In this document: piece after piece, positions 1 to 64,000 of the stretch | Position numbering within the stretch: position 1 is the first letter of the stretch | How the letters are laid out: every line of letters begins with the position of its first letter | The notes under the pieces: model-generated | What the model was told of the DNA's origin: nothing | What the model saw: the letters and a program-made list of their open reading frames with translations, nothing else | The model's database searches: none | Source of the DNA: Mycobacteriales bacterium | Lineage (GTDB): Bacteria > Actinomycetota > Actinomycetes > BP-191 | Assembly (NCBI GenBank): GCA_035536235.1 | Contig: DATLOQ010000045.1 | Coordinates: 40,882-104,881 of the forward strand | Direction: 5' to 3' | Length of the DNA stretch: 64,000 nucleotides | Translations under genes and position numbers: made by a program

Positions 1-140
1 ACTCGAGGAGTGTTGGCGGCTGAGTCAGCCGAGCTTTTGGCCGACTTCTTTCAAGCGAAGCGAGGATAGGCACGCATTCGCATCTCGTTCGAGGCGCCTG
101 CTGGGCGGACGACTTGGCCCGATCAGCTAGGCTGCCCGAC

Positions 141-229
141 GGTGGAGTCGCGTAGTGGCCGAGCGCGCACGCCTCGAAAGCGTGTGAGGGGGCAACCTCT
201 CCGTGGGTTCAAATCCCACCTCCACCGCC
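141..229 (+). tRNA. tRNA-Ser (anticodon CGA)
   Basis: Cloverleaf readable by eye: acceptor ggtggag/ctccacc, anticodon loop cTCGAaa, long variable arm, T-loop ggttcaaatcc, discriminator g plus CCA. Confidence 0.85.
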
Positions 230-515
230 ACCACGCTCGACCATAAGCCCAGGTCAGGGCCTATGTCGAGGTCCCTCGGGATGACTGTGGGCACCCCGTG
301 CCAGCAGATTGCCAGCATGAGATCGGGCTGGGCTTCGCGCCGCGCGCTAGTCGAGCCATCCGACGGCGACCTCAACTCCATGGAGGGCGAGACTGACCGC
401 CTGCCCCGTCCTGGGCCATCGCCACTTAGCCCAGCATCAGCACGTCCGATACTCCGAGGTTACTGACCTGTTCCGCAACGTGAAATCCCTGCCGTGCCGG
501 CAGCAATCTTGGTGC

Positions 516-995
516 TCAGGACGACCGCGGAGAGTGGAAACCGTCGTCGAACTCGGCTGCGCGAAGCCGGTCGAGCAGGTCGTCGAGGGCGCGGAGGTCA
601 GCTTCGCTGAACCCGGCGAAGACGTCGCGCAGGTTGCGGGCGTGGACTTTCGCTGCAGCTGTCAGTGCGCGGTCGCCGTCTGGCGTCAGCGCGGCGAAGC
701 AGACCCGCCGGTCGGTCGGGCACGGCTCCCGCTGGACGAGCCCGGCGTCGATCATGCGGTCGAGCATCTTGGTGATGCCGCCGCTGGTGAGTGCAACTTG
801 CTCGGCGAGGGAGCTCTTGCTGATGCGCCCGCGGGGGGCTCGGCTGACGCGGAGGAGCACCTCGAACCAGGCGTGGGGCAGGGCTGCCTGCTGCTCGAGT
901 GAGCGTCCGAGCTGCCTGCTGAGCCGGCTGTTTGCCTCGACGAGCCGACCGAAGGTCGTGATGAGGGCCTCGTCCGCTGCGGTGATCTGTCTCAT
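516..995 (-). CDS. MarR family transcriptional regulator
   Basis: Winged-helix MarR-like region (LAEQVALTSGGITKMLDRMIDAGLVQREPCPTDRRV). Start refined to the internal ATG (MRQITAADE...) so the divergent intergenic region is preserved. Confidence 0.75.
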   Translation of the reverse strand: MRQITAADEALITTFGRLVEANSRLSRQLGRSLEQQAALPHAWFEVLLRVSRAPRGRISKSSLAEQVALTSGGITKMLDRMIDAGLVQREPCPTDRRVCFAALTPDGDRALTAAAKVHARNLRDVFAGFSEADLRALDDLLDRLRAAEFDDGFHSPRSS

Positions 996-1019
996 AGCTA
1001 GAATCTTACCAGCAAGATG

Positions 1020-1047
1020 TTGACAGGGAAGATTCCTGGGGTATGTT
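1020..1047 (+). promoter_or_regulatory. Sigma-70-like promoter candidate (TTGACA-16nt-TATGTT) for the downstream F420-reductase-like gene
   Basis: TTGACA at 1020-1025, TATGTT at 1042-1047 with 16-nt spacing, in the MarR / oxidoreductase divergent intergenic region. Confidence 0.4.
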
Positions 1048-1060
1048 CGGGACAAGGTGC

Positions 1061-1072
1061 TTGACTCGTCAA
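1061..1072. promoter_or_regulatory. Perfect palindrome TTGACTCGTCAA, candidate MarR operator
   Basis: 12-bp inverted repeat (ttgac tc gtcaa) immediately upstream of RBS aaggag (1076-1081) and the ATG at 1088; typical position of a MarR box. Confidence 0.45.
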
Positions 1073-1087
1073 CTAAAGGAGCGGGAC

Positions 1088-1726
1088 ATGAACATCGCCA
1101 TCCTCGGAGCCGGGAACGTCGGCGGCGGACTCGCCGCTGCCGCCATCAGGGCCGGACACAAAGTCGCCGTCGCCGCTAGCAGTCCTAGTAGCGCGCAGGA
1201 CGCCGCCGTGAGGACCGGCGCGACAGCCGCCAAGAGCAACGCCGAGGCCGTACGGGCTGCGGACGTCGTCGTCCTCGCCGTACCGCACGGCGCCGTCGCC
1301 GGCGTCGTCGTCGAGCTCGGCGACGCGCTGAGCGGCAAGGTGCTGGTCGACGCGACCAACCCCCTCAACGGCACGTACAGCGACCTGACCACCTCCGGTG
1401 TCTCGGCCGCGGAAGAGCTTCAGCAGCAGGTCCCTGGCGCGCAGGTCGTCAAGGCCCTCAACACAGTGTTCGCGTCCCGCTACGCCGACCCCGCTGAAGG
1501 CGGCAAGCCACTGGACGCGCTCGTCGCCGGCGACGACGCCGCGGCGAAGGCCACGGTCACCGCGCTGGTCGAGTCCCTCGGATTCCGGGCCGTGGACGCC
1601 GGAAACCTGCGGATGGCGCGCGCGCTGGAGGAGCTGGCGTTCCTGAACATCTCGCTCAACGCGAGCAACGGCTGGACTTGGCAGAGCGCGTTCCGGCTCG
1701 TCGGCCCGCAGCGTTCGGCCGCCTGA
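1088..1726 (+). CDS. NADP oxidoreductase, coenzyme F420-dependent family (F420 reductase / P5C-reductase-like Rossmann protein)
   Basis: N-terminal MNIAILGAGNVGGGLAAAAIRAGHKV dinucleotide-binding motif; RBS aaggag 7 nt upstream. Confidence 0.7.
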   Translation: MNIAILGAGNVGGGLAAAAIRAGHKVAVAASSPSSAQDAAVRTGATAAKSNAEAVRAADVVVLAVPHGAVAGVVVELGDALSGKVLVDATNPLNGTYSDLTTSGVSAAEELQQQVPGAQVVKALNTVFASRYADPAEGGKPLDALVAGDDAAAKATVTALVESLGFRAVDAGNLRMARALEELAFLNISLNASNGWTWQSAFRLVGPQRSAA

Positions 1727-2244
1727 TGAGCGCCGTCAACCCGGTCCGGCTCAACCACGCCGTGCTGTTCGTCACCGACCTCGAGCGCGCCGAGCGCTTC
1801 TACTCCGACATCATCGGCATGGAGGTCGCTGCCCGCGAGCCCCGGGCGAACGCAGCCTTCCTGCGCCTGCCGAGGTCCGGCAACCACCACGACCTCGGTC
1901 TGTTCGGCGTCGGCGCGTCCGCGCCGCCGAAGCGCCGCGGCGCGATCGGCCTCTACCACCTCGCCTGGCAAGTCGACACCATCGACGAGCTCGCGAACGC
2001 GCGACAGGTCCTCGCGAACGCCGGCGCGCTCGGCGGCGAGAGCAGCCACGGCGCGACCAAGAGCGTCTACGGCGCCGACCCGGACGGCAACGAGTTCGAG
2101 ATCATGTGGATGCTCCCGCGCGACGCCTGGGGCGAGTACGAGAACTCCGCACCGATCGACACGCTTGACCTGCCCGCTGAGATCGCGCGCTGGTCCGGCG
2201 TCCGCACCGCCGGTCAGATCGTGCCCGAGACGGCCAGCGCATGA
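1726..2244 (+). CDS. VOC family protein (glyoxalase/bleomycin-resistance/dioxygenase fold)
   Basis: VRLNHAVLFVTDLERAERFYSDIIGMEV motif; start overlaps the upstream stop (TGATG). Confidence 0.7.
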   Translation: MSAVNPVRLNHAVLFVTDLERAERFYSDIIGMEVAAREPRANAAFLRLPRSGNHHDLGLFGVGASAPPKRRGAIGLYHLAWQVDTIDELANARQVLANAGALGGESSHGATKSVYGADPDGNEFEIMWMLPRDAWGEYENSAPIDTLDLPAEIARWSGVRTAGQIVPETASA

Positions 2245-3401
2245 CTGCCTTCCCGTCGCCCGTCGTTGCGACCACCGGTGCGGTCGACCTAGCGGCGCCG
2301 TTGGTCGTCCTGCTCCACGGTCGCGGCAGCAACGAGCGCGACATCATCAGCTTGGCCGACCGCCTGCCCGCAGGCCCGGCGTACGCGGCGGCTCGCGCGC
2401 CGATCGCAGAGGGCGGCGGGTACGCCTGGTTCGCCAACCGGGGCATCGGGCGGCCGGTCGCCGAGTCGCTGCGCGCGACGATGGACTGGTTTCGTCACTG
2501 GCTCGACCAGGTCGCGCCCGCGGGCCGGCCGGTGGTGCTCATCGGGTTTAGCGGCGGTGCCGCGTTTGCCGGCGGGCTCCTGCTCGACGACCCAAGCCGA
2601 TACGTCGGCGGCGCCATCCTCTACGGCACGCTGCCGTTCGACGCCGGCGTCCCGACGACGCCCGCCCGGCTGGCGGGCGTTCCGGTCATCGTCGCGCAGG
2701 GCGACCAAGACACCGTCATCCCACGCGAGCTGCTCGACCGGACCTGGAATTACCTGCTCGGCGAGTCCGGCGCCCCGACGATCGCCCGCCGCGACCCGGT
2801 CGGGCACGGCATCGCCCCCGGGGCCCTCGCCGCCGTCGGCGGATGGCTCCACGAACGCCTCGCGTTCCTGGCTCACCGCGGCAGCCCCGGCCCTAGCCCC
2901 AGCGTCTGGCCCGCGCTGGCAGGGGCCGAGCTGCCAGTCCGCGCTGGCCCCCGACCGACCGTAAGCTCCCGGATCCCGCAGGAGCAGCTCAGCGACAACC
3001 CGCCACCCGAACTGCAGGAACGCGTCCTCAATCGGATCTCGGAGCTGCCCGGCGTGAGCACCCGGCAGTCGGCGATCTCCGTCCCGGGCGCCCGCGGGTT
3101 CATGCTCCACGAGCCCCGTGGCCCGCAGGACGCGTTCCTGGTCCCGTCCGCCGGCGAGTTCGCGCACGTCCACCCCGGTCACGACGGGTCTCTGCACCTT
3201 GCGCTGCCTCCGGCGCTGGCCGCCGACGTGGTGGCGAAGGGGTGGGGCGTCGCCCACCCCCTCGCCGGCGTCCGCCTCGCTCCCGGCATGGTCATGCTCT
3301 ACGGACCACGAGACGACGTGGAGCTCGAGACGGTCGTCCGGGTCGTGGCGACGAGTCACGCGTGGGCGTCCGGACGACTTACCGCCGGCCAGGCGGCCTG
3401 A
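2241..3401 (+). CDS. Alpha/beta hydrolase (phospholipase/carboxylesterase family) fused to an uncharacterised C-terminal domain
   Basis: N-terminal LVVLLHGRGSNERD...GFSGGAAFAGGLLL serine-hydrolase region plus a roughly 150-aa C-terminal domain (GWGVAHPLAGVRLAPGMVMLYGPRDDVELE). Confidence 0.65.
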   Translation: MTAFPSPVVATTGAVDLAAPLVVLLHGRGSNERDIISLADRLPAGPAYAAARAPIAEGGGYAWFANRGIGRPVAESLRATMDWFRHWLDQVAPAGRPVVLIGFSGGAAFAGGLLLDDPSRYVGGAILYGTLPFDAGVPTTPARLAGVPVIVAQGDQDTVIPRELLDRTWNYLLGESGAPTIARRDPVGHGIAPGALAAVGGWLHERLAFLAHRGSPGPSPSVWPALAGAELPVRAGPRPTVSSRIPQEQLSDNPPPELQERVLNRISELPGVSTRQSAISVPGARGFMLHEPRGPQDAFLVPSAGEFAHVHPGHDGSLHLALPPALAADVVAKGWGVAHPLAGVRLAPGMVMLYGPRDDVELETVVRVVATSHAWASGRLTAGQAA

Positions 3402-3405
3402 TGAT

Positions 3406-3480
3406 CTCGGGCTCGCCGGTCGCGTCGCCGTTGTCACCGCCGCGTCCAAGGGCCTCGGCCGCGCGACTGCGCAGGCACGA
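3406..3480 (+). pseudogene. Remnant of a short-chain dehydrogenase (SDR) N-terminus
   Basis: Frame encodes LAGRVAVVTAASKGLGRATA (classic SDR Rossmann TGxxxGxG region) with no upstream start codon; similarity is lost after about 25 residues. Confidence 0.4.
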
Positions 3481-3647
3481 CTGGTCCCAAGATTGGTCAC
3501 GGTCTTGGTGGAGATCAGCCGGCGACGCGTCTGTGCAGCGACTACGGGCTGCGTGAAGCTGCACGATACGGCGGCCACACCGTTACCCGGTCAGTATTGA
3601 TGCCTGGGAGGGGTGTGCAGTCGCTCAGCGAGCGAGTCGACGCGGAG

Positions 3648-4199
3648 CTACACGCGATCGAGTGCCCGATGCGGCAGCGCAGGCAGGCCGACTCGAATTT
3701 CCATGCCCGGCGAAATGAGCCCGCCGGCGATGACGACACCCATGACCCCGGCCTTCCGGACGTAGTCACCATGGCTGTCGTAGTAGGCCACCGTCGACAT
3801 CAGGCCGTCCGCATAGTCGTCGAGCTGGCGGCAGGGGTTGCGTAGCCCGGTGATTGCGACGACCGCGGCGCCGTCGAACGTCAGCGTGGTCCCAACCGGT
3901 AAAGCCAAGAGGTCGATCCCACGCGTGGTGATGTTCTCGCCAAGCGCACCTGGCGAGATCGGGTAGCCAGCGGCCCGAAGCTCTTCGTGGAGCTCCGAAT
4001 GCATCAGGTGCACCTGGCGGAGATTCGGTTGGGTGGGGTCGGCAGCGACCCGGGAGCGATGCTGAACTGTGGCGCCGGCATGCGCATCGCCCTCGACACC
4101 GATCCCAGCCACCAGGCTGATCGAGGGGCGCATCCGCTTGCTGAACCCGTGCGTGGCGCTGGTGCAGACAGCCTCGACGACGCCGACATCTGCTTGCAC
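3648..4199 (-). CDS. MOSC domain-containing protein
   Basis: 183-aa ORF with an MOSC-like beta-barrel region (GENITTRGIDLLALPVGTTLTFDGAAVVAITGLRNPC). Confidence 0.6.
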   Translation of the reverse strand: MQADVGVVEAVCTSATHGFSKRMRPSISLVAGIGVEGDAHAGATVQHRSRVAADPTQPNLRQVHLMHSELHEELRAAGYPISPGALGENITTRGIDLLALPVGTTLTFDGAAVVAITGLRNPCRQLDDYADGLMSTVAYYDSHGDYVRKAGVMGVVIAGGLISPGMEIRVGLPALPHRALDRV

Positions 4200-4277
4200 C
4201 GTTCAAGCGTATGTCCAGGCGCGTGCAGCGGAGAGCAACGCTTACTCCCTGGCGTGCCTGATGGAAAGATCTCTCGC

Positions 4278-5060
4278 ATGACGGGCTGGCTCGAGCCGAG
4301 CGACAACCTGAAAGTGCTGTGTGAACTTGAGCCGGCAACGCGTCCAGACCTGCGGCACGTCCGGCGGCAGGTGGCCCTGCTTGACGGCGTCACCGACGCC
4401 TATCTGGTGCCCGACAACCACCTGGGGCGAGCGACAGTTTCGAGCATCGCGGTGGCCGGGGAGGTGGCCGCGCTAGGGGGAAGCTCAGTTGCGTGCTTGA
4501 ACAGCAGGGACCGGAACCTTCTCGGCTTCCGGCGGGACCTGCTGACGGCAGCGGCCTACGGCGTGGATTCGTTCCTGTTCGTCCGAGGTGATGAGCCTTC
4601 GGAGGGCACCAGGTCCACGGACCTCACGGTCCGCAGGATGCTGGACGACGCGAGGGAGTTCGCAGGCGCGCCGTTTCGGATCGGCGCCACAGCCCGGGTC
4701 GGGTCACCCATCCCGGCATGGAAGCAGGCCGCCGACTTCCTTCTGGTTCAGATGTCCTTCGACGTTCCGGCCCTGGTGAAGTGGCGACGAAACTTGGAGT
4801 ACAGCGGGCCGGTCTTCGCTGGCGTTCTGGTGCTCGCGAGCACCAAGATGGCTCGCAACATCGCCAGCACGGCCAAGGACGTCAGCATCCCCGAAGGACT
4901 CATCGCCGCGCTGGAAGAGGACCGGGACGCAGGGGTCGACTTCGCTCTGAACATGGTCGAGGAAATTCGGGCGAGCAAGGCGATGGAAGGCGTGCATCTC
5001 GTACCCGTGACGCGCATCGTGCAGGTGGCGGACCGACTGCGCTTACGGCATGAGGCCTGA
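4278..5060 (+). CDS. Methylenetetrahydrofolate reductase-like protein (MetF family, short actinobacterial type)
   Basis: MetF-like TIM-barrel motifs (DAYLVPDNHLGRATVSS, FRIGATA). Start moved to the ATG after the divergent MOSC gene. Confidence 0.55.
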   Translation: MTGWLEPSDNLKVLCELEPATRPDLRHVRRQVALLDGVTDAYLVPDNHLGRATVSSIAVAGEVAALGGSSVACLNSRDRNLLGFRRDLLTAAAYGVDSFLFVRGDEPSEGTRSTDLTVRRMLDDAREFAGAPFRIGATARVGSPIPAWKQAADFLLVQMSFDVPALVKWRRNLEYSGPVFAGVLVLASTKMARNIASTAKDVSIPEGLIAALEEDRDAGVDFALNMVEEIRASKAMEGVHLVPVTRIVQVADRLRLRHEA

Positions 5061-5568
5061 GCCAGTGCTCCGCAGCGCACTGTCATCGGACGCTGCCATG
5101 GTCGCAGACGTGTACCTCCGGTCGTTCCAGGCTGCGATGCCGAGCGTGCAGCGGGCGCACTCGGACGACGAGGTCCGGGGCTGGGTCCGCGACGTCCTGG
5201 TTCCGGCAGGCGTCCTGCTCGCTGCGGTCGACACTCGTGTTGTCGGGCTGATGGCGCTCTCCGACGGCTGGATCGAGCAGCTGTATGTCGACCCTGCGTG
5301 CCAGCGGTGTGGGATCGGCTCACAACTCGTGTCGCTGGCGAAGCGTAGGCAACCGTCCGGCCTGCAGCTGTGGACCTTTCAGGTCAACCGACCAGCGCAG
5401 CAGTTCTACGAGCGGCACGGCTTCGTCGCCGTCGAATGGACTGACGGCTCGGCTAACGAGGAGCGCGAGCCGGACGTTCGCTACTCGTGGCCGGGAGCGC
5501 AGACATCCGCCTCCCCAGCTGCGGATGAGCTCGGCGATCGTCGGACCGGCCCTGCCACCACTGGCTGA
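5050..5568 (+). CDS. GNAT family N-acetyltransferase
   Basis: Acetyl-CoA binding region QRCGIGSQLVSLAKRRQ...FYERHGF. Confidence 0.65.
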   Translation: MRPEPVLRSALSSDAAMVADVYLRSFQAAMPSVQRAHSDDEVRGWVRDVLVPAGVLLAAVDTRVVGLMALSDGWIEQLYVDPACQRCGIGSQLVSLAKRRQPSGLQLWTFQVNRPAQQFYERHGFVAVEWTDGSANEEREPDVRYSWPGAQTSASPAADELGDRRTGPATTG

Positions 5569-5572
5569 GCGC

Positions 5573-6481
5573 TTAGGTGGCGAGGAGGAGGTTGGCCATG
5601 TCGGTCACCGGCGCGAATCCGAGAGCGGCGTAGATCTTGTTGGACGTCGGATTGGCCTGGTCGGTGTACAGGCAGACCCGCGCGCCCGCGGCCTGGAGCT
5701 GGCGGCTCACTCCGGCGACCGCGTTGCTGGCCCAGCCGCGGCCGCGCTGAGACGGGGGCGTGTACACCGGTCCGATCCGGGCGACTCCTAGGGCCGGGGG
5801 GTTCGCACCGGTGAGGTGGACTGGATCCCCGGACTCATCTACCCAGAACCAGAGGTGATGGGAGCGGATCCGGCGCAGGACCTCGTCCGGGCCGGTTGCC
5901 TGGTGACCCGCTGCCCCACGTTGCCGGCCCGCCTGCTCGTCGGCGTCGTCGAGGAAGGCCTCGAACCACTCGGTCGCTAGCTCCACATCGCCCTCAGTCG
6001 CGAGGCGCAGCTCGCCGGGCACGGCCGCCGGCTGCACGAGATCGCGCAGCTCATGCAGCCGCGTGTGGTACGCGACGTCGACACGACCGCCTACCAGCCG
6101 AGCCAGCTCGTCGGCGCAGAGCTGGACTGTGGGCAGTGCCCCGTTGATCCCGAGCACCTCTTCTCCGCGCTCGTGCAGCACGCGGGCCAAGCCGACGGCG
6201 GCATCGTCGGGCATCGGCAGCAAGAACGGGGGGCAGGGCGGGGATGTGGCGGTCCGCATGGCGGCCCCCACCACGCCGGACTGGTCGGTGACGACTAACC
6301 ACCAGTCACTCTCAGGAGGGGCGGTCCCATCGCGCTGCCGAGTCAGCGTCTGGGCGGCGTTGCTCGTCACGACCGTGCTGACCACCGGATTCGCCGCCAG
6401 ATACCGCTCGGCGAGGGACAGGAATCTGGCCGCGTCCGTGCAGAAGTCCAGTCGTAGGTCGGCCCTCCCGAAGTCATTCAT
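5573..6481 (-). CDS. Two-domain GNAT family acetyltransferase
   Basis: C-terminal GNAT motif (VYTPPSQRGRGWASNAV...YAALGF). N-terminal portion is real-looking protein starting MNDFGRADLRL; the upstream part of the long ORF is antisense to the next gene. Confidence 0.6.
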   Translation of the reverse strand: MNDFGRADLRLDFCTDAARFLSLAERYLAANPVVSTVVTSNAAQTLTRQRDGTAPPESDWWLVVTDQSGVVGAAMRTATSPPCPPFLLPMPDDAAVGLARVLHERGEEVLGINGALPTVQLCADELARLVGGRVDVAYHTRLHELRDLVQPAAVPGELRLATEGDVELATEWFEAFLDDADEQAGRQRGAAGHQATGPDEVLRRIRSHHLWFWVDESGDPVHLTGANPPALGVARIGPVYTPPSQRGRGWASNAVAGVSRQLQAAGARVCLYTDQANPTSNKIYAALGFAPVTDMANLLLAT

Positions 6482-7406
6482 GGGAGCACGGAGGCTAGCG
6501 AATCTTCGACTGAGCGGCCGGGCGGCGGAGATTGCGGTTGACGGGAGTGCTTTCGTTCCACTTGTGATGGAACTCGCGCGGGGGCTCGACGGTCGGGCTC
6601 TGCGCGCACTAGCCGAGCTGGAGCAGCGGACGATCGCCGTAGACGGCGGGCGGCTGAAGCTCGAGTGGAGCGTGCTCAACACCCGCGCCGGCGTCGAGGT
6701 CGAGGACATCCTCTGGTGGGAGGGAGACCGCCTGCTCGGCTTCCTAGGTCTCTACTCCTTCGGGGCACCCACCGTCGAGCTGGGTGGAATGGTCGACCCG
6801 GCAGCGCGCCGACAGGGGATCGCGTCGCGCCTGCTGGACGCCGCGCTGGCGCTGTGCCGCGAACGCCGCTACACCTCGGCGCTGCTCGTGACGGCCGGCG
6901 CCACGGATGCCGGCCGGTGCTTCGCGCTGGGCCGCGGCGGCAGGCTGCACCACTCCGAGCACGCGCTCGTGCTCCTCGATGAGCCGACGGACGGTCCGAC
7001 TAACCCGCAAGTTGGCCTGAGGCGAGCTACCGAGTCGGACGCCGACGTGGTGGCGTCGTTGCTTGCTGACCCTTTCGGATCCCACCCCAGTGCTGTGGTG
7101 GCGACGCTGCGGTCGGCCTCCAGCAGGACGTGGATCGTCACTGCTGCCGGCCGCCCAGTCGGCACGCTGCGGCTAGAGCGCGACGGAGACACCGGTGCCG
7201 TGTACGGATTCGCCGTCGACCCGGCGTATCAGGGCCGAGGTATCGGCCGTGATGTCCTCCGCCGCGTCTGTCGGATGATGCGGGACGAGGGTGCCACTCG
7301 CATCGCGCTCGAGGTGGAAGTCGACAACGAGAGAGCCCTCAACCTCTATACATCGATGGGCTTCGTCGAGGTGACGACCGAGCACTACTACTCCCTCACC
7401 CTCTGA
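6480..7406 (+). CDS. Two-domain GNAT acetyltransferase (MshD-like mycothiol synthase candidate)
   Basis: Two GNAT modules (…RRQGIASRLLDAAL… and …YQGRGIGRDVLRRV…LYTSMGFVEV). The N-terminal 139 aa of the ORF is low-complexity antisense, so the start is set at the internal ATG. Confidence 0.6.
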   Translation: MGARRLANLRLSGRAAEIAVDGSAFVPLVMELARGLDGRALRALAELEQRTIAVDGGRLKLEWSVLNTRAGVEVEDILWWEGDRLLGFLGLYSFGAPTVELGGMVDPAARRQGIASRLLDAALALCRERRYTSALLVTAGATDAGRCFALGRGGRLHHSEHALVLLDEPTDGPTNPQVGLRRATESDADVVASLLADPFGSHPSAVVATLRSASSRTWIVTAAGRPVGTLRLERDGDTGAVYGFAVDPAYQGRGIGRDVLRRVCRMMRDEGATRIALEVEVDNERALNLYTSMGFVEVTTEHYYSLTL

Positions 7407-7423
7407 GCAGGGGATGCGAGAGC

Positions 7424-8191
7424 TCAGCGAGAGTTCGCGAGTGCCTTCTCGACCGGAGCCAGATCGAACGGGTGGGGGGTCATCGCGATGAGGTGGGTCG
7501 CGCCCGCGGCGGTCCACTCCTCCGTGCGGTCCAGCGCCTCCACCGAGACGAGAGCGGTGCGCTCGATCTCCGCCGGGTCGCGACCCAGCTTGTCGCACCA
7601 CTCATCGAGGACGCGGCTCTTGAGAGCGAATCTCTCTGGCGGACCGAACCCGTTCCACATGTGGGCATACTCCGCGACAAGGCGCAACGTGACCCTTTCA
7701 CCTCCTCCGCCGATGCACAGCGGCAGCGGGAGCTGGATCGGCCCTGGGTGAAGCTTCGACAACCGGGCGCGGATGCGAGGCAGCGCCTCACCGAGCGCGC
7801 GCAGGCGCTCGGGCGCGGTGCCGAAGTCGTACCCGTACTCGTCGTAGTCGCGCTCGAACCAGCCGGCGCCAATGCCGAGCACCGTGCGCCCGCCGCTGAT
7901 GTGGTCGATGGTGCGAGCCATGTCCGCGACCAGCTCGGGGTTGCGGTAGCTGTTGCAGCTGACCATCAGCCCGATCTGGGCATGCCGCGTGTCTGCGGCC
8001 ATCGCCGCGAGAAGCGTCCAGCCCTCGAAGTGCGAGCCGTCCGCCTCGCCGTACAGCGGGAAGAAGTGGTCCCACGTCCAGATGCTGTCGACGCCGAGCG
8101 CGTCCGCAGCGCGCCACCCCGCGCGCAGGTCGGCAACGGTTGTGTGCTGCGGCTGCAGCTGCACGCCGATCTTGATCCGAGTCACCGGCAT
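7424..8191 (-). CDS. LLM class F420-dependent oxidoreductase (luciferase-like monooxygenase family)
   Basis: MPVTRIKIGVQLQPQHTTVADL...WTWDHFFPL; start trimmed because the longer ORF runs into the tRNA gene. Confidence 0.75.
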   Translation of the reverse strand: MPVTRIKIGVQLQPQHTTVADLRAGWRAADALGVDSIWTWDHFFPLYGEADGSHFEGWTLLAAMAADTRHAQIGLMVSCNSYRNPELVADMARTIDHISGGRTVLGIGAGWFERDYDEYGYDFGTAPERLRALGEALPRIRARLSKLHPGPIQLPLPLCIGGGGERVTLRLVAEYAHMWNGFGPPERFALKSRVLDEWCDKLGRDPAEIERTALVSVEALDRTEEWTAAGATHLIAMTPHPFDLAPVEKALANSR

Positions 8192-8211
8192 ACCTTCCCG
8201 TACATTCGCTC

Positions 8212-8300
8212 TGGCGGAGGATGCGAGATTCGAACTCGCGAGGGGTTGCCCCCAACACGCTTTCCAAGCGTGCGCCATAGGCCAACTAGGCGAATCCTCC
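8212..8300 (-). tRNA. tRNA-Ser (anticodon GGA)
   Basis: Reverse-complement reads GGAGGAT..TCGCCTAGTTGGCC..CACGCTTGGAAAGCGTG..long variable arm..GCGAGTTCGAATCTCGC..ATCCTCC G CCA. Confidence 0.85.
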
Positions 8301-9263
8301 GTCGGAGAGGATAGCCGAGCCTTCGGGCGGCTCGTCGGCGTCCGGATCGCGGGGTGCGGTAGCCGGGTCGTCCCGGAAGCGCCGGGTCTGTGCCTCGATG
8401 AGCACCACCAGCAGTACGCCGTAGACCGGGAGGTGCCCGATCAGCTCCCGCCAGCCGAGCAGCGGCAGGGTGGCGTTGAACGGAATGCCGACGAGTACGA
8501 CGGTGAGCCGCGGCAGCCGGCCCGATAGGAGCAGCGCACCGAGGGTCAGCTCGATGGCGGCCGCCGTCCAGATGAACTGGTCGGTGGTGAAGATCCCGAG
8601 CTGCTCGTAGATGTTGAAGGAGGACTCGAGCTCGAGGAAGGCGCGAGCCAGGCCCGGGTTCAGCAGCTTCTCGGAGAAGGCCAGCAGCATCAACGCCACT
8701 CCGGTCAGCACGCGCATCACGGTGGCGGCTGTCGGGTTGACCTCAGCCCGCTCCTGGGGAGTCGCGCCCCGGCCCCGGGCGAAGGCGAGGTAGACCGCCG
8801 CACCGAGCAGGTCGGCGCGCTCCAGGATCGGCAGGAGGCCGTAGAACGGGATGCCGATCGCGCCGGCCGCGACGAGCAGCGCGGCCGCAGCGGGACGGCG
8901 GATGCCTGTGATGAGCATCGCCGCGGTGACGACCTCCACGACGACGAGCACCCGCCCGGCGGGCCCTTCCGTCAGTCGCATCGAGGGGGCGAGATAGCCG
9001 CCATCCAGAGCGGTGCCGAGCAGTGCAAAGCCGGCGTGCAGGCCGAGCAGCCGCGGTAGCCAGGGCCGCAGCCGGACCAGCAGGTCGAGGCGGCGCAGCC
9101 GCGGCTCGCCCCACCGCCGGTCGACGTACCAGAACACCAGGCAGCTGACGAGGGCGAGCGAGACCGCGATCAGAGTCGGCACGTCGTTGAGGCGGTCGTA
9201 CTCCACCGGAAACCGGCGGGGGTCGCGGACGAACCACGACTCGTGCGCAAGCACTGCGGCCAT
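8286..9263 (-). CDS. Integral membrane protein (multi-TM, unknown function)
   Basis: Hydrophobic multi-helix ORF. The 3' end overlaps the 5' end of tRNA-Ser(GGA) by about 15 nt; start ambiguous (9263 or 9296). Confidence 0.5.
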   Translation of the reverse strand: MAAVLAHESWFVRDPRRFPVEYDRLNDVPTLIAVSLALVSCLVFWYVDRRWGEPRLRRLDLLVRLRPWLPRLLGLHAGFALLGTALDGGYLAPSMRLTEGPAGRVLVVVEVVTAAMLITGIRRPAAAALLVAAGAIGIPFYGLLPILERADLLGAAVYLAFARGRGATPQERAEVNPTAATVMRVLTGVALMLLAFSEKLLNPGLARAFLELESSFNIYEQLGIFTTDQFIWTAAAIELTLGALLLSGRLPRLTVVLVGIPFNATLPLLGWRELIGHLPVYGVLLVVLIEAQTRRFRDDPATAPRDPDADEPPEGSAILSDGGFA

Positions 9264-9367
9264 GCGCCCATCGTCCCCCTCGCCCCGCCGAATCACTCCC
9301 CGTCACGGAGACCCCTGCTGCAGGCGAGCCCGGCCGGGTGTCTGCCGCACCCTCTAGACTGCCCGGC

Positions 9368-9460
9368 AGACCCCTCGCGCGACGCGCATCCTGTGAACCT
9401 CCCCAGGGCCGGAAGGCAGCAAGGATAAGCGGGCTCTGCCGGGTGCGCGGGGGGTCCTTC
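9368..9460 (+). ncRNA. ffs: Signal recognition particle RNA (small/4.5S type, ffs)
   Basis: Domain IV core CCAGGGCCGGAAGGCAGCAAGG matches the universally conserved SRP RNA motif (E. coli CCAGGUCAGGUCCGGAAGGAAGCAGCCAAGG); terminal helix cccctcgcgc / gcgcgggggg; conserved position just upstream of dnaX. Confidence 0.7.
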
Positions 9461-9488
9461 TCGGAGGCGGCTGCGCCTCCACTCCTGC

Positions 9489-11465
9489 TTGGTCGGAGTG
9501 GTCGGAGGACCTGTGGCACTGGCTCTCTACCGGAAGTACCGCTCGTCGACGTTTGCTGAGCTGGTCGGCCAGGAGCACGTCACCGAGCCGCTCATGCAGG
9601 CCCTGCGCAACGACCGGGTGCATCACGCCTACCTCTTCTCCGGCCCCCGCGGCTGTGGAAAGACCTCGAGCGCCCGCATCCTTGCTCGTTCCCTCAACTG
9701 CGAGAAGGGTCCGACGCCGGACCCGTGCGGCACCTGTGATCAGTGCGTGGCGATCGCCGGAGGCACGAGTCTCGACGTCGTAGAGATCGACGCGGCAAGC
9801 CACGGCGGGGTGGACGACGCGCGCGATCTGCGTGAGCGGGCCTTCTTCTCCCCGGTTTCCGCGCGCTACAAGATCTACATCGTCGACGAGGCGCACATGG
9901 TCTCGCGTGAGGGCTTCAACGCGCTGCTCAAGCTGGTCGAGGAGCCCCCGGATCACCTGAAGTTCATCTTCGCGACCACCGAGCCGGACAAGGTCATCGC
10001 GACGATCAAATCGCGCACCCACCACTACCCCTTCAGGCTGATCCCGCCGAAGAAGCTCACCGAGCTGCTGCAAGGCATCTGCGCGGCAGAGCAGGTGCAG
10101 GTAGAGGCGGGTGCCCTCCAGCTCGTCGTCCGGGCCGGGGGTGGTTCGGCCCGAGACGCTTTGAGCGTGCTCGACCAGCTGCTGTCGGGCGCGGGCGGTG
10201 AGGGCGTCACCTACGAGCTCGCCCGCGACCTGCTCGGTGTCACCGACGGGGCACTGATCGACGAGCTGGTGGACGCGGTCGCCGTGCGTGACGGCGCGGC
10301 CGTCTTCGACGTCATCGCGCGGGTCGTCGAGGCTGGCCACGACCCGCGGCGGTTCGCCAGCGACCTCCTGGACCGCTTCAAGGACCTGCTGGTGGTGCAG
10401 CGGGTGGCGGATGCCGTGGAGCGCGGCCTGGTCGACTGCCCACCCGACCTCGGTCCCCGGCTTGCTCAGCAGGCGGGCGCGTACGGCGCGGCGGAGCTCT
10501 CCCGGGCGGCCGACCTGCTCTATGCCGGACTGACCGAGATGCGCGGTACGACCAGCCCGCGGCTCACCCTGGAGCTGGTCTGCGCCCGCATCCTGCTCCC
10601 GGCCGCCGCCGCAGACGAGTCAGCGACGTTGGCCCGCCTTGATCGGTTGGAGCGGCGCCTGTCGATAGCCGGCGACGCCGCCGGTGCGGCGCCGGCACCG
10701 GCTCACGCGCAGCCAGCGGCGCCCCCGCCTCCCACGCCGACCCGGCCCGAGCGCCCGGCGCCGAGTTCCTCCCGCACAGCGGCACCGCCAGCGGGCTCGC
10801 CGACTGCACCCGCCACAGCTCCGCCCGATCGGGCTCAGGCGGTGGCATCGCCCGCGGCGGACGATTCCCCGGCGGCCCCGGCAGCGGTCGCGACGACAGC
10901 GCCCGAGGAGGCACCTGCCGGAGCGGCCGAAGGGGTCGGCGCGCTCGACGCCGCGGGGGTGCGCCGGGTGTGGGAGCAGGTGCGCGAGGCAGTGAAACGA
11001 CGGAGCCGGACCACGCAGGCCCTGCTACTCGACGCGATGGTCACCGAGGTCTCGCGCACGCACGTGACGCTGTGCTTCCCGACCAGCCCGCTGGTGCGGC
11101 AGTTCGAGCGGGCCCCCAATCCGGACAACGTCGCGGCCGCGCTGCGGGAGGTGCTGGGCGTGGAGTGGAAGGTCACGGCGATCTTCAAAGATGACGCCGG
11201 CGACTGCGTCGATGAGAGCCGAGCCGTGGCGAGCTCGACTCGCCAGCCCGCAGCGCACGACGACCCAGCATCGCACCAGCCGGCACAGCCGAGTGCGCGC
11301 GCCGCGGCGCAGGCCACCGAGAGCTTCGCTCCTGGTGACGCACCCGGCGAGGAGTCGCCCGGCGGCGCGCCGCAGGCGCCGGCTCGACGTACAGAGGAAG
11401 ATCCTGCTGTCGCGCTCCTGAGGTCCAACCTCGGCGCGCGGGTGATCAGCCAGAGTGACGACTAG
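9489..11465 (+). CDS. dnaX: DNA polymerase III subunits gamma/tau
   Basis: ALYRKYR, Walker [10 protein letters not shown], Zn-module [16 protein letters not shown], Pro/Ala-rich tau linker. Confidence 0.9.
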
Positions 11466-11485
11466 ACCCACCGAGAGAAGGCACT

Positions 11486-11815
11486 ATGCGACCGCCGGCC
11501 GGCCAGCCCAACATGCAGCAGCTCATGAAGCAGGCGCAGAAGATGCAGCAGCAGATGCTGGCTGCGCAGGAAGAGCTCGCCCAGGCCGAGGTGAGCGGCA
11601 GCGCCGGCGGCGGGCTGGTGTCGGTCACCGTGCTGGGCAACGGCGAGCTGCAGTCCATCGCGATCGACCCCAGCGTCGTCGACCCCGAGGACATCGAGAC
11701 GCTGCAGGACCTCATCGTCGCTGCCGTGCGCGATGCCAACCACGCGGTGTCCGAGCTGCAGGCCGAGAAGATGGGCCCGCTGGCCGGCGGCATGGGCATG
11801 CCGGGATTGGGCTAG
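11486..11815 (+). CDS. ybaB: Nucleoid-associated protein YbaB/EbfC
   Basis: [15 protein letters not shown]...[18 protein letters not shown]; conserved position between dnaX and recR. Confidence 0.85.
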
Positions 11816-11818
11816 ACC

Positions 11819-12418
11819 TTGTACGAAGGGCCGGTCCAGGACCTCATCGACGAGCTCGGCCGGCTGCCCGGGGTGGGCCCGAAGGGCGCGCAGCGCATCG
11901 CGTTCCACCTCCTCCAAACCGATCCGGCCGACGTGCGCCGGCTAGCGCTGGCGCTGACGGAGGTCAAGGACAAGGTCCGGTTCTGCTCGATCTGCTTCAA
12001 CGTCGCCGAGCAGGAGCAGTGCCGCATCTGCCGAGATGAACGACGGGACCTCACGGCGATCTGCGTGGTGGAGGAGCCCAAGGACGTCATCGCGATCGAG
12101 AAGACCCGGGAGTTCCGCGGTCGCTACCACGTCCTTGGTGGGGCGATCAGCCCGATCGAGGGTGTCGGACCGGACGACCTGCGCATTCGCGAGCTGCTCG
12201 CCCGCCTGGCCGACGGCGTGGTGACCGAGATCATCCTGGCCACCGACCCCAACCTCGAGGGCGAGGCGACGGCTACCTACCTCGCGCGGCTGCTCAAGCA
12301 GCTCGAGCTGCGAGTGACCCGCCTCGCGAGCGGTTTGCCGGTGGGCGGTGACCTGGAGTACGCCGACGAGGTGACCCTCGGGCGGGCATTCGAAGGCCGG
12401 CGTCTGCTCGACGTCTGA
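11819..12418 (+). CDS. recR: Recombination protein RecR
   Basis: [24 protein letters not shown] helix-hairpin-helix, C4 zinc finger CSICFNV...CRIC, Toprim region. Confidence 0.9.
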
Positions 12419-12514
12419 GCTCTGGCAACCTCCATTGACGCCCGCGCGACGGGGGAGCACGCTGCAGAAACGAAGCGCGCATTTCGGGCGTGCTCACCAC
12501 TCCTAAGGGCAGCC

Positions 12515-12820
12515 ATGATCCGCATGTCCCGTCAGCGCACTGTGATCCTGGGCGTCGCCTCGGCAGCTGTGCTTGTCTCGCCGGTGAGCGGGATCGCCGG
12601 CGCAGCCGGCCTCGACGCCCCGCAGATCGCCGACCAGCTGATCGCTCCCGGCGTCGTGACCGTCCCCGTGGTGACGGTCCCGGTGGTGACCGTTCCCGAC
12701 GTGCCGGCGCTTCGCGTCCAGGTGCCCACCACCCCCGGTCTGCCGGCGGCGGCGACCCTCGACGCAGCCGTCGCTCCGGCAGCCGCGCCCGAGGTCAAGC
12801 TCTGCGACAAGGCCAAGTAG
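12515..12820 (+). CDS. Small secreted protein with VVTVP tandem repeats
   Basis: Signal peptide followed by GVVTVPVVTVPVVTVPDVP repeats; no recognised family. Confidence 0.3.
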   Translation: MIRMSRQRTVILGVASAAVLVSPVSGIAGAAGLDAPQIADQLIAPGVVTVPVVTVPVVTVPDVPALRVQVPTTPGLPAAATLDAAVAPAAAPEVKLCDKAK

Positions 12821-12833
12821 CCGCTCTGCTTCG

Positions 12834-13619
12834 CTAGCGGGTGGGGCTCGGCGTCGGCAGGTCCGGCAGGGCGGCGGGCCGGGCCGGTGGGTCGAAGAGT
12901 GCTGAGGCCGGCACCGGTCCTCGGGACGTCAAGATGAGGGTCCCGGTCGACACGGTCAGGCGGGTGAGCAGCCCGTCGTCGGCAAAGCAGTACTGACCGG
13001 TCTCGAAGCCGGTCGGATCGGCCGGCGCGCTGGGAGTCGCGCTGGCCTGCTCAGTCGATGCGCTGCGGCGTACGTCAAAGCACTCGGCCGCCGGCTCGCC
13101 CTCTGCCAGTGCTTTGCCGGGCTGCGTCTCGACGACGTACGACGACGGTCGCGCGGCGAGATCTGCGACGGCGTCGGAGAACAGGCGCTGCACGCCGGGA
13201 TCGAAGATGTCGGGGACCGGTTCCCCCGGCCGCGCCACCAGGAAGCAGGACGGCTTGCCTGCGCTCACGCGACAGGAGACGACGGTGCCGGCGCGCTGGA
13301 TGTAGATCGACGGCTCAGCGCCACCCAGCTGCACATCCACCCGGTAGCTCGGCGGTGCGGCCACGATGCGAATCGTGCCGCGGTCTCCGGTCCGGGCGTC
13401 CAAGCTGTACGTCGCGTCGTACGACGCTTTCGCGGCAAGTCCGGCCAGCTCGGCCAGCCGTCGCTGTGCTGCGCTGAGACCACCTGGCACCTTGACTGAG
13501 GGTGCCGACTCGCCGGAGCTGCCTGAGCTGCAGCCGGCGACTAGAGCGGCAACAGCGATGGCGGCGGCTGATAAGCGACGACGATTTCCCACGCCGGCGA
13601 TCGTGCCATGCCACCGCAA
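12834..13619 (-). CDS. Lipoprotein (unknown function)
   Basis: N-terminal signal with lipobox LVAGC|SSGSS. Confidence 0.5.
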
Positions 13620-13709
13620 GCGAGCAGGCCAGGCACCCGTAGACTCGGCTCGCGTCGTCGGGCACCTGCTCGCCCTCTCGGCCCAGCCACTGCGCTCCTA
13701 GGAGGTCGT

Positions 13710-14981
13710 ATGCCGCTCGTCGTGCAGAAGTACGGCGGCTCCTCCGTGGCTGACGCCGAGCGCATCAAGCGCGTCGCCGAACGCGTGGTGGAGGCGCGTC
13801 GGACCGGGCACGACGTCGTGGTCGTCGTCTCCGCCATGGGTGACACCACTGATGAGCTGGTCGACCTCGCCCACCGGGTCACCCCACTGCCTCGCGGCCG
13901 CGAGATGGACATGCTGCTGACGGCCGGTGAGCGCATCTCCATGGCCCTGCTCGCGATGGCGATCGCCAACCTCGGACATGAGGCGAAGTCCTTCACCGGC
14001 TCCCAGGCCGGCATCATCACCGATTCCAAGCACGGCAAGGCGCGGATCATCGACGTGACGCCGGGGCGCATCCGCACCGCGCTCGACGAGGGCGCCATCG
14101 TGATCGTCGCGGGCTTCCAGGGAGTGAGCGTCGACTCCAAGGACATCACGACCCTGGGTCGGGGCGGCTCGGACACGACTGCGGTAGCCCTCGCCGGCGC
14201 ACTGCACGCCGAGGTCTGCGAGATCTATACCGACGTGGACGGCGTCTACTCCGCCGACCCACGCGTCGTACCCACCGCTCGCAAGCTCGCTGTCGTGTCG
14301 TACGAGGAGATGCTCGAGCTCGCTGCCTCCGGCGCCAAGGTGCTGATGCTGCGCTGCGTCGAGTACGCCCGCAACCACGGCATCACCATCCACGTCCGGT
14401 CGTCCTTCAGCGGCGCGCAGGGCACGCTCATCGTCAGCCAGGAAGAGGCGGCCACCATGGAGCAGGCGATCATCTCCGGCGTCGCGCACGATGTCACCGA
14501 GGCGAAGGTCACCGTCGTCGGGGTGCCCGACAAGCCGGGCGAGGCGGCCGCGATCTTCCGGGCGCTGGCCGACGCCGAGATCAACATCGACATGATCGTG
14601 CAGAACATCTCTCAGGCCGCGACCGGCCGCACCGACATCTCCTTCACCCTGCCCAAGGACGACGGCGCGCAGGCGATGAGCGTGCTCGACAAGGTGAAGG
14701 ACTCGATCGGGTTCGAGTCGCTGCAGTACGACGACCACATCGGCAAGGTCTCTCTCGTCGGCGCTGGGATGAAGAGCCATCCCGGTGTCTCCGCGACGAT
14801 GTTCGGCGCCCTGGCCGATGCCGGCGTCAACCTGGAGATGATCTCGACGTCCTCGATCCGAATCTCCGTGGTCTGCCGCGACACCGACGTACCGCCGGCG
14901 GTACGGGCGATCCACTCCGCCTTCGACCTCGACGACCCGGGCGGCGAGACGGCCGCAGTGCACGGCGGCTCCGGCCGCTAG
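13710..14981 (+). CDS. lysC: Aspartate kinase (alpha subunit)
   Basis: [13 protein letters not shown] start preceded by RBS ggagg; two C-terminal ACT domains. Confidence 0.9.
14457..14981 (+). CDS. lysC: Aspartate kinase beta subunit, translated from an in-frame internal start within lysC
   Basis: Internal ATG ([23 protein letters not shown]) preceded by ggaagagg. The actinobacterial lysC alpha/beta nested-gene arrangement is established knowledge. Confidence 0.6.
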
Positions 14982-15061
14982 ACCTGAGCTCCACGCGGTG
15001 TGCGCTCGGCTGGAGCGCGGGCCCACGCTAGATGGTGCGCCGGCGCTCCGACCTGGGCGAC

Positions 15062-16765
15062 CTAGCGGCGGCGCTGGCGGGGCGGGGGCGGGGAGACGAC
15101 CGTCGACTCCTCAAGCCGAGCCTCGTCCACCGTCCACGGCGTGCCGTTCATGCCATCGGAGATGTCGCCGGCGACGAAGCGGGTGCGGGCGAACCGCAGG
15201 AGCGGCAGCGTGACCGATCCGCCGCCGACGGTGACCGAGGTGTGTGAGACGCCGGGGGTGAACCACTCGTCGTCGGAGCCGGACAGGTGGATGCCGATGC
15301 GGTGGCCGGCGAGGAAGCGCCAGTCCTGCGGGTAGAGCGTGTACGACACCGTCTGCGCCCCGGTCTTGGCCGAAGCGAACGCACCGCGCGCCACGAACGT
15401 CGCCTCGCCGTTCTCGTCGATGTCGTAGAGGTGCGCGACGACGTTCGCGTACGGCGCGACGGTGGAGACCTTCGCCGCGATGGCGACCTCGCCGGCCAGG
15501 TGGGCGTCGTACGGCAGCGGTCGGCTGACTGTGAGGTGCCCCTGCCCGGCGCTCGCGCCGTCGGCGTTGTTGCCGGGCTCGTCGACGTAGCTGCCCTTGC
15601 GGATCGGCATCGACCAGCGCAGCGCGTCCGCCGGCGGCCACGCTGCCTCGTGCCGCCAGCGCCCCTCGCCATTGCCCTCCTGCACGGTGACGGCGGCGTC
15701 GGTCTTGGTGCGGGTCCCGCGCACGTGACGGTCGAGGAAGCGCACCGACTCGTCGAGGAATCCCTCGCGACCGACCGCAGCCTCCTGCCCCCGGACGTGG
15801 GTGTACTGGCCGAACCAGGCTTGCTTCGGGCCGCGCAGGGATGTCCAGATGGGCAGGTGCTGCGGCTTGGTATTGGCGTCGGCGAAGCCGTGCGACCACA
15901 GCACCGGCACGGTAGAGCCGGCGGCCTTGAGGTAGGGCTCTTTTCCTTTCCAGAAGCTGCTGGCTCTGTCGCGCTCGGTGTTCATCCGGGCGAGCCCGTC
16001 GGAGCGGCAGGTGGGGTTGGCGGTGAGACCGGACGCGGTCGCCGCGGCGTACTGCGGTGAAGTAGCCGTGGCCGTGTTCTGGGCGGGCCCGACGTCGTCG
16101 ACGGTGTAGACACCGGTCGTCGCGTAGCGTCCGCCCGCGTAGTGCACGCCGTTCATCCAGAGCGCGGTGTACGCCGAGAGCCCCGGCGCCTGGATCACTG
16201 ACGCGGCCAGCCCCCTCGGCTTCGAGGCGAGCGCCAGGACCTGCTGGGCAGCGTCGTAGGACTTGCCCCACATGCCGATCCGGCCAGTCGACCAAGGCGC
16301 CTTGGCCGCCCACTCGACGGCGACCTTCACGTCGGCCGCCTCGTCCGGGAGGTAGTAGGAGAAGCAGCCCCCGGAGCCGCCGAAGCCGCGCACGTCAACC
16401 TCGACGTAGGCCCAGCGCCCCTTGGCCCAGCCGGAGTGCTCGAAGAGCTCGGGGAAGCGCACCGGCGGCGCGCCGTCGAGGTTGCCCGGGCTGCCGGCAC
16501 CGCCGTTGGGTGAGGCGTACGGCGTCGAGACGAGCAGCACCGGGTGCCGCTCTGTGGCCTTGCGGTCGGCGGGCAGGAAGACCCCGGCGTGCAGCTGCGT
16601 GCCGTCGACCGAGGTAAACCACGCATGCGAGTAGGTGTAGCCCTCGGGCACCGGGGCCGCGGTCGCCGGGAGCGACACCACGGCCGCAGCAACCGCGACC
16701 AGGGCGAGCAGAGCCCGCAGGAGGCGGGTCCGCCGGGAGTGGGAGTTTCCGAGGCGAGCAGTCAT
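15062..16765 (-). CDS. CocE/NonD family hydrolase (S15 X-Pro dipeptidyl-peptidase-like), secreted
   Basis: Signal peptide ([28 protein letters not shown]), GMWGKSYDA serine-nucleophile motif, C-terminal beta-sandwich. The rest of the 960-aa ORF is antisense to asd. Confidence 0.75.
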
Positions 16766-16846
16766 GGCCTGATGGTTCGACAGTCGACAGGTCCCGTCCT
16801 GCTCAGGCCTCGTAGGCCCGTGCCTCCGCCTCGTAGACTCGGGCCT

Positions 16847-17905
16847 ATGAGTCGCCAGCCCACCCTCGCCGTGGTCGGTGCCACCGGCGCCGTCGGCACC
16901 GTCATGCTCGACCTGTTGTCCAGCCGCGCCGACGTCTACGGCGAGATCCGCCTCGTCGCCTCGGCCCGCTCTGCCGGTCGGCTGCTGAGCGTGCGCGGAG
17001 ACTCTGTCGCGGTGCAGGCGCTGGCCCCTGACGTTTTCGACGGCGTCGACATCGCGATGTTCGACGTACCCGACGAGGTGTCCGCGGAGTGGGCGCCGGT
17101 CGCCGTGGCGCGCGGTGCGGTGGCGGTCGACAACAGCGGCGCGTTCCGGATGGACGATGACGTGCCGCTGGTCGTGCCGGAGGTCAACGCCGCTGCCGCG
17201 CGGGTCCGGCCCAAGGGGATCATCAGCAACCCCAACTGCACGACGCTGTCGATGATCGTGGCGATGGGAGCCTTGCACCGGGAGTACGGTCTCGAGGCGC
17301 TCGTCGTGGCGTCCTACCAAGCGGCCTCCGGCGCGGGCCAGGAGGGCATTGACACCCTCTACGACCAGATCGAGAAGGTGGCCGGCGATCGCGAGCTCGG
17401 CTCGCGGCCGGGGGACCTCCGCGAGGTGATCAGCGACCTCGGCCCGTTTCCCTCCCCGCTTGCGCTCAACGTCGTGCCGTGGGCCGGCTCGCTGAAAGAG
17501 GATGGATGGAGCTCGGAGGAGCTCAAGGTGCGCAATGAGTCCCGCAAGATCCTCGACCTGCCGGCCCTTCGGGTCTCCGCCACCTGCGTGCGCGTCCCCG
17601 TGGTCACCACTCACTCGCTCGCGGTGCACGCGACCTTCCGCGACGTGGTGCCGGCCGCCGCTGCCCGCCAGGTGCTGCAGCGATCCCCGGGCGTGATGGT
17701 GATCGACGAGCCCGAGCTGGGCCGCTTCCCGACTCCCGCGGAGGTGGTCGGCACCGACCCGACCTGGGTCGGTCGGATCCGCCAGTCGCTGGACGACCCG
17801 CACTCCCTCGATCTCTTCCTGTGTGGCGACAACCTCCGCAAGGGCGCGGCGCTCAACACCGCGCAGATCGCCGAGCTGGTGGCGGCGGAGATTCGCGAGA
17901 GCTGA
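16847..17905 (+). CDS. asd: Aspartate-semialdehyde dehydrogenase
   Basis: [14 protein letters not shown] motif and active-site SNPNCTT. Confidence 0.9.
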
Positions 17906-18099
17906 TGGCCGCCTACGAGTACCGCGCGCTGGAGCTGCCCGCACGGGCCGACCGCGAGCACGTGCGCGAGGTGCTCACCATCCATGCGCAGTACGGCGAC
18001 TGGGAGCTCGCCCGGCATCGCGTCTGGCCTGATGGTCGGCGCAGGGTCACGCTGCGCCGGCGGCTGCGCCCTGGCGCCGCGTCCTACCTGCCGACCTGA
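17905..18099 (+). CDS. Small conserved actinobacterial protein (DUF-type, roughly 64 aa)
   Basis: [12 protein letters not shown]...WELARHRVWPDGRRRV; start overlaps the asd stop (TGATG). Confidence 0.5.
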   Translation: MAAYEYRALELPARADREHVREVLTIHAQYGDWELARHRVWPDGRRRVTLRRRLRPGAASYLPT

Positions 18100-18184
18100 C
18101 GCCGGTTCCCCTACCTAGGCGCACCGCGCCGCTCAGCACGAAGGGGCCGTCGGACCTGCCGACGACCCCTTGGCGATGGTGCTG

Positions 18185-18262
18185 TGGTCGGGATGGGGAG
18201 ATTCGAACTCCCGGCCTCCACGTCCCGAACGTGGCGCGCTAACCAAGCTGCGCTACATCCCG
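18185..18262 (-). tRNA. tRNA-Pro (anticodon CGG)
   Basis: Reverse complement: CGGGATGTAGCGCAGCTTGGTTAGCGCGCCACGTTCGGGACGTGGAGGCCGGGAGTTCGAATCTCCCCATCCCGACCA. Confidence 0.85.
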
Positions 18263-18308
18263 ATACAACGCGGCGAAGTCTACTGGCCGCTAGGCGCGGC
18301 CCACGAAT

Positions 18309-19208
18309 TCAGCAGTCGGCCATGGGCCAGGCGGGCACGAGCCGAAGCAGAGTGGCCTCAGGACGGCAGGCGAAGCGCACGGGAGCGTACGGCGACGTGC
18401 CGAGGCCGGGCGAGACGTGCAGCCACGCCCCGTCGTAGCGGGAGAGCCCTCGGGCGCGCGGGCGGTCGATGCCGCAGTTGGTGACGATCGCGCCGTAGCC
18501 GGGGAGCCGCAGCTGGCCGCCGTGCGTGTGCCCGCACAGCATCAGCTCGAATCCAGCCGCCGCGAAGCGGTCGAGGGCCCGCGGCTCCGGGGCGTGCACC
18601 AGTGCCAGGTGCAGGTCGCGACCGGGGCTGACGGGTGCGTCCGCCACCGAGAGGTCGTCGCGGCGCAGATGCGGGTCGTCGACGCCGGCCACTTCCAGGG
18701 TGCGGTTGCCGACGGCCATCGTCGTACGCCGGTTGGTCAGGTCCAGCCAGCCGCCGGCCGTCATCCCCGCGACCAGGTCCTGCCACGGGTTGGCCCTCCC
18801 GTGCACCCGCTTGTGGCCGGGGAAGAAGTACTTGAACGGGTTCTTGGGCTTCGGCGCGTAGTAGTCGTTGGAGCCCAGCACGAACGCACCGGGAAAGCGC
18901 AGCAGCGGACCCAGCGCGTCGAGCATGGCCGGGACGCCGTACGGCGACGAGAGGTGGTCACCCGTGCTCACCACCAGGTCCGGTGCGAGCTCGGCGAGCT
19001 CAGCCACAAAGCGCTGCTTGCGGCGCTGGCCCGGCATCATGTGGATGTCGGAGATGTGCAGCAGACGAAGCGGCGCAGCATCCTCGGGCAGAAGCGGCAG
19101 CTCGACCTGGCGCAGTCGGAACGCGTTGCGCTCGATCCCTGCCGCGTAGCCGAGCGTGGCCACGCCCAGGAGGCCGAGCGCGGTCGGTACGGCGTACGCG
19201 GGCCTCAT
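18309..19208 (-). CDS. Metallophosphoesterase (calcineurin-like), membrane-anchored
   Basis: N-terminal TM helix plus LLHISDIHM...GDH...GHTHGG phosphoesterase motifs. Confidence 0.75.
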   Translation of the reverse strand: MRPAYAVPTALGLLGVATLGYAAGIERNAFRLRQVELPLLPEDAAPLRLLHISDIHMMPGQRRKQRFVAELAELAPDLVVSTGDHLSSPYGVPAMLDALGPLLRFPGAFVLGSNDYYAPKPKNPFKYFFPGHKRVHGRANPWQDLVAGMTAGGWLDLTNRRTTMAVGNRTLEVAGVDDPHLRRDDLSVADAPVSPGRDLHLALVHAPEPRALDRFAAAGFELMLCGHTHGGQLRLPGYGAIVTNCGIDRPRARGLSRYDGAWLHVSPGLGTSPYAPVRFACRPEATLLRLVPAWPMADC

Positions 19209-19275
19209 GGTCCTCCCGGGTCTAGGGTCGGTCGTCCGAGTCACCATCCTCACGGATTTCCCGGAGCATCGCCCG

Positions 19276-19734
19276 ATGAGTGCCCTCAAGGACCGCCTGC
19301 AGGCCGACCTGACAGCAGCGATGAAGGCTCGCGACGAGCTGCGGCTCGCCACCCTGCGGATGGCGCTCACCGCGGTGAAGACCGAGGAGGTGGCCGGCGG
19401 CGAGGCCCGCCAGCTCGATGACGGCGAGGTGCTGACGGTGCTCACCCGCGAGGCCAAGAAGCGGCGCGAGGCCGCTGAGGCGTTCGACGCGGGCAGCCGG
19501 CCGGAGCTGGCCGCACGCGAACGAGCGGAGGGTGCGGTGCTCGAGGACTACCTACCGGCGCCGATGTCTGACGATGACCTCAGCGCTGTCGTGGCTGCCA
19601 CCATCGCAGCGACGGGCGCGGCTGGGGCAGCGCAGATGGGGCAGGTGATGAAGTCAGTGACACCGCAGGTGGCCGGCCGTGCCGAGGGTGGTCGGGTGGC
19701 CGCCGAAGTGCGCCGCCAGCTGTCCGTCGGCTGA
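19276..19734 (+). CDS. GatB/YqeY domain-containing protein
   Basis: MSALKDRLQADLTAAMKARDELRLATLRMALTAVKTEEV. Confidence 0.75.
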   Translation: MSALKDRLQADLTAAMKARDELRLATLRMALTAVKTEEVAGGEARQLDDGEVLTVLTREAKKRREAAEAFDAGSRPELAARERAEGAVLEDYLPAPMSDDDLSAVVAATIAATGAAGAAQMGQVMKSVTPQVAGRAEGGRVAAEVRRQLSVG

Positions 19735-19773
19735 CGTCGGCACGCGCCGCCGCGCCATGACGGCGAACTCACC

Positions 19774-19829
19774 CCGTGATCTTGCTGCCTGCATCTACCG
19801 GCCTGTGGAAACGGACAGCAAGATCACGG
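19774..19829. terminator. Hairpin between convergent genes (14-bp perfect stem, 28-nt loop)
   Basis: ccgtgatcttgctg ... cagcaagatcacgg, located between the YqeY-like gene (+) and ponA (-). Confidence 0.4.
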
Positions 19830-19836
19830 GTTGGAC

Positions 19837-22317
19837 CTAACCGGTCTGGGACGCCGACGGAGAAGGTGTGGGGCTGGAGCAACGCCGCTTGTCACAGGTC
19901 GGCGACGGTGAAGGGCTCGGCGGCGGTGAGCTGGGGGGCGCGGGGGAGGCGGCGCTCGTCGGACTCGGCGTGGGGGTAGGAGCGGCGACCGCGGACGCAG
20001 TCGGGGAGGGCGACGGGCTGGGCGTCGGCGACGGAAGGATCACCAGCGGCGGTGCTTGGCCGTTGGAGAGGAAGAGCTGGACCGACGAGCCGATGGCGAC
20101 CTCGGCGCCCGGTCCGGGGCTGGTGGCGCCGATCAGGCCGCTCGCGATGGGGAAGGCGGCCACTCGCGTACGGCTGATGACGCCCTTGAGGCCGAGCCCG
20201 GCCAGGATCTTCGTCGCCTCGGTCGGGTCGAGCTCGCGCAAGTCGGGCACGCCGGCGCGCTTGCCGCGGAAGGCTTCGGGAAGCGGTTCGACGAACGACC
20301 GCACTGGCAGACCGGCATGCGCCGGGCCCATGACCGCCTTCCAGATCTGGGCCGGGAAGGAGCCGCCGGTGACGGCGCGCACCCCCTTGAAGCGGACGAG
20401 GGGGAACCGCACCGGCTTGTCCGGGTGGGCCATGGCCACGGCCGTCGCGAGGTCGGGCGTGTAGCCGATGAACCACGCGCTGCCGCTGTCCTGCGATGTC
20501 CCGGTCTTGCCCGCCGCCGGCCGACCGATGTCGGCGCTCTTGCCGCTGCCCGAGGTGATCACGCCGCGGAGCATCGCGGTGACGGCATCGGCGTCCTCCG
20601 GCGTGAGCACCTGCCGGCAGGGGTTGACGGCTGAGACGAGCAGCTCGCTGCCGCCTGGCTCCGTGACGCTGGTGACGCCCGTGGCCGGGCAGTGCTTGCC
20701 GCGGGCGGCAAGCGTCGCGTAGGCCTCGGCCATCTCCAGGGGACTGACCTCGTTGGAGCCGAGCACCATGGAGGGGTGCTTGCGCTTCGCGAAGTCGAAG
20801 CTGGTGATGCCCATCGCCTGCGCGAGGGCGTGCGGGCGGTCCAGCCCGGTGCGCTCCTCCAGCTGGATGAAGTACGTGTTGACCGAGCTGGCGGTGGCCT
20901 TGGCCAGGTTGATCACGCCGAACCCGCTGCCCCGCCCACCGAAGTTGGTGACTCGGTAGCGGTCTCCCGGGCACCGGTTGGGACCGTTGTCCTTGAAGGA
21001 CGAGCAGATCTGCCCGGGGGAGTTGAGGGCGAGCGACAACGGTATGCCCTGCTTGACCGCAGCCGCGAGGATGAAGGTCTTGAACGTCGACCCGGCCTGG
21101 ATGCCCTGCGCGCCCCCGAGAGCGTGGTTGACCTCGGTCTGTCCGGGCAGCTTGCCGTAGACCTGGTTGCTGGCCATCGCGAGCACGTGCCCGGTGCCCG
21201 GCTGCACGACCACGGCGACTGCGGCGGCCCGCTTGCGGTCCTGCGGCGTGAGCGTGCTGTCGAGTGCCGCCTGAGCGGTCTTCTGCAGCGTGGGCACGAG
21301 CGTCGTCCGAATGGTGAGCCCACCCTGGAAGACGCGGGCGATGCGTTGAGCGGTCGTGGCACCGAGCCGCTCGTCGTCGATCAGGGCGTCGCGCACGTAG
21401 GAGCAGAAGAAGGGCGCGATGGTCGTCCCGCACTCGCTGCGGAGCTTGGTCGGCCGGAGCATCGCCTTCAGGGGCACCGCTTTCGCGCCGAGCTCGTCTG
21501 CTTTGGTGATGAACGTCTCGCGCTGCATCACACTCAGCACGAGGTCACGTCGCGCGGTGGCTTCCGCTGGGTTCTTCGTCGGGTCATACAGCGTGGGGTT
21601 CTTCACCATCCCCGCGAGTAGCGCCGCTTCGCCGAGGTTGAGACTCCCCACCTTCTTCGAGAAGTAGTGCTGGGCGGCAGTGCCGACGCCGTACACCCCT
21701 TGGCCGAAGTAGGCGATGTTGAGGTACTTCTCGAGGATCTGGCGCTTGGAGTAACGCTGCTCCAAGGCGAGCGCGAACTTCGCCTCGCGCAGCTTGCGGG
21801 TGGTCGACCGCTCGGTGGCTCGCACGACGTCAGCGCGCTCGGTGGCCGACTCGATGAGCACGTTCTTGACGTACTGCTGGGTGATCGTGGACCCGCCCTG
21901 GGTCACCTGACCGGCCTGCTGGTTCTTCACGAAGGCGCGGGTGAGGCCTCGGAAGTCGACTCCGGCGTGCTGATAGAAGCGGTTGTCCTCGATGGCCAGG
22001 ATCGCTCGCTGCAGGTGAGCGGGCATCTGGCTGATGGGAGCGAGGATGCGGTTCTCGTTGAAGAAGATGTCGGCCAGCACGGTCTTGCCGTCGGCCGCCA
22101 GGATGCGCGACCGGATCGGGAGAGGTCCGTCTCGCAGCTCGTCGGGCAATGACAGGAAGGACTCTGCGCCCGCTCGAGCAGCGAGCCCCAGGCCTCCGAC
22201 GACGGGGAAGAAAGCGCCGGCAGCCAGGACGCCAGCCAAGATGCTGACGAGGACGACAAGCACCACTCGATGCACGAATGCACCGGTGCCTTCGTCCGCG
22301 CCGCCGTAGCTGCTCAC
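19837..22317 (-). CDS. ponA: Class A penicillin-binding protein (transglycosylase plus transpeptidase; PonA2-like)
   Basis: TM anchor, GT51 motifs (AILAIEDNRFYQHAGVD, GGSTITQQYVKN), transpeptidase STFK and KTGT motifs, PASTA-like region and Pro/Ser-rich tail. Confidence 0.85.
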   Translation of the reverse strand: MSSYGGADEGTGAFVHRVVLVVLVSILAGVLAAGAFFPVVGGLGLAARAGAESFLSLPDELRDGPLPIRSRILAADGKTVLADIFFNENRILAPISQMPAHLQRAILAIEDNRFYQHAGVDFRGLTRAFVKNQQAGQVTQGGSTITQQYVKNVLIESATERADVVRATERSTTRKLREAKFALALEQRYSKRQILEKYLNIAYFGQGVYGVGTAAQHYFSKKVGSLNLGEAALLAGMVKNPTLYDPTKNPAEATARRDLVLSVMQRETFITKADELGAKAVPLKAMLRPTKLRSECGTTIAPFFCSYVRDALIDDERLGATTAQRIARVFQGGLTIRTTLVPTLQKTAQAALDSTLTPQDRKRAAAVAVVVQPGTGHVLAMASNQVYGKLPGQTEVNHALGGAQGIQAGSTFKTFILAAAVKQGIPLSLALNSPGQICSSFKDNGPNRCPGDRYRVTNFGGRGSGFGVINLAKATASSVNTYFIQLEERTGLDRPHALAQAMGITSFDFAKRKHPSMVLGSNEVSPLEMAEAYATLAARGKHCPATGVTSVTEPGGSELLVSAVNPCRQVLTPEDADAVTAMLRGVITSGSGKSADIGRPAAGKTGTSQDSGSAWFIGYTPDLATAVAMAHPDKPVRFPLVRFKGVRAVTGGSFPAQIWKAVMGPAHAGLPVRSFVEPLPEAFRGKRAGVPDLRELDPTEATKILAGLGLKGVISRTRVAAFPIASGLIGATSPGPGAEVAIGSSVQLFLSNGQAPPLVILPSPTPSPSPSPTASAVAAPTPTPSPTSAASPAPPSSPPPSPSPSPTCDKRRCSSPTPSPSASQTG

Positions 22318-22534
22318 CTGTCCCGTCCGGAGGGGCCCGCCGGGCGATCACCGCCCCAGTGCTCAGGGTAACTGGCACCGTCGTCATCGGCAGCACCATG
22401 GCCCCAGAGAATGGCGGGCTAGTAAGGAGTGACTACAGAGAGCAGTCCCAGCGGACGATGTCTCTCTTCGTAAACGGTGCCTACGGTCGAGACGTCCCGC
22501 ACCCGCCCGCCCGGACCTCGTAAGGAACGCGACG

Positions 22535-22819
22535 ATGGAGACTGCTACCGACTGGATCGCCCTCGCATCATGCCGAGACAGAGACCCAGACGACCTCTTC
22601 GTGCAGGGTGCCGCTCAGAATCGAGCCAAGCAGCTGTGCATGGGCTGCCCGGTCCGCGCGGAGTGCTTGTCGGACGCCCTGGACAACCGGGTCGAATTCG
22701 GCGTGTGGGGCGGTATGACCGAGAGGGAGCGGCGGGCGCTGCTCCGCAAGCGGCCGCATGTCCGGTCCTGGCGCGCACTGCTCGACTCCGCTCGCCGCGA
22801 CGTCCAGCGGACGGCCTGA
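22535..22819 (+). CDS. whiB: WhiB family transcriptional regulator (WhiB4-like, divergent from ponA)
   Basis: Four Cys (C..CMGCPVRAEC) plus GVWGG turn. Confidence 0.8.
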   Translation: METATDWIALASCRDRDPDDLFVQGAAQNRAKQLCMGCPVRAECLSDALDNRVEFGVWGGMTERERRALLRKRPHVRSWRALLDSARRDVQRTA

Positions 22820-22841
22820 GCGCGCTGCGCCACGGGCTTGC

Positions 22842-23978
22842 TCACGCGGCTGGCCGCGTCGCCAGCTCCTCTCCCACCCGGCGCAGGCCGGCCAGATCAT
22901 GCACGTCGGAGGCCATCGCCTCGATCTCGGCGACCGGCACCGCCGGTTGCCCGCTGGTGAACGCGGTGATCACCGCGCGCTCTCGGCTCGACAACGCCAC
23001 CCGGTCGGCGTGCAGACGCAGCACGCCGGCAGCCGTCGTATGCCCGCCGCGCTCGTCCAGCACCTCGGCCGCCGCGATGCTCCGCTCCGCGGTGAGGTGC
23101 GGGGCCGCGCTGCGGTGCACCCGGTTGATCACGACGCCGGCCAGCGGCATGTCCTCAGCGGAGAGTCGCTCGATGAAGTACGACGCCTCCCGCAGTGCGG
23201 CCGGGTCAGGCGCTGCGACCACGACGAAGGCTGTGTCGGCGTCCTTGAGGAGGTCGTAGGTCGTCTGCGCCCGCTCCCGAAACCCGCCGAACAGCGACTC
23301 GAAGGCGGTGAAGAACTCCCTGAGGTCGCTCAGCAATCCGGCGCCGGCGACCCGGCTCAGCACTCCGGCAAAGGCGGCGAAGCCGACGTTCATCACCTTC
23401 AGATAGGCCCGCCCCCCGGCTTTGGCCGGGGCGAGCAACAGCTTGACGAAGCGCCCGTCCAGGAAGCCGGTGAGCCGCTGCGGGGCGTCGAGGAAGTCGA
23501 GCGCCGACCTGGTCGGGGGAGTGTCGACGACGATGAGGTCCCAGTCGCCCGAGGCGTGCAGCTGCCCGAGCTTCTCCATCGCCATGTACTCCTGCGTGCC
23601 GGCGAGGCTGCTGGACAGCGACACGTAGAACTCGTTCGTCAGGATCTGCTCGGCCCGGGCCGGGTCGGCGTGCGCCACGACGATCTCGTCGAACGTGCGC
23701 TTCATGTCGAGCATCATCGCGTGCAGCTCACCACCCTCGGCCCCGGCCTCGCCGACGCGCCGCGGGGTGTTGTCCAGCTCGGTGAGCCCCATCGACTGTG
23801 CCAGTCGGCGGGCTGGGTCGATCGTCACCACCACAACCCGCCGGCCCCGCTCAGCTGCGCGCAGTGCCAGCGCTGCGGCGGTGGTCGTCTTGCCTACTCC
23901 GCCGGATCCGCAGCACACGACGATGCGCCTGGTGTCGAGAACGGCATCGAGGTCGAGCCGCCGAGGGGGCGAGGTCAC
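22842..23978 (-). CDS. ArsA/Get3-like anion-transporting ATPase family protein
   Basis: Deviant Walker A CCGSGGVGKTTTAAA. Confidence 0.8.
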   Translation of the reverse strand: MTSPPRRLDLDAVLDTRRIVVCCGSGGVGKTTTAAALALRAAERGRRVVVVTIDPARRLAQSMGLTELDNTPRRVGEAGAEGGELHAMMLDMKRTFDEIVVAHADPARAEQILTNEFYVSLSSSLAGTQEYMAMEKLGQLHASGDWDLIVVDTPPTRSALDFLDAPQRLTGFLDGRFVKLLLAPAKAGGRAYLKVMNVGFAAFAGVLSRVAGAGLLSDLREFFTAFESLFGGFRERAQTTYDLLKDADTAFVVVAAPDPAALREASYFIERLSAEDMPLAGVVINRVHRSAAPHLTAERSIAAAEVLDERGGHTTAAGVLRLHADRVALSSRERAVITAFTSGQPAVPVAEIEAMASDVHDLAGLRRVGEELATRPAA

Positions 23979-24943
23979 TCCGGCACCAGCACGTCCGCGA
24001 GCTGGTGCAGCGTGCCGAGGTCGACGCTGCCGGTGAGCTGCGGCAGCTCGAGCAGCGGTACGTCGAGCGCTTCGAGCTCCAGGCGCTCGGTGAGCTGGAG
24101 GGCGACGCGCTCGGCGTGCTCGCGGGCCTCGTCGGCCAGCACCTTGATCGCGCCTGGATCCGTGTCGAGCCCGACAGCGGAGAGCGCGGACGTGATCGAG
24201 TCGAGGTCGAGCCGACCGCGTCGCGCCCGGCTGAGGTCGGCTTTGCCGAGCTGTGGTTCCCGGATCTTGTTGATGACGACAGCGCCGAACGGGAGGCCAG
24301 CGGCCCGAAGGTCTGCCACCCCGTCCACGGTCTCTTGCACAGGCATCTCTTCTAACAGGGTGACGAGGTGTATCGCGGTCTGCGGCGATCGGAGCAGCGC
24401 CATCACGGCCTCGGACTGCTTGGCGATCGGCCCGACCTTGGCCAGGTGCCCGACCTCGTCGGTGGCACCGAGGAAGCGGACGATCCGACCCGTGGGCGGC
24501 GCATCGAGGACGACGGCGTCGTACACCGGCCGGTTCCCCGCCCGGCGGATCACGGACTCCTTGACCTTCCCGGTCAGCAGCACGTCGCGGAGGCCGGGGG
24601 CCACCGTCGTCACGAAGTCGATCGCCCCCATCCGGCGGAGCAGCCGGCCAGCGCGGCCGAGCTTGTAGAACATCTCGAGATACTCGATGAGAGCGAGCTC
24701 GGGGTCGACGGACAGCCCGTATACCTCGCCGCCGCCGTGCGTCCGGGCGAGGCGGGTCTCCTCATACGGCAGCGGAGGATGTCCGAAGAGCGGCGCGAGC
24801 CCTTGCCGTGCCTCGACCTCGACGAGGAGCACTTTGCGGCCCGACCGCGACAGCGCTACTGCCAATGCCGCAGCCACCGTCGTCTTGCCGGTGCCGCCCT
24901 TACCGGACACCACGTGCAGCCGGACGCCCGGGAAGAAGCTCAC
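23975..24943 (-). CDS. ArsA/Get3-like anion-transporting ATPase family protein (second paralog)
   Basis: Deviant Walker A SGKGGTGKTTVAAA. Confidence 0.8.
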   Translation of the reverse strand: MSFFPGVRLHVVSGKGGTGKTTVAAALAVALSRSGRKVLLVEVEARQGLAPLFGHPPLPYEETRLARTHGGGEVYGLSVDPELALIEYLEMFYKLGRAGRLLRRMGAIDFVTTVAPGLRDVLLTGKVKESVIRRAGNRPVYDAVVLDAPPTGRIVRFLGATDEVGHLAKVGPIAKQSEAVMALLRSPQTAIHLVTLLEEMPVQETVDGVADLRAAGLPFGAVVINKIREPQLGKADLSRARRGRLDLDSITSALSAVGLDTDPGAIKVLADEAREHAERVALQLTERLELEALDVPLLELPQLTGSVDLGTLHQLADVLVPE

Positions 24944-25100
24944 CCAGGGAGGCTAACCCGCACCGCGCCCGTAGCGCGCGCTAGGGGCGCCGTGGGTCAG
25001 CTGAAAGGGTGAGCGCAGAGTGGGGCCGCGCGCAATCCCGGCATAGCGGCAGCAGCCGTCGTTCACGTCTGAGGTCTCCCCGTAGACTGCGGCCTCCGCC

Positions 25101-26477
25101 ATGAAGACGACTCGCCGCCCGCGCGGCCACCCTGCCCTGCTCGTTGTTGTCTCTGTCGTCGCGGCTGTCATGGGCCTGCTCGGCGGCCTCGGCAGCCCCG
25201 CCCAGGCACAGCAGGACCGGACTCGGATCATCGACGTCGTCGAGGTGGCCGGCCGAATCGACTCGTCCTACGCCGGCTACGTCATCAGCCAGATCGAGCA
25301 GGCGGAGCGCGAGAATCACGCCGCCGTGATCCTGCGCCTCGTCGGCTCCGGGTCGGTCAAGGTCGACGACGTGCGCCTCGTCCGCGCGATCCAGCAGGCC
25401 GACGTGCCCGTCGCGACGTGGGTCGGCCCAGTGATCCTGGGTACGACGGAAGCGGTGGGCGGAGCGCACGCCGCCATGTGGCTGGCCGGTGACGTCCGCT
25501 TCGTCGCCAACGGCGCTCGGGTCCGCTCGATCACCCCACTGCAGCCCGGCGGCATCCCCGGAGCCGAGGAGCAACGCGTAGCCCGCTCGCTAGCCGCCCA
25601 GGTCGCGGGCGCGGACGAGCTGCTCCGCCCTGGAGCAGAGCTGACCGACCGCGAGATACTCGACCGACGTATCGCCCTCTTCGTCAAGCGCACCGGGTCC
25701 GACCCGGACGGACTCATCGTCGACGGCACGGTCAACTCGATCGACGACGTCATCCGCGCGTTGGACGGTGAGGTGGTCGACCTGGCGGGCGGCCAGCGCA
25801 CCCTGTCCTTCGCCGATTCGCAGGCTTTCGACACGCGCATCGCCAACCCCGGCCTGCTCACCAAGGTCCGCCGCTCGCTCGGCACGACTCCCTGGCTGGT
25901 CTACCTGCTCCTGCTCATCGGCGCCGGGGCCTTGGTGTTCGAGCTGTTCCAGCCGGGATTCGGACCGGCCGGCTACACAGGGCTGATCCTGCTGGCGCTC
26001 TCGGCGTACGGACTCACTGCTCTGCCGCTCGCTCCGGTGGGGGTGGCGCTGCTCCTCGGCGGGGTGGCGGCGCTCGCCCTCGACGTGTCGCGCGGCGGTC
26101 TCGGCCTGCTCACGTGGGGCGGCACCGCCGCGCTGACGGCCGGCTCGGTCCTCTGGATCGACGGCTACCGCCCGGGTCTGCGGGTCGGGTGGCCGGTGAT
26201 CGCGCTCGCCGTGGTGGGCTCGTGGGTGTTCTACGTCGTGGTCATGACGGTGGTCCTGCGTGCCCTGCGCGGGCAGAGCGCGGCGATGGGCGACGCGCTC
26301 GTGGGCCGGGTCGGCGAGGTGCGGAGCACCTTGAACCCCCAAGGACACGTGCTCGTCGAAGGCGCCCTCTGGCGCGCCCGGGCCCTGGAGTGGGACGGTC
26401 CGGTGGAGGCGGGGACACGGGTCACCGTCACCGGAGTCGACGGCGAGGCGCTCATCCTCGACGTGCAGCCGGTCTGA
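25101..26477 (+). CDS. NfeD family membrane protein (ClpP-class serine peptidase domain plus OB fold)
   Basis: Signal sequence, protease-like N-domain, multi-TM middle, C-terminal OB beta-barrel; immediately precedes a stomatin gene. Confidence 0.75.
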   Translation: MKTTRRPRGHPALLVVVSVVAAVMGLLGGLGSPAQAQQDRTRIIDVVEVAGRIDSSYAGYVISQIEQAERENHAAVILRLVGSGSVKVDDVRLVRAIQQADVPVATWVGPVILGTTEAVGGAHAAMWLAGDVRFVANGARVRSITPLQPGGIPGAEEQRVARSLAAQVAGADELLRPGAELTDREILDRRIALFVKRTGSDPDGLIVDGTVNSIDDVIRALDGEVVDLAGGQRTLSFADSQAFDTRIANPGLLTKVRRSLGTTPWLVYLLLLIGAGALVFELFQPGFGPAGYTGLILLALSAYGLTALPLAPVGVALLLGGVAALALDVSRGGLGLLTWGGTAALTAGSVLWIDGYRPGLRVGWPVIALAVVGSWVFYVVVMTVVLRALRGQSAAMGDALVGRVGEVRSTLNPQGHVLVEGALWRARALEWDGPVEAGTRVTVTGVDGEALILDVQPV

Positions 26478-26490
26478 GGAGGGGGGCCGA

Positions 26491-27267
26491 GTGAGCGCGC
26501 TCATCGGACTGCTCGTCGTGGTGGGAATCGCGCTCTTCATCGCGATCCTGTTCGGGCTGCGGATCGTGCAGGAGTACGAGAGGGGACTCGTGTTCCGCCT
26601 CGGCCGGGTGCAGCCGACCATCAAACGGCCCGGCCTCAACGTGATCATCCCGATCATCGACCGCATGGTGAAGGTCAACATGCAGGTGGTCACCCTCGGT
26701 GTCCCCGCGCAGGAGGGCATCACCCGCGACAACGTCACCCTCCGGGTGGACGCCGTCGTCTACTTCAAGGTGATCGACCCGCTCAAGGCGATCGTCAACG
26801 TGCAGAACTACCTCTTCGCCACGTCGCAGGTCGCCCAGACGTCGCTGCGGTCCGTGATCGGCCAGAGCGACCTCGACGACGTGCTGTCCAACCGCGAGGC
26901 GATCAACGCCCAGCTCAAGGAGATCATCGACCGGCTGACCGAGGAGCCCTGGGGCATCGCGATCGACCTCGTCGAGATCAAGGACGTCCAGCTGCCCGAG
27001 ACGATGAAGCGCTCCATGTCCCGACAGGCGGAGGCCGAGCGGGAGCGGCGCGCACGGATCATCTCCGCCGAGGGTGAGCTGCAGGCCTCGGTGAAGCTGT
27101 CCGAAGCTGCCGCGGCGATGGCGCAGAATCCGGCGTCGTTGCAGCTGCGGCTGCTGCAGACCGTCGTCGAGGTGGCGGCGGAGAAGAACTCCACCCTGGT
27201 CATGCCCTTTCCCGTTGAGATCCTGCGCTTCTTCGACAACCTCGCCACCGAGCGGAGCACGAGCTGA
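26491..27267 (+). CDS. SPFH/Band 7 (stomatin-like) protein
   Basis: TM anchor plus SPFH core (QVVTLGVPAQEGITRDNVTLRVDAVVYFKV). Confidence 0.85.
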   Translation: MSALIGLLVVVGIALFIAILFGLRIVQEYERGLVFRLGRVQPTIKRPGLNVIIPIIDRMVKVNMQVVTLGVPAQEGITRDNVTLRVDAVVYFKVIDPLKAIVNVQNYLFATSQVAQTSLRSVIGQSDLDDVLSNREAINAQLKEIIDRLTEEPWGIAIDLVEIKDVQLPETMKRSMSRQAEAERERRARIISAEGELQASVKLSEAAAAMAQNPASLQLRLLQTVVEVAAEKNSTLVMPFPVEILRFFDNLATERSTS

Positions 27268-27695
27268 GCCGAGCTGCAGGGCTCGCCGGAGGTCTTCTGG
27301 TCGTCCTGGCGGGCTGCGCGGGCGGGTCCCCGGCGGAGGTCGAGCAGTTCGGGGGTGAGGAGTTCCAGCGGCCTTGCGCCGGAGTGGCCTCCCCGCTGGA
27401 CCCCGCGGTGACGGCTCCCGCGGGCTTCCCGGCGTACGACGGCTGGCAGGGCACACTGCGTGCCAACCAGGGCAAGACGGTGATCCTCTTCGGGCGGGCT
27501 CCGGGCGATGACGTCGCGGTGGTGCAGGCCCGCCAGCGCGCAGCGCTGGAAGCGGCCGGTCTCCAGATCGTCAGCACCGACCGCGAAGGGCAGGCCGAAG
27601 CCGAGATCTCCTTCACCGGCGACAGCGAGGGCACCGTCCAGATCACGCCGCTGTGCCGGGCCACGGTGGCCATCCGCTACAAGTTCATCCGCTGA
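27264..27695 (+). CDS. Putative lipoprotein; start codon unresolved
   Basis: Open frame encodes SRAAGLAGGLLVVLAGC|AGGSP (lipobox) upstream of the annotated GTG at 27384. No ATG/GTG/TTG exists in frame before the lipobox. Confidence 0.35.
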   Translation: MSRAAGLAGGLLVVLAGCAGGSPAEVEQFGGEEFQRPCAGVASPLDPAVTAPAGFPAYDGWQGTLRANQGKTVILFGRAPGDDVAVVQARQRAALEAAGLQIVSTDREGQAEAEISFTGDSEGTVQITPLCRATVAIRYKFIR

Positions 27696-27882
27696 CTCCG
27701 CCTGCTGGCTCCGCCTGTTCACTCCGCTGAACCGCGCGTGCTCGGCGGCCGAACCACTGTCGCGAGGTAACGATCTGGCAAATGGCCTGCCGCCGGAGGA
27801 ACTTCTCCGGCGTCCGGCGAATCTGACTGTTCGACGCACCGGCATGCCCCCCGGTGCGGCCACCGCCGGAAGGTGAGCAGGC

Positions 27883-28152
27883 ATGAGCGCAGGAACACAG
27901 GCAGACGACGTCTCGTGGCGCGTCCACGGCATGTGCCGTGGAGACAGCGCGGTCTTCTTCTTCGCGCCGCCCCACTTCGAGCGCAAGCCGGAGAAGGACC
28001 TGCGCGAAGGCCAGGCGCGTGCCCTGTGCCGGGCCTGCCCGGTCCGCGACCAATGCCTGGACTACGCGCTGACCGTCGAAGAGCCACACGGCATCTGGGG
28101 TGGTCTGAACGAGCTGGAGCGCCGTCGCCTGCTGCGGCGCCGCTCCGCCTGA
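27883..28152 (+). CDS. whiB: WhiB family transcriptional regulator (WhiB1/WblE-like)
   Basis: CRGDSAVFF...CRACPVRDQC...GIWGG. Confidence 0.8.
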   Translation: MSAGTQADDVSWRVHGMCRGDSAVFFFAPPHFERKPEKDLREGQARALCRACPVRDQCLDYALTVEEPHGIWGGLNELERRRLLRRRSA

Positions 28153-28227
28153 CGTCTACCCCGGCTACCCCCGGCGGCCCCCGCCTGCCTGCCGCCGGCC
28201 CTCGCCGCGGGCCACCCGCGTACTCTG

Positions 28228-28290
28228 TCGTGATCTTCGAACCCGCCGCCCGCGTGCGGGGTCGGCCACGGTTCAAAGATCACGCCCGGG
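28228..28290. promoter_or_regulatory. Long imperfect palindrome/hairpin between whiB and the DUF4177-RidA genes
   Basis: cgtgatcttcgaacc ...(26 nt containing cccgcgtgcgggg)... ggttcaaagatcacg; 15-nt arms with one mismatch. Confidence 0.4.
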
Positions 28291-28331
28291 CAGTGTCGCG
28301 AGGCCGACATGACGCAGAGAGTGAGTGTGCC

Positions 28332-28490
28332 GTGCCGAAGTGGGAGTACGCCTCCGTCCCCCTGCTGGTCCATGTGACCAAGCAGATCCTCGACACCTGG
28401 GGCGACGACGGCTGGGAGCTGGTCACCGTCGTCCCCGGCGCGTCCGCCGAGCAGCTGGTCGCCTACTTCAAGCGCCCCAAGGGCGACTGA
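28332..28490 (+). CDS. DUF4177 domain-containing small protein
   Basis: VPKWEYASVPLLVHVTKQILDTWGDDGWELVTVVPGASAEQLVAYFKRP; GTG start assumed. Confidence 0.5.
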   Translation: MPKWEYASVPLLVHVTKQILDTWGDDGWELVTVVPGASAEQLVAYFKRPKGD

Positions 28491-28948
28491 TGCCGACTCC
28501 TGAGGAGCGCCTCGCCGAGCTGGGCCTGCAGCTGCCCGAGGTGGTGGCCCCCGTCGGCGCCTATGTGCCAGCAACGCGCAGCGGCTCCCTGGTGTGGACG
28601 TCGGGCCAGCTGCCCATGATCGCCGGGGCCATGTCGGCCACGGGCAAGGTCGGCGCCGAGGTCGACCCCGAGACCGCTAAGGGGCTGGCTCGCATCTGCG
28701 CGCTCAACGCGCTCGCGGCGGTCGCCTCGGTGACCGGCGACCTCTCCGCCGTACGCCGGGTCGTCAAGGTCGTCGGCTTCGTCGCCTCCGCACCGGGATT
28801 CACCGGACAGCCAGGGGTGATCAACGGGGCCAGCGAGCTGCTGGGTGAGGTCTTCGGCGACGCTGGGCGGCACGCCCGCAGCGCGGTCGGGGTCGCGGTC
28901 CTGCCGCTGGACGCACCAGTCGAGGTCGAGATCGTCGTCGAGGTCTGA
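28490..28948 (+). CDS. RidA/YjgF family protein
   Basis: MPTPEERLAELGLQLPE...; start overlaps the upstream stop (TGATG). Confidence 0.75.
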   Translation: MPTPEERLAELGLQLPEVVAPVGAYVPATRSGSLVWTSGQLPMIAGAMSATGKVGAEVDPETAKGLARICALNALAAVASVTGDLSAVRRVVKVVGFVASAPGFTGQPGVINGASELLGEVFGDAGRHARSAVGVAVLPLDAPVEVEIVVEV

Positions 28949-29016
28949 CGCTCTGCTAGTTCAGGCCAGCACGCCTACAGACAGCCCGGAGTCAGCACCG
29001 CCCGGGCTAGCCCAGC

Positions 29017-29567
29017 TCACGCCAGGTCGGCGCCGTCGGCCTCGAGCGCAGCGAGCGCCGAGTCGATGCGGTCAGCCGTGACGTGGTGTCGCAGCCGGTC
29101 CTCCTCCTCGGCCAGCTCGGTGACGTAGCGGTCCATCGCCTTGACGATCTCGCGACGGTCCGACCCGGCCAGCTCCGGGTGCAGCTCGGCCAGGTGGTGC
29201 GCCGCGTCGCTCGCCGTGGACCGCGCGATGTTGACGATGTCCAGGATCTCGGCGCGGGAGAACAGCTCTCCCGCCCGGTCGATCGTCGACTCGCGAACGG
29301 CCCGCCACGAGGGTCCGTCCAGGGTGCCCTCGACGTAGTAGCGAAGGAACTGCCGCATCGCCAGGTGGGTCGCCTCGATGACGTCGTCGACGGCCTCCAC
29401 GGGGAGGCGCTGCAACCTCGGCATCCGCTCGAAGTAGGCAGCCCGCGTCTTGTCGATGATGGCATCGAGGTCGACGAGAAGCAGCGCGGCCAGCGCTTCG
29501 CGGTCCACCGATGTCACCTCACGTCGATCGCGGCTGCGTAGGTACGCACAGTACGGCGTCGCCGTCA
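29017..29567 (-). CDS. Hypothetical protein
   Basis: Real-looking helical 183-aa protein; the longer ORF is antisense to the NUDIX gene. Confidence 0.4.
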
Positions 29568-29619
29568 TGCCGGCACGCACGCGCCGGAGCCGCGCCGACA
29601 TCGCACTACGCTGCGGGAC

Positions 29620-30486
29620 ATGACCGACGCCGACCTGAGGCGGCTGCCGCCCGAGCTGCACGCGCGCGCCCGGGCCGTCGCCGCCGGGTCCGCCCCTGTC
29701 GCCGAGCCGCGGCATGCCGCGACCGTCATGCTCCTGCGCGACTCCGCTCCCGGACCCGGTGTTGAGGTCTACATGCTCCGGCGAGTTGCGGGCATGGCGT
29801 TCGCAGGAGGGATGTATGTCTTCCCCGGCGGCTCCGTCGACCCCCGCGACTCCGACGCGGAGGTGGCGTGGTCTGGTCCGCCGGACACTGAGTGGACGCG
29901 GCTGCTCAACGCCGATGCGCCACTCGCGAGGGCGCTCGTCTGCACCGCTGTGCGCGAGACGTTCGAAGAAGCGGGCGTGCTCCTTGCTGGGGCCGACGGT
30001 CAGCGCACGGTGACGGTGGACCACGACATCGAGCACTGGGCTGGTGAGCAGGCGGCGCTGCTGGACCGCTCGGCATCCATAGCTGATGTGCTCTGCCGCA
30101 ATAGTCTGGTGCTGCGAGCAGACCTGCTGCGGGCCTGGGCGCACTGGATCACGCCAGAGACCGAGCCCAAGCGCTTCGACACCCGCTTCTTCGTGGCCGC
30201 GCTGCCCGAGGGGCAGCGCCCGGTGCACTTCGCCGGAGAGAGCGATGCGAGCGAGTGGGTGCGTCCGGCAGACGCACTGGCGCGCCGTGCATCGGGCGAG
30301 ATGGTGATGATGCCGCCGACCGTGATGACCCTCGTCGAGCTCGCTGGGTTCGCGGATGTAGCCGAGGTGCTCAACGCCGCTGCGACGCGGCAGATCACCC
30401 CGGTGCTGCCGCGGGTCGTGGTCGCGGGTGAGGACGTTCTGCTCCTGCTGCCCGGTGACCCGGGCTACCCCCATGCCGACGCCTGA
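29620..30486 (+). CDS. NUDIX hydrolase
   Basis: Nudix box GGSVDPRDSDAEVAWSGPPDTEWTRLLNADAPLARALVCTAVRETFEEAGVLL. Confidence 0.8.
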   Translation: MTDADLRRLPPELHARARAVAAGSAPVAEPRHAATVMLLRDSAPGPGVEVYMLRRVAGMAFAGGMYVFPGGSVDPRDSDAEVAWSGPPDTEWTRLLNADAPLARALVCTAVRETFEEAGVLLAGADGQRTVTVDHDIEHWAGEQAALLDRSASIADVLCRNSLVLRADLLRAWAHWITPETEPKRFDTRFFVAALPEGQRPVHFAGESDASEWVRPADALARRASGEMVMMPPTVMTLVELAGFADVAEVLNAAATRQITPVLPRVVVAGEDVLLLLPGDPGYPHADA

Positions 30487-31291
30487 CGTCGTCAGCGGGC
30501 GGGCTCGTCGGGTGCTCGCCCCCAACCCGGGGCCCATGACGCTCGAAGGCACCAATACCTGGCTGCTCGCGGAGCCCGGTTCGACAGAGGTAGTGGTGGT
30601 CGACCCTGGGCCCGATGACCCCGGTCACCTCGCGGCGATCCGCCGCAGCGCCGACGACGAGGGCCAGCGGATCGCCCTCGTCGTACTCACCCATGGACAT
30701 CCGGACCACAGCGCGGGGGCGCGAAGTTTGGCCGCGGGTGCTGGTGTCGCCATTCGAGCCTTCGACCCGGCGCATCGCCTTGGCGACGAAGGACTCGGTG
30801 ACGGTGACCTCGTCGAGATCAGCGGTCTGGAGCTGCGGGGCCTCGCCACGCCGGGGCACAGTGCTGACCACGTCTGCCTGGTGATGCCGGCCGAGTCCGC
30901 AGTGCTGACCGGCGACCACGTGCTGGGGCGCGGGACGTCAGTGGTGGCCCATCCCGACGGCCGGATGGCCGACTACCTGCGCTCGCTGGAGCGCCTTCGC
31001 GACCTGGGCGCGAGCCGCCTCCTGCCGGGTCACGGACCGGTGGTCGACGATCCCGCCACCGTCATCGAGCACTACATCGCGCACCGCCGCGAGCGACTGG
31101 ACCAGCTGGTCACCGAGCTCGGTGCCATGGGCCTGGCCACCCCCCGAGAGCTGGTCGAGCGGATCTACGCCGACGTCGACCCGGTGCTGTGGTTTGCGGC
31201 AGAGATGAGCCTGCGGGCCGCTCTTGAGGTGCTGGTCGACGAAGGTCGCGCCGCTGTCGACGCCGACGGTCGACACGAGCTGCTGCGATGA
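30473..31291 (+). CDS. MBL-fold metallo-hydrolase
   Basis: THGHPDHSAG zinc-binding motif. Confidence 0.8.
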   Translation: MPTPDVVSGRARRVLAPNPGPMTLEGTNTWLLAEPGSTEVVVVDPGPDDPGHLAAIRRSADDEGQRIALVVLTHGHPDHSAGARSLAAGAGVAIRAFDPAHRLGDEGLGDGDLVEISGLELRGLATPGHSADHVCLVMPAESAVLTGDHVLGRGTSVVAHPDGRMADYLRSLERLRDLGASRLLPGHGPVVDDPATVIEHYIAHRRERLDQLVTELGAMGLATPRELVERIYADVDPVLWFAAEMSLRAALEVLVDEGRAAVDADGRHELLR

Positions 31292-34200
31292 GCGCGGGCC
31301 CCCCACTTGCGTGCCCGGTCTGCGGTACGCCGACCGTTCCCGCCGCCCACTTCTGCTTCCAGTGCGGTGCCGCACTGCAGGGCCTGAGCGACTTGCACAG
31401 TGATCACGGTGCAGAGCGCCGGGTGGTCACTGTCCTCTTCGGTGACCTCAGCGACTTCACGGCCTGGGCGGAGGACCTCGACCCGGAGCGAGTGGGGGTC
31501 GTCACCGACCGGCTGCTCGCCTCCCTGACGGACGCCGTAACCGCGTTCGGCGGCCATGTCGACAAGCTCACCGGCGACGGCATCATGGCGATCTTCGGAG
31601 CGCCGACGGCACACGAGGACGACGCCGAACGAGCCGTCCGAGCCGCGATGCAGATGCAGGACGAGCTTGGCCGCCTCGTCGCCGAGGAGTCCGGCGGTGG
31701 GCGTCAGCTGGGGCTGCGCGTCGGGCTCAACACCGGCGAGGTGCTGGCCGGGGTGCGGGCCGGCGTGTCCTACACCGTCGTGGGCGACACGGTGAACACT
31801 GCCTCCCGCCTGTCCGACGCGGCAGGGGTCGGCGCGGTGGTGGCCGGCCAGGCCACGGTGGGGCCGACGCTCGCGATCGCCTCGTGGCGCGCGCTGCCGC
31901 CGCTGCGGCTGAAGGGCAAGCGCGACCCCGTGGTGGCGTATGAGCTGATCGCCCTGCGCCGGCGTACGGCGACCCGGCTCGGGCTTGGTGACGAAGCGCC
32001 GCTCACGGGCCGGGAGGCGGAGCTCGGGCTGCTGGTGAGCCGGGTACGCGACTCAGCGGAGCGACGTACGCCGACGACGCTGCTGCTCACCGGGGCGGCT
32101 GGTGTCGGCAAGACGCGGCTCTGGCGCGAGCTGGCCCGGGTGGTCGCCGAGATGCCTGGCTCCCGGGTGCTCGTCGGCCGATGCCCGCCGTACGGCCGCG
32201 CCCGGGACCTGGCCCCGATCGTCGAGATGGTCCGCACCGCCTGCGGCGTCGGCGACGACGATGACGACGCGGTCGCCAGGGGACGCGTCGTTCGCCTCGT
32301 CAGCCGGCTCGACCATCCCGCGAGGGCACGGCGAGGCGGCGGGATGCTGACCGAAACGCTGCTCAACCTCCTCGGCCTTGGCGACGTCGACCTCACCGCC
32401 CCCCGGGAGGCCGCGCCGCCCGGCGAGCAGGGCGGGCGGGGAGAGAGCATCGCTGCGGCGCTGGCCGGACTCTTCTCGGCCCTGGCCGGGGAGGGTCCGC
32501 TTCTGCTGGTCGTGGACGACCTCCAGTGGTCCGGACGCGGGCTGCTCGACCTGCTGACCGCTGTCGCATCGCAGCTCGACGGCGCGGTGACCATGCTCGC
32601 TGTGGGTCGACAGGAGCTGGTCGAAAAGCACGAGGACTGGAGTCCGCGGCTGCCCGACCCGGTGCTGCTGCCCCTGGCTCCGCTGGAGGAGCCGGCGGCC
32701 GACCGGCTGCTGCGCGCCTACCTCGGCGGGTCGGAGCTGGCGGGCAGCGCGCGCCGGATGCTCCTGGACCGGGCGCAGGGCAATCCGTTCTTCCTCGCCG
32801 AGCTGCTGCACCTCCTCATCGACCGAGGCCTGCTGCGTCGCGAGGACGAGGGGTGGGTGGTGACCGGCGACCTGCCGGAGCGGGTGCTGCCGGCCGGCGT
32901 GCACGCGGTGCTGGCCGCACGCATCGACGCTCTGCCCGCGGCTGCCCGCGCCACCTTGCGGGCCGCGGCGGTGGTCGGCAACCGCTTCTGGACCGGTGCG
33001 CTCGTGGCACTGACGGGTCGGGCGGCCGACGAGGTGCGACAGCACCTCTCCGTGCTGGTCGACCACGACGTCGTCCGCTCGGCCGGCGGCGATGCCTGGT
33101 CCTTCACCCACGCGCTGACTCGGGAGGTTGCCTATGCCGGCGTAGCAAAAGTCGACCGAGCCCGCGAGCACGCCCTGGTGGCGCACTGGGCCGTGCGAGA
33201 GCTGACGGGCAGCCCGGCGGAGGTCGATGTGGCCGTGGCGGCGCAAGCCGAGCTGGCCGCCAACCTGGCGCGCGAGATGTCGCTGCCCGTGGGCGACCCG
33301 GCCTGGCTGGCCGCCGAGGTCGGTGTCCTCGCGCTAGTGCGGCTTGGCCGCACCTCCCTCGCGCGCGACGACAACATCAGTGCGGTGGAGCTGCTGGGAC
33401 GGGCTACGGCACTTGGCACGGACAGCGTGTCGGCGGCCGCTTCCTTCGACGCCGGCGTGGCGTACGCCGATGCGCTGGCGCGCGTCCACCGCCTCGATGA
33501 AGCTCTGGTCGCACTGGCTCCCGCGTTGGCCGCCGCTGACCTGGGTGTGCTCGCCGGTGCGCTCGCGGTGCAGGGGGACGTGCGGCGCAAGCAGGGCGAC
33601 GACAAGGGGGCGACGGAGTCCTTCGTCCGGGCGCTGGCCGCTGCCTCAGAGGTGGGTGACGACCGGCTCGTGGCCGAGGCGCTGCGCCAGCTCGGCCTCC
33701 TCGACTTCTTCGCCGGGCGGCTCCCGGAGGCGGAGGAGCGGTTCACCCAGGCCCTTGAGCTGGCCCGCAGGGTCCGCGATCCGCGCGGCACGGGGTGGGC
33801 ACTGCAGCACTTGGCGTGGAGCGCGACGACGCGGGGCGACTACGCCCGCGCCGACGAGACCCTGCGGGCGGCTACGGCGGTCTTCGCCGAGTTCGACGAC
33901 GACCGGGGAGTCGCCTGGTGTGCCGGCACCGAGGCGTTGGTCCGGATGCTCCAGGGGCGGCTGGGAGAAGCGAAGAGCCTGGTCCGGGTGCTGATCGACC
34001 AGACCCGGGCCCACGGCAACCGGTGGGCGGCCGGCGCTTGCCTCACCATCGACGCCATTGCGTCCAGCGAGCTCGGGAACGTGACGCTGGCCGTCGAGCG
34101 GGGACGCCAGGCGCACCTGATCTTCACGGAGCTCGCCGACTCATGGGGTACGTCGCTCGCGCTGGTCGCCCGAGGGATGGCGGCGAGGGCCGGGGGCTCC

Positions 34201-34803
34201 GCGGAGGAGGCGGTGCTGCTGCTCTCCGAGTCAGCTCTTCATGCTGACCGCCACCGGCATCCTTCGGTAGGCACCCTGGCGCTGGTGACCCTCGGCTGGT
34301 GTCACTACGAGGCGCAGCGCCTCGACGACGCGGAAGCCGCCGTTCGTCGATCCCTGGAGCTTGCGGGAGGCCTCGGACTTGAGCCGCAGGCCGCGACGGG
34401 CGAACGGGTGCTCCTGGCGCTGATCGCCCGAGCTCGCGGCGACCTGCCGACGGCGCTGCGCACCCTGCACGACGTCACGAGGACGCCGGCCAGCTCGACG
34501 CTGCTGTTCCCCATGCGCCAGGCCGTCGCTCACTACGCCGCGACGCTGCTCCAGGCGGGTCGTCTCTCGGAGGCACTGGCCCAGGCGGAGCTGGCGCTCA
34601 GCGTGCCGGCCGAGGACGTGCGCTCCACGGTGATCGCCCACCGCGCCTATGGTGCCGCCCTCGCTGCGACCGGCCGACGGGCGGACGCGGAGCAGGCTCT
34701 ACGCACGGCCTGCCGCGTCGCGGAGTCGACCGAGCATGTGCGGGAGCGAGAGGTGACGCAGCGCGCTCTGGCGGACTTCCTTGCCGGCGCTGCTGCGAGG
34801 TAA
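31288..34803 (+). CDS. Multidomain signalling protein: Zn-ribbon, class III adenylate/guanylate cyclase, AAA/NB-ARC ATPase and TPR repeats (STAND type)
   Basis: CPVCGTP...CFQCG ribbon; cyclase core VTVLFGDLSDFT...GDGIMAIFGAP; Walker A GAAGVGKTRL; long TPR-like C-terminus. No LuxR HTH recognised at the end. Confidence 0.8.
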   Translation: MSAGPPLACPVCGTPTVPAAHFCFQCGAALQGLSDLHSDHGAERRVVTVLFGDLSDFTAWAEDLDPERVGVVTDRLLASLTDAVTAFGGHVDKLTGDGIMAIFGAPTAHEDDAERAVRAAMQMQDELGRLVAEESGGGRQLGLRVGLNTGEVLAGVRAGVSYTVVGDTVNTASRLSDAAGVGAVVAGQATVGPTLAIASWRALPPLRLKGKRDPVVAYELIALRRRTATRLGLGDEAPLTGREAELGLLVSRVRDSAERRTPTTLLLTGAAGVGKTRLWRELARVVAEMPGSRVLVGRCPPYGRARDLAPIVEMVRTACGVGDDDDDAVARGRVVRLVSRLDHPARARRGGGMLTETLLNLLGLGDVDLTAPREAAPPGEQGGRGESIAAALAGLFSALAGEGPLLLVVDDLQWSGRGLLDLLTAVASQLDGAVTMLAVGRQELVEKHEDWSPRLPDPVLLPLAPLEEPAADRLLRAYLGGSELAGSARRMLLDRAQGNPFFLAELLHLLIDRGLLRREDEGWVVTGDLPERVLPAGVHAVLAARIDALPAAARATLRAAAVVGNRFWTGALVALTGRAADEVRQHLSVLVDHDVVRSAGGDAWSFTHALTREVAYAGVAKVDRAREHALVAHWAVRELTGSPAEVDVAVAAQAELAANLAREMSLPVGDPAWLAAEVGVLALVRLGRTSLARDDNISAVELLGRATALGTDSVSAAASFDAGVAYADALARVHRLDEALVALAPALAAADLGVLAGALAVQGDVRRKQGDDKGATESFVRALAAASEVGDDRLVAEALRQLGLLDFFAGRLPEAEERFTQALELARRVRDPRGTGWALQHLAWSATTRGDYARADETLRAATAVFAEFDDDRGVAWCAGTEALVRMLQGRLGEAKSLVRVLIDQTRAHGNRWAAGACLTIDAIASSELGNVTLAVERGRQAHLIFTELADSWGTSLALVARGMAARAGGSAEEAVLLLSESALHADRHRHPSVGTLALVTLGWCHYEAQRLDDAEAAVRRSLELAGGLGLEPQAATGERVLLALIARARGDLPTALRTLHDVTRTPASSTLLFPMRQAVAHYAATLLQAGRLSEALAQAELALSVPAEDVRSTVIAHRAYGAALAATGRRADAEQALRTACRVAESTEHVREREVTQRALADFLAGAAAR

Positions 34804-34829
34804 GCCTCAGGAAGGGTCAGTGCGGCAGG

Positions 34830-35075
34830 TCACTCCGCAGAGGTGCTCTGCGCACGCCCGCGACGGCGCCAGTACCGGTCGAGAGCTGACGCGTAGCCAT
34901 GGCTGACGAACGTCTCGAGCTCCTCCGGACGAGCGTTGACCAAGAAGGTCTCCAGCTGCAGCCCCACCTCGTCGACGCGCAGCGGGCGCTCAACGCGTTC
35001 CATGCCCAGCATCGCCAACATCAGCGCCAGCGGGAACACCAGCACGATCAGCGGCAGGAGCAGGTCTGTCGACAC
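34830..35075 (-). CDS. Possible small membrane protein (81 aa)
   Basis: Hydrophobic N-terminus LLLPLIVLVFPLALMLAMLG; no family recognised. Confidence 0.2.
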   Translation of the reverse strand: MSTDLLLPLIVLVFPLALMLAMLGMERVERPLRVDEVGLQLETFLVNARPEELETFVSHGYASALDRYWRRRGRAQSTSAE

Positions 35076-35122
35076 TTCTGACGGGTACCCATTTCTGCGC
35101 CGGTCACTCCTGGCGAACTAGG

Positions 35123-36178
35123 GTGCGACCCATGAGGGCTGTGGTCTATCGCGGCGAGCACGACGTCCGGGTGGAGGACGTCGCCGAGCCGGAGATCCTC
35201 TCGCCGGGTGACGCCATCGTCCGGGTGAGCAAAGCGGCGATCTGCGGCTCCGATCTGCACTTCTACAACGGCCGGGTGCCCGGCGTCTTCGAGGGCACGG
35301 TTGTCGGACACGAGTACGTCGGCACGGTGGTGGCCACCGGCGATGACGTCACCCGGTTCGGCGTCGGCGACGAGGTCGTCGGCTCCTTCCAGATCGCCTG
35401 CGGTCGCTGCGTCCCCTGTCGCGCAGGGCGGTTCAATCACTGCGATGACTTGGGCGTCCTGGGCTACGGGATCTTCGTCGGCGACCTCGCCGGGGCTCAG
35501 GCCGAGCTGGTGCGGATCCCGCACGCCGACGTGAACCTCCTCGCCGTTCCGCCGGGCATCACCGGTGAGCAGGCGCTGTTCGCCGGCGACATCCTGACCA
35601 CTGGCTGGTACGCCGCGGGCATCGCGGACATCACCCCGGGCGCCACGGTCGCCGTCGTCGGCTGCGGACCCGTCGGGACCTTCGCGCAGCTGGCTGCGAA
35701 GGCCATGGGAGCCTCGGCAGTCGTGGCGATGGACCTGGTGCCCAGCCGGTTGGAGCTGGCGCGCTCGCTGGGCTCCGTGCCGGTCAACATCGCCGACCGG
35801 TCCCCAGCCGTGGCGGTGGAGGACATCCTCGGCGGCTCGGCCGACGTGGTGATCGAGACGGTCGGGCTCCCCCCGGCACTGATCACTGCCATCGACTGTG
35901 TGCGGCCCGGTGGCACGGTGAGCGTGATCGGGGTGCACACCGACTTCGAGCAGTCGCTGCCGGTCAGCAACCTCTTCACCCGCAACATCACCCTGCGATT
36001 CGGCGGCTTGTGCAACGTGCAAGGCTGGTGGGAGCAGGCGCTGCACGCAGTCGCGTCCGGCCAGGTCGACCCCACGGTGGTCATCAGCCACCGGATGCCG
36101 CTCGAAGAAGCCGCGGAGGGCTACCGGCTCTTCGAGGCCAAGACGGCGATGAAGGTCGTGCTGGACGTCAGCCCCTGA
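35123..36178 (+). CDS. Zinc-dependent alcohol dehydrogenase family (MDR) oxidoreductase
   Basis: GHEYVG, structural-zinc CGRCVPCRAG, Rossmann VVGCGPVG. Confidence 0.85.
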   Translation: MRPMRAVVYRGEHDVRVEDVAEPEILSPGDAIVRVSKAAICGSDLHFYNGRVPGVFEGTVVGHEYVGTVVATGDDVTRFGVGDEVVGSFQIACGRCVPCRAGRFNHCDDLGVLGYGIFVGDLAGAQAELVRIPHADVNLLAVPPGITGEQALFAGDILTTGWYAAGIADITPGATVAVVGCGPVGTFAQLAAKAMGASAVVAMDLVPSRLELARSLGSVPVNIADRSPAVAVEDILGGSADVVIETVGLPPALITAIDCVRPGGTVSVIGVHTDFEQSLPVSNLFTRNITLRFGGLCNVQGWWEQALHAVASGQVDPTVVISHRMPLEEAAEGYRLFEAKTAMKVVLDVSP

Positions 36179-36185
36179 CGGCCTA

Positions 36186-36746
36186 TCAGGCGGTGCTGCG
36201 GGCCGGGCTGTGTGACGTCGGGAGGACGCCGAGGCACAGTGCGGGCTCCTCCCGATAGCGGGCGATCAGCTCCGTCGTAGCCGCCGAGATCCGTTGGTGG
36301 AGCGCGGACCGGTAGGCGGAGAGCTGGGCCTCGGCTTCCGTCAGCTCGGACACCAGCGCGGCCCGGCCCGCTTCGTCGCCTGGTTCAACGGTGCGGTCCC
36401 AGAGCTGCTCCAGGTTGGGCAGCGGGGGGATGTCGTCGAAGGGCATGATCTCGATGAGCGCGGTGCGCCCGCCGGCGACCCGTGAGTCCGTGAGCATCGG
36501 ACGCAGGTGGTCGAGGTCGCCGGTCATCCGCTCGGCGCGCAGGGTGTCCAGCCGAGCCTGCAGGATGCGCCGCCAGTAGGAGACGCGGCTCTCCTCCTGG
36601 CTCAGCGTCTGGCGGTAATGCCGTACGCCGTCCAGCCTGAGGTGGTTGAAGTCCGCACTGCGCTCGGGCACCGCCTTCGGCTCACCCGATTGGGACGTCA
36701 AGACTTCACCTTCGATAGGGGCACTCGGCTGCTGATGCTGGGTCAC
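36186..36746 (-). CDS. Helical protein with an RsiG-type ExxxSxxRxxxQxxxD motif (RsiG-like c-di-GMP-binding anti-sigma candidate)
   Basis: EESRVSYWRRILQARLD matches E(x3)S(x2)R(x3)Q(x3)D exactly; a second degenerate copy is EAQLSAYRSALHQRIS. Confidence 0.35.
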   Translation of the reverse strand: MTQHQQPSAPIEGEVLTSQSGEPKAVPERSADFNHLRLDGVRHYRQTLSQEESRVSYWRRILQARLDTLRAERMTGDLDHLRPMLTDSRVAGGRTALIEIMPFDDIPPLPNLEQLWDRTVEPGDEAGRAALVSELTEAEAQLSAYRSALHQRISAATTELIARYREEPALCLGVLPTSHSPARSTA

Positions 36747-36846
36747 TGCAGTAACCCAGTGTCGGCATCGTCACGGGCATGCGGGTGCTTGAGTGGGCCA
36801 TCCGGGTGATCAGCACGCGCGCCGGTGGCGTCGTACGCTTCTGTCG

Positions 36847-37527
36847 ATGAGCCCGACCCGCGCCGCCACCCTGTCGGCGAGCCGCACCGCGCTGGTCCGT
36901 CGGGCCCGCGCGGTCAACCGCGGGCTCGCCCAGGCCTACCCCGACGCGCACTGCGAGCTCGACTTCACCACGCCGCTCGAGCTCTGCGTGGCGACGATCC
37001 TCAGTGCCCAGTGCACCGACAAGAAGGTCAACGAGGTCACCCCGGCGCTGTTCGCCCGCTATCGCAGCGCTGCGGACTACGCCGGGGCGGACCGCGACGA
37101 GATGGAAGTGCTGATCAAGCAGACCGGCTTCTTCCGGGCCAAGACGACGTCGCTGATCGGGCTCGGCCAGGCTCTCTGCGACCGCTACCAGGGGCAGGTG
37201 CCCGGACGGCTCGAGGACCTGATCACCCTGCCGGGCATCGGGCGCAAGACCGCCAACGTCGTGCTCGGCAATGCTTTCGGCGTCCCCGGGCTGACCGTCG
37301 ACACCCACTTCGGCCGGCTGGCCCGGCGCCTCGGCTGGACCGTGGAGGACGACCCGGTGAAGGTCGAGCGTGAGGTGATGGACCTGATCCCTCGAGCCGA
37401 GTGGACGATGCTGTCGCACCGGCTCATCTGGCACGGCCGCCGCTGCTGCTTCGCCCGCAAGCCGGCTTGTGGCGCCTGCAGCGTGGCCCGGCTGTGCCCG
37501 TCGGCGGGTCTAGTGGGCACTCCCTGA
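36847..37527 (+). CDS. nth: Endonuclease III
   Basis: HhH-GPD region [13 protein letters not shown] and 4Fe-4S cluster [18 protein letters not shown]. Confidence 0.9.
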
Positions 37528-37540
37528 TGAGCCTCCCCGA

Positions 37541-38173
37541 ATGAACCACGTCGACCGCCGTACGACGGCAGTGGTGCTTGTCTTGGTCGCGTCCCTCCTT
37601 GGCTGCACCGGCGGCTCGAGCGGGGACGGCCGGGCCAAGGAGTCCGAGGGCATCTTCGATCCCTCCGACGACCGGAGCCTGCCGCCGATCGCCACCGCCG
37701 ACTGCCCGGACACCAGCGTGCTCCGTCCGGCGGCTTCCTCGGGCGCCCGGCTGCCCGACCTCGACCTCGCCTGTATCGGGTCCGACCGCACCGTGTCGCT
37801 CCGGGCCATCAGCGGGGTGCCGACCGTCCTCAACGTGTGGGCGTCGTGGTGCCTGCCGTGCAAGAAGGAGATGCCGGCCTTCCAGCGGGTCTTCACCGCG
37901 GCCCGAGGGCGGGTCGCCTTCCTCGGAGTGAACGTCGCGGACGACGAGCGCAACGCCCGAGCCACGATCCAGAGCACCGGCATCTCCTATGCCAGCGTCC
38001 GCTCGGCGGGTCGAGAGATGCTCAACGCGCTACGGGTGCCCGGCCCGCCCACGACGCTGTTCGTCGACGCCCGGGGTGCCCTCGTTCACCAGGAAGTGGG
38101 TGAGCTCAGCGAGGCCGAGCTGCGCCAGCGGATCGAGGAGCATCTCGGCGTCGACGTACCCGCCATTCCGTGA
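37541..38173 (+). CDS. TlpA/ResA-like thiol:disulfide oxidoreductase (thioredoxin fold)
   Basis: Signal/TM followed by a WCLPC active site. Confidence 0.8.
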   Translation: MNHVDRRTTAVVLVLVASLLGCTGGSSGDGRAKESEGIFDPSDDRSLPPIATADCPDTSVLRPAASSGARLPDLDLACIGSDRTVSLRAISGVPTVLNVWASWCLPCKKEMPAFQRVFTAARGRVAFLGVNVADDERNARATIQSTGISYASVRSAGREMLNALRVPGPPTTLFVDARGALVHQEVGELSEAELRQRIEEHLGVDVPAIP

Positions 38174-38225
38174 CCCCCCCAACCGCCTCGCCGCGTCCGC
38201 ACCTCCGCCGGGCGCGCCCCGCCCG

Positions 38226-39026
38226 GTGATCAATGGTGAGAACGTGCCGACGGATGGGCAAGAACGCACCACTGATCACCTGGGTGCGCGGGCGCCGGTG
38301 CGGGCGGAGGCGCGGGTAGACCCGCGGATGCTGCCGGATTGGCTCCGGCCGCTGGAGGCCGGGCTGGGCCAGGTCCGCGCCGAGGACATCAGCCGGTTCA
38401 CCCCCCCTCCCGGGACGCCGGGTCGCCAGGGCGCCGTCCTCGCGCTCTTCGGCGAAGGCCCCGCTGGGCCCGACCTGCTCTTCATCGAGCGGGCCCACAC
38501 CATGCGCTCGCATGCCGGCCAGCCCGCCTTCCCGGGCGGCAGCGTCGACGAGGGCGACCCGAGCATCGCAGCCACGGCGCTGCGCGAGGCGACTGAGGAG
38601 GTTGGCCTCGACCCGGGCGGCGTGACCGTCTTCGGCACTCTGCCTCCGCTCTACCTGCCGCCGAGCGCCTTCACCGTGACGACGGTGCTCGGGTGGTGGC
38701 ACACGCCGTGCGCGGTGCACGCCGCCGATGCCGACGAGGTCGCCTCCGTCGTACGCGTGCCGATCGCCGACCTCGCAGACCCGGCCAACCGGTGCCGGGT
38801 CCGGCTGCTCGGCGACTACACCGGTCCTGGCTTCCGGGTCGGCGGCCTGCTCGTCTGGGGGTTCACCGCCGGCCTTGTCGACGCGCTGCTCCGCTTCGGC
38901 GGCTGGGCGCTGCCGTGGGAGCCCGCCGATGTCGTCGACCGGCCGGAGCCTCGGCTCGCCGCGGGGCATGCGCCGTACGATCCGGCGGACGTGCCCAGTG
39001 GGGAAGACGGAGGTGAGCAGCAGTGA
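38226..39026 (+). CDS. NUDIX hydrolase (CoA pyrophosphatase-like)
   Basis: Nudix box GGSVDEGDPSIAATALREATEEVGL; start ambiguous (GTG 38226 or ATG 38328). Confidence 0.7.
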   Translation: MINGENVPTDGQERTTDHLGARAPVRAEARVDPRMLPDWLRPLEAGLGQVRAEDISRFTPPPGTPGRQGAVLALFGEGPAGPDLLFIERAHTMRSHAGQPAFPGGSVDEGDPSIAATALREATEEVGLDPGGVTVFGTLPPLYLPPSAFTVTTVLGWWHTPCAVHAADADEVASVVRVPIADLADPANRCRVRLLGDYTGPGFRVGGLLVWGFTAGLVDALLRFGGWALPWEPADVVDRPEPRLAAGHAPYDPADVPSGEDGGEQQ

Positions 39027-40621
39027 GCGCCGACGCCCGAGCCGCCATGCTCGTCGACCGGCTGACGGCAGAGCTCGCGCCGCTGGAGCGAGAGGCCAGC
39101 GAGGCGTGGTGGAAGTCCAACGTCGAGGCCTCGGAGCAGGCAGAAGCTCGACGCATCGAGCTCGAGCAGCGGGTCTCCGACCGGTACGCCGTCGCCGCCG
39201 ACCTCGCCGAGCTCGAGGAGGTCGCTCGCGGCGGCATCGGAGATCCGCTCCTCGCCCGCAGTGTCGAGGTCCTGCGGCTCTCCTTCGCCGGCGAGCAGCT
39301 GCCCGTCGAGCAGCGGTCAGAGATGGTCCGCCTCGGCGCAGAGTGCGACACCGTCTATGCGACTTTTCGGGGTGAGGCCGGCGGGCGACGGTGGACTGAC
39401 AACGAGGTCGAGCAGGTCCTCGCCGCGAGCGACGACATCGACGAGCGCGAAGCCGCCTGGCTCGCCTCCAAGCAGGTCGGTGCGGCCGTCGCCGAGCGGG
39501 TCCTGCGGCTGGTCGAGGTCCGCAACACCTGCGCCCGCCAGCTAGGGCACGCCAGCTTCTATGCCATGGCACTCGCCCTGGGGGAGCTGTCCGAAGCTCG
39601 GCTCTTCGAGCTGCTCGATGAGCTCGAGCAGCTGACGGCCGAGCCGTTTGCCCAGCTCAAGGCCGGCATAGATGACCGGCTGGCAGCGCGGTTCGGCACG
39701 ACGCGGGACGCCCTGATGCCGTGGCATTACGCCGACGCGTTCTTCCAGGAGGCGCCCCGCGAGGCTGCGCTGGATCTGGATCCGCTGGTAGCGGGGCGGG
39801 ACCTCACCGCGCTGACGATGGCGACGTACGACGGCCTCGGCTTGCCGCTGCGTGACGTGGCCGACCGGAGCGACTTGGTGGGTCGGGAGGGGAAGAACCA
39901 GCACGCCTTCTGCATCAACATCGACCGCGGTGGTGACGTGCGGGTGCTCGCCAACGTCGTCGACAACGAGCGCTGGGCGTCGACGATGCTGCACGAGTTC
40001 GGCCACGCGGCGTACGACGTGGGGTTGCGGCCCGACTTGCCGTGGTCGCTGCGCATCCCCGCCCACTCGTTGACGACGGAGGCGGTGGCGCAGCTCTTCG
40101 GGCGCTTGTCGAAGGACCCGGGGTGGCTGCGGGACATCGCCGGGGTGCCGGCCGCGGACGCGGAGGCCCTCGCCGGTGACGTCCGGGCAGCGCTCCGCGC
40201 GAGCATGCTGGTCTTCGCCCGATGGGTGCTCGTCATGTGCCACTTCGAGCGCGACCTCTACACGGAGCTGGGGAAGCCCGGCTTCGACCCCGACGCGCGG
40301 TGGTGGGAGCACGTCGAGCGCTTCCAGCTGCTGCGCCGCCCTCCCGGCCGCGCGGACAGCCCCGACTGGGCCGCCAAGCTGCACCTGGCCCTCGCACCGG
40401 TCTACTACCAGAACTACGTCCTCGGGGAGTGCCTGGCGTCGCAGCTCGCGGCGACGGTGGCGCAGCGGGGCGGTCGTCTGTACAACGACCCGGCGACGGG
40501 GCGCTGGCTGGGGGAGCACGTGTTCGGCCCTGGCGCATCGCTGCGCTGGGACCACCTGGTGACACGCGCTACCGGATCACCCCTGTCCGCCGCAGCCTTC
40601 GTGCAGGAGTTCGTGTCCTGA
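39023..40621 (+). CDS. Zinc metallopeptidase, gluzincin (M2/M3/M32-like) with HEXXH
   Basis: MLHEFGHAAYD; 532 aa; start overlaps the upstream stop (GTGA). Confidence 0.6.
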   Translation: MSADARAAMLVDRLTAELAPLEREASEAWWKSNVEASEQAEARRIELEQRVSDRYAVAADLAELEEVARGGIGDPLLARSVEVLRLSFAGEQLPVEQRSEMVRLGAECDTVYATFRGEAGGRRWTDNEVEQVLAASDDIDEREAAWLASKQVGAAVAERVLRLVEVRNTCARQLGHASFYAMALALGELSEARLFELLDELEQLTAEPFAQLKAGIDDRLAARFGTTRDALMPWHYADAFFQEAPREAALDLDPLVAGRDLTALTMATYDGLGLPLRDVADRSDLVGREGKNQHAFCINIDRGGDVRVLANVVDNERWASTMLHEFGHAAYDVGLRPDLPWSLRIPAHSLTTEAVAQLFGRLSKDPGWLRDIAGVPAADAEALAGDVRAALRASMLVFARWVLVMCHFERDLYTELGKPGFDPDARWWEHVERFQLLRRPPGRADSPDWAAKLHLALAPVYYQNYVLGECLASQLAATVAQRGGRLYNDPATGRWLGEHVFGPGASLRWDHLVTRATGSPLSAAAFVQEFVS

Positions 40622-42171
40622 TGGCGGGAAGCGCCCGGCTCACGCGCGGCCGTCTCGTCGTCGGCGCTGTCGTGCTCGGCGTGCTGCTCCTCGTCGTGGC
40701 CTTCGGGGGCGACGCGGTGGCCGGCATCAAGCACCTGTTGGAGCGGCTCTCGGAGCTGCCGGGACCGGTGTTCGCTGTCATCGTCGGGCTGCTGGCGATG
40801 TTCGAGACGGCCGCCTTCGCCGGTCTCGCAGTCCCGGGCGAGCTCGCGGTGATCCTCGGCGGAGTTGCTGCGTCTGAGGGCAAGGTCCCCGTCGCGGTCA
40901 TGGTGAGCTGTGCTGTCGGTGGCGCGATCGTCGGAGACTCGCTCGGCTTCTACCTCGGGCGTCGTCTCGGCACCCGATTCCTCGACAGCCGCCTCGGCGC
41001 GATCATGGGCAGGGCGCGGGTGGAGTCGACGATGGCTCGGATCCGTGCCGGCGGCATCAAGGCGATCATCCTGGGTCGGTTCGTCGGCGTGCTGCGGGCG
41101 ATCATGCCGTTCGCCGCAGGGGCCTCCGGGGTGCCGTACTCCCGCTTCCTGCTCGCCAGCGTCATCGGAGCGACGGCGTGGGGCACGGCGTTCACCCTGC
41201 TCGGCTATCTCGCCGGCAACTCGTGGCAGAGCGTCGAGCGCTACGTCGGCCGGGCCTCGACGCTGCTCGCCATCACCCTCGCGGTGATCGTGGCCCTTGT
41301 CCTCGCAGCCAAGCAGGTCGTCGCCCGCCAGGAGCAGCTGCGCGGGTGGTGGCAAGAACAGCTCGACCGTCCGCGCATCGCGCGTGCCCGTCAGCGCTAC
41401 CACCGCCAGATCGCCTTCCTCACGGGCCGGTTCCGGCCCGGGACTGCAGCGGGATTGCAGCTCACGGCCGGGTTGCTGGGATTGGCGCTGCTCGGTGCCG
41501 CACTGGCCCTCGTGATCGGGGAGTCCCTGGGCAGCGGAGGCTTGGTCGACGTCGACGAGCCGGTACGCCGGGCGCTGGCGCGCAGTCAGACCGGTGACGT
41601 CGTTCGCGTCACGTCCGCCGTCCGCGACGTGCTCTCAGCAGAGGTGCTCGGCGCCGTGTCGATCCTCGTCGGGCTCGGGGCCTGGGTCGTCGACCGGCGA
41701 CCCCGAGCGTTGGTGCTGCTGGTCGTGGCGGTCGTCGGCGCGGCCTTCTTGGCCCAGCTGGTGAGCGCGGCTGTGGAGCGCTCGCGGGTGATCCCGTCGC
41801 TGACCGACGGCTTCCGCACCTCCACCTTTCCCTCCGGCCGGATGACCGTGATGGCGGCGACGGTCCTCGCGCTGCTGGCAGTGTTGATGCCGCGGATCTC
41901 CAGCTGGGGGCGCAAGGTGGTGACCGCGACGGTGGGCCTGGCGCTGGTGCTGCTGGGTGGCCTCGCCGTGCTCTCGCTCGGGCAGGTCTACCTGTCCGAT
42001 GTGCTCGGCGGGATCACGTTGGGCGGTGTGTGGGGACTTGCCGTGGCGACTGCTGTCACGACAGTGTGGCGCCCGCCGGTGCCGGCCGGGCCGGATTCGG
42101 GGGAAGTGGCCACGGACGCCGCCGATGTGCCGCAGACTGAGGCGCGGGAAGGCAGAACGCCGGTTCTCTGA
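40621..42171 (+). CDS. DedA (SNARE-associated) and PAP2-like fusion membrane protein
   Basis: DedA core N-terminal half; second multi-TM half with a degenerate PAP2 motif (TFPSGR...); TGATG overlap with the upstream gene. Confidence 0.55.
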   Translation: MAGSARLTRGRLVVGAVVLGVLLLVVAFGGDAVAGIKHLLERLSELPGPVFAVIVGLLAMFETAAFAGLAVPGELAVILGGVAASEGKVPVAVMVSCAVGGAIVGDSLGFYLGRRLGTRFLDSRLGAIMGRARVESTMARIRAGGIKAIILGRFVGVLRAIMPFAAGASGVPYSRFLLASVIGATAWGTAFTLLGYLAGNSWQSVERYVGRASTLLAITLAVIVALVLAAKQVVARQEQLRGWWQEQLDRPRIARARQRYHRQIAFLTGRFRPGTAAGLQLTAGLLGLALLGAALALVIGESLGSGGLVDVDEPVRRALARSQTGDVVRVTSAVRDVLSAEVLGAVSILVGLGAWVVDRRPRALVLLVVAVVGAAFLAQLVSAAVERSRVIPSLTDGFRTSTFPSGRMTVMAATVLALLAVLMPRISSWGRKVVTATVGLALVLLGGLAVLSLGQVYLSDVLGGITLGGVWGLAVATAVTTVWRPPVPAGPDSGEVATDAADVPQTEAREGRTPVL

Positions 42172-42192
42172 CCGGATGGGAGTGGGGGTTCG

Positions 42193-43002
42193 GTGGACCG
42201 ACGTGAAGCGCTGCGCGCGGGCGCCCTGGTGGCGGCGGGCGCCGCAGTGGGGCGCTGGTCGCGTCAGCCTGAGCCACCATTAGATGCAGTTGCGGCGACG
42301 GACCGTGGCTTCGCCGGCACGCGCGCGGGGTCCGGGTCGGCAGCGAGCACCCAGGTCATCTGGCAGGTGAGCACCGACGAGCCCGTGCTGGCGCTGACCT
42401 TCGACGACGGGCCGGTGCCGTCGTACACCCAGGACTACCTGGACATGCTGCGTGACCGCGACGTGCAGGCCACCTTCAACCTCGTCGGCCGCAACGCACT
42501 CGACCACCCGGAGCTGGTGCGACGGGAGATCGCCGACCGGCACCAAGTCGAGAACCACTCATGGAGCCACCTCGACCTCGCCACCGCGACCGCTGCGCAG
42601 ACCGACCATGAGCTCGCCCGCGGTGCCGACGTCCTCGAGTCGCTGACCGGCCGGGCACCGCGTTACTTCCGGCCGCCTCGCGGCAATCTGTCCGGCGCCA
42701 CGCTCAATGCTGCTGCCCGAGCGGGGGAGGACGTCCTGCTGTGGTCGGTCCAGCTGCACGAGTCGCGACTCGACGTCGACGCGAACATCGCGCATGTCCT
42801 GGCGCGGGTGCAGCCCGGCACCATCCTGCTGGCTCACGACACCCACCACGGCACCATCGACCGGCGCATCGGCCTGCGTGCTCTGCCGGTGATCATCGAC
42901 CGGCTGCGCGACCGGGGCTTTCGGTTCGTCACCGTTGATGAGCTGGTGACTGCCGGGCCCGCCCTCCCGCCGCCCGCCGGGGGGCCACTCGCCAGCCGTT
43001 AA
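42193..43002 (+). CDS. Polysaccharide deacetylase (NodB homology), Tat-type signal
   Basis: RR signal; LALTFDDGP and HSWSH motifs. Confidence 0.8.
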   Translation: MDRREALRAGALVAAGAAVGRWSRQPEPPLDAVAATDRGFAGTRAGSGSAASTQVIWQVSTDEPVLALTFDDGPVPSYTQDYLDMLRDRDVQATFNLVGRNALDHPELVRREIADRHQVENHSWSHLDLATATAAQTDHELARGADVLESLTGRAPRYFRPPRGNLSGATLNAAARAGEDVLLWSVQLHESRLDVDANIAHVLARVQPGTILLAHDTHHGTIDRRIGLRALPVIIDRLRDRGFRFVTVDELVTAGPALPPPAGGPLASR

Positions 43003-43011
43003 GGTGCTCCG

Positions 43012-44193
43012 GTGAACGGCAACACGCTCGACCTCATCCTGTTGCTGGCCCTCGGTGTCTTCGCCTACTCCGGCTATCGCCAGGGCTTCGTCGTCGGCGT
43101 GCTCTCCTTCGCCGGATTTCTCGGCGGTGGGGTGCTCGGGACGTTCCTCGCCCCGCCGATCGCCGAGCGGATGACCAGCGGCGGCGGCCGGTCGATCCTC
43201 GGCATCGCGATCGTGCTCGTGCTGGCATGTGCCGGGCAGCTGCTCGGCACCACGCTCGGGACAGCCCTGCGCGGCCGAGTGACCTGGCGCCCCGCGAGGC
43301 TCATCGACTCGGCCGGTGGCTCCTGCGTCTCGATCATCGGTGTCCTTCTGGTTGCCTGGCTGCTGGGCACCGCGGCCAAGGACTCGGCCTACCCCGTGTT
43401 GGCGAAGCAAGTGAACAACTCGCAGATCCTGCGGTCGGTCGATGAGGTGCTGCCACCGGCCCCCGCCGTCTTCTCCTCCTTCCGGCGACTGCTCGACGAG
43501 CGGGGCTTCCCGAAGGTCTTCACCGACTTGCGGCCGCAGTCGACCGCCCCCGTGCCGGCGCCTGACCCCGCGGTGGTCAACTCGCCCGCCGTGCGCAGCT
43601 CCCGGACGCGGGTGCTGAAGGTGCTCGGTGTGGCGCGTTCCTGCTCACGTCGGCTGGAGGGGACCGGATTCGTCTACGCGACCGACCGCGTGATGACCAA
43701 CGCCCACGTCGTCGCGGGGGTGCGAGATCCGGAGGTAGAGCTACGCGAGGGGGTCCGAAAGCGGGGACAGGTCGTCCTCTTCGACCCCGGGCGCGACGTC
43801 GCGGTGATTCATGTGCCGGGGCTGGGCCTGGCCCCGCTGCGGTTCCGAGGCGACGCTCGGGCCGGGGCAAACGCGGTCGTCGCAGGCTATCCGGAGGACG
43901 GTCCCTTCAGTGCGGTGGCCGCGCGGATACGCGAGCAGATCACAGCTGTCGGTCGCGACATCTACGACCGCTCGACGGTCCGGAGGGATGTCTACCAGCT
44001 GCGCGCCGTCGTCCGTCCGGGCAACTCCGGCGGGCCGCTGCTCGCTTCCGACGGTCGGGTCTACGGCGTCATCTTCGCCGCCGATGCCCAGGACCGTAAC
44101 ACTGGGTACGCCCTGACATCTGATGAGGTGGCGTCGTCGGCGCGAGCCGGAGCGGTCCGCACCGAGCGAGTCGACACCCAGGGTTGCGACTGA
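43012..44193 (+). CDS. marP: MarP-like membrane-associated serine protease (CvpA-like TM domain plus trypsin-like domain)
   Basis: Four-TM N-terminus, trypsin-like catalytic region (TNAHVV...GNSGGPL). Confidence 0.8.
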   Translation: MNGNTLDLILLLALGVFAYSGYRQGFVVGVLSFAGFLGGGVLGTFLAPPIAERMTSGGGRSILGIAIVLVLACAGQLLGTTLGTALRGRVTWRPARLIDSAGGSCVSIIGVLLVAWLLGTAAKDSAYPVLAKQVNNSQILRSVDEVLPPAPAVFSSFRRLLDERGFPKVFTDLRPQSTAPVPAPDPAVVNSPAVRSSRTRVLKVLGVARSCSRRLEGTGFVYATDRVMTNAHVVAGVRDPEVELREGVRKRGQVVLFDPGRDVAVIHVPGLGLAPLRFRGDARAGANAVVAGYPEDGPFSAVAARIREQITAVGRDIYDRSTVRRDVYQLRAVVRPGNSGGPLLASDGRVYGVIFAADAQDRNTGYALTSDEVASSARAGAVRTERVDTQGCD

Positions 44194-44212
44194 GCGCAGC
44201 ACCTTCGGAGCA

Positions 44213-44779
44213 TCAGTCGCGCAGCGGGAGCTCCAGCTCCGAGGCGCTGATCGACGCGGTGCCGTCCCGCTCGGCCCGATCGGCGAGGCGCCGCGCGGCC
44301 GCCTGCAGCCGCCGTACGCCGACGCCGAAGTGCGCGTCGGGGTAGGCAGTCAGCTTGTCCGCAGCGCGTCGCAGGATGGTGGCAGCGCCGACCGCGTTGC
44401 CGCGCTGGATGTGGGTGAGGCCGACGGCAAGCTGGGCCAAGCCCTGCCAGAAGTCCCGATCCGGCGGGTCAGCGAGATGCCACGGACCCTCCAACACCTC
44501 GTGGGCATAGAACGGGGCGCCGCCGAGGATCAGCCGCTGGGCTTCCTCGATCGCGTCGTCGGGCGGCAATGAGGTCTCGCGGTCCCCGACGGCGAGGCGT
44601 TCCCGCCACGGCGTGGGAGTGCCGGGTGGCAGCGGCGCGCCGGTGATGTCCCGTGGTCGCTGGCTCAGTGGCCGACCGGCGCTGTCTCGCGAACGCGGGG
44701 TGGGCGACGGAGCGGCGGCGGCATCCCCCGCGTCCGCATCGGTGCCGTCCGGCGGCACCGTCATGACTGCTTGGCCCAT
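44213..44779 (-). CDS. DUF309 domain-containing protein
   Basis: Conserved helical region FYAHEVLEGPWHLADPPDRDFWQGLAQLAVGLTHIQRGN. Confidence 0.5.
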   Translation of the reverse strand: MGQAVMTVPPDGTDADAGDAAAAPSPTPRSRDSAGRPLSQRPRDITGAPLPPGTPTPWRERLAVGDRETSLPPDDAIEEAQRLILGGAPFYAHEVLEGPWHLADPPDRDFWQGLAQLAVGLTHIQRGNAVGAATILRRAADKLTAYPDAHFGVGVRRLQAAARRLADRAERDGTASISASELELPLRD

Positions 44780-45726
44780 CGGACGATCTCTGCCGTCACC
44801 AGGTCGGGTGCCTCCTCAGCGGGGAAGTGCCCGACGCCGTCGAGCAGCCGCCACTCATAGACCCCCTCGACGTAGCGACCGGAGCCGAGCGCCGTGCGCG
44901 GCAGCAGGCACCCGTCCATCGCCCCATGCAGCTGCAGGGTCGGGGCGCCGACCGGCCGCTGCATCCGCTTGGCGAACCGGTAGCCGTCTGGCCGTACGAC
45001 GGACCGCACCGCCCAGCGGTAGTACTCCATGGCGCAGTAGGCGACCGTCGGGATCTGCATGGCGGTGCGGTAGATGCGGTCCGTGGCGGCATCGGGGAAG
45101 CCAGGCCCGCCCCAGTCGTGGAGCAGGCGGGACACTCGCTCGGCGTCATCCTTGACCAGGAGCCGCTCCGCCAGCCACGGCGCCTGGAAGGCCAGCACGT
45201 ACCAGCTGGCCCGGAGCTGGCCGCGCGGGTCGACGACGACTTGGGCTCGGAGGCGCAGCGGGTGCGGCATCGAGAGGATGACCAGCCGCGAGACCACCTC
45301 GGGGTGAAGCGTTGCGACTGCCCAGGCGAGGAGGCCCCCCCAGTCGTGCCCGACGATGACCGCGTCGCGTTCACCCAGCCCGCGGACGAGGCCGGCGACG
45401 TCCGCCGCGAGGGTGTAGATGTCATAGCCCCGCGGCGGCTTGTCGCTCGCGCCGTACCCGCGCAGGTCCGGGGCGACCGCACGAAATCCGTGCTGCGGCA
45501 GGTCGGTCAGCTGGTGCCGCCACTGCCACCACATCTGCGGGAAGCCGTGCAGCATGAGGACGAGCGGGCCGTCACCTGCTTCGGCAACGTGGAAGCGCGC
45601 GCCGTTGGCGGAGACGTCCCGGTGGCGCCATGGGCCGGAGAGCAGGATGTCGCTCTCGGCCGCCATGGCGGCAGCGTCCCACAGCCAGGGCGCGCGGGGC
45701 AGACCGCACTCGTAGCATTCCGGCAT
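44761..45726 (-). CDS. Alpha/beta hydrolase (epoxide hydrolase family, EphE-like)
   Basis: HGFPQMWWQWRHQ...GHDWGG. Confidence 0.8.
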   Translation of the reverse strand: MPECYECGLPRAPWLWDAAAMAAESDILLSGPWRHRDVSANGARFHVAEAGDGPLVLMLHGFPQMWWQWRHQLTDLPQHGFRAVAPDLRGYGASDKPPRGYDIYTLAADVAGLVRGLGERDAVIVGHDWGGLLAWAVATLHPEVVSRLVILSMPHPLRLRAQVVVDPRGQLRASWYVLAFQAPWLAERLLVKDDAERVSRLLHDWGGPGFPDAATDRIYRTAMQIPTVAYCAMEYYRWAVRSVVRPDGYRFAKRMQRPVGAPTLQLHGAMDGCLLPRTALGSGRYVEGVYEWRLLDGVGHFPAEEAPDLVTAEIVRWAKQS

Positions 45727-46132
45727 GGGGATCTTCCGCCGCCGCGCGCTCCCCGCCCACCTGGAGTCGGCGTATGAGGCCTTCCTGCGATGCGCGGAGC
45801 ATGTCGACCTCGGGCAGCGGGCGATGATCCGCTGCGTCCCGTCGTCGGCCCGGGCTGTCGGTCTGCCGCTCGCCGTGGGCGCGCAGACCCTGGCGATGTC
45901 CTTGGACGAAGCGCGGGCAGAGATGCCCCGCTGGCATCATCCCGATGTGGCGGGGATCTGGGCGGACTGCTCGGCGGCACTGGACGAGACGTCCCGGGCG
46001 GTGGGCCGCGCCGTCGAGATCGCGGCTGCGACGAGGGAGCTCGAGGTCGCGCTGACCGCCGTGCAGGACCTCCTCGACCCGCTCCACGCCTTCGTCGACG
46101 CGGAGGCGCGCTTCGCCGAGCTGCGTCGTTGA
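45725..46132 (+). CDS. Hypothetical protein
   Basis: 135-aa helical ORF, convergent with the downstream paralog array. Confidence 0.35.
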   Translation: MGIFRRRALPAHLESAYEAFLRCAEHVDLGQRAMIRCVPSSARAVGLPLAVGAQTLAMSLDEARAEMPRWHHPDVAGIWADCSAALDETSRAVGRAVEIAAATRELEVALTAVQDLLDPLHAFVDAEARFAELRR

Positions 46133-46161
46133 GCGGTCCTCGTTGAGCTGTGCCCGTTGAG

Positions 46162-46701
46162 CTATAGCGCCGAGCACTCGCCGGTGCGGCGCTCAGCCGC
46201 GAAGACGTACTGCCCCCCCTGGTAGGCGAGGCGTACGACGAAGCCGCCCCCGGACACTCGCTCCTTGATGCTGTTGTAGTAGGTGGTCGCCGTGACGGCG
46301 AAGTCCGCCCGTCGGAAGTCGGCGCTCACCGACTGCTCTCGCACCGTGAGGTCGAGCGCGCCCGCACACAGCTGCTGCGCGACGTCGCGCAGGGCGGCCT
46401 GGACGCCGAGCTGGCTGGGCATGGAGACGACCCGCCCCGCGTCGCCGCGGACCGAGTCACGGAGGTTGTCGCCCGCGGCGACGTCGTCGTACGCCGGTCG
46501 GGACCCGTAGACCCGCACGGCGCCCGTCGCCGGAGCGAGACCTGCCGCGGTGCCCGCAGGGGCTGACCGGACGGCCGTCCCACCGGCGAGGAGGAGCACA
46601 GCCACCGCACTCGCGAGCCCGTCGATGACCCGGGAGCGCCGAAGGGACCAGGGCAGCTGCCGCCGCGTTTCGTCAGTCCCCCGAGCGATCACCTCAGCCA
46701 A
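46162..46701 (-). CDS. Paralog 1 of a tandem triplet of single-pass membrane proteins (unknown function)
   Basis: N-terminal RRQLPWSLRR motif, one TM helix, C-terminal FVVRLAYQGGQYV...GEC. Confidence 0.45.
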   Translation of the reverse strand: MAEVIARGTDETRRQLPWSLRRSRVIDGLASAVAVLLLAGGTAVRSAPAGTAAGLAPATGAVRVYGSRPAYDDVAAGDNLRDSVRGDAGRVVSMPSQLGVQAALRDVAQQLCAGALDLTVREQSVSADFRRADFAVTATTYYNSIKERVSGGGFVVRLAYQGGQYVFAAERRTGECSAL

Positions 46702-47188
46702 GACAGGGCTCCGACGACTCCTGGACCGAGTAGCTGATCCCGGTCCCGCGGGGCAGCCGGGACACTTTCAAGCGGAGTGCTGGAGCCCGGCCAGGGAGGC
46801 CAGCGGCGACCGTGGCGATGCTCACATCTCGGTTGTGCTCTGCCACGGAGTAGGTGAACCCTGCGGTCTCGGTGCAGATGAGCCCAGCAGCGAACCGGGC
46901 GACGTTCTGCGCCGTGCGTAGCCGGGCCTGCTCTTCGGCCGAGCTGATCTGCGGCAGCGGAGATGGGGACGGCGAGGGCGAGGTGGTCGCTGGCTGGCTG
47001 GCCGGCAGGTTCGGCGCGCTGCGCCGGTCAGTGACAACGGCGGAGGCGACCAGCAGGTGCACCGCGAGCGTCGCGCCGATAGCTGACCCCAGCGTGTCGA
47101 GCGGCAACGATCGTCGCGCCCGCTCGCTCCCTGCAAGCAGGAGGTCCGGAGCAGGCTTAGCCACTTTCACACCCGCCGTACGCCTCAC
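46694..47188 (-). CDS. Paralog 2 of the tandem triplet (more diverged)
   Basis: RRSLPL motif, TM helix, C-terminal LRLKVSRLP...EPC; overlaps neighbours by 8 and 32 nt. Confidence 0.4.
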   Translation of the reverse strand: MRRTAGVKVAKPAPDLLLAGSERARRSLPLDTLGSAIGATLAVHLLVASAVVTDRRSAPNLPASQPATTSPSPSPSPLPQISSAEEQARLRTAQNVARFAAGLICTETAGFTYSVAEHNRDVSIATVAAGLPGRAPALRLKVSRLPRGTGISYSVQESSEPCLG

Positions 47189-47717
47189 TGATCTGGCCGA
47201 CGTACTCGCCTTCTCGCCATGACAACCGGAGCACGAAGCCGGCGGACTTGCGGGGCGTGTCGCTGGCGCGGCCGACCAGGAACGTGGCTGTCCGGCCCTC
47301 CTCCGCTGCGCTGGCAGAGTCGGCAGCGGCGTCGACTCGGCGGTAGCGGGGACGCTCGATATTGCGGCACTGCCTGACCGCGACGAGCTCGGCCGCGCGC
47401 CGCGCTGTACGCCCGCTCGGACGCACGACGGGCGCCACGACGACGGCGCCGGTTGAGCTGATGCTCACGGCTGCGCGCATCGGCTCCTGGTGTTCTGAGG
47501 ACCGACCGGCGGGGCCCGCGAGCGTGGCGGAGCCGGATGAGGCCCGCTGAGCTGCTGCCGTGCCCGCGGCGACCAGAACGCCGACCACCCCTATTGCCAG
47601 CGCCGTCGTCAAGCGGTCGCGGCGCAGCGTCCACGGCAGTCGCCGGCCGGCCCGCGGCGCGCGCTCTGCGGGCCCCCAGGACAGCACCTCTCGCGATCCG
47701 CTCGACTCTCCTGGCAT
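47157..47717 (-). CDS. Paralog 3 of the tandem triplet
   Basis: RRLPWTLRR motif, TM helix, C-terminal FVLRLSWREGEYV...GGC; starts 6 nt after the acs stop. Confidence 0.45.
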   Translation of the reverse strand: MPGESSGSREVLSWGPAERAPRAGRRLPWTLRRDRLTTALAIGVVGVLVAAGTAAAQRASSGSATLAGPAGRSSEHQEPMRAAVSISSTGAVVVAPVVRPSGRTARRAAELVAVRQCRNIERPRYRRVDAAADSASAAEEGRTATFLVGRASDTPRKSAGFVLRLSWREGEYVGQISEAYGGCESG

Positions 47718-47722
47718 GGCGG

Positions 47723-49678
<1,956 letters not shown>

Positions 49679-49756
49679 GGCGGCTCCTCGCAGCGGCGGC
49701 GTCCTACTCTCGCTGATGCCGCCACGCGATGCCAGGCGCGGTAGGGGCGCCGAGCG

Positions 49757-50254
49757 TCAGCTGCCGACGACGTACGCCGCGTCGGTGGCAGCGGTGTCGC
49801 CGCCGGGGGCGCCGGCAAGCGCACCGCCGGGCGTGCTGCTCACGGCGATGTCGCTCAGCTCGGTCCCGGGCTTGAGCGCGCCCTTCGCCGGCATCGTGAA
49901 GACGATCTTGTTGCCGCTGATCTTCACTGCCGGCGGACTCGCATTCGATCCGGTGCACCCTCCGCTGCTGCTGCCGTCCACGCCGAAGACGTTGCCCCGC
50001 CAGGTGCAGTTGTCGTCGGTGCTGAAACGCAGCTGGTAGGCGAACGGCACCGGCGTATTCGGTGGCCCGGCGAACTCCACCGTGACCACGAGCTTCGTCT
50101 TCTTCTCGGTGACGAACAGGGCGGAGACGATGTCGGCACCGGCTACCGGGTAGTCACCCCTCGGATCGGTGAGCTGCGGCTTCGGCGCCGCGCCGGCGTG
50201 CGGCGCTGCGAGGGCGATCACTGCGATCGCGGCAGCGAGAACGGTACGTCGCAT
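49757..50254 (-). CDS. Secreted protein, paralog A (unknown family)
   Basis: Signal peptide; conserved DPRGDYPVAGADIVS and paired Cys. Confidence 0.5.
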   Translation of the reverse strand: MRRTVLAAAIAVIALAAPHAGAAPKPQLTDPRGDYPVAGADIVSALFVTEKKTKLVVTVEFAGPPNTPVPFAYQLRFSTDDNCTWRGNVFGVDGSSSGGCTGSNASPPAVKISGNKIVFTMPAKGALKPGTELSDIAVSSTPGGALAGAPGGDTAATDAAYVVGS

Positions 50255-50293
50255 GGATGCTCCCCCGTCGAAGCTGAAGTTGCCGGTGGGAAT

Positions 50294-50331
50294 TCGACAG
50301 CTCCCGGGCGGATTCCTGCCCGGGAGCTGTC
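50294..50331. terminator. Strong hairpin between the tandem secreted-protein paralogs
   Basis: tcgacagctcccgggc - ggattcct - gcccgggagctgtcg (15-bp stem). Confidence 0.5.
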
Positions 50332-50354
50332 GTCGAATGCCGGTGGGTGTGCGG

Positions 50355-50864
50355 TTACTTGACCACGTAGGTCGCGTCGCCCGTCGCGGTGTCACCGGCA
50401 GCGCCGGGCCCGGAGCCGGAGAGCACGCCGCCGGGGGCGGAGTAGATCGCGAAGGCGGTGATCTTGGTGCCCAGCTTGAACGCACCCTTGGTCGGCACCG
50501 AGAACGTCAAGGTGTTGCCGTTGATCTTGACGCCGGAGGGGGCTGAGGAGTTGTCGCCGCGGCAGCCGCCGGACACCTCGTCGTTGGCGCCGAAGTAGTT
50601 GACCCGCCAGTCGCAGCTGCCCGCCATGAAGTTGATCTGGTAGGCGTAGGGAATGGGGGTGGCCGGGCTCGCCGGGCCGGCCAGCTCGAGGGCGATGACC
50701 AGCGTCTTCTTCTTCACGGTGCTGAGCGTGAGGGACACGATGTCGGCGCCAGCCACCGGGTAGTCGCCCTTGGGGTCGGTGACCTGCGGCGTCGGCGCTG
50801 CACTGGCGTGGGAGGCGAACAGGGCTCCGGAGAGTAGTACGGCGGTGAGGGCGACGCGGCGCAT
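50355..50864 (-). CDS. Secreted protein, paralog B
   Basis: Signal peptide; DPKGDYPVAGADIVS; same Cys pattern as paralog A. Start coordinate may be off by 1 nt. Confidence 0.5.
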   Translation of the reverse strand: MRRVALTAVLLSGALFASHASAAPTPQVTDPKGDYPVAGADIVSLTLSTVKKKTLVIALELAGPASPATPIPYAYQINFMAGSCDWRVNYFGANDEVSGGCRGDNSSAPSGVKINGNTLTFSVPTKGAFKLGTKITAFAIYSAPGGVLSGSGPGAAGDTATGDATYVVK

Positions 50865-51031
50865 GGCAATGTCCTTCGGGGGTTGGGGGTGCTGCGGGGG
50901 TCTTGCGGTGGTAACGACGACCTTCGTCTCCGGTGACGGCACTCCTGCCCCCCGCAAGGAAGAGTGCCGCGCATCAGTAGGCTCTCCGTTCGTGGCCGAA
51001 GGCGATCCGCTCGTCCCGCTGATGCACCTGC

Positions 51032-51747
51032 CGGACGTGGCGGAGCGGGTGCTCGCGGCGCGCGGCGGGGTCGACCGACTGCTCGGGGAGCGGGTGCTGC
51101 GCCGCCGCAGTGCAGAAGTGTCCGCGGAAGCGGGGCTGCGATCGGTGCGGGCCAGCGCCGCGCTCGAAGGAGTGGTCGTCAGCCTCGACGACCTGCGTCG
51201 CGGAGCAGACATTGACGCCCCGGCCGTCCAAGGCGCGCTCCGCGTCGGTCAGGAGATGAGCTCGCTAGGTCCCGTGCTCGACCGGGCCCCCATGCAGGCG
51301 TTGGCCCGGCTGCACGCGCTCGCCGCAGCGGACGCGGTACCCCGCTCCGAGCTCGGCCGGCCCCGAGAGCTCGGCCTGCCGCCTGCGCACGTGGTAGCTC
51401 GCCGACTAGCCACGCTCAGCGAGATCCTGGCAGCACCCACGTCGGTGTCGGCGGTAGTGGTCGCCGCCGTCGTGCATGGTGAAGTTCTTGCGCTGCAGCC
51501 CTTCTCCTGGGGCAATGGCCTGGTTGCGCGCGCTGCCGCCCGGATCGTGCTGGTGCATCGCGGAGTCGACCCCAAGGCGCTCACCGCGCCGGACGTCGGT
51601 CATGCCGTTGACCCCACGGCGTACGCCGATGCGGCCGCGCGCTTCGCTGCGGGAGACGTGCGTCCGTGGCTGCTCCACTGCGCCGACGCCTTGCTCGCCG
51701 GAGCGCAGGAAGGACAGGCGATCTGCTCGGCCCTGGAGCGCGGCTAG
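51032..51747 (+). CDS. Hypothetical protein
   Basis: Helical 238-aa ORF; the upstream part of the long ORF is antisense to paralog B. Confidence 0.4.
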
Positions 51748-51751
51748 CGGT

Positions 51752-52606
51752 TCAGCGCTGGTCGCGAATCACTGCCGGCACTTCGTCGAGGAGCTCGCGG
51801 GCGAGGAAGGTCAGCCCACCGATGCGCTCGGCGAGACGGTCGCCGGCGGTGGCATGCAGGTGCTGACCCCACACTCCGGCTTGGGCGGGCGTCGCTCCTC
51901 TGGCGAGCAGCCCGGCGACGAGTCCGGCAAGCACGTCGCCCGAGCCTGAGGTGCCCAGCCCGGGGTTGCCGGCCGCGTTGTGCCAGCGCGAACCGTCCGG
52001 TGCGACCACCCAGCCGCGGATCACGACGACAGCGCCGTAGCGCTCCGCGACCGCAGCCGCCGTGGTCTCATCCTCGACGGCGTCTTCGGTGTCGAGCAGG
52101 GCGGCCAGCTCACCTGAGTTCGGCGTCAGCACGGCAGCTGCCCCGAGGAGGTCACGGGAGCGCCCCAGCGCTGCCAGGCCGGCCAGTGCCCCTGCGTCGA
52201 CCACCACCGGCGCGCCCTTGCGAAAGCGGAGCGCGCGGTCGATCAGCTCAGGCGCGCTGCCCCTCGACAGTCCGGGGCCCAGCACGAGCGCATCGGCAGT
52301 GGCTAGCCGGGTGTCCACCGCAGCGAGCGCCGCAGGGTCTATGCCCCCGTCGCTGTCGGCGGCAAGGCCGACAACGAGCGCCTCCGGCACGGTCACCCCG
52401 AGGGCCGCAGAGGTGGGCTCGACGGTGACGATCTGCAGGCGTCCAGCACCGGCGCGCAGCGCAGCGAGACCGGCGAGAAGGACGGCACCAGGAGTCTCCG
52501 TCGTACCACCGAGGACGACCACCGTGCCCCGGTCATGCTTGTCGCCGTCGCCGCCGGGCGCGGGGAGGGCCCACTGCCGCAGCAGATCAGCGGTGACCTG
52601 GACCAT
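51752..52606 (-). CDS. nnrD: NAD(P)H-hydrate dehydratase (YjeF C-terminal carbohydrate-kinase-like domain)
   Basis: DKHDRGTVVVLGG...GSGDVLAGLV. Confidence 0.75.
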   Translation of the reverse strand: MVQVTADLLRQWALPAPGGDGDKHDRGTVVVLGGTTETPGAVLLAGLAALRAGAGRLQIVTVEPTSAALGVTVPEALVVGLAADSDGGIDPAALAAVDTRLATADALVLGPGLSRGSAPELIDRALRFRKGAPVVVDAGALAGLAALGRSRDLLGAAAVLTPNSGELAALLDTEDAVEDETTAAAVAERYGAVVVIRGWVVAPDGSRWHNAAGNPGLGTSGSGDVLAGLVAGLLARGATPAQAGVWGQHLHATAGDRLAERIGGLTFLARELLDEVPAVIRDQR

Positions 52607-53364
52607 CAGTGCGGGCCTGCCGGCACGTCGGGCTGCGTCGTCACCGGCGCGTGCTCCTCAAGCAGCGGCGCGGTCTCGTTGTAGGTGAGCAGTCGCATCC
52701 CGCCGCGCGGACCCAGGCCCTCGTCGAAGGCATATGTCGTCACCGAGCAGTTGGCGACCTCGGCGGCTCCGTCGATGGTCAGGACCTGCTCCTCGGTCAT
52801 CGACTCGATCACGTAGCGGAAGAGCAGCACGACGACCTGGTGCGCGATGACCACCACCTGCTCGCCGTCGCAGTTGCGGCGCATGTCGTCGAGAACCGAG
52901 CGGACGCGCAGCGCGACGTCGGACCACGACTCACCACCGGGGGGCCGGTGATAGAACTTGCCCAGCCTCGTGCGCCGCTGCGACTCCTCGGGGAAGATCG
53001 TCGTGATGCCGCGTCGGGTGAGCCCGTCGAGGATGCCGAACTCACGCTCGCGCAGCCGCTCGTCGAGCACCGTCGAGACTGTCAGCCGCCCTTCTTCGGC
53101 CATGATCTGCGCAGTTTGCTGGGCCCGCAGGTAGGGCGACACGTAGAGCGCGTGGGGTTGGTCGGCGCCGGGTTGGTGCGACCACCAGACACCGAGAGCC
53201 CGAGCCTGCTGGCGGCCCAGCTCGGACAGCGGCACGTCCATGTCCCGGTCCGCGATGTCGATGCGCTCGAGGCTGTTGGCCTCGGCATGGTCGCGGGCGA
53301 CGTTGCCGGCGCTCTCGCCGTGCCGGATGACGCTCAGTCGTGCGGGCCAGCTGCTGGTGGGCAC
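52606..53364 (-). CDS. Histidine phosphatase family protein (phosphoglycerate mutase-like)
   Basis: RHGES catalytic motif. Confidence 0.8.
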   Translation of the reverse strand: MPTSSWPARLSVIRHGESAGNVARDHAEANSLERIDIADRDMDVPLSELGRQQARALGVWWSHQPGADQPHALYVSPYLRAQQTAQIMAEEGRLTVSTVLDERLREREFGILDGLTRRGITTIFPEESQRRTRLGKFYHRPPGGESWSDVALRVRSVLDDMRRNCDGEQVVVIAHQVVVLLFRYVIESMTEEQVLTIDGAAEVANCSVTTYAFDEGLGPRGGMRLLTYNETAPLLEEHAPVTTQPDVPAGPH

Positions 53365-53408
53365 GGGGTCATCCTGCCCGACAACGCGGCCGTCGAACGC
53401 CGTACAGC

Positions 53409-53445
53409 AAACGGCGCTTCAGCGGGCCAGCCGCTGAAGCGCCGT
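53409..53445. terminator. Perfect 16-bp hairpin between two minus-strand genes
   Basis: aacggcgcttcagcgg-gccag-ccgctgaagcgccgtt. Confidence 0.5.
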
Positions 53446-53707
53446 TACCTCACGAGTACCGCGGTTACCAAGCGTGCTCCTGATCGTCGAAGCGGTTGGG
53501 CGCTTGCGCGTCTCCTCACCTCGACGTGCCTCCCGCGGCTGGTCGCACGTGGGTGCTCATCAGTACTCGTGAAACGAGCGTGAGGAGGGGGGACTCGCCC
53601 ACCGCGCCGGCGGCTCGCACTGCCAGTTGTACGCCGGTGCAGCGCCGTTGTGAACCCCTCCGATGGGACTACTTTTCGCCGGGCGCCGGCCACGGGCTGT
53701 CATCGCC

Positions 53708-54571
53708 TCAGCAGCGGGTTGCCCGGCGTCGGGCGGCCAGCATCCGCCACCCGAGAGCGACCGCGCCGACGCCAACTGCGGCCCCGGCGAGAACCGGGAC
53801 GGGAGGGCGCGTGAAGGTCGGCACTCTGGACCGCAGCCCTACCGGGCGGGTGAAGTCGCGCACCTCCCACCCGCGCTGGACCGCAACGCGACGCAGCGCC
53901 TTGTCGGGGTTGACGACGACCGGGTGCCCGACGGCGTCGAGCATGGGGAGATCGGTGATCGAGTCGCTGTAGGCCCAGCAGTCGGCGAGGAACCAGCCCT
54001 GCTCAGCCGCGAGGGCTTCGATTGCCTCCGCCTTGTGCACGCCGTAGGCGTAGAAGGCGATGTCGCCGGTGTAGCGCCCGTCTTCGATCACCATGCGCGT
54101 GGCGATCGCGTGGTCCGCTCCGACCATCTCGGCGATGGGTGTCACCACCTCCTCCCCCGAGGACGAGACGATGACCACCGCCCGCCCGGCAGCCTGATGG
54201 CCTTCGATGAGGGAGACCGCTTCGTCGTAGACCAGCGGGTCGATGAGGTCGTGGAGGGCCTCCTCGACGATGGAGCGCACCTGGTCGACCGGCCAGCCGG
54301 CGCACAGCCCCTTGAGGTAGTCGCGCATCCGAGCCATCTGGTCGGCGTCGGCACCCGCGATGAGGTAGACGAACTGCGCGTAGCTGCTCCGAAGCACAGC
54401 GCGCCGGTTGACGAGCCCGCCCTGGTAGAAGGTCCGGCCGAAGGCGAGCGTGCTGGACTTCGCGATGACCGTTTTGTCCAGGTCGAAGAACGCCGCGCCG
54501 CCCATGAGCCAAAGATAGTTCTCCGAGGAGGTTTGGCCGGGGAGGAGGTGGGCATCCTCAGCAGTGAGCAC
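53708..54571 (-). CDS. HAD-IB family hydrolase
   Basis: AAFFDLDKTV motif I, SSSGEEVV motif, C-terminal hydrophobic tail. Confidence 0.75.
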   Translation of the reverse strand: MLTAEDAHLLPGQTSSENYLWLMGGAAFFDLDKTVIAKSSTLAFGRTFYQGGLVNRRAVLRSSYAQFVYLIAGADADQMARMRDYLKGLCAGWPVDQVRSIVEEALHDLIDPLVYDEAVSLIEGHQAAGRAVVIVSSSGEEVVTPIAEMVGADHAIATRMVIEDGRYTGDIAFYAYGVHKAEAIEALAAEQGWFLADCWAYSDSITDLPMLDAVGHPVVVNPDKALRRVAVQRGWEVRDFTRPVGLRSRVPTFTRPPVPVLAGAAVGVGAVALGWRMLAARRRATRC

Positions 54572-54935
54572 GTCACACAGTCAGCGCGGGGGGGTGTACA
54601 AGATGCGCAGAGTCGTCGCTGGAGACCTGGACCAGGTGTCCGAGACCCGCGTCGTCGAGCACCGCTCCGTTGCTGAGACCATCGCCTCTGTCATCACCGT
54701 CCTCTACGCCGCGGTGATCGCGCTCATCGGCATCGACGTGCTGCTCGAAGCCCTCGATGCCCGCGAGGAGAACGGTTTTGTCAGCGCCATCGACGGGCTG
54801 AGCGGCGCCTTCACCAAGCCTTTCGACGGCGTCTTCGCCGATCAGCGTTACTGGGCCACGGCGCTTATCGCCGCCGTCGTCTACACCGTGATATATCTCA
54901 TCGCCATGGCGGCCTTACGACGCGACCCCGCCTAG
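54564..54935 (+). CDS. Small membrane protein (unknown function)
   Basis: Two predicted TM helices; start ambiguous (54564 or 54603). Confidence 0.35.
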   Translation: MSTSHSQRGGVYKMRRVVAGDLDQVSETRVVEHRSVAETIASVITVLYAAVIALIGIDVLLEALDAREENGFVSAIDGLSGAFTKPFDGVFADQRYWATALIAAVVYTVIYLIAMAALRRDPA

Positions 54936-54944
54936 CGCCCCCCA

Positions 54945-55060
54945 CGTTCTGACGCCATCCCCCCCCGGCGTCAGGCGCGTCTGGCTCACCCCCCGGAGCC
55001 AGACACCGGACGACCCCCGCCACCCCCCCCGGCGGGGGTCGTCCCATGTCCGGGGTCAGG
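54945..55060 (+). ncRNA. 6C small RNA (actinobacterial; B11-like)
   Basis: Three consecutive hairpins, each with a poly-C loop: ctgacgcc[atcccccccc]ggcgtcag; tctggctc[accccccg]gagccaga; ggacgacccccgcc[acccccccc]ggcgggggtcgtcc. Lies immediately upstream of the cpaE-like gene. Confidence 0.65.
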
Positions 55061-55290
55061 TGGGATCCTGCGCTGGCCCGTGCAGGACCTCGGCCCTCCC
55101 TCCCGCACGCCGCCCTGGTGATCAACGGTCCGTTGTTGCTCTCCAGTGCAGAAGTCCCCACCAGAGATGTCGCGGGTCGCCACTTCGGTGCGCATCCGCC
55201 GTCCACAGATCGGCGCCCGGGCGGTCACCGCCCGACCCGACGGTCCCAGGCTGAGCTTCTCCTCTCTCGCCTACTGCCCTTGGGGGCCCG

Positions 55291-56358
55291 ATGACTCGCC
55301 CGCTGCTCGTCACCGCTGATGAGGCCCGTTTGGACGACCTGCTGCGGCTCTGCGCCGCGGCGGGCGTCGAGCCGCAGGTGGCTCGCGACGTCGCCGCCGC
55401 GCGTCGCGCCTGGTCGGGCGCCACCGTCGTGCTGCTCTGCGACGACCTCGCCGCGTCACTCGCTCTTCCGGGTCTTCCCCGACGCCCCGGCGTCGTCCTC
55501 GTCGGCGCCGACCTCGACGACGCATCGGTGTGGCGCCGCGCCGTCGAGCTCGGTGCCGAGCACGTCGTCTTCCTGCCCGACGCGGACAGCTGGCTGGTGG
55601 ACCGGCTGGCCGGGGCCGGGGAGGCGGACCGTCTCGGCGTGGTGGTCGGGGTGATGGGCGGCCGGGGCGGGGCCGGCGCGACCACCTTGTCCGTCGCGCT
55701 CGCCGTCGCCTCCCAGCGACTGGGGCATCGGACGACCTTGTGCGACGTGGATCCACTCGGGGGCGGAGTCGATCTCGTGCTGGGGAGTGAGAGCGCACCA
55801 GGAGCCCGCTGGCCGGACCTGACCGGTGACGTTCGAGTGCCCGGGGGAGTGCTGTCGCTCGCTCCGTCCATCGACGACGTGGCGATGGTCAGCTGGGACC
55901 GCGGCGACGTCCTAGACCTGCCGCCGGGGGTGTGCGCCTCCGTGCTCAGCAGTGCGCGCCGATCGAGTGATGTGGTCGTCGTAGACCTGCCCCGCTCGGC
56001 TCCCTGGTGCGCGGTCGAGGGCTTGACCGCACTGGACACGCTGCTCCTCGTGGTTCCGCTAGAGGTGCGGGCCGTGGCCTCGACCGCACGAGTCGCCTCT
56101 GCTGTCGCGCCGTACGTCGACGACCTCCGGTTGGTGGTTCGCAGGCGGTCGGTGCCCGGTCTCGACCCGACCTTCGTGGGGGCCACTCTGGGGCTTCCGG
56201 TGGCCGGCGTGTTCAAGCCCGAGCGCTCCGTGGTCTCCGACCTCGACCGCGGGCTGCCGCCGGCAGGGGGCCGCGGCCACCTGGCCCGGCTGGCGACGCG
56301 TCTGGTGCGGGATTTCGTCGGGTCACCGGCGCGCGGAGCGGCCGGCGCGGCGGCGTGA
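55291..56358 (+). CDS. CpaE/TadZ-like Tad-locus ATPase-fold protein (septum-site-determining-like)
   Basis: N-terminal receiver-like region; GGRGGAGATTLSVALA deviant Walker A. Confidence 0.75.
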   Translation: MTRPLLVTADEARLDDLLRLCAAAGVEPQVARDVAAARRAWSGATVVLLCDDLAASLALPGLPRRPGVVLVGADLDDASVWRRAVELGAEHVVFLPDADSWLVDRLAGAGEADRLGVVVGVMGGRGGAGATTLSVALAVASQRLGHRTTLCDVDPLGGGVDLVLGSESAPGARWPDLTGDVRVPGGVLSLAPSIDDVAMVSWDRGDVLDLPPGVCASVLSSARRSSDVVVVDLPRSAPWCAVEGLTALDTLLLVVPLEVRAVASTARVASAVAPYVDDLRLVVRRRSVPGLDPTFVGATLGLPVAGVFKPERSVVSDLDRGLPPAGGRGHLARLATRLVRDFVGSPARGAAGAAA

Positions 56359-57506
56359 GCGAGACGGAGCTGCTGGACCGGGTGCGACGTCGGCTCGCGG
56401 CGCAGAGCGTCGAGCCGACGCCGGCGCGGATCGCTGCCGCGGTCCGGGCCGAAGGCGGGAGCCTGCCGCCCGCCGACGGGCTGAGCCTCCTGCAGCGCTT
56501 GCAGGACGACCTGCTCGGTGCGGGACCGTTGGCGCCGCTGCTGCGCGACACGGCGGTCACCGACGTCCTCGTCAACGCGGCCGACGAGGTGTGGGTGGAC
56601 CGCGGTCGCGGGCTCGAGCAGGCGGACATCTGCTTCGCCGATGACGACGACGTACGCCGGCTCGTCGCCCGTCTCCTCGTGCCCACCGGGCGACGTCTTG
56701 ACGACGCCCAGCCGTGGGTCGATGCGCGGCTGCCTGACGGCACGCGGCTGCACGCGATCCTCACGCCGATCGCCAGCCGCGGCACCTGCCTCTCGCTGCG
56801 CACTCTGGGCCGCCAGCACTTCACGTTGGCAGACCTCGCTGCGGCTGGGTCGGCCTCGCCCATCGTGGTCGAGGTGCTGGAGGCCGTCGTGCGAGCTCGG
56901 CTGTCGGTGCTGATCAGTGGCGGCACCGGGACGGGCAAGACCACGCTTCTGTCCTGCCTGCTCGGCCTCGTTGATGCGGGGGAGCGCATCGTCGTCGTCG
57001 AGGACTCGGCTGAGCTGCGGCCCACCTGCCGGCATGTCGTGCGGCTCGAGGCGCGCCCGCCCAACGTCGACGGTGCGGGCGAGGTGACTCTGCGCGATCT
57101 GGTGCGTCAGGCGATGCGGATGCGCCCCGACCGCCTCGTCGTGGGGGAGGTGCGCGGCGCCGAGGTGGCCGAGATGCTGGCGGCGCTCAACACAGGACAC
57201 GAGGGCGGCCTGTCGACCGTGCACGCCAACACCAGCCGCGACGTGCCGGCCCGGCTCGAGGCGCTGGGCAGCACGGCCGGGATGACGCGCGACGCCCTGC
57301 ACGCGCAGGCGGCGGCCGCACTCGACGTCATCGTGCACCTGCGGCGAGCGCGCGACGGACTGCGGACCGTCGCTGAGATCGGTGTAGTGACCCGAGGTGC
57401 GGACGGCCTGGTGGTGGTGCGCGGTGCGGTGGACCGGGACGGGCCAGCCGCCGGCTGGCCGGACCTCGTGGAGCTGCTCGGTGCCCGCGACGTCCACCTG
57501 CCGTGA
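56355..57506 (+). CDS. tadA: Tad pilus assembly ATPase TadA/CpaF
   Basis: Walker A GGTGTGKTT and secretion-ATPase His box. Confidence 0.85.
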   Translation: MSETELLDRVRRRLAAQSVEPTPARIAAAVRAEGGSLPPADGLSLLQRLQDDLLGAGPLAPLLRDTAVTDVLVNAADEVWVDRGRGLEQADICFADDDDVRRLVARLLVPTGRRLDDAQPWVDARLPDGTRLHAILTPIASRGTCLSLRTLGRQHFTLADLAAAGSASPIVVEVLEAVVRARLSVLISGGTGTGKTTLLSCLLGLVDAGERIVVVEDSAELRPTCRHVVRLEARPPNVDGAGEVTLRDLVRQAMRMRPDRLVVGEVRGAEVAEMLAALNTGHEGGLSTVHANTSRDVPARLEALGSTAGMTRDALHAQAAAALDVIVHLRRARDGLRTVAEIGVVTRGADGLVVVRGAVDRDGPAAGWPDLVELLGARDVHLP

Positions 57507-58291
57507 CGTCCGCGGAGCTGCTCCCTCCGGTCGCTGCTGGTGTGGCGGTCTGGCTGCTGGTCGCACCGGCCGCCACCTCCTCGCGCCAGTCAGGTCAACC
57601 GCTTGCTCTGCCCGCAGTGGACGCGCCGGTCGTGCTCGCCCTGGCCGGTGCCGGGGCCGGCCTCATCGTCTTTGGCGGGGTGCTGGGCGCCGGTCTCGGG
57701 GCCGCCCTGGGTGCGGGGGTGGGGCGGGCTGTGCAGCATCGGCGCACACATCAAGCGGAGGCCGCCGTACGAGGCGCACTGCCCGATGTGCTTCGCCTGC
57801 TGGCCGCCGAGCTGCAGGCGGGTGTGGCACCCGACGTCGCGCTGGGGTCGTGCAGTGCCGGTGCACCGCGCGCCCTCGCGATGCACCTGGGGTCGGTGAG
57901 CGCTGGCGCCCGACTGGGTTTGGACCCGGCCGTGACGCTGGCTCCAGGTCCGCCCGGCGCTGAGGGCCTGCGCGCTCTGGCCGCGTGTTGGCGGGTCAGT
58001 CAGTCCACCGGGTCCTCTCTCGGCATCGGTGTCGCCCGGCTGGCCAGCGGGCTGGCTGCCGAAGAACGCTGCCGGGCCGAGGTCGACGCCCAGCTCGCCG
58101 GTCCGCGCGCTTCGGCTGCGGTGCTGGCCACGCTGCCGCTCCTCGCGGTGACGATGTCGGTCGGCCTGGGCGCCTCGCCCCTCACGTTCTTCCGCACCCC
58201 GGTCGGCACTGCGTGTCTGGCCGTCGGAGCCGCACTCGACGTAGCCGGACTCCGCTGGACGCGACGTCTCGCCGCGGCGGCCACCCGGTGA
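57503..58291 (+). CDS. tadB: Tad pilus membrane protein TadB (T2SS F family)
   Basis: Multi-TM T2SSF-like protein; GTGA overlap with tadA. Confidence 0.7.
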   Translation: MTSAELLPPVAAGVAVWLLVAPAATSSRQSGQPLALPAVDAPVVLALAGAGAGLIVFGGVLGAGLGAALGAGVGRAVQHRRTHQAEAAVRGALPDVLRLLAAELQAGVAPDVALGSCSAGAPRALAMHLGSVSAGARLGLDPAVTLAPGPPGAEGLRALAACWRVSQSTGSSLGIGVARLASGLAAEERCRAEVDAQLAGPRASAAVLATLPLLAVTMSVGLGASPLTFFRTPVGTACLAVGAALDVAGLRWTRRLAAAATR

Positions 58292-59019
58292 TCTCCCTGG
58301 CCGCTGTGCTCAGTGCCGCGGCGGTTGCCTTGGCACTGTCGGATGCCCGCGGCCGGACGGCTCGGGCGATGATCCATGCCCTGCCGCGCGCGCCCGAGCT
58401 CACCAGCGCTTCGCGGGTCGGCCCCGCGATGTGCGGGCTGGCCGGGGCCGCGGTCGCTCAGCACCTCGGCGGGTGGACTGGGGTCGTGGTCGGTGCGGGA
58501 GCCGGCGCAGGGGCGTGGGCAGCGGTACGGGCCGCACCGAGGCGTGCCCGGCTGGCAGCTGACCGTCGACTCTTGCAAGCCATCCCGCTGGGCTGCGACC
58601 TGCTCGCTGCCTGCGTCAGCGCCGGGGCGTCCCCGCAGGCCGCGACCCGGGCGGTGGCGGAGGCAGTGCCAGGTCCGTTGGCAGACGTGCTGCACGGGGT
58701 CGCGAGGTCGCTGGCTCTCGGCGGGTCCGCGACGCAGGCGTGGGCGCCGTACGCCGATGGCCCGGCAGCGCTGCGCACTCTGGCTGTGGTGCTGTGCCGG
58801 GCATCGCTCTCCGGCGCTTCGCCGGCCCCCATGCTCGATGCGCTCGCCGTGGACCAGCGAGAGCGGCAGCGTCTCGCGGGCGAGGCAGCGGCGCGGCGAG
58901 CCGGCGTCGCGATGGTGGCGCCCCTGGGGTTGTGCTTCCTGCCTGCGTTCGTGCTGCTCGGCGTCGTCCCTCTTGTCGCTGGGCTTCTCGGCGGCGGGCT
59001 GGACCTGCTCGCTGGCTGA
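58288..59019 (+). CDS. tadC: Tad pilus membrane protein TadC
   Basis: Multi-TM T2SSF-like protein; GTGA overlap with tadB. Confidence 0.65.
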   Translation: MISLAAVLSAAAVALALSDARGRTARAMIHALPRAPELTSASRVGPAMCGLAGAAVAQHLGGWTGVVVGAGAGAGAWAAVRAAPRRARLAADRRLLQAIPLGCDLLAACVSAGASPQAATRAVAEAVPGPLADVLHGVARSLALGGSATQAWAPYADGPAALRTLAVVLCRASLSGASPAPMLDALAVDQRERQRLAGEAAARRAGVAMVAPLGLCFLPAFVLLGVVPLVAGLLGGGLDLLAG

Positions 59020-59161
59020 GCCCAGTGCGGCCGACCTTTCCACAGATGTGCCGTTGGGTCGCCACCAGAATCCGCCGGTCATCGACCGTGGTGCAGCGAC
59101 GGCACCCGCTGTCGCTGCCGGCTCGCAACGACCCGGCAGGGCTCGAAATACCGGAGGCACC

Positions 59162-59341
59162 ATGGGCAGGATCACGGCGATGCGGAGCAGCAGGGACGCG
59201 GGGATGGCGACGGCGGAGTACGCCGTCGGAACAGTCGCGGCGTGTGGGTTCGGCGGCGTGCTCTACAAGCTGCTGACCAACGAGTCGATCCTCGAGCTGC
59301 TGACGAACGTCGTCAGCAAAGCGCTGCGGTTCGGGCTGTAG
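59162..59341 (+). CDS. flp: Flp/Fap-type pilin (DUF4244-like)
   Basis: MGRITAMRSSRDAGMATAEYAVGTVAACGFGGVLYKLL: Flp prepilin motif G/ATAEYA followed by a hydrophobic helix. Confidence 0.65.
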   Translation: MGRITAMRSSRDAGMATAEYAVGTVAACGFGGVLYKLLTNESILELLTNVVSKALRFGL

Positions 59342-59358
59342 CGCGGCGGCTATCGCGA

Positions 59359-59404
59359 GGTTGGAGCGCGGGCGCTTCATAGAGAACACGCCCGCGCTCC
59401 AACC
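59359..59404 (+). terminator. Perfect 16-bp stem-loop downstream of the flp pilin gene
   Basis: ggttggagcgcgggcg-(14 nt)-cgcccgcgctccaacc. Confidence 0.55.
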
Positions 59405-59586
59405 GGCTGGCCTGCGCCGACAATTCGAAAGGATCGCCGGGTCGCGTGGCTGCTCCGAGCTCAATCCGTCTGACGATTGCGGTCTGGTCCTGACTGACGT
59501 GCGGGGCCTCCACGCGGCTGTGGCCGGACGAGCCTCGACCCACTCGACTCGGTGGCAGCGCGAACGAGTTGGCGAGGGCTAGTCGA

Positions 59587-60917
59587 CTATCGGCGCACGG
59601 CGAATACCTGCCACTCTTCAGAGAGGCCCTTGAGGAGATGACTCCCGCGCCCCTCGAACTTGATGCCGGACCCGAGTGCCAGATCTTTCACGGTGCTCGA
59701 GACACAGATCTCGCTCGGAGAGGCGAGGGACAGCATCCGCGCAGCGACGTGGACGGCTATTCCCTGAACAGCGTCAGGCGATACCGAGCATTCACCTGCG
59801 TGTATACCGACGCGCAGCTCCAGACCTATCGCCCTGACCCGCTCGACAAGAACGGCGCCGAACTCGATGGCTTTCGCGGGGCCAGCGAACAGGAAGAGGA
59901 ATCCGTCGCCGGCAGTCTCTATCTCTCTGCCATTGTGACGCTTCAGCTCCTCCCGCACGATGCGTCGATGACGTTCTAGCAGTGGGAGCCACTGAGAATC
60001 CCCGAGCTCTGCAGCTTGCTCTGTGGAGCCCACGATGTCCGTGAACATCACCGTCGCGAGGACTCGGTCGGCTCGCGACGCAGAGCGCTCCCCGGTGACG
60101 AACTCCTCTACCTTGTCCAGATACATGTCGGCGTTGCTTGCCCACAGCACCGGGTCTGGGCCGGGTATCAGTTCGAATTCCGCGTGAGGGATGTGGTCGG
60201 CCAGGTGTCGGCCCATGGCACTGGTGATCAGCCCAGCATCCTCGCGATGCAGAACAAGGGTGGGCACGTGAATCAACGGCAGCGTTGCACGCACGTCGAT
60301 GCCGGTGAGCATCGTTTCCATCGCGATGAGCGATCCTGGGCTGGCCGCCATCCGCTGGTACCGCGCGTAGGCAGTGACGAAGTCAGGATCATGCGCCAGG
60401 CTGGGAGCGAAGAGCCCGATGCCTTCTTCGGTGCCCCACGCCTCTCTGATCACCGCCAGTACCTGTTGTACGACCTCGGCGGACAGTCCGCAAGGAAAGT
60501 CCGCACTCCCCTGGAATCGCGCCGTCGTGTCAGCGAGGATCAGGCCGGTGACCTTCTCCGGGTGACTGGCTGCGAAGAGCATGGACATCGGCCCTGCGTC
60601 GGCCAATGTGAAGAGAAATGCGGATTCATGACCCGCTGCATCCAGAACAGCTTGTAGATCGTCGCCCCAGTCCTCCAAGGTGGGCATCTGACCAAGGGCG
60701 ATCGGGTCCGAAAGGCCCACTCCGCGCTTGTCGAACAAGATGAGCGTGCAGAACTCAGCGAGCCGAAGAAGGAAGTCCTCAGATAGGGAACGTTCCATCT
60801 CTCTTCGACGTGGGTGAACCAGCTACCGAGGTACAGAAGAGGAGGCCCGGACCCAAGGACCTGATTGGCCACGTGCTGCCCGTTGCTCTGCACATATCGA
60901 GTCTGAGCAGTACGCAC
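59587..60917 (-). pseudogene. LipJ-like alpha/beta-hydrolase plus class III adenylate cyclase gene, disrupted by a frameshift
   Basis: N-terminal hydrolase segment (MRTAQTRYVQSNGQHVANQVLGSGPPLLYLGSW...) is in a different frame from the rest (…FDKRGVGLSD… hydrolase core plus cyclase domain VMFTDIVGST...GDGFLFLF). Frames meet near 60783-60797. Local GC content is lower. Confidence 0.6.
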
Positions 60918-61128
60918 TCTCGCCCTCCGGATGCCATCCTCCTGGCAATGCTAGGGCCCTTCGGGGCGCCGGGGCCCAGCCGATCACCCGGTCCGCACGA
61001 GCGGCGGGTCGCCAGGTGCTGCGGTGGCTACAACCCGGCCGGGCGGCCTATCGGGAGCGGGGAGCGCGGTGTGCTTTTGGTGCCTGTAACTCCTGGCCCG
61101 CTCTCTGACACCATCTGGGGTCGAGGGG

Positions 61129-63987
61129 GTGGGCGTGGAGACGCTGGTGCTGGTCCTGACCGATGTGCAGGGCTCCACACGGCTGTGGCAGGACGAGTCA
61201 GTGGCGATGGCCGCCGCGATGGCGCGTCATGACGAGATCGTGCACGGCGCGGTCGCCGAGCACGGCGGTTGGCGCCCGGCCGACCAGGGTGAGGGCGATG
61301 CGGTTTTCGCCGCGTTCCGCTCGGCAACCGAGGCCCTGGCTGCGGTGGCGCAGGTGCAGCGCGGGCTCGCTGCGGAGCCGTGGCCCACCAGCATTCCCTT
61401 GAAGGTGCGAATCGGGGTGCACCTGGGTGAGGTGACCGAACGCGCGGGAAACCTGTACGGCGACCCGGTGAACCGATGTGCCCGCCTGCGCGGCCTCGGC
61501 GCCGGCGGGCAGACGCTGCTCAGCGCGCCGGTGTACGAGGTGGTCCGCGACCGACTCCCGGCCGGGGCTTCGGTCGCCGACCTGGGGGAGCACCGGCTGA
61601 AGGACCTCACCCGTCCCGAGCACGTCTGGCAGCTCGACCTCGACGGACTGGATCGCGAGTTCCCGCCGCTCGCGTCGCTGGACCGGGCGACGCATAACCT
61701 CCCGGTGCAGGCCGCGCCGTTCATCGGCCGGGAGACGGAGCTTACGTCGCTCGTTGCCGCTGTGCGCGAGCACCGCCTGGTGACGCTGACTGGGTTCGGC
61801 GGGATGGGCAAGACGCGGCTTGCGCTGCAGGCCGCCGCGGAGCTCGCCGGTCACCCTGACATCGGCGACGTGTGGTTCGTCGACCTCGCTGCGGTGACCG
61901 ACCCGGCACTGGTGCCGGCTCGCGTGGCCGAGGCGGCGGGCGTGCGGTTCGGCGCGGGCGACCCGACGAAGGCGATGGTCGCCGCGTTCATTGACCATCC
62001 GACGCTGTTGGTGCTCGACAACCTCGAGCAGGTCATGGGATGCGCTGCGTTCGTCGCCGACCTGGTCACCGTGGCGCCAGCGCTGCGGGTGCTGGCGACC
62101 AGCCGCGAGCCGCTCCGGCTCCGGGCCGAACGGCAGGTGCCGCTGTCACCGATGTCGGTGCCCGCCGATCGCGTGTCTGCCGAGGTGCTCTCCACCTACG
62201 AGGCGGTGCGCTTCTTCGTCGACCGCGCCTGCGCCGTACGACCCGACTTCGCCGTCACCAACCAGACCGCGCCCGCGGTCGCGGCGATCTGCGCGCGGCT
62301 CGACGGCCATCCGCTTGCGTTAGAGCTCGCCGCGGCACGGGTCAAGATGCTCAGCGTCGACAAGCTGCTCGCCCGGCTCGACTCGGCGCTGACCGTGCTC
62401 ACTGGCGGCCACCGTGACATGCCCGCGCGCCACCAGACGCTGCGCGCCACCATCGCCTGGTCCTACGACGCGCTCGACGCCGACGAGCAGCTGCTGCTGG
62501 CCCGCATGTCCGTGCTCCCGGCACCGGCTGATCTCGACATGATCGAAGCGGTGTGCGGCGACGGCATCGACGTCTACGACCGACTCGAGGCGCTGGTCGA
62601 GCGTAGCCTGGTACGCACGGTCGAAGAAGACGGCGAGACGCGCTTCGGCCTGCTCGTCAGCGTCCGTGACTACGCAGCGGAGCACGTCGGGGAATCTGCC
62701 GACAAGGAGCTCCGCGACCGGCACTCGGCCCACGTCGCCACGAGCGTCACTCGGGCTCGCGCCGAGCACGATGCTGTGGTCGTGGTGAAGCGGGAGCTCC
62801 CGCACCTACGGGCGGCGCTCGATCACCTCGACCGGACCGGGGCGGACGCCGACTACGTCGCGCTCGTCGTGAGCGTCGACGACGGGGTGACCCACGCAGG
62901 CCACCTGGCCGAGTACCTCGCCCTCGCCTCGCGTGCGCTCGCGCTCGGCGGTACGGCCGCACAGCGCGCGCAGCTCTACGGCAACCTGAGCTTGACCTAC
63001 TCCAACGTCGGCGAGGTCGAGCGCGCACGAGAGATGGACGAGCGCGCGCTGGTCGAGGCCCGACGTGGCAACGACCCCGTGGTCCACGCGAACGTCGCCG
63101 TCATGGCCGTCGGCACCGCCCGGACCCGGGCGGCGCTCATGGAGCGCGTTGAGGAGTACCGCGGCCTGCGGGATCGTCTTCCTCCGGAGTGGCTCACCCT
63201 GTTCGACCACGAAGAGGCCAACCTCCTCGCCGGCCGGCTGCGATTCGCCGACCCGGCCGCCGCTGAGGCTGCAGCGCGACGTTTCAGCCATGCTGGGGTG
63301 TTCAGCGTGCGACTCGCCCGCGTCCTACTCGACACCGGTCGGGTGCAGGAGGCCTGCGCAGCCCTGGAGCGGGTGCGGGACCCGGCGCCGTTCCTGGGCA
63401 TGCGGACGTGGGAGCTGCGCGGTCTCACCGAGCGGGCGCGAGCAGCGCTGCTCTGCGGTGACCCGACGGAGGCTCGGCAGCTCGCCGCGGAGGCGCGAGA
63501 GGGCTTCTTGCTCGTCGGAGCTAGGCCATTCGAGCCGGCAGACGTCCTGGCGCACGTCGCGCGGCGTGAGCGGCAGCCCGCCGCGGCGGTGGACCTCCTC
63601 GACCAGGCGCTCGTCGGCGCGCCCGACCCGCCGGACGTCCTCGTCGCGCAGCTGCTGTGGCGGCGCGCTGTCGCACACGCGGATGCGGGTCGTCTCGATC
63701 TTGCGCTCGCCGACGTCACAGCCGCCCGAGAGGTGCTGCAGGACGAGGAGCTCTGGCTGCTCGAGCTGCTCGGCTGCCTCGTCGTCGAGGCGCTCGTCCT
63801 GGAGTCGACCGACCCAGCTAGGTCGGCCCGCCTGCTCGGCTCCGTGGGCGCGCACCGTGGCACGTGGCTTCTGCCGCACGACCTCGACGATGACGCGCAC
63901 GCCCTCGCGCAGCGTCTCGGCGACATGTACGCCGAGGACGTCGCTCTCGGAAGGCTTCTCGCCCCGTCCACCGCGGCGCGGAACTAG
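61129..63987 (+). CDS. Multidomain signalling protein: class III adenylate/guanylate cyclase, NB-ARC/AAA ATPase and TPR-like helical region (STAND type)
   Basis: LVLTDVQGSTRLW...GEGDAVFAAF cyclase core; Walker A GFGGMGKTRLAL; long helical C-terminus running to the window edge. Confidence 0.8.
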   Translation: MGVETLVLVLTDVQGSTRLWQDESVAMAAAMARHDEIVHGAVAEHGGWRPADQGEGDAVFAAFRSATEALAAVAQVQRGLAAEPWPTSIPLKVRIGVHLGEVTERAGNLYGDPVNRCARLRGLGAGGQTLLSAPVYEVVRDRLPAGASVADLGEHRLKDLTRPEHVWQLDLDGLDREFPPLASLDRATHNLPVQAAPFIGRETELTSLVAAVREHRLVTLTGFGGMGKTRLALQAAAELAGHPDIGDVWFVDLAAVTDPALVPARVAEAAGVRFGAGDPTKAMVAAFIDHPTLLVLDNLEQVMGCAAFVADLVTVAPALRVLATSREPLRLRAERQVPLSPMSVPADRVSAEVLSTYEAVRFFVDRACAVRPDFAVTNQTAPAVAAICARLDGHPLALELAAARVKMLSVDKLLARLDSALTVLTGGHRDMPARHQTLRATIAWSYDALDADEQLLLARMSVLPAPADLDMIEAVCGDGIDVYDRLEALVERSLVRTVEEDGETRFGLLVSVRDYAAEHVGESADKELRDRHSAHVATSVTRARAEHDAVVVVKRELPHLRAALDHLDRTGADADYVALVVSVDDGVTHAGHLAEYLALASRALALGGTAAQRAQLYGNLSLTYSNVGEVERAREMDERALVEARRGNDPVVHANVAVMAVGTARTRAALMERVEEYRGLRDRLPPEWLTLFDHEEANLLAGRLRFADPAAAEAAARRFSHAGVFSVRLARVLLDTGRVQEACAALERVRDPAPFLGMRTWELRGLTERARAALLCGDPTEARQLAAEAREGFLLVGARPFEPADVLAHVARRERQPAAAVDLLDQALVGAPDPPDVLVAQLLWRRAVAHADAGRLDLALADVTAAREVLQDEELWLLELLGCLVVEALVLESTDPARSARLLGSVGAHRGTWLLPHDLDDDAHALAQRLGDMYAEDVALGRLLAPSTAARN

Positions 63988-64000
63988 CCTTCCCGGGTCA

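Follow-up and report, generated by a model that had tools for sequence, protein, structure and literature searches.

The gene located at positions 36186 to 36701 on the minus strand of the 64,000-nucleotide stretch of Mycobacteriales DNA analysed here (the window) encodes a protein which, as judged from its sequence, is an ordinary member of the known RsiG anti-sigma family. We consider it probable that this protein is a twin-helix RsiG of uncultured Frankiales-like Mycobacteriales, armed by c-di-GMP, which would hold back a WhiG-type sigma factor. In this way the RsiG/c-di-GMP switch would be extended to abundant uncultured soil actinobacteria.

Results

The rsiG-like gene and its first motif

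The longest open reading frame at this locus in the ORF list (36186..36746, minus strand) opens with a GTG at 36746 and would give a protein of 186 amino acids. The true start is likely to be the TTG at 36701, giving 171 amino acids, because an SD sequence, GAAGGTGA (36706..36713), is situated 5 nt upstream of this codon and the same TTG start is shared by HVE62917.1, an NCBI entry of 171 amino acids which comes from a MAG labelled Mycobacteriales bacterium. The gene and the segments of its product discussed below are as follows.

36186..36701 (-): rsiG-like gene, 171 aa from TTG; PF22802; 99% identity to HVE62917.1; SD GAAGGTGA
36534..36635 (-): alpha1 (residues 23-56 in the 171-aa numbering), first helix of the predicted antiparallel coiled coil; AlphaFold2, aligned to alpha1 of S. 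venezuelae RsiG
36546..36593 (-): motif 1, ESRVSYWRRILQARLD, exact E-x3-S-x2-R-x3-Q-x3-D on alpha1; pattern search and alignment of 120 homologs
36417..36437 (-): DDIPPLP segment in the alpha1-alpha5 linker; clade alignment, D90, P92, P93, L94 and P95 invariant
36249..36374 (-): helix alpha5, residues 110-151, then a conserved ELIARYRE / LCL..LP tail; AlphaFold2 and alignments
36285..36332 (-): motif 2, EAQLSAYRSALHQRIS, with E, S and R kept, H for Q and Ser for Asp; pattern search and alignment

The preliminary description of this DNA had singled out an exact copy of the signature E(x3)S(x2)R(x3)Q(x3)D, and this reading proved correct. Residues 51-67 of the 186-aa form are EESRVSYWRRILQARLD, with E52, S56, R59, Q63 and D67 as the key residues of motif 1. 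In a six-frame translation of the 64-kb window this is the sole exact copy, against 0.065 expected from composition, and the exact motif arises in 0.045% of shuffles of the protein. The same description had made its claim depend on conservation of the motif in orthologs. The E, S, R, Q and D of motif 1 are kept in 120/120 of the closest homologs, which are 56-99% identical to the protein and match PF22802 in every case, and the claim therefore stands.

Family membership and predicted fold

The protein matches the Pfam family PF22802 (RsiG-like) in two stretches and scores 65.1 bits, the gathering cutoff being 27; with this model RsiG of Streptomyces venezuelae reaches 118 bits. When 1.84 billion representative proteins were searched exhaustively with HMMER, 836 family members were retrieved. 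NCBIfam, which is without an RsiG model, gave no match for the protein nor for S. venezuelae RsiG. When the single sequence was searched against the PDB with phmmer, residues 23-169 were aligned to 6pfj_T (S. venezuelae RsiG) with E = 8e-5 and three single-motif RsiG chains were also retrieved, the significant matches being RsiG chains only. A clade profile built from 31 members gave 6pfj_T at 9.3e-9 and the single-motif RsiG chains at about 5e-7, with nothing besides RsiG chains below 1e-3 in the PDB. The assignment to the RsiG family, which had been made from the motif and which a lack of profile similarity to RsiG was to overturn, is thus borne out by both kinds of search.

The AlphaFold2 model of the 171-aa form (pLDDT 86, pTM 0.77) contains two long helices, residues 23-56 and 110-151, with one motif on each, and the predicted fold is a long alpha1/alpha5 helical hairpin. 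In a Foldseek search of the PDB the best two matches were 6pfv_T and 6pfj_T, at a TM of about 0.5 and with weak E-values (0.12-0.46), as expected for a helical hairpin with a linker that folds only in the complex. Since two motif-bearing helices are predicted, the protein is a twin-helix RsiG and not one of the single-motif type of 84-118 amino acids.

The preliminary description had likened the protein to single-motif RsiG homologs, and this likeness did not hold. Single-motif RsiGs form homodimers (Rubrobacter and Thermoleophilia; PDB 7LQ2, 7LQ3 and 7LQ4), and their alpha1 and motif can be aligned with those of the window protein (E about 5e-7 with the clade profile); however, they lack alpha5, whereas the window protein has both helices. 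A single-motif reading was rejected given the length of 171 amino acids and the presence of alpha5, of a remnant of the second motif and of the C-terminal tail.

The second motif and the lost aspartate

The preliminary description had called the second copy of the motif degenerate. This is true of its last two key positions, where H replaces Q and Ser replaces Asp, but E, S and R are kept, and the copy is only partly degenerate. A full E-x3-S-x2-R-x3-[Q/H]-x3-D is accordingly absent from alpha5, the final Asp being Ser. The E, S, R and H of motif 2 are invariant in 120/120 closest homologs, in which the last position is G (48), A (38), S (27), Q (5), T (1) or E (1), and D in none. Among 140 wider family representatives, near-full-length sequences drawn from the best 150 of the 836 family matches, this position is D in 88, and the non-D forms are concentrated in the closest relatives. 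The presence of Asp in 88/140 distant sequences and in 0/120 close ones indicates that its loss is derived and fixed in the clade, and not the product of random decay.

In the solved S. venezuelae complex two Asp residues read both outer guanines of dimeric c-di-GMP at their Watson-Crick faces, and the quadruple mutant R71A/D79A/R169A/D177A fails to bind this dinucleotide (PMC7005675). The replacement of Q by H is accepted in published RsiG homologs (PMC8325347). With the Asp missing from alpha5, only one would be left of the two contacts by which the outer guanines are read on their Watson-Crick faces; owing to this loss the c-di-GMP site is probably asymmetric, and binding may be weaker.

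WhiG-contact residues and the search for whiG

The residues of RsiG that contact WhiG are known from the solved complex, in which the loop residue R115 stacks on c-di-GMP (PMC7005675). Those contacting sigma4 of WhiG in S. venezuelae (R54, R57, I183 and Y187) correspond to R27, R30, L145 and Y149 of the window protein, and those contacting sigma2 (Y69 and L99) to Y42 and L66, all of them invariant in the clade; the equivalent of R115, R79, is invariant as well.

No WhiG-like sigma gene is present in the 64-kb window, as had been noted before: tblastn with S. venezuelae WhiG, a probe validated against PDB 6pfj_A, gave nothing below E = 1. From 185,579 species genomes that were scanned, 312 relatives were obtained, of which the best 80 were compared, and in none of these 80 does a whiG gene lie within 10 kb of the rsiG-like gene. 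The absence of whiG from the window says little, since rsiG and whiG are unlinked both in these 80 loci and in S. venezuelae (vnz_19430 and vnz_26215), and whiG is present in 134/134 published genomes with rsiG (PMC7005675).

When homologs of S. venezuelae WhiG were searched for, the best 120 matches came from Streptomycetaceae only (Streptomyces and two Actinacidiphila). Scanning of metagenomes yielded 80 WhiG loci; 67 are not Streptomyces-like, and K57/G61/R62 are present in nearly all. Tetranucleotide similarity did not assign these loci to the lineage of the window. When the medoid of the largest soil WhiG cluster served as query, the matches were dominated by one "Actinomycetes bacterium" lineage, with no contig or locus tag common to the RsiG matches. 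The soil metagenome WhiG homologs outside Streptomyces (L086-L165) show 58-77% identity and almost all keep the c-di-GMP/RsiG contacts K57, G61, R62, T235, L236, Y239, E240 and L242. In locus L168 the gene order is dprA, xerC-like, whiG, M23 peptidase, rpsB and tsf. Cultured members of the RsiG clade were not encountered, the cluster entries for 30 proteins being all MAG or metagenome, and among roughly 70 window ORFs scanned there was no GGDEF or EAL gene.

A conserved promoter-like element upstream of the gene

Alignment of the upstream regions exposed an element which, in the window, sits inside the 145-bp gap that separates the rsiG-like gene from nth (ATG at 36847).

36765..36792 (-): flagellar/WhiG-class promoter-like element, TCAAG-N15-GACGATGC; upstream alignment and pattern search

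The element reads TCAAGCACCCGCATGCCCGTGACGATGC (36792..36765), in which TCAA (36789..36792) is the -35 part and GACGAT (36767..36772) the -10 part. The -10 element (GACGATGC) ends 63 nt 5' of the TTG, and the GACGA of TCAA-N16-GACGA (36768..36792) is placed 66 nt before this codon. In the aligned regions the block consists of C-TCAA-G, 15 variable bases and G-[A/C]-CGA-[C/T]; the spacer varies, and the flanking C(-1) and G(+4) are 95-96% conserved.

The pattern T[CA]AA-N15-17-GNCGA is found in 70/80 upstream regions (69/79 relatives and the window), and with one-mismatch variants in 9 more the count rises to 79/80 (78/79 relatives and the window). The opposite strand of the same 80 regions gave 0 matches to the promoter pattern, while the background amounts to 1.6% among 7016 control segments taken from these loci and to at most 4/80 in shuffles. 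Within the window TMAA-N16-GMCGAH has a single match, with 0.51 expected, and hence no significance can be drawn from the window alone; the weight of the promoter comes from the conservation of both elements across proteins that are 52-66% identical, with a free spacer between them. By gene calling, the element is intergenic in L081, L083 and L166.

The published search criterion for WhiG promoters is T(A/C)AA, N16 and GCCGA, with one mismatch outside CGA and within 200 bp of the start codon, and TCAA-N16-GACGA of the window agrees with it (PMC12871210); patterns that demand exact GCCGA do not match the site. The element also fits the WhiG1 consensus (CTCA-N17), and consequently the promoter does not distinguish WhiG1 from WhiG2. 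The conservation of this putative promoter implies that a FliA/WhiG-class sigma factor exists in these lineages and would transcribe the rsiG-like gene. A generic scan for sigma-70 promoters and terminators gave nothing near the gene.

The sigma-28-like pattern is met again some 160 nt into the coding sequence of crp in several relatives (L013 11013-11038, L028 11024-11049, L058 11139-11164 and at least six more loci). This recurrence is probably a by-product of conserved codons, and it serves as a warning that a short pattern can be conserved for other reasons.

Conserved gene order around the rsiG-like gene

The best 80 of the 312 relatives are without exception MAGs of Actinomycetota (their labels being Mycobacteriales, Frankiales, Frankiaceae, Acidothermaceae or just Actinomycetota), in keeping with the restriction of twin-motif RsiG to Actinobacteria. 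Their loci share the following features.

nth, divergent neighbour: 79/80 loci
crp downstream, same strand: 74/80 loci
NUDIX gene: 73/80 loci
thioredoxin-like gene: 72/80 loci
small membrane protein directly downstream, before crp: 57/80 loci
whiG within 10 kb: 0/80 loci

The same-strand order rsiG-like gene, small membrane protein (79-90 aa) and crp, with gaps of 9-58 bp, was recorded in 74 of L001-L080. Gene calls for three further loci confirm the arrangement of small protein and crp, and the same order is seen in L081 (1090-2742), L083 (5279-6532) and L084 (829-2388). This order suggests co-transcription with the cAMP receptor protein gene, and it could equally be inherited gene order. The nth-adjacent rsiG-like gene is also carried by the Acidothermaceae MAGs (L067 and L074).

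In the window the gene is flanked by a zinc alcohol dehydrogenase gene (ADH) and by the endonuclease III gene nth, as originally described. The placing of crp and Rv3675 at this site in M. tuberculosis fits too, for the relatives carry the small membrane protein and crp beside the gene. By its Pfam content the window is syntenic with the actinobacterial region equivalent to Rv3682-Rv3654c of M. tuberculosis. Four of its genes are considered here.

34830..35075 (-): predicted membrane protein of 81 aa; neighbour comparison
35123..36178: ADH
39023..40621: M2/M3/M32-like peptidase
42193..43002: polysaccharide deacetylase

ADH occurs in 3/80 loci only and the peptidase in 7/80 only, and neither peptidase nor deacetylase is present in the closest locus, L001; the three genes look like lineage-specific insertions into a conserved block. 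The site of crp (34740..34856) spans 118 bp in the window versus 837 bp, with crp, in L001, and the whole 64-kb window contains no crp-like sequence; on this comparison crp is cleanly deleted. A role of the rsiG-like gene as a replacement of crp was rejected, given that in the relatives crp sits downstream of the rsiG-like gene and here is deleted.

Discussion

Proposed mechanism and alternative readings

The most likely mechanism is the known one, by which c-di-GMP-loaded RsiG sequesters a WhiG-type sigma factor. A c-di-GMP dimer would be bound between alpha1 and alpha5, and the loaded protein would then sequester a sigma factor of the WhiG type (sigma-28 family) encoded elsewhere in the genome, which would be released when c-di-GMP falls. 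Because the same class of sigma factor appears to transcribe the rsiG-like gene, anti-sigma and sigma factor would constitute a negative feedback loop, as do FliA and FlgM, and we regard such feedback as probable. In flagellated bacteria the anti-sigma gene of the FlgM-FliA pair is transcribed from a promoter of its own sigma-28-class factor. FlgM differs from the window protein in its unrelated sequence and in being controlled by secretion and not by c-di-GMP, and the feedback proposed for the window is deduced from the conserved promoter motif.

The possibility of an orphan sensor, raised in the preliminary description, supposes that the protein binds c-di-GMP, that WhiG has been lost and that the target is another one (a different sigma factor or the neighbouring Crp/cAMP circuit). 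No whiG gene is present in the window or within 10 kb in the 80 loci, and the short gaps in the order rsiG-like gene, small protein and crp in 74/80 loci point in the same direction. However, rsiG and whiG are normally unlinked, so that the absence from the window is uninformative, and they occur together in all 134 published genomes (PMC7005675); the residues for contact with sigma4 and sigma2 of WhiG are invariant; and the nth-crp block is syntenic across Actinobacteria, and thus the adjacency of crp may reflect inherited gene order only. The WhiG-type promoter element in front of the gene, in the window and in nearly all relatives, implies such a sigma factor in these lineages, and the protein is therefore probably not an orphan sensor; as a full account of the data we find this reading improbable. 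Rather unlikely, too, is an RsiG relative that has ceased to respond to c-di-GMP and works as an anti-sigma factor which is constitutive or regulated in another way, or that binds some other nucleotide. Such a change would suit a clade whose 120 close homologs all lack Asp at the end of motif 2 and in which this loss is derived, Asp being retained in 88/140 distant representatives, the more so as base specificity is due to the Asp residues and no binding is shown by the R71A/D79A/R169A/D177A mutant (PMC7005675). That mutant nevertheless carries four substitutions and not one, His for Gln is accepted in published homologs (PMC8325347), and the loop residue equivalent to R115 is invariant. Furthermore, 9/10 motif positions are strictly conserved, including both Arg residues and the stacking H, which is hard to explain without a ligand.

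The Asp-less alpha5 motif has also been considered as the mark of a distinct RsiG subtype in uncultured Frankiales-like actinobacteria, with an asymmetric nucleotide site and hence another stoichiometry, affinity or even ligand, a sigma-28-class promoter, usual co-transcription with the small membrane protein and crp and, in its extreme version, no WhiG; to this proposal we give a small probability. If it were true, c-di-GMP and cAMP signalling would be coupled. A chance motif in an unrelated helical protein can be practically dismissed. Helical, charge-rich proteins can yield patterns of spaced residues, and the Foldseek E-values are weak (0.12-0.46), but with 0.065 matches expected in the window and 0.045% of shuffles the motif is rare, the Pfam score exceeds the family's gathering threshold by far and the protein aligns over its full length with RsiG. 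A chance origin was rejected on the PF22802 match, the alignments to RsiG chains and the 120/120 invariance. The c-di-GMP-armed, twin-helix RsiG thus remains the reading that we prefer.

Comparison with known systems

S. venezuelae RsiG belongs to the same Pfam family, can be aligned collinearly over the full length with the window protein at about 28% identity, and is likewise encoded apart from whiG. Both proteins have two long helices (predicted for the window protein) with the motifs at equivalent positions, and motif 1 is identical in its five key residues. The equivalents of Y69, R54, R57, Y187 and R115 are kept, I183 is changed to L, and a similar tail is shared (EIARRYRE in S. venezuelae RsiG and ELIARYRE in the window protein). 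The differences concern motif 2, where Q173 and D177 are replaced by H and Ser; the linker, with its invariant DDIPPLP; and the location of the gene, which adjoins nth. Moreover, the window gene is preceded by the sigma-28-class promoter-like element, whereas S. venezuelae rsiG is outside the three reported WhiG targets (PMC12871210).

Twin-motif RsiG homologs are found outside Streptomyces in Geodermatophilaceae, Pseudonocardiaceae and Acidothermus (Acel_0065 and Acel_1994), and RsiG of G. obscurus binds WhiG2 in a two-hybrid assay (PMC8325347, PMC12871210). With these the window protein has in common its origin in Actinobacteria other than Streptomyces, the twin-helix size class and the Q/H variation in the motif; we infer orthology of its clade to Gobs_4624, Acel_0065 and Acel_1994. 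In the published twin-motif RsiGs the Q/H variation falls in motif 1 and the Asp is well conserved in both motifs, whereas in the window clade the H stands in motif 2, from which Asp is absent.

The clade with an Asp-less motif 2, the WhiG-class promoter and the fixed order nth, rsiG, small protein and crp are details that we did not find described in the RsiG papers, and they leave the basic picture of the RsiG system unchanged. A clade that has uniformly lost a base-reading Asp represents a natural single-site variant for dissecting how dimeric c-di-GMP is recognised, and a conserved WhiG-class promoter-like element before an anti-sigma gene implies feedback.

Other genes of the window

Class III adenylate/guanylate cyclase domains are found in two of the genes among 31288..34803, 59587..60798 and 61129..63987. 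In one of these the cyclase is combined with AAA_16 and TPR (1171 aa), in the other with a hydrolase domain; the third gene, also a large one with AAA_16/TPR, is without a cyclase match. The neighbourhood is thus rich in cAMP-related genes in a window that lost crp. Type IV pili of Rubrobacter are under WhiG control. The window contains a Tad/Flp-type pilus set at 55291..59341 (ParA-like ATPase, T2SSE ATPase, two T2SSF proteins and DUF4244), and no WhiG-type promoter match was found at these genes. Two WhiB-family genes (22535..22819 and 27883..28152) flank a pair of ArsA-like ATPase genes, and together with a PBP with a PASTA domain (19837..22317) this WhiB/PBP region matches the conserved actinobacterial whiB4 / ponA2 region.

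Follow-up and report, generated by a model that had tools for sequence, protein, structure and literature searches.

A clade-restricted family of predicted bitopic membrane proteins encoded in tandem directly downstream of acs

Three tandem genes directly downstream of the acetyl-CoA synthetase gene acs in an uncultured Mycobacteriales bacterium encode small paralogous proteins of a new sequence family. Their architecture is of a known kind, and they should be assigned to none of the established families with which we compared them. We call the genes a, b, and c and their products P1, P2, and P3; in NCBI, all three are annotated as hypothetical proteins of a Mycobacteriales metagenome-assembled genome (MAG). 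The hosts are one small group of uncultured actinobacteria represented by desert or soil MAGs. The window, by which we mean the entire 64,000-nucleotide stretch analyzed, has a GC content of 72%. Coordinates within the window are collected in Table 1.

The array and its coupling to acs

The open reading frame (ORF) list of the window gives 186, 164, and 179 aa for the three consecutive minus-strand genes, as a preliminary description of the region had reported. The value of 164 aa belongs to the longest ORF of b. Since orthologs of b begin at the position of its V7, the GTG at 47170 is the likely start. Orthologs of acs at related loci match the Pfam domains ACAS_N/AMP-binding/AMP-binding_C.

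Table 1. Features of the acs-array region (window coordinates; residues of b are numbered from the GTG at 47170)
Feature	Positions	Strand	Basis or remark
acs, acetyl-CoA synthetase, 651 aa	47723-49678	-	ORF; Pfam on orthologs
Gene a (P1), 186 aa, start ATG	47157-47717	-	Predicted bitopic membrane protein, subfamily a
Gene b (P2), 158 aa, start GTG at 47170	46694-47170	-	Ortholog-supported start; subfamily b
Gene b, longest ORF, 164 aa, start GTG	46694-47188	-	ORF list
Gene c (P3), 179 aa, start TTG	46162-46701	-	Subfamily c
Motif [DE][LV][LIV]xxG in a, EVLSWG	47673-47690	-	Alignment
Motif [DE][LV][LIV]xxG in b, DLLLAG	47129-47146	-	Alignment
Motif [DE][LV][LIV]xxG in c, EVIARG	46678-46695	-	Alignment
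Predicted TM helix of a, aa 38-56, TALAIGVVGVLVAAGTAAA	47550-47606	-	Kyte-Doolittle mean 2.05; 8 K+R on N-terminal side
Predicted TM helix of b, aa 28-46	47033-47089	-	Hydropathy; model predicts helix 27-44
Predicted TM helix of c, aa 25-43	46573-46629	-	Hydropathy; model predicts helix 18-46
Predicted ectodomain of a, about aa 95-183; Cys117 and Cys183	47169-47435	-	Family alignments
Predicted ectodomain of b, aa 78-156; Cys99 and Cys156	46703-46939	-	Alignments and model
Predicted ectodomain of c, aa 80-176, beta-alpha-beta4	46174-46464	-	Predicted model and alignment
Invariant cysteines of c, Cys112 and Cys176	46366-46368; 46174-46176	-	22-sequence alignment
Convergent 135-aa gene	45725-46132	+	ORF; GC3 0.89; alignment conserved across the clade

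The stop codon of acs and the start codon of a are separated by a 5-nt gap, and the junction reads gacgaggagTAGccgccATG. A Shine-Dalgarno sequence for a lies within the last codons of acs, with GACGAGGAG just upstream of the ATG of a. Genes a and b overlap by 14 nt when b is started at 47170 and by 32 nt when its longest ORF is taken. Genes b and c overlap by 8 nt, with the TTG of c lying over the stop codon of b in the sequence TTGGCTGA. The overlaps of 8 to 32 nt given in the preliminary description are therefore correct for the ORFs as listed, with 14 nt following from the revised start of b.

We measured the same junctions at seven loci. Where a is present, the gap between acs and the first gene is 1 to 6 nt, and a GAGGA-type Shine-Dalgarno sequence sits inside the final acs codons. 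The junctions inside the arrays are overlaps of 8 to 23 nt, and the step from b to c is always of the 8-nt type, NTGGCTGA/NTGCCTGA. A scan for promoters and terminators found no promoter-like or terminator-like site across positions 45500 to 50200. An Rfam search of the region gave no matches, and the 3' end of the array carries no special hairpin (fold z-score of 0.07). As a side observation, one database entry, P0009, reads as an acs C terminus fused to an a-type sequence. The arrangement of the sequence strongly implies that a, b, and c are co-transcribed with acs and translationally coupled. The three proteins would then be made from the acs transcript by way of the Shine-Dalgarno sequence in the acs 3' end and the overlapping stop and start codons. 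Because translation would be coupled on that transcript, their level would be expected to track acs expression.

Conservation, selection, and distribution

Third-position GC content (GC3) is highest in the named frames, at 0.81 for a, 0.79 for b, and 0.88 for c, with 0.91 for acs. Long chance ORFs occur in every frame of DNA this rich in GC. Word-indexed searches found orthologs of each gene at 59 to 68% identity in related contigs, and the contigs with close orthologs keep the same gene order. The orthologs of P1 are P0005, P0006, P0007, P0008, P0010, P0011, and P0019. At about 13 related metagenomic loci, with identities of 35 to 68%, the frames remain open throughout, and we found no frameshifted copies among the called a, b, and c genes.

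Nei-Gojobori estimates on codon alignments gave dN/dS values of 0.19 to 0.33 for closer pairs of a, b, and c genes, versus 0.04 to 0.16 for acs and the ephE-like genes of the same contigs. Values for more distant pairs were 0.5 to 0.75, but dS there is at least 0.9 and so near saturation. We conclude from the closer-pair values that the three genes are under purifying selection and yet evolve several times faster than their neighbors. The conservation as coding sequence on which the preliminary description depended is thereby borne out.

These data also bear on the possibility that a, b, and c have no function and are instead ORFs that arose by chance in high-GC DNA or are decaying. The GC3 of a and b (0.79 to 0.81) is indeed below that of the neighboring genes (0.89 to 0.91), and one or another copy is missing in several lineages. 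However, the frames stay open in all those loci despite the divergence, closer-pair dN/dS is well below 1, a cysteine pair is invariant, the start and stop junctions are conserved, and the domain is predicted with confidence. The dN/dS values and the 22-sequence alignment effectively refute this explanation, to which we assign a minute chance.

The distribution of the family is narrow. An hmmsearch with a profile of a and c members against 1.84 billion representatives, standing for about 15 billion proteins, returned 13 proteins with E values of 1e-3 or below, and 11 of these are credible family clusters at 50% identity. The other two matches (1297 and 7629 aa) were rejected; they are very long proteins with only multiple short matching stretches. 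This exhaustive search of 1.84 billion representatives found no family members outside the clade, mycobacteria included. A metagenome scan with the a subfamily contributed just two additional loci, and their gene context is the one described below.

In every context that we read, which covers most of the clusters, the array lies between acs and a convergent 135-aa gene/ephE. The order in the clade is acs, the array, the convergent gene of 135 to 145 aa, an ephE-like alpha/beta hydrolase gene, DUF309, and marP, with marP on the opposite strand. Within the array, the order is always a, then b, then c, and the content varies. The window and loci L001, L005, and L094 have all three genes. Loci L086, L090, and L096 have a and b; L002/L003 and L093 have b and c; and L088 has a alone. 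Locus L092 has a divergent a-like copy on a contig that begins just upstream, and L098 has a plus a b::c chimera that combines a b-type TM region with a c-type ectodomain. At L002/L003, gene a is reduced to an in-frame remnant of 18 codons, MSRE|YVGRVSEAYGGCARG*, which still bridges acs and b.

Each copy is therefore dispensable in some lineage. Because array content varies in this way, with arrays of one or two members in existence, an obligate a-b-c heterotrimer is unlikely, and the variation suggests that the proteins are partly redundant modules.

We then compared the interval in other actinomycetes by scanning GTDB species genomes with the adjacent hydrolase as an anchor. The synteny acs...ephE-DUF309-marP is widespread, occurring in other Mycobacteriales MAGs, Streptosporangiaceae, Streptomyces, Pseudonocardia, and Kineosporiaceae, and its ephE-marP part also occurs in Frankia. 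At the non-clade syntenic loci there are no relatives of a, b, or c; the lone match, to an ORF at L011, is at noise level (E value of 0.012). At ten non-clade loci, the gene before ephE encodes a two-TM protein of one sequence type, and the versions from L007, L017, and L018 are Holin-X proteins (PF07332, E values of 6e-23 to 6e-34). Gene calling at the clade loci placed no Holin-X gene between acs and ephE. Holin-X resembles the a, b, and c proteins in being a small membrane protein from the same interval. However, it is of another sequence type, the a, b, and c proteins have no PF07332 match, and the array attaches to the acs side of the interval whereas Holin-X attaches to the ephE side. 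Homology between the two was rejected, as no similarity was found. In M. tuberculosis, we take the order to be acs (Rv3667), Rv3668c, Rv3669, ephE (Rv3670), and marP (Rv3671c), and Rv3669 is presumably the Holin-X gene. The literature search on Rv3669 and on membrane genes downstream of acs returned nothing relevant. The mismatch first noted with the genes that follow acs in M. tuberculosis thus extends to the other actinomycete loci.

The convergent 135-aa gene follows the same boundary. It is present at every clade locus read beyond the array and absent from the non-clade loci, as tblastn matches clade loci only. It is not a paralog of a, b, or c, and it has no Pfam, PADLOC, or PHROG match. 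The gene and the array may share one clade-specific insert.

Paralogy, topology, and predicted fold

In a BLAST search of a three-protein database, P1 and P3 align at 28% identity over 167 aa, with an E value of 5e-12. Subfamilies a and c align over their full length and share RRxR, P, C, GF, G-Y, and G-C columns. Subfamily b is related to them only by profile-profile comparison, in which hhalign gave a probability of 93.3%, an E value of 2.7e-7, and 148 aligned columns that include both cysteines. These alignments identify a, b, and c as paralogs, with b the most divergent, so the paralogous triplet recognized at the outset stands. Two motifs ascribed to each of the three proteins hold for two of them. 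The N-terminal motif RRxLPWxLRR is present in P1 and P3, and P2 has RRSLPL only. The C-terminal F(V/L)(V/L)RL..YV..GxC is likewise found in P1 and P3; in P2, the strand pattern and the terminal cysteine are all that remains of it.

When 22 members of the three subfamilies are aligned, just two columns are invariant, both cysteines (C112 and C176 in c), and identity between subfamilies is otherwise 12 to 30%. The alignment of these 22 sequences contains no polar residue conserved across subfamilies. The N-terminal region carries a second shared feature, the motif [DE][LV][LIV]xxG. Of the 20 members whose N terminus is complete, 19 have it, and all three subfamilies are represented among them; the sole exception, b of L005, has S in place of G. 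It is the only feature of the predicted cytoplasmic part that all three subfamilies conserve.

Each protein has one hydrophobic segment (Kyte-Doolittle 19-residue mean of 1.5 to 2.4), and most members have a net positive charge on its N-terminal side. These properties agree with the single TM helix and basic N terminus proposed earlier, and we predict that the proteins are type II (N-in, C-out) bitopic membrane proteins. In this architecture, a basic cytoplasmic tail of about 20 to 35 aa is followed by the TM helix, a Pro/Ala/Ser-rich linker, and an alpha+beta domain of about 80 to 95 aa.

An alternative that differs on topology only is that the hydrophobic segment is a cleavable Sec/Tat signal peptide, with the domains released to the wall or the medium. 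An RR pair does precede the segment in many a and c members, and small-residue motifs follow it, AAA|Q in a and VRS|A in c. However, the pair is not conserved, being RS, RP, RL, or RF in several a members and lacking from several, in fact most, b members, and we rejected a Tat signal on this ground. The Tat consensus is S/T-R-R-x-F-L-K, and the residues after RR in the a, b, and c proteins do not fit it. The hydrophobic stretch is long enough to span the membrane, and the helix predicted for it has 18 to 29 residues. In addition, the region before it is unusually long for a signal peptide n-region (20 to 37 aa) and contains the motif shared by all subfamilies, as would be expected of a cytoplasmic tail that is kept and functional. 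We consider secretion rather unlikely, although the segment may be cleaved by the Sec route in some members, as at AAA|Q in a, which would free the domain.

For the AlphaFold2 model of c, the input was an alignment of seven sequences from subfamilies a and c. The model has a TM helix at residues 18 to 46, a disordered stretch at 45 to 80, and a confident C-terminal domain with pLDDT values of 79 to 95 apart from one 10-residue block at 60. The domain runs in the order strand, helix (97 to 111), and four antiparallel strands. The model of b has a TM helix at 27 to 44, a helix at 78 to 98, and four strands, with pLDDT of 70 to 85. It was aligned to a and c sequences, so the shared fold is not independently supported by the b model. 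The predicted domains resemble natural cystatins and NTF2-like proteins in fold, and the b model additionally resembles the PepSY proteins YpmB and YpeB and the colicin M immunity protein with weak scores. A Foldseek search of the PDB gave no match with an E value of 0.01 or below, and the PDB sequences contain no match to the a/c family profile. The models thus predict that the ectodomain is a minimal alpha+beta roll of the cystatin/NTF2-like kind, without a close relative among known structures.

One invariant cysteine closely follows the helix, and the other closely follows the last strand. Because both sit in the domain predicted to be exported, they probably form a disulfide, which would lock the ectodomain by joining the end of the helix to the C-terminal tail. 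The ectodomains differ in charge. Those of a carry +5 to +9 with a pI of 10 to 11 (+5 and 10.0 for the window a), those of c carry +1 to +5, and those of b range from -6 to +3. This calculated pattern is compatible with anionic partners or with pairing between a and b.

Comparison with known systems and possible function

Searches of Pfam and NCBIfam with the three proteins and all 22 members gave only scattered sub-threshold matches, to DUF3040, DUF6481, RskA_C, and CU044_5270 (4 members, best E value of 0.059), none of which recurs meaningfully. P1 to P3 also have no match to the PADLOC or PHROG models of anti-phage defense and phage proteins. The initial impression that the family is not recognizable has thus held in Pfam, NCBIfam, PADLOC, PHROG, and the PDB.

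Several known systems share part of the architecture. The VirB8-like proteins (VirB8, TraE, DotI/TraM, PrgL, and TcpC) have the same N-in/C-out bitopic layout as that predicted here. However, their domain is about 140 aa with several N-terminal helices, whereas that of the a, b, and c proteins is smaller, at about 80 to 95 aa, and has one helix. Neither sequence nor Pfam searches link the two, and the cysteine pair is specific to the new family. No type IV secretion or conjugation genes are present in the contexts read, which hold acs, the alpha/beta hydrolase, DUF309, marP, a polysaccharide deacetylase, and a HAD hydrolase. The Mce-associated membrane proteins (Mam/Omam) are tandem bitopic paralogs of actinobacteria, with an NTF2-like ectodomain and a location at the 3' end of an operon. 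The a, b, and c proteins are like them in each of these respects, the bitopic layout and the NTF2-like ectodomain being predicted. The two groups differ in that Mam/Omam genes follow mce operons whereas the array follows acs, no NCBIfam or Pfam model matches the 22 members, and the contexts read contain no mce genes.

Two further candidates were rejected. A type IV/Tad pseudopilin would not fit, as the motif Gly is set back from the edge of the TM helix by 10 to 20 charged residues and a conserved Glu is lacking around the beginning of the hydrophobic segment. An anti-sigma factor would not fit either, as no more than about 25 aa are cytoplasmic and there is no adjacent sigma factor gene.

We tentatively favor the explanation that a, b, and c are non-enzymatic binding or scaffold modules of the cell envelope, and we place it a little short of an even chance. 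A non-enzymatic role is suggested because the only residues conserved across subfamilies are the cysteine pair and none is polar. In this scenario, the ectodomains would sit between the membrane and the wall on a flexible Pro/Ala/Ser-rich tether. They would probably form homo- or hetero-oligomers and attach to a partner protein or to an anionic polymer of the envelope, much as VirB8-like factors, PepSY proteins, or the colicin M immunity protein do.

A second explanation is that they are membrane-tethered proteins of the inhibitor or immunity type, whose cystatin-like ectodomains would bind and neutralize a hydrolase or toxin outside the cytoplasm. This might be an exported protease or cell-wall hydrolase of the host itself, such as the nearby MarP-type serine protease, or a foreign bacteriocin. 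The fold class, the fast evolution, and the turnover of copies would suit such a role, and cystatins, latexin, PepSY/FTP propeptides, and the colicin M immunity protein are known parallels. However, the proteins have no inhibitory motifs and no linked target gene. The ectodomain has the cystatin fold in common, by prediction, with cystatins and also with the designed minimal cystatin fold 4r80. Membership in the cystatin-type protease inhibitors was nevertheless rejected, as the conserved QxVxG hairpin, the PW loop, and the N-terminal Gly are absent and there is no Pfam cystatin match. The structural scores to the PepSY proteins are weak, with no PF03413 match in any of the three proteins. The scores to the colicin M immunity protein Cmi are also weak, and the array has no linked gene for a cognate toxin or hydrolase. 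We regard the inhibitor explanation as unlikely.

A third explanation gives the array a function linked to acs itself. The N-terminal motif would recruit or regulate Acs at the membrane, or the proteins would take part in sensing or uptake of acetate or short-chain acids. In E. coli, the acs-yjcH-actP operon joins acs with membrane partners and provides an analogy. Wherever upstream sequence is available, the array begins within 1 to 6 nt of the acs stop codon or keeps the junction through a remnant, and the sole conserved cytoplasmic feature is the motif that would make such a contact. However, most of each protein is predicted to be extracellular, and nearly all actinomycetes with acs lack the family, among them close relatives whose acs is 67 to 75% identical. 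A Pfam search linked the a, b, and c proteins to neither DUF485/YjcH nor any transporter family, the solute:sodium symporters included. Furthermore, the 3' ends of well-expressed operons commonly receive new genes, so position alone is weak evidence. We judge this explanation improbable.

In an extended form of the same idea, which we hold to be quite improbable, the family arose in this clade at the acs 3' end, either de novo or by divergence past the point of recognition, and became a membrane partner of acetate metabolism; its N-terminal peptide would dock Acs or an Acs regulator at the membrane, and its disulfide-locked ectodomains would sense or bind an external ligand. If that were true, acetyl-CoA synthesis would be linked to the state of the envelope.

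Small lineage-specific tandem envelope proteins are common in actinobacteria, the predicted fold is generic, and the family opens no long-standing question; that its hosts are uncultured limits follow-up. If the description given here holds, however, a, b, and c represent an undescribed, taxonomically restricted family whose entire history is legible at a single locus, with tandem duplication into three subfamilies, an in-frame deletion, formation of a chimera, and repeated loss of copies. The family would then add a new sequence type to the bitopic proteins with cystatin/NTF2-like domains and would provide an example of how small envelope proteins arise and turn over where a housekeeping operon ends.

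Reading frames around acs and the hydrolase

Two tandem paralogous genes encoding signal-peptide proteins precede acs. The mature N terminus of these proteins is AP(K/T)PQ(L/V)TDP(R/K)GDYPVAGADIVS, and neither has a Pfam match. Their true length is likely to be about 165 aa. At L001 and L086, two related loci of the clade that carries the a/b/c array, acs is immediately preceded by a single called gene of ~165 aa in the same orientation.

The longest reading frame of the ephE-like hydrolase, the alpha/beta hydrolase gene beyond the array, includes an N-terminal extension (MPECYECGLPRAPWLWDAAAM...) that ends beside position 45725, where the divergent 135-aa gene starts. Several orthologs (L086, L088, and L090) are called at 300 to 301 aa, with a separate upstream ORF of 56 to 60 aa. 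Therefore, the true start of the hydrolase in the window is uncertain. Outside the clade, at L007, L017, and L018, the gene preceding the hydrolase matches Holin-X (PF07332; E, 6e-23 to 6e-34). At L018 and L021 (also outside the clade), there is a 4-nt overlap between the stop of the Holin-X gene and the start of the hydrolase. We take Rv3669 of M. tuberculosis to be the probable counterpart of the Holin-X gene.

Among the RNA genes elsewhere in the window, only two of the four ARAGORN tRNAs reached the gathering score of the Rfam tRNA model.

Features of the window and of related loci
Feature	Locus and position	Strand	Remarks
Two tandem signal-peptide paralogs	window 49757-50485; 50355-51212	- (both)	directly upstream of acs, same strand
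Conserved 135-145 aa gene	window 45725-46132	+	convergent on a/b/c array
ephE-like hydrolase, longest ORF	window 44761-45726	-	321 aa, N-terminal extension included
Holin-X gene (PF07332)	L007 6525-6977; L017 894-1334; L018 6420-6908		immediately upstream of ephE-like hydrolase
Gene a remnant	L002 5482-5531 (and L003)		in-frame, 18 codons
Chimeric family member	L098 4449-5072		
6C RNA	window 54974-55047	+	Rfam, 59.4 bits, above gathering score
Bacterial small SRP RNA	window 9366-9462	+	Rfam, 62.9 bits, above gathering score
Four tRNAs	window 141-230; 8212-8300; 10631-10704; 18185-18262		ARAGORN

Turnover within the array

In the clade loci L002 and L003, the first four and last fifteen codons of a are joined in a remnant (MSREYVGRVSEAYGGCARG*). 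This remnant sits between acs and b, and therefore an internal deletion removed a in that lineage. Another clade locus, L098, encodes a chimera in which a b-type N terminus and TM region (SVVAAAVALHLIGAVAVVEDR) are followed by a c-type linker and ectodomain (YGARPNLDLP...VPVKERPEHGS...GVC). The chimera is evidently the product of a deletion or recombination event involving the adjacent paralogs.

The convergent gene beside the array

The product of the convergent gene has the conserved motifs QRAMIRCVPSS and RELEVALTAVQDLLDPLHAFVDAE and no predicted TM segment, and Pfam, PADLOC, and PHROG gave no match. The gene was found in all loci read past the array and is missing in related genomes without the array. 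It may be part of the same clade-specific insert as the array.

Follow-up and report, generated by a model that had tools for sequence, protein, structure and literature searches.

The window, by which the whole analysed stretch of 64,000 nt is meant, comes from an uncultured soil actinobacterium and contains two adjacent genes on the minus strand, here called A and B, whose outer coordinates match exactly those given in the original prediction. BLASTP aligns their products at 50% identity across 143 aa (E 5e-37), which agrees with the paralogy at about 50% identity that had been proposed. No other copies of the family occur within the 64-kb window. The genes are separated by a spacer of 100 nt that holds a GC-rich stem-loop, and they lie between a divergent Fic-like gene and acs (Table 1).

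Table 1. Positions of genes A and B, their internal elements and the adjoining features in the 64-kb window.
Feature	Position	Strand	Description
acs	47723-49678		Neighbour of B
B-acs spacer	49679-49756	-	Leader motif GGCATC.GCGAG.GTAGG ... GGAGCCG
Gene B	49757-50254	-	B-type paralogue; 165-aa precursor; 165 codons + TGA (stop included)
Cys-bounded segment of B	49955-50008	-	C83 codon 50006-50008, C100 codon 49955-49957
Signature block of B, DPRGDYPVAGADIVS	50123-50167	-	Residues 30-44; from sequence and family alignment
Signal peptide of B, MRRTVLAAAIAVIALAAPHAGA	50189-50254	-	Residues 1-22; predicted cut before APKPQ; by eye
Shine-Dalgarno-like GGGGGAG	50260-50266	-	5 nt upstream of ATG of B; read from sequence
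Intercistronic GC-rich stem-loop	50295-50332	-	15 perfect pairs + 2 inner pairs, no U-tract
Gene A	50355-50864	-	A-type paralogue; 169-aa precursor; 169 codons + TAA (stop included)
Cys-bounded segment of A	50562-50615	-	C84 codon 50613-50615, C101 codon 50562-50564
Signature block of A, DPKGDYPVAGADIVS	50733-50777	-	Residues 30-44; invariant D34, D41; near-invariant D30, G33
Signal peptide of A, MRRVALTAVLLSGALFASHASA	50799-50864	-	Residues 1-22; predicted cut before APTPQ; by eye
Divergent intergenic region, A / Fic-like gene	50865-50994	.	Presumed promoter region of A
Shine-Dalgarno-like GAAGGA	50872-50877	-	7 nt upstream of ATG of A; read from sequence
Fic-like 250-aa gene	50995-51747	+	Divergent from A; same position in all close relatives

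GC3 reaches 0.93 in A and 0.87 in B, values that are expected for real genes in the host genome. The dN/dS ratio is ~0.33 for A, compared with its orthologue in the locus L001, and ~0.3 for B, compared with its orthologues. Both measures together identify A and B as constrained coding genes. The mechanically listed ORFs are longer (285 and 242 aa), and their N-terminal extensions are found in no homologue; the methionine of the MRR motif is the start in every relative. The segment of the 5' UTR of A that carries GAAGGA aligns with the loci L010 and L001. The product of A is 100% identical to a MAG entry named "hypothetical protein, Mycobacteriales bacterium".

The N-terminus of A consists of MRR, VALTAVLLSGALF and ASHASA followed by AP, while that of B consists of MRR, TVLAAAIAVIALAA and PHAGA followed by AP. 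By inspection, both follow the Sec/SPase I pattern of a basic n-region, a hydrophobic h-region, A-x-A and AP after residue 22, with no lipobox, and the signal peptides that had been predicted for both proteins were borne out in this way. A22 is invariant in 18 close relatives and 89% conserved across 116 members of the family, in which the MRR start and the signal-peptide pattern are conserved as well. In the AF2 model of B, residues 5-15 of the signal region form a helix, for which the pLDDT is low. A lipoprotein was considered and rejected, since neither A nor B has a lipobox Cys.

The block shared by A and B, DP(K/R)GDYPVAGADIVS, was found as predicted and occupies residues 30-44 of both proteins. 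Each protein contains exactly two cysteines, C84 and C101 in A and C83 and C100 in B. They are 17 residues apart in both proteins; that the spacing is the same had also been noted originally. Both cysteines are invariant in the 116 members. In the AF2 model of A, C84 stands at the start of the strand 84-91 and C101 at the end of the strand 96-102. The two cysteines would form a disulfide across this beta-hairpin after export. Along with C84 and C101, the residues D34, D41 and D158 are invariant in the 116 diverse members, and D30, G33, G116 and G132 are conserved at ≥90%.

The claim that no family could be recognised also held, as Pfam and NCBIfam scans of A and B gave zero matches at E≤10. 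PDB chain sequences searched with the single protein and with a profile returned chance hits only, a Pfam scan of the 116 relatives at E≤1 revealed no common family, and the scan of two family consensus sequences at E≤10 gave only a chance-level match to LtfC. Word-indexed homologue searches returned 3, 16 and 17 proteins, all of them unnamed MAG or metagenome entries, and a scan of GTDB genomes with the alignment A1 found only 2 loci. The HMMER profile search, run exhaustively against 1.84 billion cluster representatives (clusters at 50% identity), identified 324 of them at E≤1e-3, of which 99 also passed E≤1e-10. Family members whose source was looked up are all metagenomic, the named ones being MAGs of Mycobacteriales or Frankiaceae.

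Nearly all members are standalone proteins of 165-220 aa with a start resembling a signal peptide. Two copies of the domain occur per chain in P0027, P0061 and P0147. In P0151 (609 aa), weak BNR/Asp-box matches fall in the N-terminal region, and a single family copy is found at the C-terminus. The two-copy chains and P0151 point to the family unit as an autonomous, portable domain. P0013, P0014, P0016 and P0017 carry a short C-terminal extension ending in a run of Lys (SDRPKKKK), which may act as a charge-based anchor to the cell envelope.

The syntenic site of the pair has the order tad genes, HAD, (histidine phosphatase, NAD(P)HX dehydratase), the divergent Fic-like gene, the family gene or genes, and acs. 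The protein of the Fic-like gene has only a sub-threshold match to Fic/DOC (E 8e-4; 20.6 bits, where the cut-off is 24). Further genes seen within the window at 44761-57566 are a Rv3660c_N-like gene in addition to the tad, HAD, Fic-like and acs genes, and L005 also encodes a MarP-like protein with Colicin_V and trypsin domains. This gene order presumably resembles the Rv3660c-Rv3671c region of M. tuberculosis, where dppABCD precedes acs. The motif upstream of acs is conserved in seven loci (the window, L001, L003, L007, L010, L011 and L012), whichever family copy precedes it, and it is a candidate promoter or leader element of this acetyl-CoA synthetase gene.

The number and type of family copies at this site differ among relatives. 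Both types are present as a pair in L002-L004, an A-type copy only occurs in L001, and B-type copies only occur in L007, L011, L012 and L013. The single copy of L005, P0012, has the indels of A, yet it clusters with the B clade. L010 has an intact B-type gene with a decayed A-type gene upstream of it. The remnant of the latter, at 3610-3849, has a 5' UTR that aligns with the region upstream of A in the window; its ATG is changed to ACG and codons 2 to ~133 are deleted, while the last 37 codons are intact. A clusters with P0002 in the neighbour-joining tree (97% bootstrap), and the remaining close members form one group of their own (99%). This grouping dates the duplication to before these lineages, which later lost copies differentially.

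Pairs of family genes are also found at other sites. The tandem pair in L015 (6001-7050) is independent and shows 58% identity, with a spacer of 24 nt between its genes, and in L009 (5681-8621) two copies with 34% identity flank an MFS transporter gene. The gene neighbourhoods of the distant members have no common theme. An ECF sigma gene adjoins a family member both in L008 (5523-7014, P0151) and in L016 (4550-5913, P0067), and in both loci it is itself adjoined by an unannotated gene of ~290 aa, possibly an anti-sigma factor. The adjacency to ECF sigma genes could be a coincidence or a hint of regulation by envelope stress. P0151 in L008 also adjoins a convergent alpha-glucan cluster (8001-17533) with GH77, two alpha-amylase-family and CBM48 isoamylase-like genes. 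P0011 in L014 (756-3257) begins 40 nt after a gene for a Reprolysin_3-like metalloprotease, and a GerE/LuxR regulator is also located upstream; this context differs from that of acs.

The AF2 models of A (pLDDT 82.7, from an alignment of 18 sequences) and of B (pLDDT 89.9 and pTM 0.84, from 116 sequences) are all-beta with 9-10 strands. They agree with the description of the DOMON-like superfamily, a beta-sandwich of 10-11 strands, and superpose on its solved members. This superfamily comprises DOMON, the EB_dh/NxrC heme subunits, the CDH cytochrome domain, CBM9 and Glucodextran_C. Structure-based identity to it is 6-16%, none of its Pfam models matches A, B, the 116 relatives or the two consensus sequences, and the DPxGD...D(I/V) loop and the C84-C101 pair cannot be attributed to any DOMON-like family. 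Foldseek found nothing significant in the PDB and did not recover DOMON-like members. The MPT63-like or lipocalin-like fold that had been suggested for a structure check is absent from the fold hits. Aromatic columns conserved at ≥50% are F47, Y73, Y/F90, W/F119 and Y161 (numbering of B), all of which lie in predicted strands. The sugar-binding platform of CBM9 features an aromatic pair, and the DPxGD start of the family may resemble the start of Glucodextran_C domains; the Pfam scan, in which the Glucodextran_C model should be contained, gave zero matches.

CDH cytochrome domains are found near the top of the list of fold matches for A. In a rival reading, A and B would be b-type cytochrome or redox DOMON proteins that carry heme for extracellular electron transfer, as CDH-cyt, EB_dh gamma and NxrC do. 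However, across the mature region of the 116 aligned sequences, neither His nor Met reaches 30% in any column, and Lys stays at or below 41%, so that the conserved heme axial ligands of the cytochrome type (Met/His or Met/Lys) are missing and this sub-type is excluded. EB_dh, DOMON and CDH-cyt Pfam models gave zero matches, and genes for redox partners are absent nearby. This rival is accordingly given hardly any probability.

Immunoglobulin V-set domains also appear among the fold matches; their aligned length is shorter, and their prominence is partly due to the abundance of antibody chains in the PDB. A and B might be Ig-like adhesins or accessory subunits of the Tad/Flp pilus encoded nearby. 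In V-set domains, the disulfide is formed between the sheets by strands B and F, its cysteines are ~65-75 residues apart and a Trp is packed against it, whereas the Cys pair of A and B is 17 residues apart on consecutive strands. The proteins have neither a pilin-like N-terminal transmembrane segment nor a sortase motif. Moreover, the pair is set apart from the tad genes by intervening genes of both orientations (HAD, histidine phosphatase, NAD(P)HX dehydratase and Fic-like), and the more distant members occur in unrelated neighbourhoods that lack tad genes. Taken with these observations, a role in the pilus is very unlikely.

The preferred reading of both proteins is a secreted, disulfide-bonded, probably metal-stabilised and non-catalytic binding module. 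Export, the Cys pair on consecutive antiparallel strands, the four conserved Asp, a type of sandwich that binds ligands and the fusion to extracytoplasmic domains all fit such a module. The mature protein would be Sec-exported, comprise ~145 aa and form a single beta-sandwich domain. By analogy with other DOMON/CBM9-like sandwiches, the four conserved Asp, which belong to the N-terminal loop and the last strand, probably form a structural metal site of the Ca2+ type. The predicted module would act in the cell envelope or in the medium. A glycan is the best guess for its ligand class, because CBM9 and Glucodextran_C are neighbours in fold space and because of the fusion to a BNR/Asp-box region. 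The recurrent pairing of the genes and the natural fusions of two domains are hints that two domains may act together.

The arms of the stem-loop between A and B are perfect inverted repeats of 15 nt (50295-50309 and 50318-50332) with 8 nt between them. It begins 22 nt past the stop codon of A and ends 40 nt before the ATG of B. RNA of the coding strand has a folding energy of -35.7 kcal/mol (z = -8.0), and none of 200 shuffled sequences was as stable. Plus-strand RNA folds equally well (-38.2 kcal/mol), as the arms are a perfect DNA palindrome. The hairpin that had been predicted between the genes is thus real in the window. As a feature of the pair in general it did not hold up, because the tandem pairs of L002-L004, with a spacer of 23 nt and no structure, and of L015, with its 24-nt spacer, have no hairpin; in L010, a very stable hairpin of another sequence lies between the remnant of A and the intact B. 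The hairpin of L010 suggests that its sub-lineage maintains a stem-loop downstream of the A-type gene.

Among the inverted repeats with a separated loop in the 64-kb window, just one more has arms of ≥15 nt that pair perfectly. The arm sequence has no second copy in the window, and an exact scan of metagenome_contigs gave 0 matches, which indicates that the hairpin is not a dispersed repeat. Rfam 15 gave best scores of 17.9-20.5 bits over the hairpin against gathering thresholds of 70-79. Two further intergenic hairpins were seen nearby, one at 53410-53446 with perfect arms of 16 nt (-33.6 kcal/mol) that is followed by UUUGCUG, which is no canonical U-tract, and one at 54999-55053 with arms of 23 nt (-50.7 kcal/mol), likewise with no canonical U-tract. 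Two comparable hairpins at such a short distance point to a common type of element in the host genome, in which GC-rich stem-loops may be the usual gene punctuation.

The symmetry of the arms on both strands could also mean that the inverted repeat acts as DNA. It might be an operator to which a dimeric regulator of B binds, or a palindrome prone to recombination that rearrangements of the locus have left behind, and the repeated deletions and copy losses among the relatives would speak for this reading. GC-rich arms of 15 bp with a centre of 8 bp are, however, atypical of operators, and no second copy of the motif was found in the window or in metagenome_contigs. The hairpin of L010 has the same place and a different sequence, which argues for selection on RNA structure. 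A function at the level of DNA is consequently judged extremely unlikely.

The main rival concerns termination. In this case, the hairpin would be a factor-independent, U-less "I-shaped" terminator, a type proposed for actinobacteria, that ends the transcript of A, and B would be expressed from its own promoter. The stem-loop is very stable and closely follows the stop codon of A. The spacer, at 100 nt, also exceeds by far those of the other tandem pairs (23-24 nt), and the two other strong intergenic hairpins of the window have no canonical U-tracts either. With its 15 + 2 bp, its GC-rich stem and its position 22 nt after a stop codon, the hairpin is indeed like a canonical intrinsic (Rho-independent) terminator. 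It differs from such terminators in what follows the stem, where a U-tract of 7-9 nt would stand and where the tail AAUUCCCACCGG has none. At hairpins that lack U-tracts, mycobacterial RNA polymerase failed to terminate in vitro, even with NusA and NusG (PMC3993855). By this result and the missing U-tract, the "partial terminator" becomes the weaker half of the original prediction, which had also offered an attenuator, and the hairpin is more likely to stabilise the mRNA between the cistrons or to attenuate weakly than to terminate.

A promoter for B would have to fit into a short space, as only 40 nt lie between the hairpin and its ATG, and no -10 hexamer of the TANNNT type was seen there by eye. 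It may instead be located inside gene A or overlap the hairpin. A consensus scan for sigma-70 promoters and terminators found zero sites, the terminators having been sought over 47000-53500, although this consensus says little for an actinobacterium. In L010, the promoter region of A, a hairpin and the intact B are kept despite the decay of A; if B is expressed from the promoter of A there, the hairpin must allow read-through. A terminator between A and B, with B transcribed separately, is considered rather unlikely.

Co-transcription of A and B is favoured by the lack of a U-tract, the failure of U-less hairpins to terminate in vitro and the lack of a -10-like hexamer before B. Both genes would be transcribed from a promoter upstream of A. 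The stem-loop would then act either as a barrier that keeps 3'-exonucleases from the A segment upstream of it or as a weak attenuator of read-through, and A would exceed B in both cases; it would be a lineage-specific, non-essential part of the pair. It is plausible that the hairpin tunes the A:B ratio through the processing or stability of the mRNA.

Intercistronic stem-loops in mRNA are known to set unequal expression within operons, examples being REP in malEFG of E. coli and the stem-loop of the Rhodobacter puf operon. The hairpin between A and B resembles them in that it is very stable and GC-rich, directly follows the upstream cistron, has no U-tract and probably lies within one transcription unit. 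It differs from them in that it is not a repeated element and is absent from other tandem pairs of the family. It is an ordinary GC-rich intercistronic stem-loop.

As a whole, the locus is explained by old tandem duplicates of an exported module that are co-transcribed and have a lineage-specific stem-loop between them, and this complete explanation is considered about as likely to be right as wrong. In a bolder reading, the family would be a new class of secreted, CBM-like modules in soil Actinomycetota that bind glycans, are stabilised by Ca2+ and operate in pairs, either as heterodimers of tandem paralogues or as fused domains, with an intercistronic stem-loop setting the stoichiometry of the subunits in some lineages; such a class is considered improbable. 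The family of A and B is an uncurated sequence family of a familiar kind, that of small secreted beta-sandwich modules. The finding amounts to a modest annotation gap, and nothing in it points to a new mechanism or a new kind of system.

This annotation gap is nevertheless real: neither Pfam nor NCBIfam has a model for the family, which numbers 324 or more clusters at 50% identity. Its signature of DPxGD...D, two Cys and a C-terminal GD is sharp, and the family would be open to registration as a new domain. The locus itself is a natural experiment in which an intact pair, single copies and a decayed copy are found at one syntenic site. If the proteins are binding modules for glycans of the cell wall or the environment, they would add a module type to those of uncultured soil actinobacteria.

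Follow-up and report, generated by a model that had tools for sequence, protein, structure and literature searches.

A probable lineage-specific variant of the actinobacterial 6C RNA with a third poly-C stem-loop behind a small membrane-protein ORF

Few small RNAs are conserved across Actinobacteria, and 6C is among them. In the stretch of DNA here analyzed (64 kb in length, hereafter the window), three hairpins with poly-C loops follow one another between a small ORF and the gene of a CpaE-like septum site-determining protein, which raises the question of whether they constitute a 6C RNA, whether the first of them belongs to that RNA, and from which promoter the whole is transcribed. Considered together, the evidence points, with a probability of about 0.7, to a 6C family member that carries a lineage-specific third poly-C stem-loop and lies directly behind a clade-specific ORF, with which it likely shares a transcript.

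Folding, family membership and genomic setting

Three consecutive stem-loops are predicted on the + strand at 54948-55044; their stems measure 9, 9 and 14 bp, and their loops hold runs of C8, C6 and C8. The extra 5' hairpin, HP0 (54948-54975, +), consists of a 9-bp stem (UCUGACGCC/GGCGUCAGG) that closes the loop AUCCCCCCCC, and it is separated by 3 nt from the first canonical 6C hairpin, HP1 (54979-55004, +), with its 9-bp stem (GUCUGGCUC/GAGCCAGAC) and its loop ACCCCCCG. The second canonical hairpin, HP2 (55008-55044, +), has a GC-rich stem of 14 bp and the loop ACCCCCCCC. Both the predicted fold and a scan for poly-C hairpins bear out the description given in the initial annotation, namely back-to-back stem-loops with stems of at least 8 bp and loops of six to eight cytosines. 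The minimum free energy of 54930-55070 (141 nt) was -81.2 kcal/mol versus -58.7 ± 3.7 kcal/mol for dinucleotide shuffles (z = -6.2), with none of 200 shuffles folding as stably. RNAfold also drew a long-range helix around the three hairpins, which was taken as chance GC pairing because its partners differ between loci. Similarly, the ORFs that run over the hairpins (54898-55206, -; 54986-55228, -; 55046-55294, +) were regarded as non-coding, given that relatives differ by large indels and have intergenic lengths of 170 to 355 nt.

Hairpins abound in high-GC genomes, and the minus strand of the region also folds stably (-88.6 kcal/mol, z = -4.2), so that the three hairpins might be envisaged as a chance product of base composition, or the functional strand as the minus one, with poly-G loops. 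Both possibilities are hardly credible, considering that (i) the Rfam match described next is found on the + strand only, (ii) all loci have the hairpins in one orientation with respect to ssd and the promoter motif, (iii) covariation and loop conservation are observed among relatives, and (iv) C-loop hairpins are rare elsewhere in the window. Regarding this last point, even a relaxed scan (loops of C5 or longer, stems of at least 6 bp) retrieved only eight poly-C-loop hairpins in the 64 kb of both strands, three of them being HP0, HP1 and HP2, while the remaining five are isolated and weaker, with C5-C6 loops and stems of 6-7 bp.

A scan of the whole window with Rfam 15 returned a match to the 6C family (RF01066) at 54974-55047 (+), with 59.4 bits versus a gathering score of 47. 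The alignment is full length (model positions 1-75 of 75) and restricted to the + strand, and a repeat scan agreed with it. RF00520, the accession initially proposed for the family, was wrong, the matching 6C family being RF01066. The model spans HP1 and HP2 only and leaves HP0 outside, in agreement with the earlier remark that the 6C consensus has two C-rich loops versus the three here present. 6C is in fact defined by at least six cytosines in each of two loops within a structure of ~80 nt (PMC5014011), and two C-rich loops are given as its hallmark also in PMC8388888. HP1 (ACCCCCCG) and HP2 (ACCCCCCCC) provide such a pair, lying next to each other and both with six or more consecutive cytosines in the loop.

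The genomic setting agrees with this assignment. Downstream, and co-oriented with the RNA, lies ssd (55291-56358, +), which was identified by TIGR03815 (299 bits versus a cut-off of 154, E = 4e-89) and is the first gene of a Tad-like cluster continuing with a TadA-type ATPase, two T2SSF membrane proteins and a DUF4244 protein; the location beside a cpaE-like/ssd gene and a Tad locus, as originally described, is therewith borne out. On the other side, a divergent HAD-family hydrolase (53708-54571, -; PF12710, E = 1.3e-33) is a conserved left neighbor that occupies the same position in relatives and in Streptomyces, the layout HAD / 6C / ssd-tad being common to all of them. In 12 related loci, too, 6C occupies this site and is co-oriented with ssd. 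The host is actinobacterial, both Ssd and the protein of the small ORF being 100% identical to proteins named 'MAG TPA: Mycobacteriales bacterium'. Thus, the RNA of the window displays every testable defining feature of 6C, and it can be stated with near certainty that 54948-55047 (+) encodes an actinobacterial member of this family. The initial 6C call stands as regards family, host and synteny, and it overlooked that a conserved small ORF abuts the RNA and that a promoter motif of its own is absent. A promoter directly upstream is a typical trait of 6C rather than a formal part of its definition, and it was not found in the window. In mycobacteria, a link between Ms1 and 6C has been described (PMC9569102). 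Permissive searching of 53300-55300 with Rfam, for Ms1 or for any model covering HP0, gave sub-threshold noise only (Scr6925 at 28 bits versus 50, plus two miRNA models), with no Ms1-like RNA detected next to the HAD gene.

The additional 5' hairpin among relatives

Related loci were gathered via Ssd, a search of genome contigs with one Ssd protein yielding 12 loci, and via the upstream small ORF. Metagenomes were also scanned for the pattern CCCCCC-N16-30-CCCCCC-N12-26-CCCCCGCNNNCCCCC, with no true 6C locus among the matches listed; these were mostly non-specific poly-C DNA at contig ends and tandem repeats. The three-hairpin form is present in nine distinct loci (the window, L001, L013, L016, L017, L018, L139, L140 and L141, with L013 identical to L014 and counted once), all of them from uncultured Mycobacteriales or metagenomes.

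The loop of HP0 consists of a C run, C7 to C10, in 9/9 loci. In the nine-locus alignment 96.3% of the HP0 helix cells are paired, the unpaired ones coming mainly from L141, whose hairpin persists with one bulged base and a stem of mostly different sequence. Three HP0 pairs changed on both sides, namely 13:36 from AU to GC in two loci, 14:35 from CG to UA in one, and 16:33 from CG to UA in three. HP1 and HP2 are nearly invariant among the aligned loci and 100% paired, with one pair changed on both sides in HP1 and one compensatory CG to UA change, shared by four loci, in HP2. The covariation score of the whole structure was reached by 0/500 column shuffles, and upon sliding the 3' partners by 1-3 columns as a register-shift control, pairing dropped to 28-45% without any double change. 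With a basis of nine closely related sequences and ~3 independent events in HP0, covariation provides modest but consistent evidence, as read from the alignment, for a conserved RNA helix.

The long poly-C loop is kept while the HP0 stem drifts, and hence the loop looks like the selected part of the hairpin. Moreover, the 3 nt between HP0 and HP1 leave no room for a promoter, which places HP0 in the same RNA as HP1 and HP2. That HP0 is a selected part of that RNA is accordingly held to be highly probable.

HP0 might nonetheless be regarded as a mere terminator or 3' stabilizer of the small-ORF mRNA, with an incidental poly-C loop and no role in 6C. It starts 12 nt after the stop codon of the ORF. 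In actinobacteria, terminators are often without a U tract, and the discussion of PMC6486639 puts forward C-rich stem-loops as alternative ones; compensatory changes are likewise seen in terminator stems. Nevertheless, a loop of 9-12 nt weakens a terminator, yet the run of 7-10 C is kept in 9/9 loci despite the changes in the stem. In addition, in four loci without HP0 the ORF runs directly into HP1, which indicates that HP0 is dispensable for ending the mRNA of the ORF, and efficient termination at HP0 would abolish the promoterless HP1 and HP2 located 3 nt downstream, yet both are nearly invariant. A terminator consensus scan of 54500-55400 gave no match, no U-tailed or terminator-like site being detected, and neither HP0 nor HP2 fits the canonical intrinsic terminator (GC-rich hairpin plus U tract). 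Altogether, a terminator role as the sole explanation of HP0 is considered quite improbable. The sequence after HP2 is CCAUGUCCGG; a conserved CAUGUCCGG tail behind this hairpin is shared with Streptomyces 6C, and U-rich tails are present in the Streptomyces and Catenulispora homologues. HP2 is probably the 3' end of the RNA or a terminator without a U tract.

In a neighbor-joining tree of Ssd (without bootstrap) the nine three-hairpin loci form one clade nested among two-hairpin loci, a distribution that fits a single gain of HP0 in the clade. Three C-loop hairpins upstream of ssd are also found in a Jiangellales MAG (L007), in which a SigB/F-type motif ends 12 nt before the first of them. 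This locus differs from the window in having no small ORF and in scoring below the Rfam gathering threshold, and it is phylogenetically separate from the clade. Judged from its placement, L007 is an independent gain of a C-rich loop by the 5' hairpin, and the third C-loop appears to have arisen at least twice. An origin of HP0 as a duplicate of HP1 was also considered; the 5' arms share only 4-6/8 positions at the best offset, which is suggestive at most, and such an origin is not claimed.

An extra 5' stem-loop is not new per se. The 6C of M. tuberculosis and M. smegmatis (B11; PMC6486639) resembles that of the window in having two GC-rich hairpins side by side, both with six or more C in the loop, in its assignment to RF01066 and its position upstream of ssd on the same strand, and the M. 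tuberculosis RNA is also predicted with three loops, L1-L3 (PMC6486639). However, only L2 and L3 are C-rich and conserved in that RNA, L1 being neither, while the 5' loop of the window RNA is a conserved C7-C10 run. The window 6C thus departs from the other 6C RNAs in having a conserved third C-rich loop; in the others the 5' hairpin is either absent or closed by an ordinary loop. If the conserved third C-loop is a real variant, the number of seed loops can evolve, and the clade offers a natural test of whether loops are additive or redundant.

The small ORF, its promoter motif and a putative shared transcript

The small ORF (54603-54935, +) encodes a protein of 110 aa that has two hydrophobic segments and falls into no family of Pfam or NCBIfam. 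Searches of both collections with E values up to 5 gave insignificant membrane-protein matches only, leaving the protein unclassified; YGGT reached E = 0.04 in one family member. The ORF is nonetheless real, since its protein is conserved in 13 loci (110-115 aa) while synonymous sites vary freely. The family comprises 33 clusters among 5.8 billion proteins, all of MAG or metagenome origin and none from a cultured organism. The ORF is absent from the other loci examined, those of Frankiaceae, Sporichthyaceae, Catenulispora, Jiangellales and Streptomyces.

The stop codon of this ORF precedes the start of 6C by 9-20 nt in 13/13 loci, and by 12 nt in the window. The first element after the ORF is HP0 in nine loci and HP1 directly in L142, L143, L144 and L146, these two-hairpin loci being also the four most divergent ones. 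The spacer between stop codon and first hairpin is short and its sequence is not conserved.

Upstream of the ORF, a SigB/SigF-type promoter motif, GTTT-N15-GGGCAT (54531-54555, +), is found with its -35 element at 54531-54534 and its -10 element at 54550-54555. It is located 48-49 nt upstream of the ATG, and its end precedes HP0 by 394 nt, a stretch that includes the ORF. The motif has the elements of group 3 SigB/SigF promoters, namely GTTT at -35 and GGG(T/A/C)A at -10, ~14-17 nt apart, and it resembles both the M. smegmatis SigF consensus GTTT-N14-19-GGGTA (PMC4694148) and the consensus of the nine S. coelicolor SigB homologues, which is of the same type (PMC8346170). It was spotted by eye and then scanned by script; GTTT-N14-17-GGG[TC]A matches exactly once in the 64-kb window on both strands (128 kb), and 20 times in 296 kb of related loci. 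The 19 of these matches listed per locus are all located upstream of the small ORF or, where there is none, just upstream of 6C. An equivalent motif precedes the small ORF in 12/13 loci, the exception, L141, having the variant GGGAA; L003 carries a GGGAC variant. In the loci without small ORF, the motif is found 12-57 nt upstream of the first listed 6C hairpin, and it stands directly upstream of 6C in L002, L005, L007, L008-L011 and the Streptomyces locus L148, with Catenulispora and Sporichthyaceae showing the same motif-then-6C arrangement as Streptomyces.

The Streptomyces locus is particularly informative. The mapped S. coelicolor promoter SCO3557p, GTTTGC-N14-GGGTAC-ACCATGGAA, was assigned by its authors to the ssd operon SCO3557-3551, and in a heterologous two-plasmid assay it is recognized by SigB, F, H, K, L and M (PMC8346170). 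In L148, an SCO3557p-type sequence (GTTTGCCTGAGAAGGCCTTCGGGTACACCATGGAAG) abuts a UUCG-loop hairpin that is followed by two canonical C-loop hairpins. This immediate adjacency indicates that the published promoter is that of 6C and not that of the ssd operon. If this is true, 6C becomes tied to the SigB/SigF family of stress and sporulation sigma factors outside Corynebacterium. The window shares with Streptomyces 6C (scr3558; L148) the layout HAD / 6C / ssd-tad and the promoter type GTTT-N14-16-GGG(T/C)A. In Streptomyces, however, the promoter abuts the 5' hairpin, with its UUCG tetraloop, and no small ORF is present, while in the window promoter and HP0 are set apart by the ORF, and the loop of the 5' hairpin is poly-C. 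The C. glutamicum 6C (cgb_03605) belongs to the same family and has a housekeeping-type promoter (TTGTCT / CATAAT), dependent on SigA and the group-2 SigB and regulated by LexA (PMC5014011), in contrast to the group-3 SigB/SigF-type motif of the window, which is separated from the RNA by the ORF. The window RNA also differs from M. tuberculosis 6C in the 110-aa ORF that ends 12 nt before it and in the lack of a promoter motif at that place.

Closer to the RNA, no promoter motif could be found. Neither a SigB/F-like motif nor TTGnnn-N16-19-TAnnnT occurs inside any of the 13 ORFs, TAnnnT is absent from the last 60 nt of the ORF plus 25 nt of spacer in 12/13 loci, a sigma-70 consensus scan of 54500-55400 gave no match, and none was found between stop codon and 6C (a 12-nt spacer in the window). 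The geometry, with 6C right after the stop codon and on the same strand, combined with this absence of promoter motifs, is thus common to 13/13 loci. From these scans we infer that the window 6C is devoid of a promoter of its own. The presence of the SigB/SigF-type motif upstream of the ORF and of none before 6C leads to ORF and 6C being read as one transcript, of which 6C would form the 3' end, an arrangement that we regard as somewhat favored. The locus apparently uses the stress/developmental-type promoter of the small ORF for its 6C.

The RNA might instead be an independent sRNA gene, transcribed from a promoter of unrecognized type within the last codons of the small ORF, which would then be a mere neighbor. 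Every 6C gene so far studied by experiment is a unit of its own, headed by its promoter, as exemplified by C. glutamicum, with its mapped start site and SigA/SigB promoter (PMC5014011), and by SCO3557p before the 5' hairpin in Streptomyces; furthermore, alternative sigma factors of actinobacteria use promoters of many kinds, some of which escape motif scans. Apart from the lack of SigB/F-like or SigA-like motifs in all 13 ORFs and of TAnnnT at their 3' end in 12/13, a hidden promoter would be at odds with the last 30 codons of the ORF, which bear no added synonymous constraint: third-codon-position entropy is not reduced at the 3' end (0.85-1.14 bits versus 0.63-0.84 bits elsewhere). The 9-20 nt between stop codon and hairpin, not being conserved, offer no support either, and the ancestral 6C-type promoter has been retained, but upstream of the ORF. 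An independent gene is therefore judged unlikely, while still the most plausible of the alternatives here considered.

Small RNAs derived from 3'UTRs in enterobacteria, such as CpxQ and SroC, share the promoter and terminator of their parent mRNA. The window 6C resembles them in following a stop codon directly and co-directionally, in lacking a recognizable promoter of its own and in ending with a strong hairpin. It differs from them in that the 6C family is normally free-standing, so that here a pre-existing sRNA would have been joined to an mRNA, instead of a seed evolving within a UTR. The window 6C would depart further from its relatives in being placed directly behind a clade-specific ORF, with the family-typical promoter located upstream of that ORF. 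If this ORF-then-6C layout with a promoter moved upstream is true, it represents the first case of 6C within the 3' end of an mRNA. A full-text search of a limited literature collection found no three-C-loop 6C, no UTR-embedded 6C and no link between 6C and a SigF promoter.

Possible targets of the loops and relation to ssd

In M. tuberculosis, the C-rich loops L2 and L3 of 6C bind targets directly, without a chaperone, and are needed for activity, L3 being the main loop and L2 partly redundant; the target mRNAs are contacted at G-rich stretches around their ribosome-binding sites (PMC6486639). By analogy, the following sequence of events is envisaged for the window. A SigB/SigF-type promoter upstream of the small ORF would drive transcription of ORF and 6C together, 6C might be released from the mRNA by processing, and HP2 might act as a terminator despite having no U tract. 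The single-stranded C-rich loops would then pair, without a chaperone, with G-rich stretches at or near the ribosome-binding sites of targets and repress them. The third loop would add a further seed, contributing more avidity, redundancy or an extra target. On this analogy, the chances that the third loop is a working seed are put at even.

For that loop, the small ORF itself, through its G5-G7 ribosome-binding site, is a candidate extra target. In the window, a G7 run (54588-54594, +) lies in the ribosome-binding region of the ORF and might, speculatively, be a partner of the poly-C loops. A G5 or longer run at positions -20 to -1 of the ORF start recurs in 8/9 three-hairpin loci and in 0/4 two-hairpin ones, versus a background of about 1.5% of 20-nt windows, a comparison confounded by phylogeny in that it involves little more than two clades. 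An action of the HP0 loop on its own mRNA is accordingly speculative. As a wider scenario, 6C might have been captured as the 3' end of a small membrane-protein mRNA under its ancestral promoter and have later gained a third seed loop pairing in cis or in trans with the ribosome-binding site of the ORF; taken in its entirety, this scenario is doubtful. If true, the transcript would be a self-regulating, dual-function one, coupling a membrane protein to the 6C regulon beside the ssd/tad division and pilus locus.

The proximity of ssd also invites the interpretation of the element as a cis-acting leader of ssd/tad, in which read-through transcription would allow the C-loops to sequester a G-rich ribosome-binding site of ssd. 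Rfam classifies 6C under the type 'Cis-reg', 6C invariably precedes ssd in the same orientation, SCO3557p was assigned by its authors to the SCO3557-3551 operon (PMC8346170), and a G4 or longer run is present in the ribosome-binding region of 7/13 ssd genes; in the window, G5-G7 runs are seen at the ribosome-binding sites of both the small ORF and ssd. On the contrary, a trans-acting role of 6C is known from M. tuberculosis and M. smegmatis (PMC6486639), C. glutamicum accumulates 6C as a stable small RNA (PMC5014011), and the gap between 6C and ssd is variable (~85 to 245 nt) and rich in indels, with large insertions. A leader function as the explanation of the element is improbable. Cis-leader and trans roles of 6C are compatible and not mutually exclusive.

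A separate element before ssd also speaks against the leader. A conserved TCCACAGAT motif (55202-55210, +) is located between 6C and ssd and recurs on the + strand in nearly all related loci, sometimes as two copies ~29 nt apart, and a further copy lies upstream of the DUF4244 gene, which is pilin-like. It is possible that this motif is a promoter or operator of the ssd/tad genes, its presence before both ssd and the pilin-like gene suggesting that the tad genes have a control site of their own.

Sequence elements between 6C and the ssd/tad genes

Two copies of the motif TCCACAGAT were located on the + strand of the window, against 0.27 expected by chance, the first at 55202-55210, between the 6C RNA and ssd, the first gene of the Tad-like cluster, and the second at 59039-59047, ~120 nt 5' of the DUF4244 (pilin-like) gene. 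Both places match those occupied by the motif in related loci carrying the same three-hairpin 6C (L001, 2914 and 6749; L013, 2912 and 6733; L017, 2912 and 6790; L018, 2914 and 6763). TCCACAGAT looks like a promoter or operator element common to the ssd/tad genes. In the more distant loci L005, L006, L007, L143 and L146, TCCACAG occurs twice before ssd, with the copies ~29 nt apart.

The spacer separating 6C from TCCACAGAT is ~150 nt longer in the window (55060-55200) and in its relative L016 (about 545-690) than in other clade members, the intergenic length being 355 nt and 336 nt, respectively, versus 209-261 nt in the others. When the inserted sequences of the window and L016 were compared by eye, no likeness was seen between them.

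Flanks of the 6C RNA

Immediately 3' of HP2, the last of the three poly-C hairpins, lies the tail CAUGUCCGG (55045-55056), which has an equivalent in all loci, including the Streptomyces locus L148, and is kept from the window's clade to Frankiaceae and Streptomyces. This tail, which extends past the end of the Rfam 6C model, could be a 3'-end signal, a processing signal or a pairing partner.

On the 5' side, comparison of L148 (2084-2116) with published promoter sequences (PMC8346170, Table 2) shows that the sequence directly 5' of the 6C RNA corresponds to the S. coelicolor promoter SCO3557p. Six SigB homologues recognise this promoter, and its authors attributed it to the ssd operon; neither 6C, scr3558 nor small RNAs are mentioned in that paper.

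The HAD gene and neighbouring RNA elements

At the start of the divergent HAD hydrolase gene (54505-54525, - strand sense), inspection by eye revealed TATCTT, a TAnnnT -10 hexamer, 6 nt before the ATG; the block AAGATAGT / AGACTAGT is kept in L001, L013, L017 and L018 (also by eye). This arrangement suggests a leaderless HAD mRNA, which would be transcribed divergently from the promoter of the small membrane-protein ORF.

The gap separating the histidine-phosphatase gene from the HAD gene holds a strong palindrome able to form a hairpin, CGGCGCUUCAGCGG...CCGCUGAAGCGCCG (53342-53447, +), probably a terminator; its match to the Streptomyces RNA Scr6925 is sub-threshold (28.3 bits, where the gathering score is 50). 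No RNA resembling Ms1, which accompanies 6C in mycobacteria (PMC9569102), was detected next to the HAD gene. Elsewhere in the window, the ordinary RNA genes at 141-227 (+), 9366-9462 (+) and 18188-18262 (-) comprise the small SRP RNA and a pair of tRNAs, of which one has a long variable arm.

A three-C-loop array in Jiangellales

The Jiangellales MAG locus L007 also displays a three-C-loop arrangement (2709-2835), with loops CCCCCC, CCUCCCCCUU and CUCCCCCCC, as a case independent of that in the window's clade. It scores below the Rfam 6C gathering score, the locus is devoid of the small ORF, and the first hairpin begins 12 nt past the GTTT-N15-GGGCA promoter motif.
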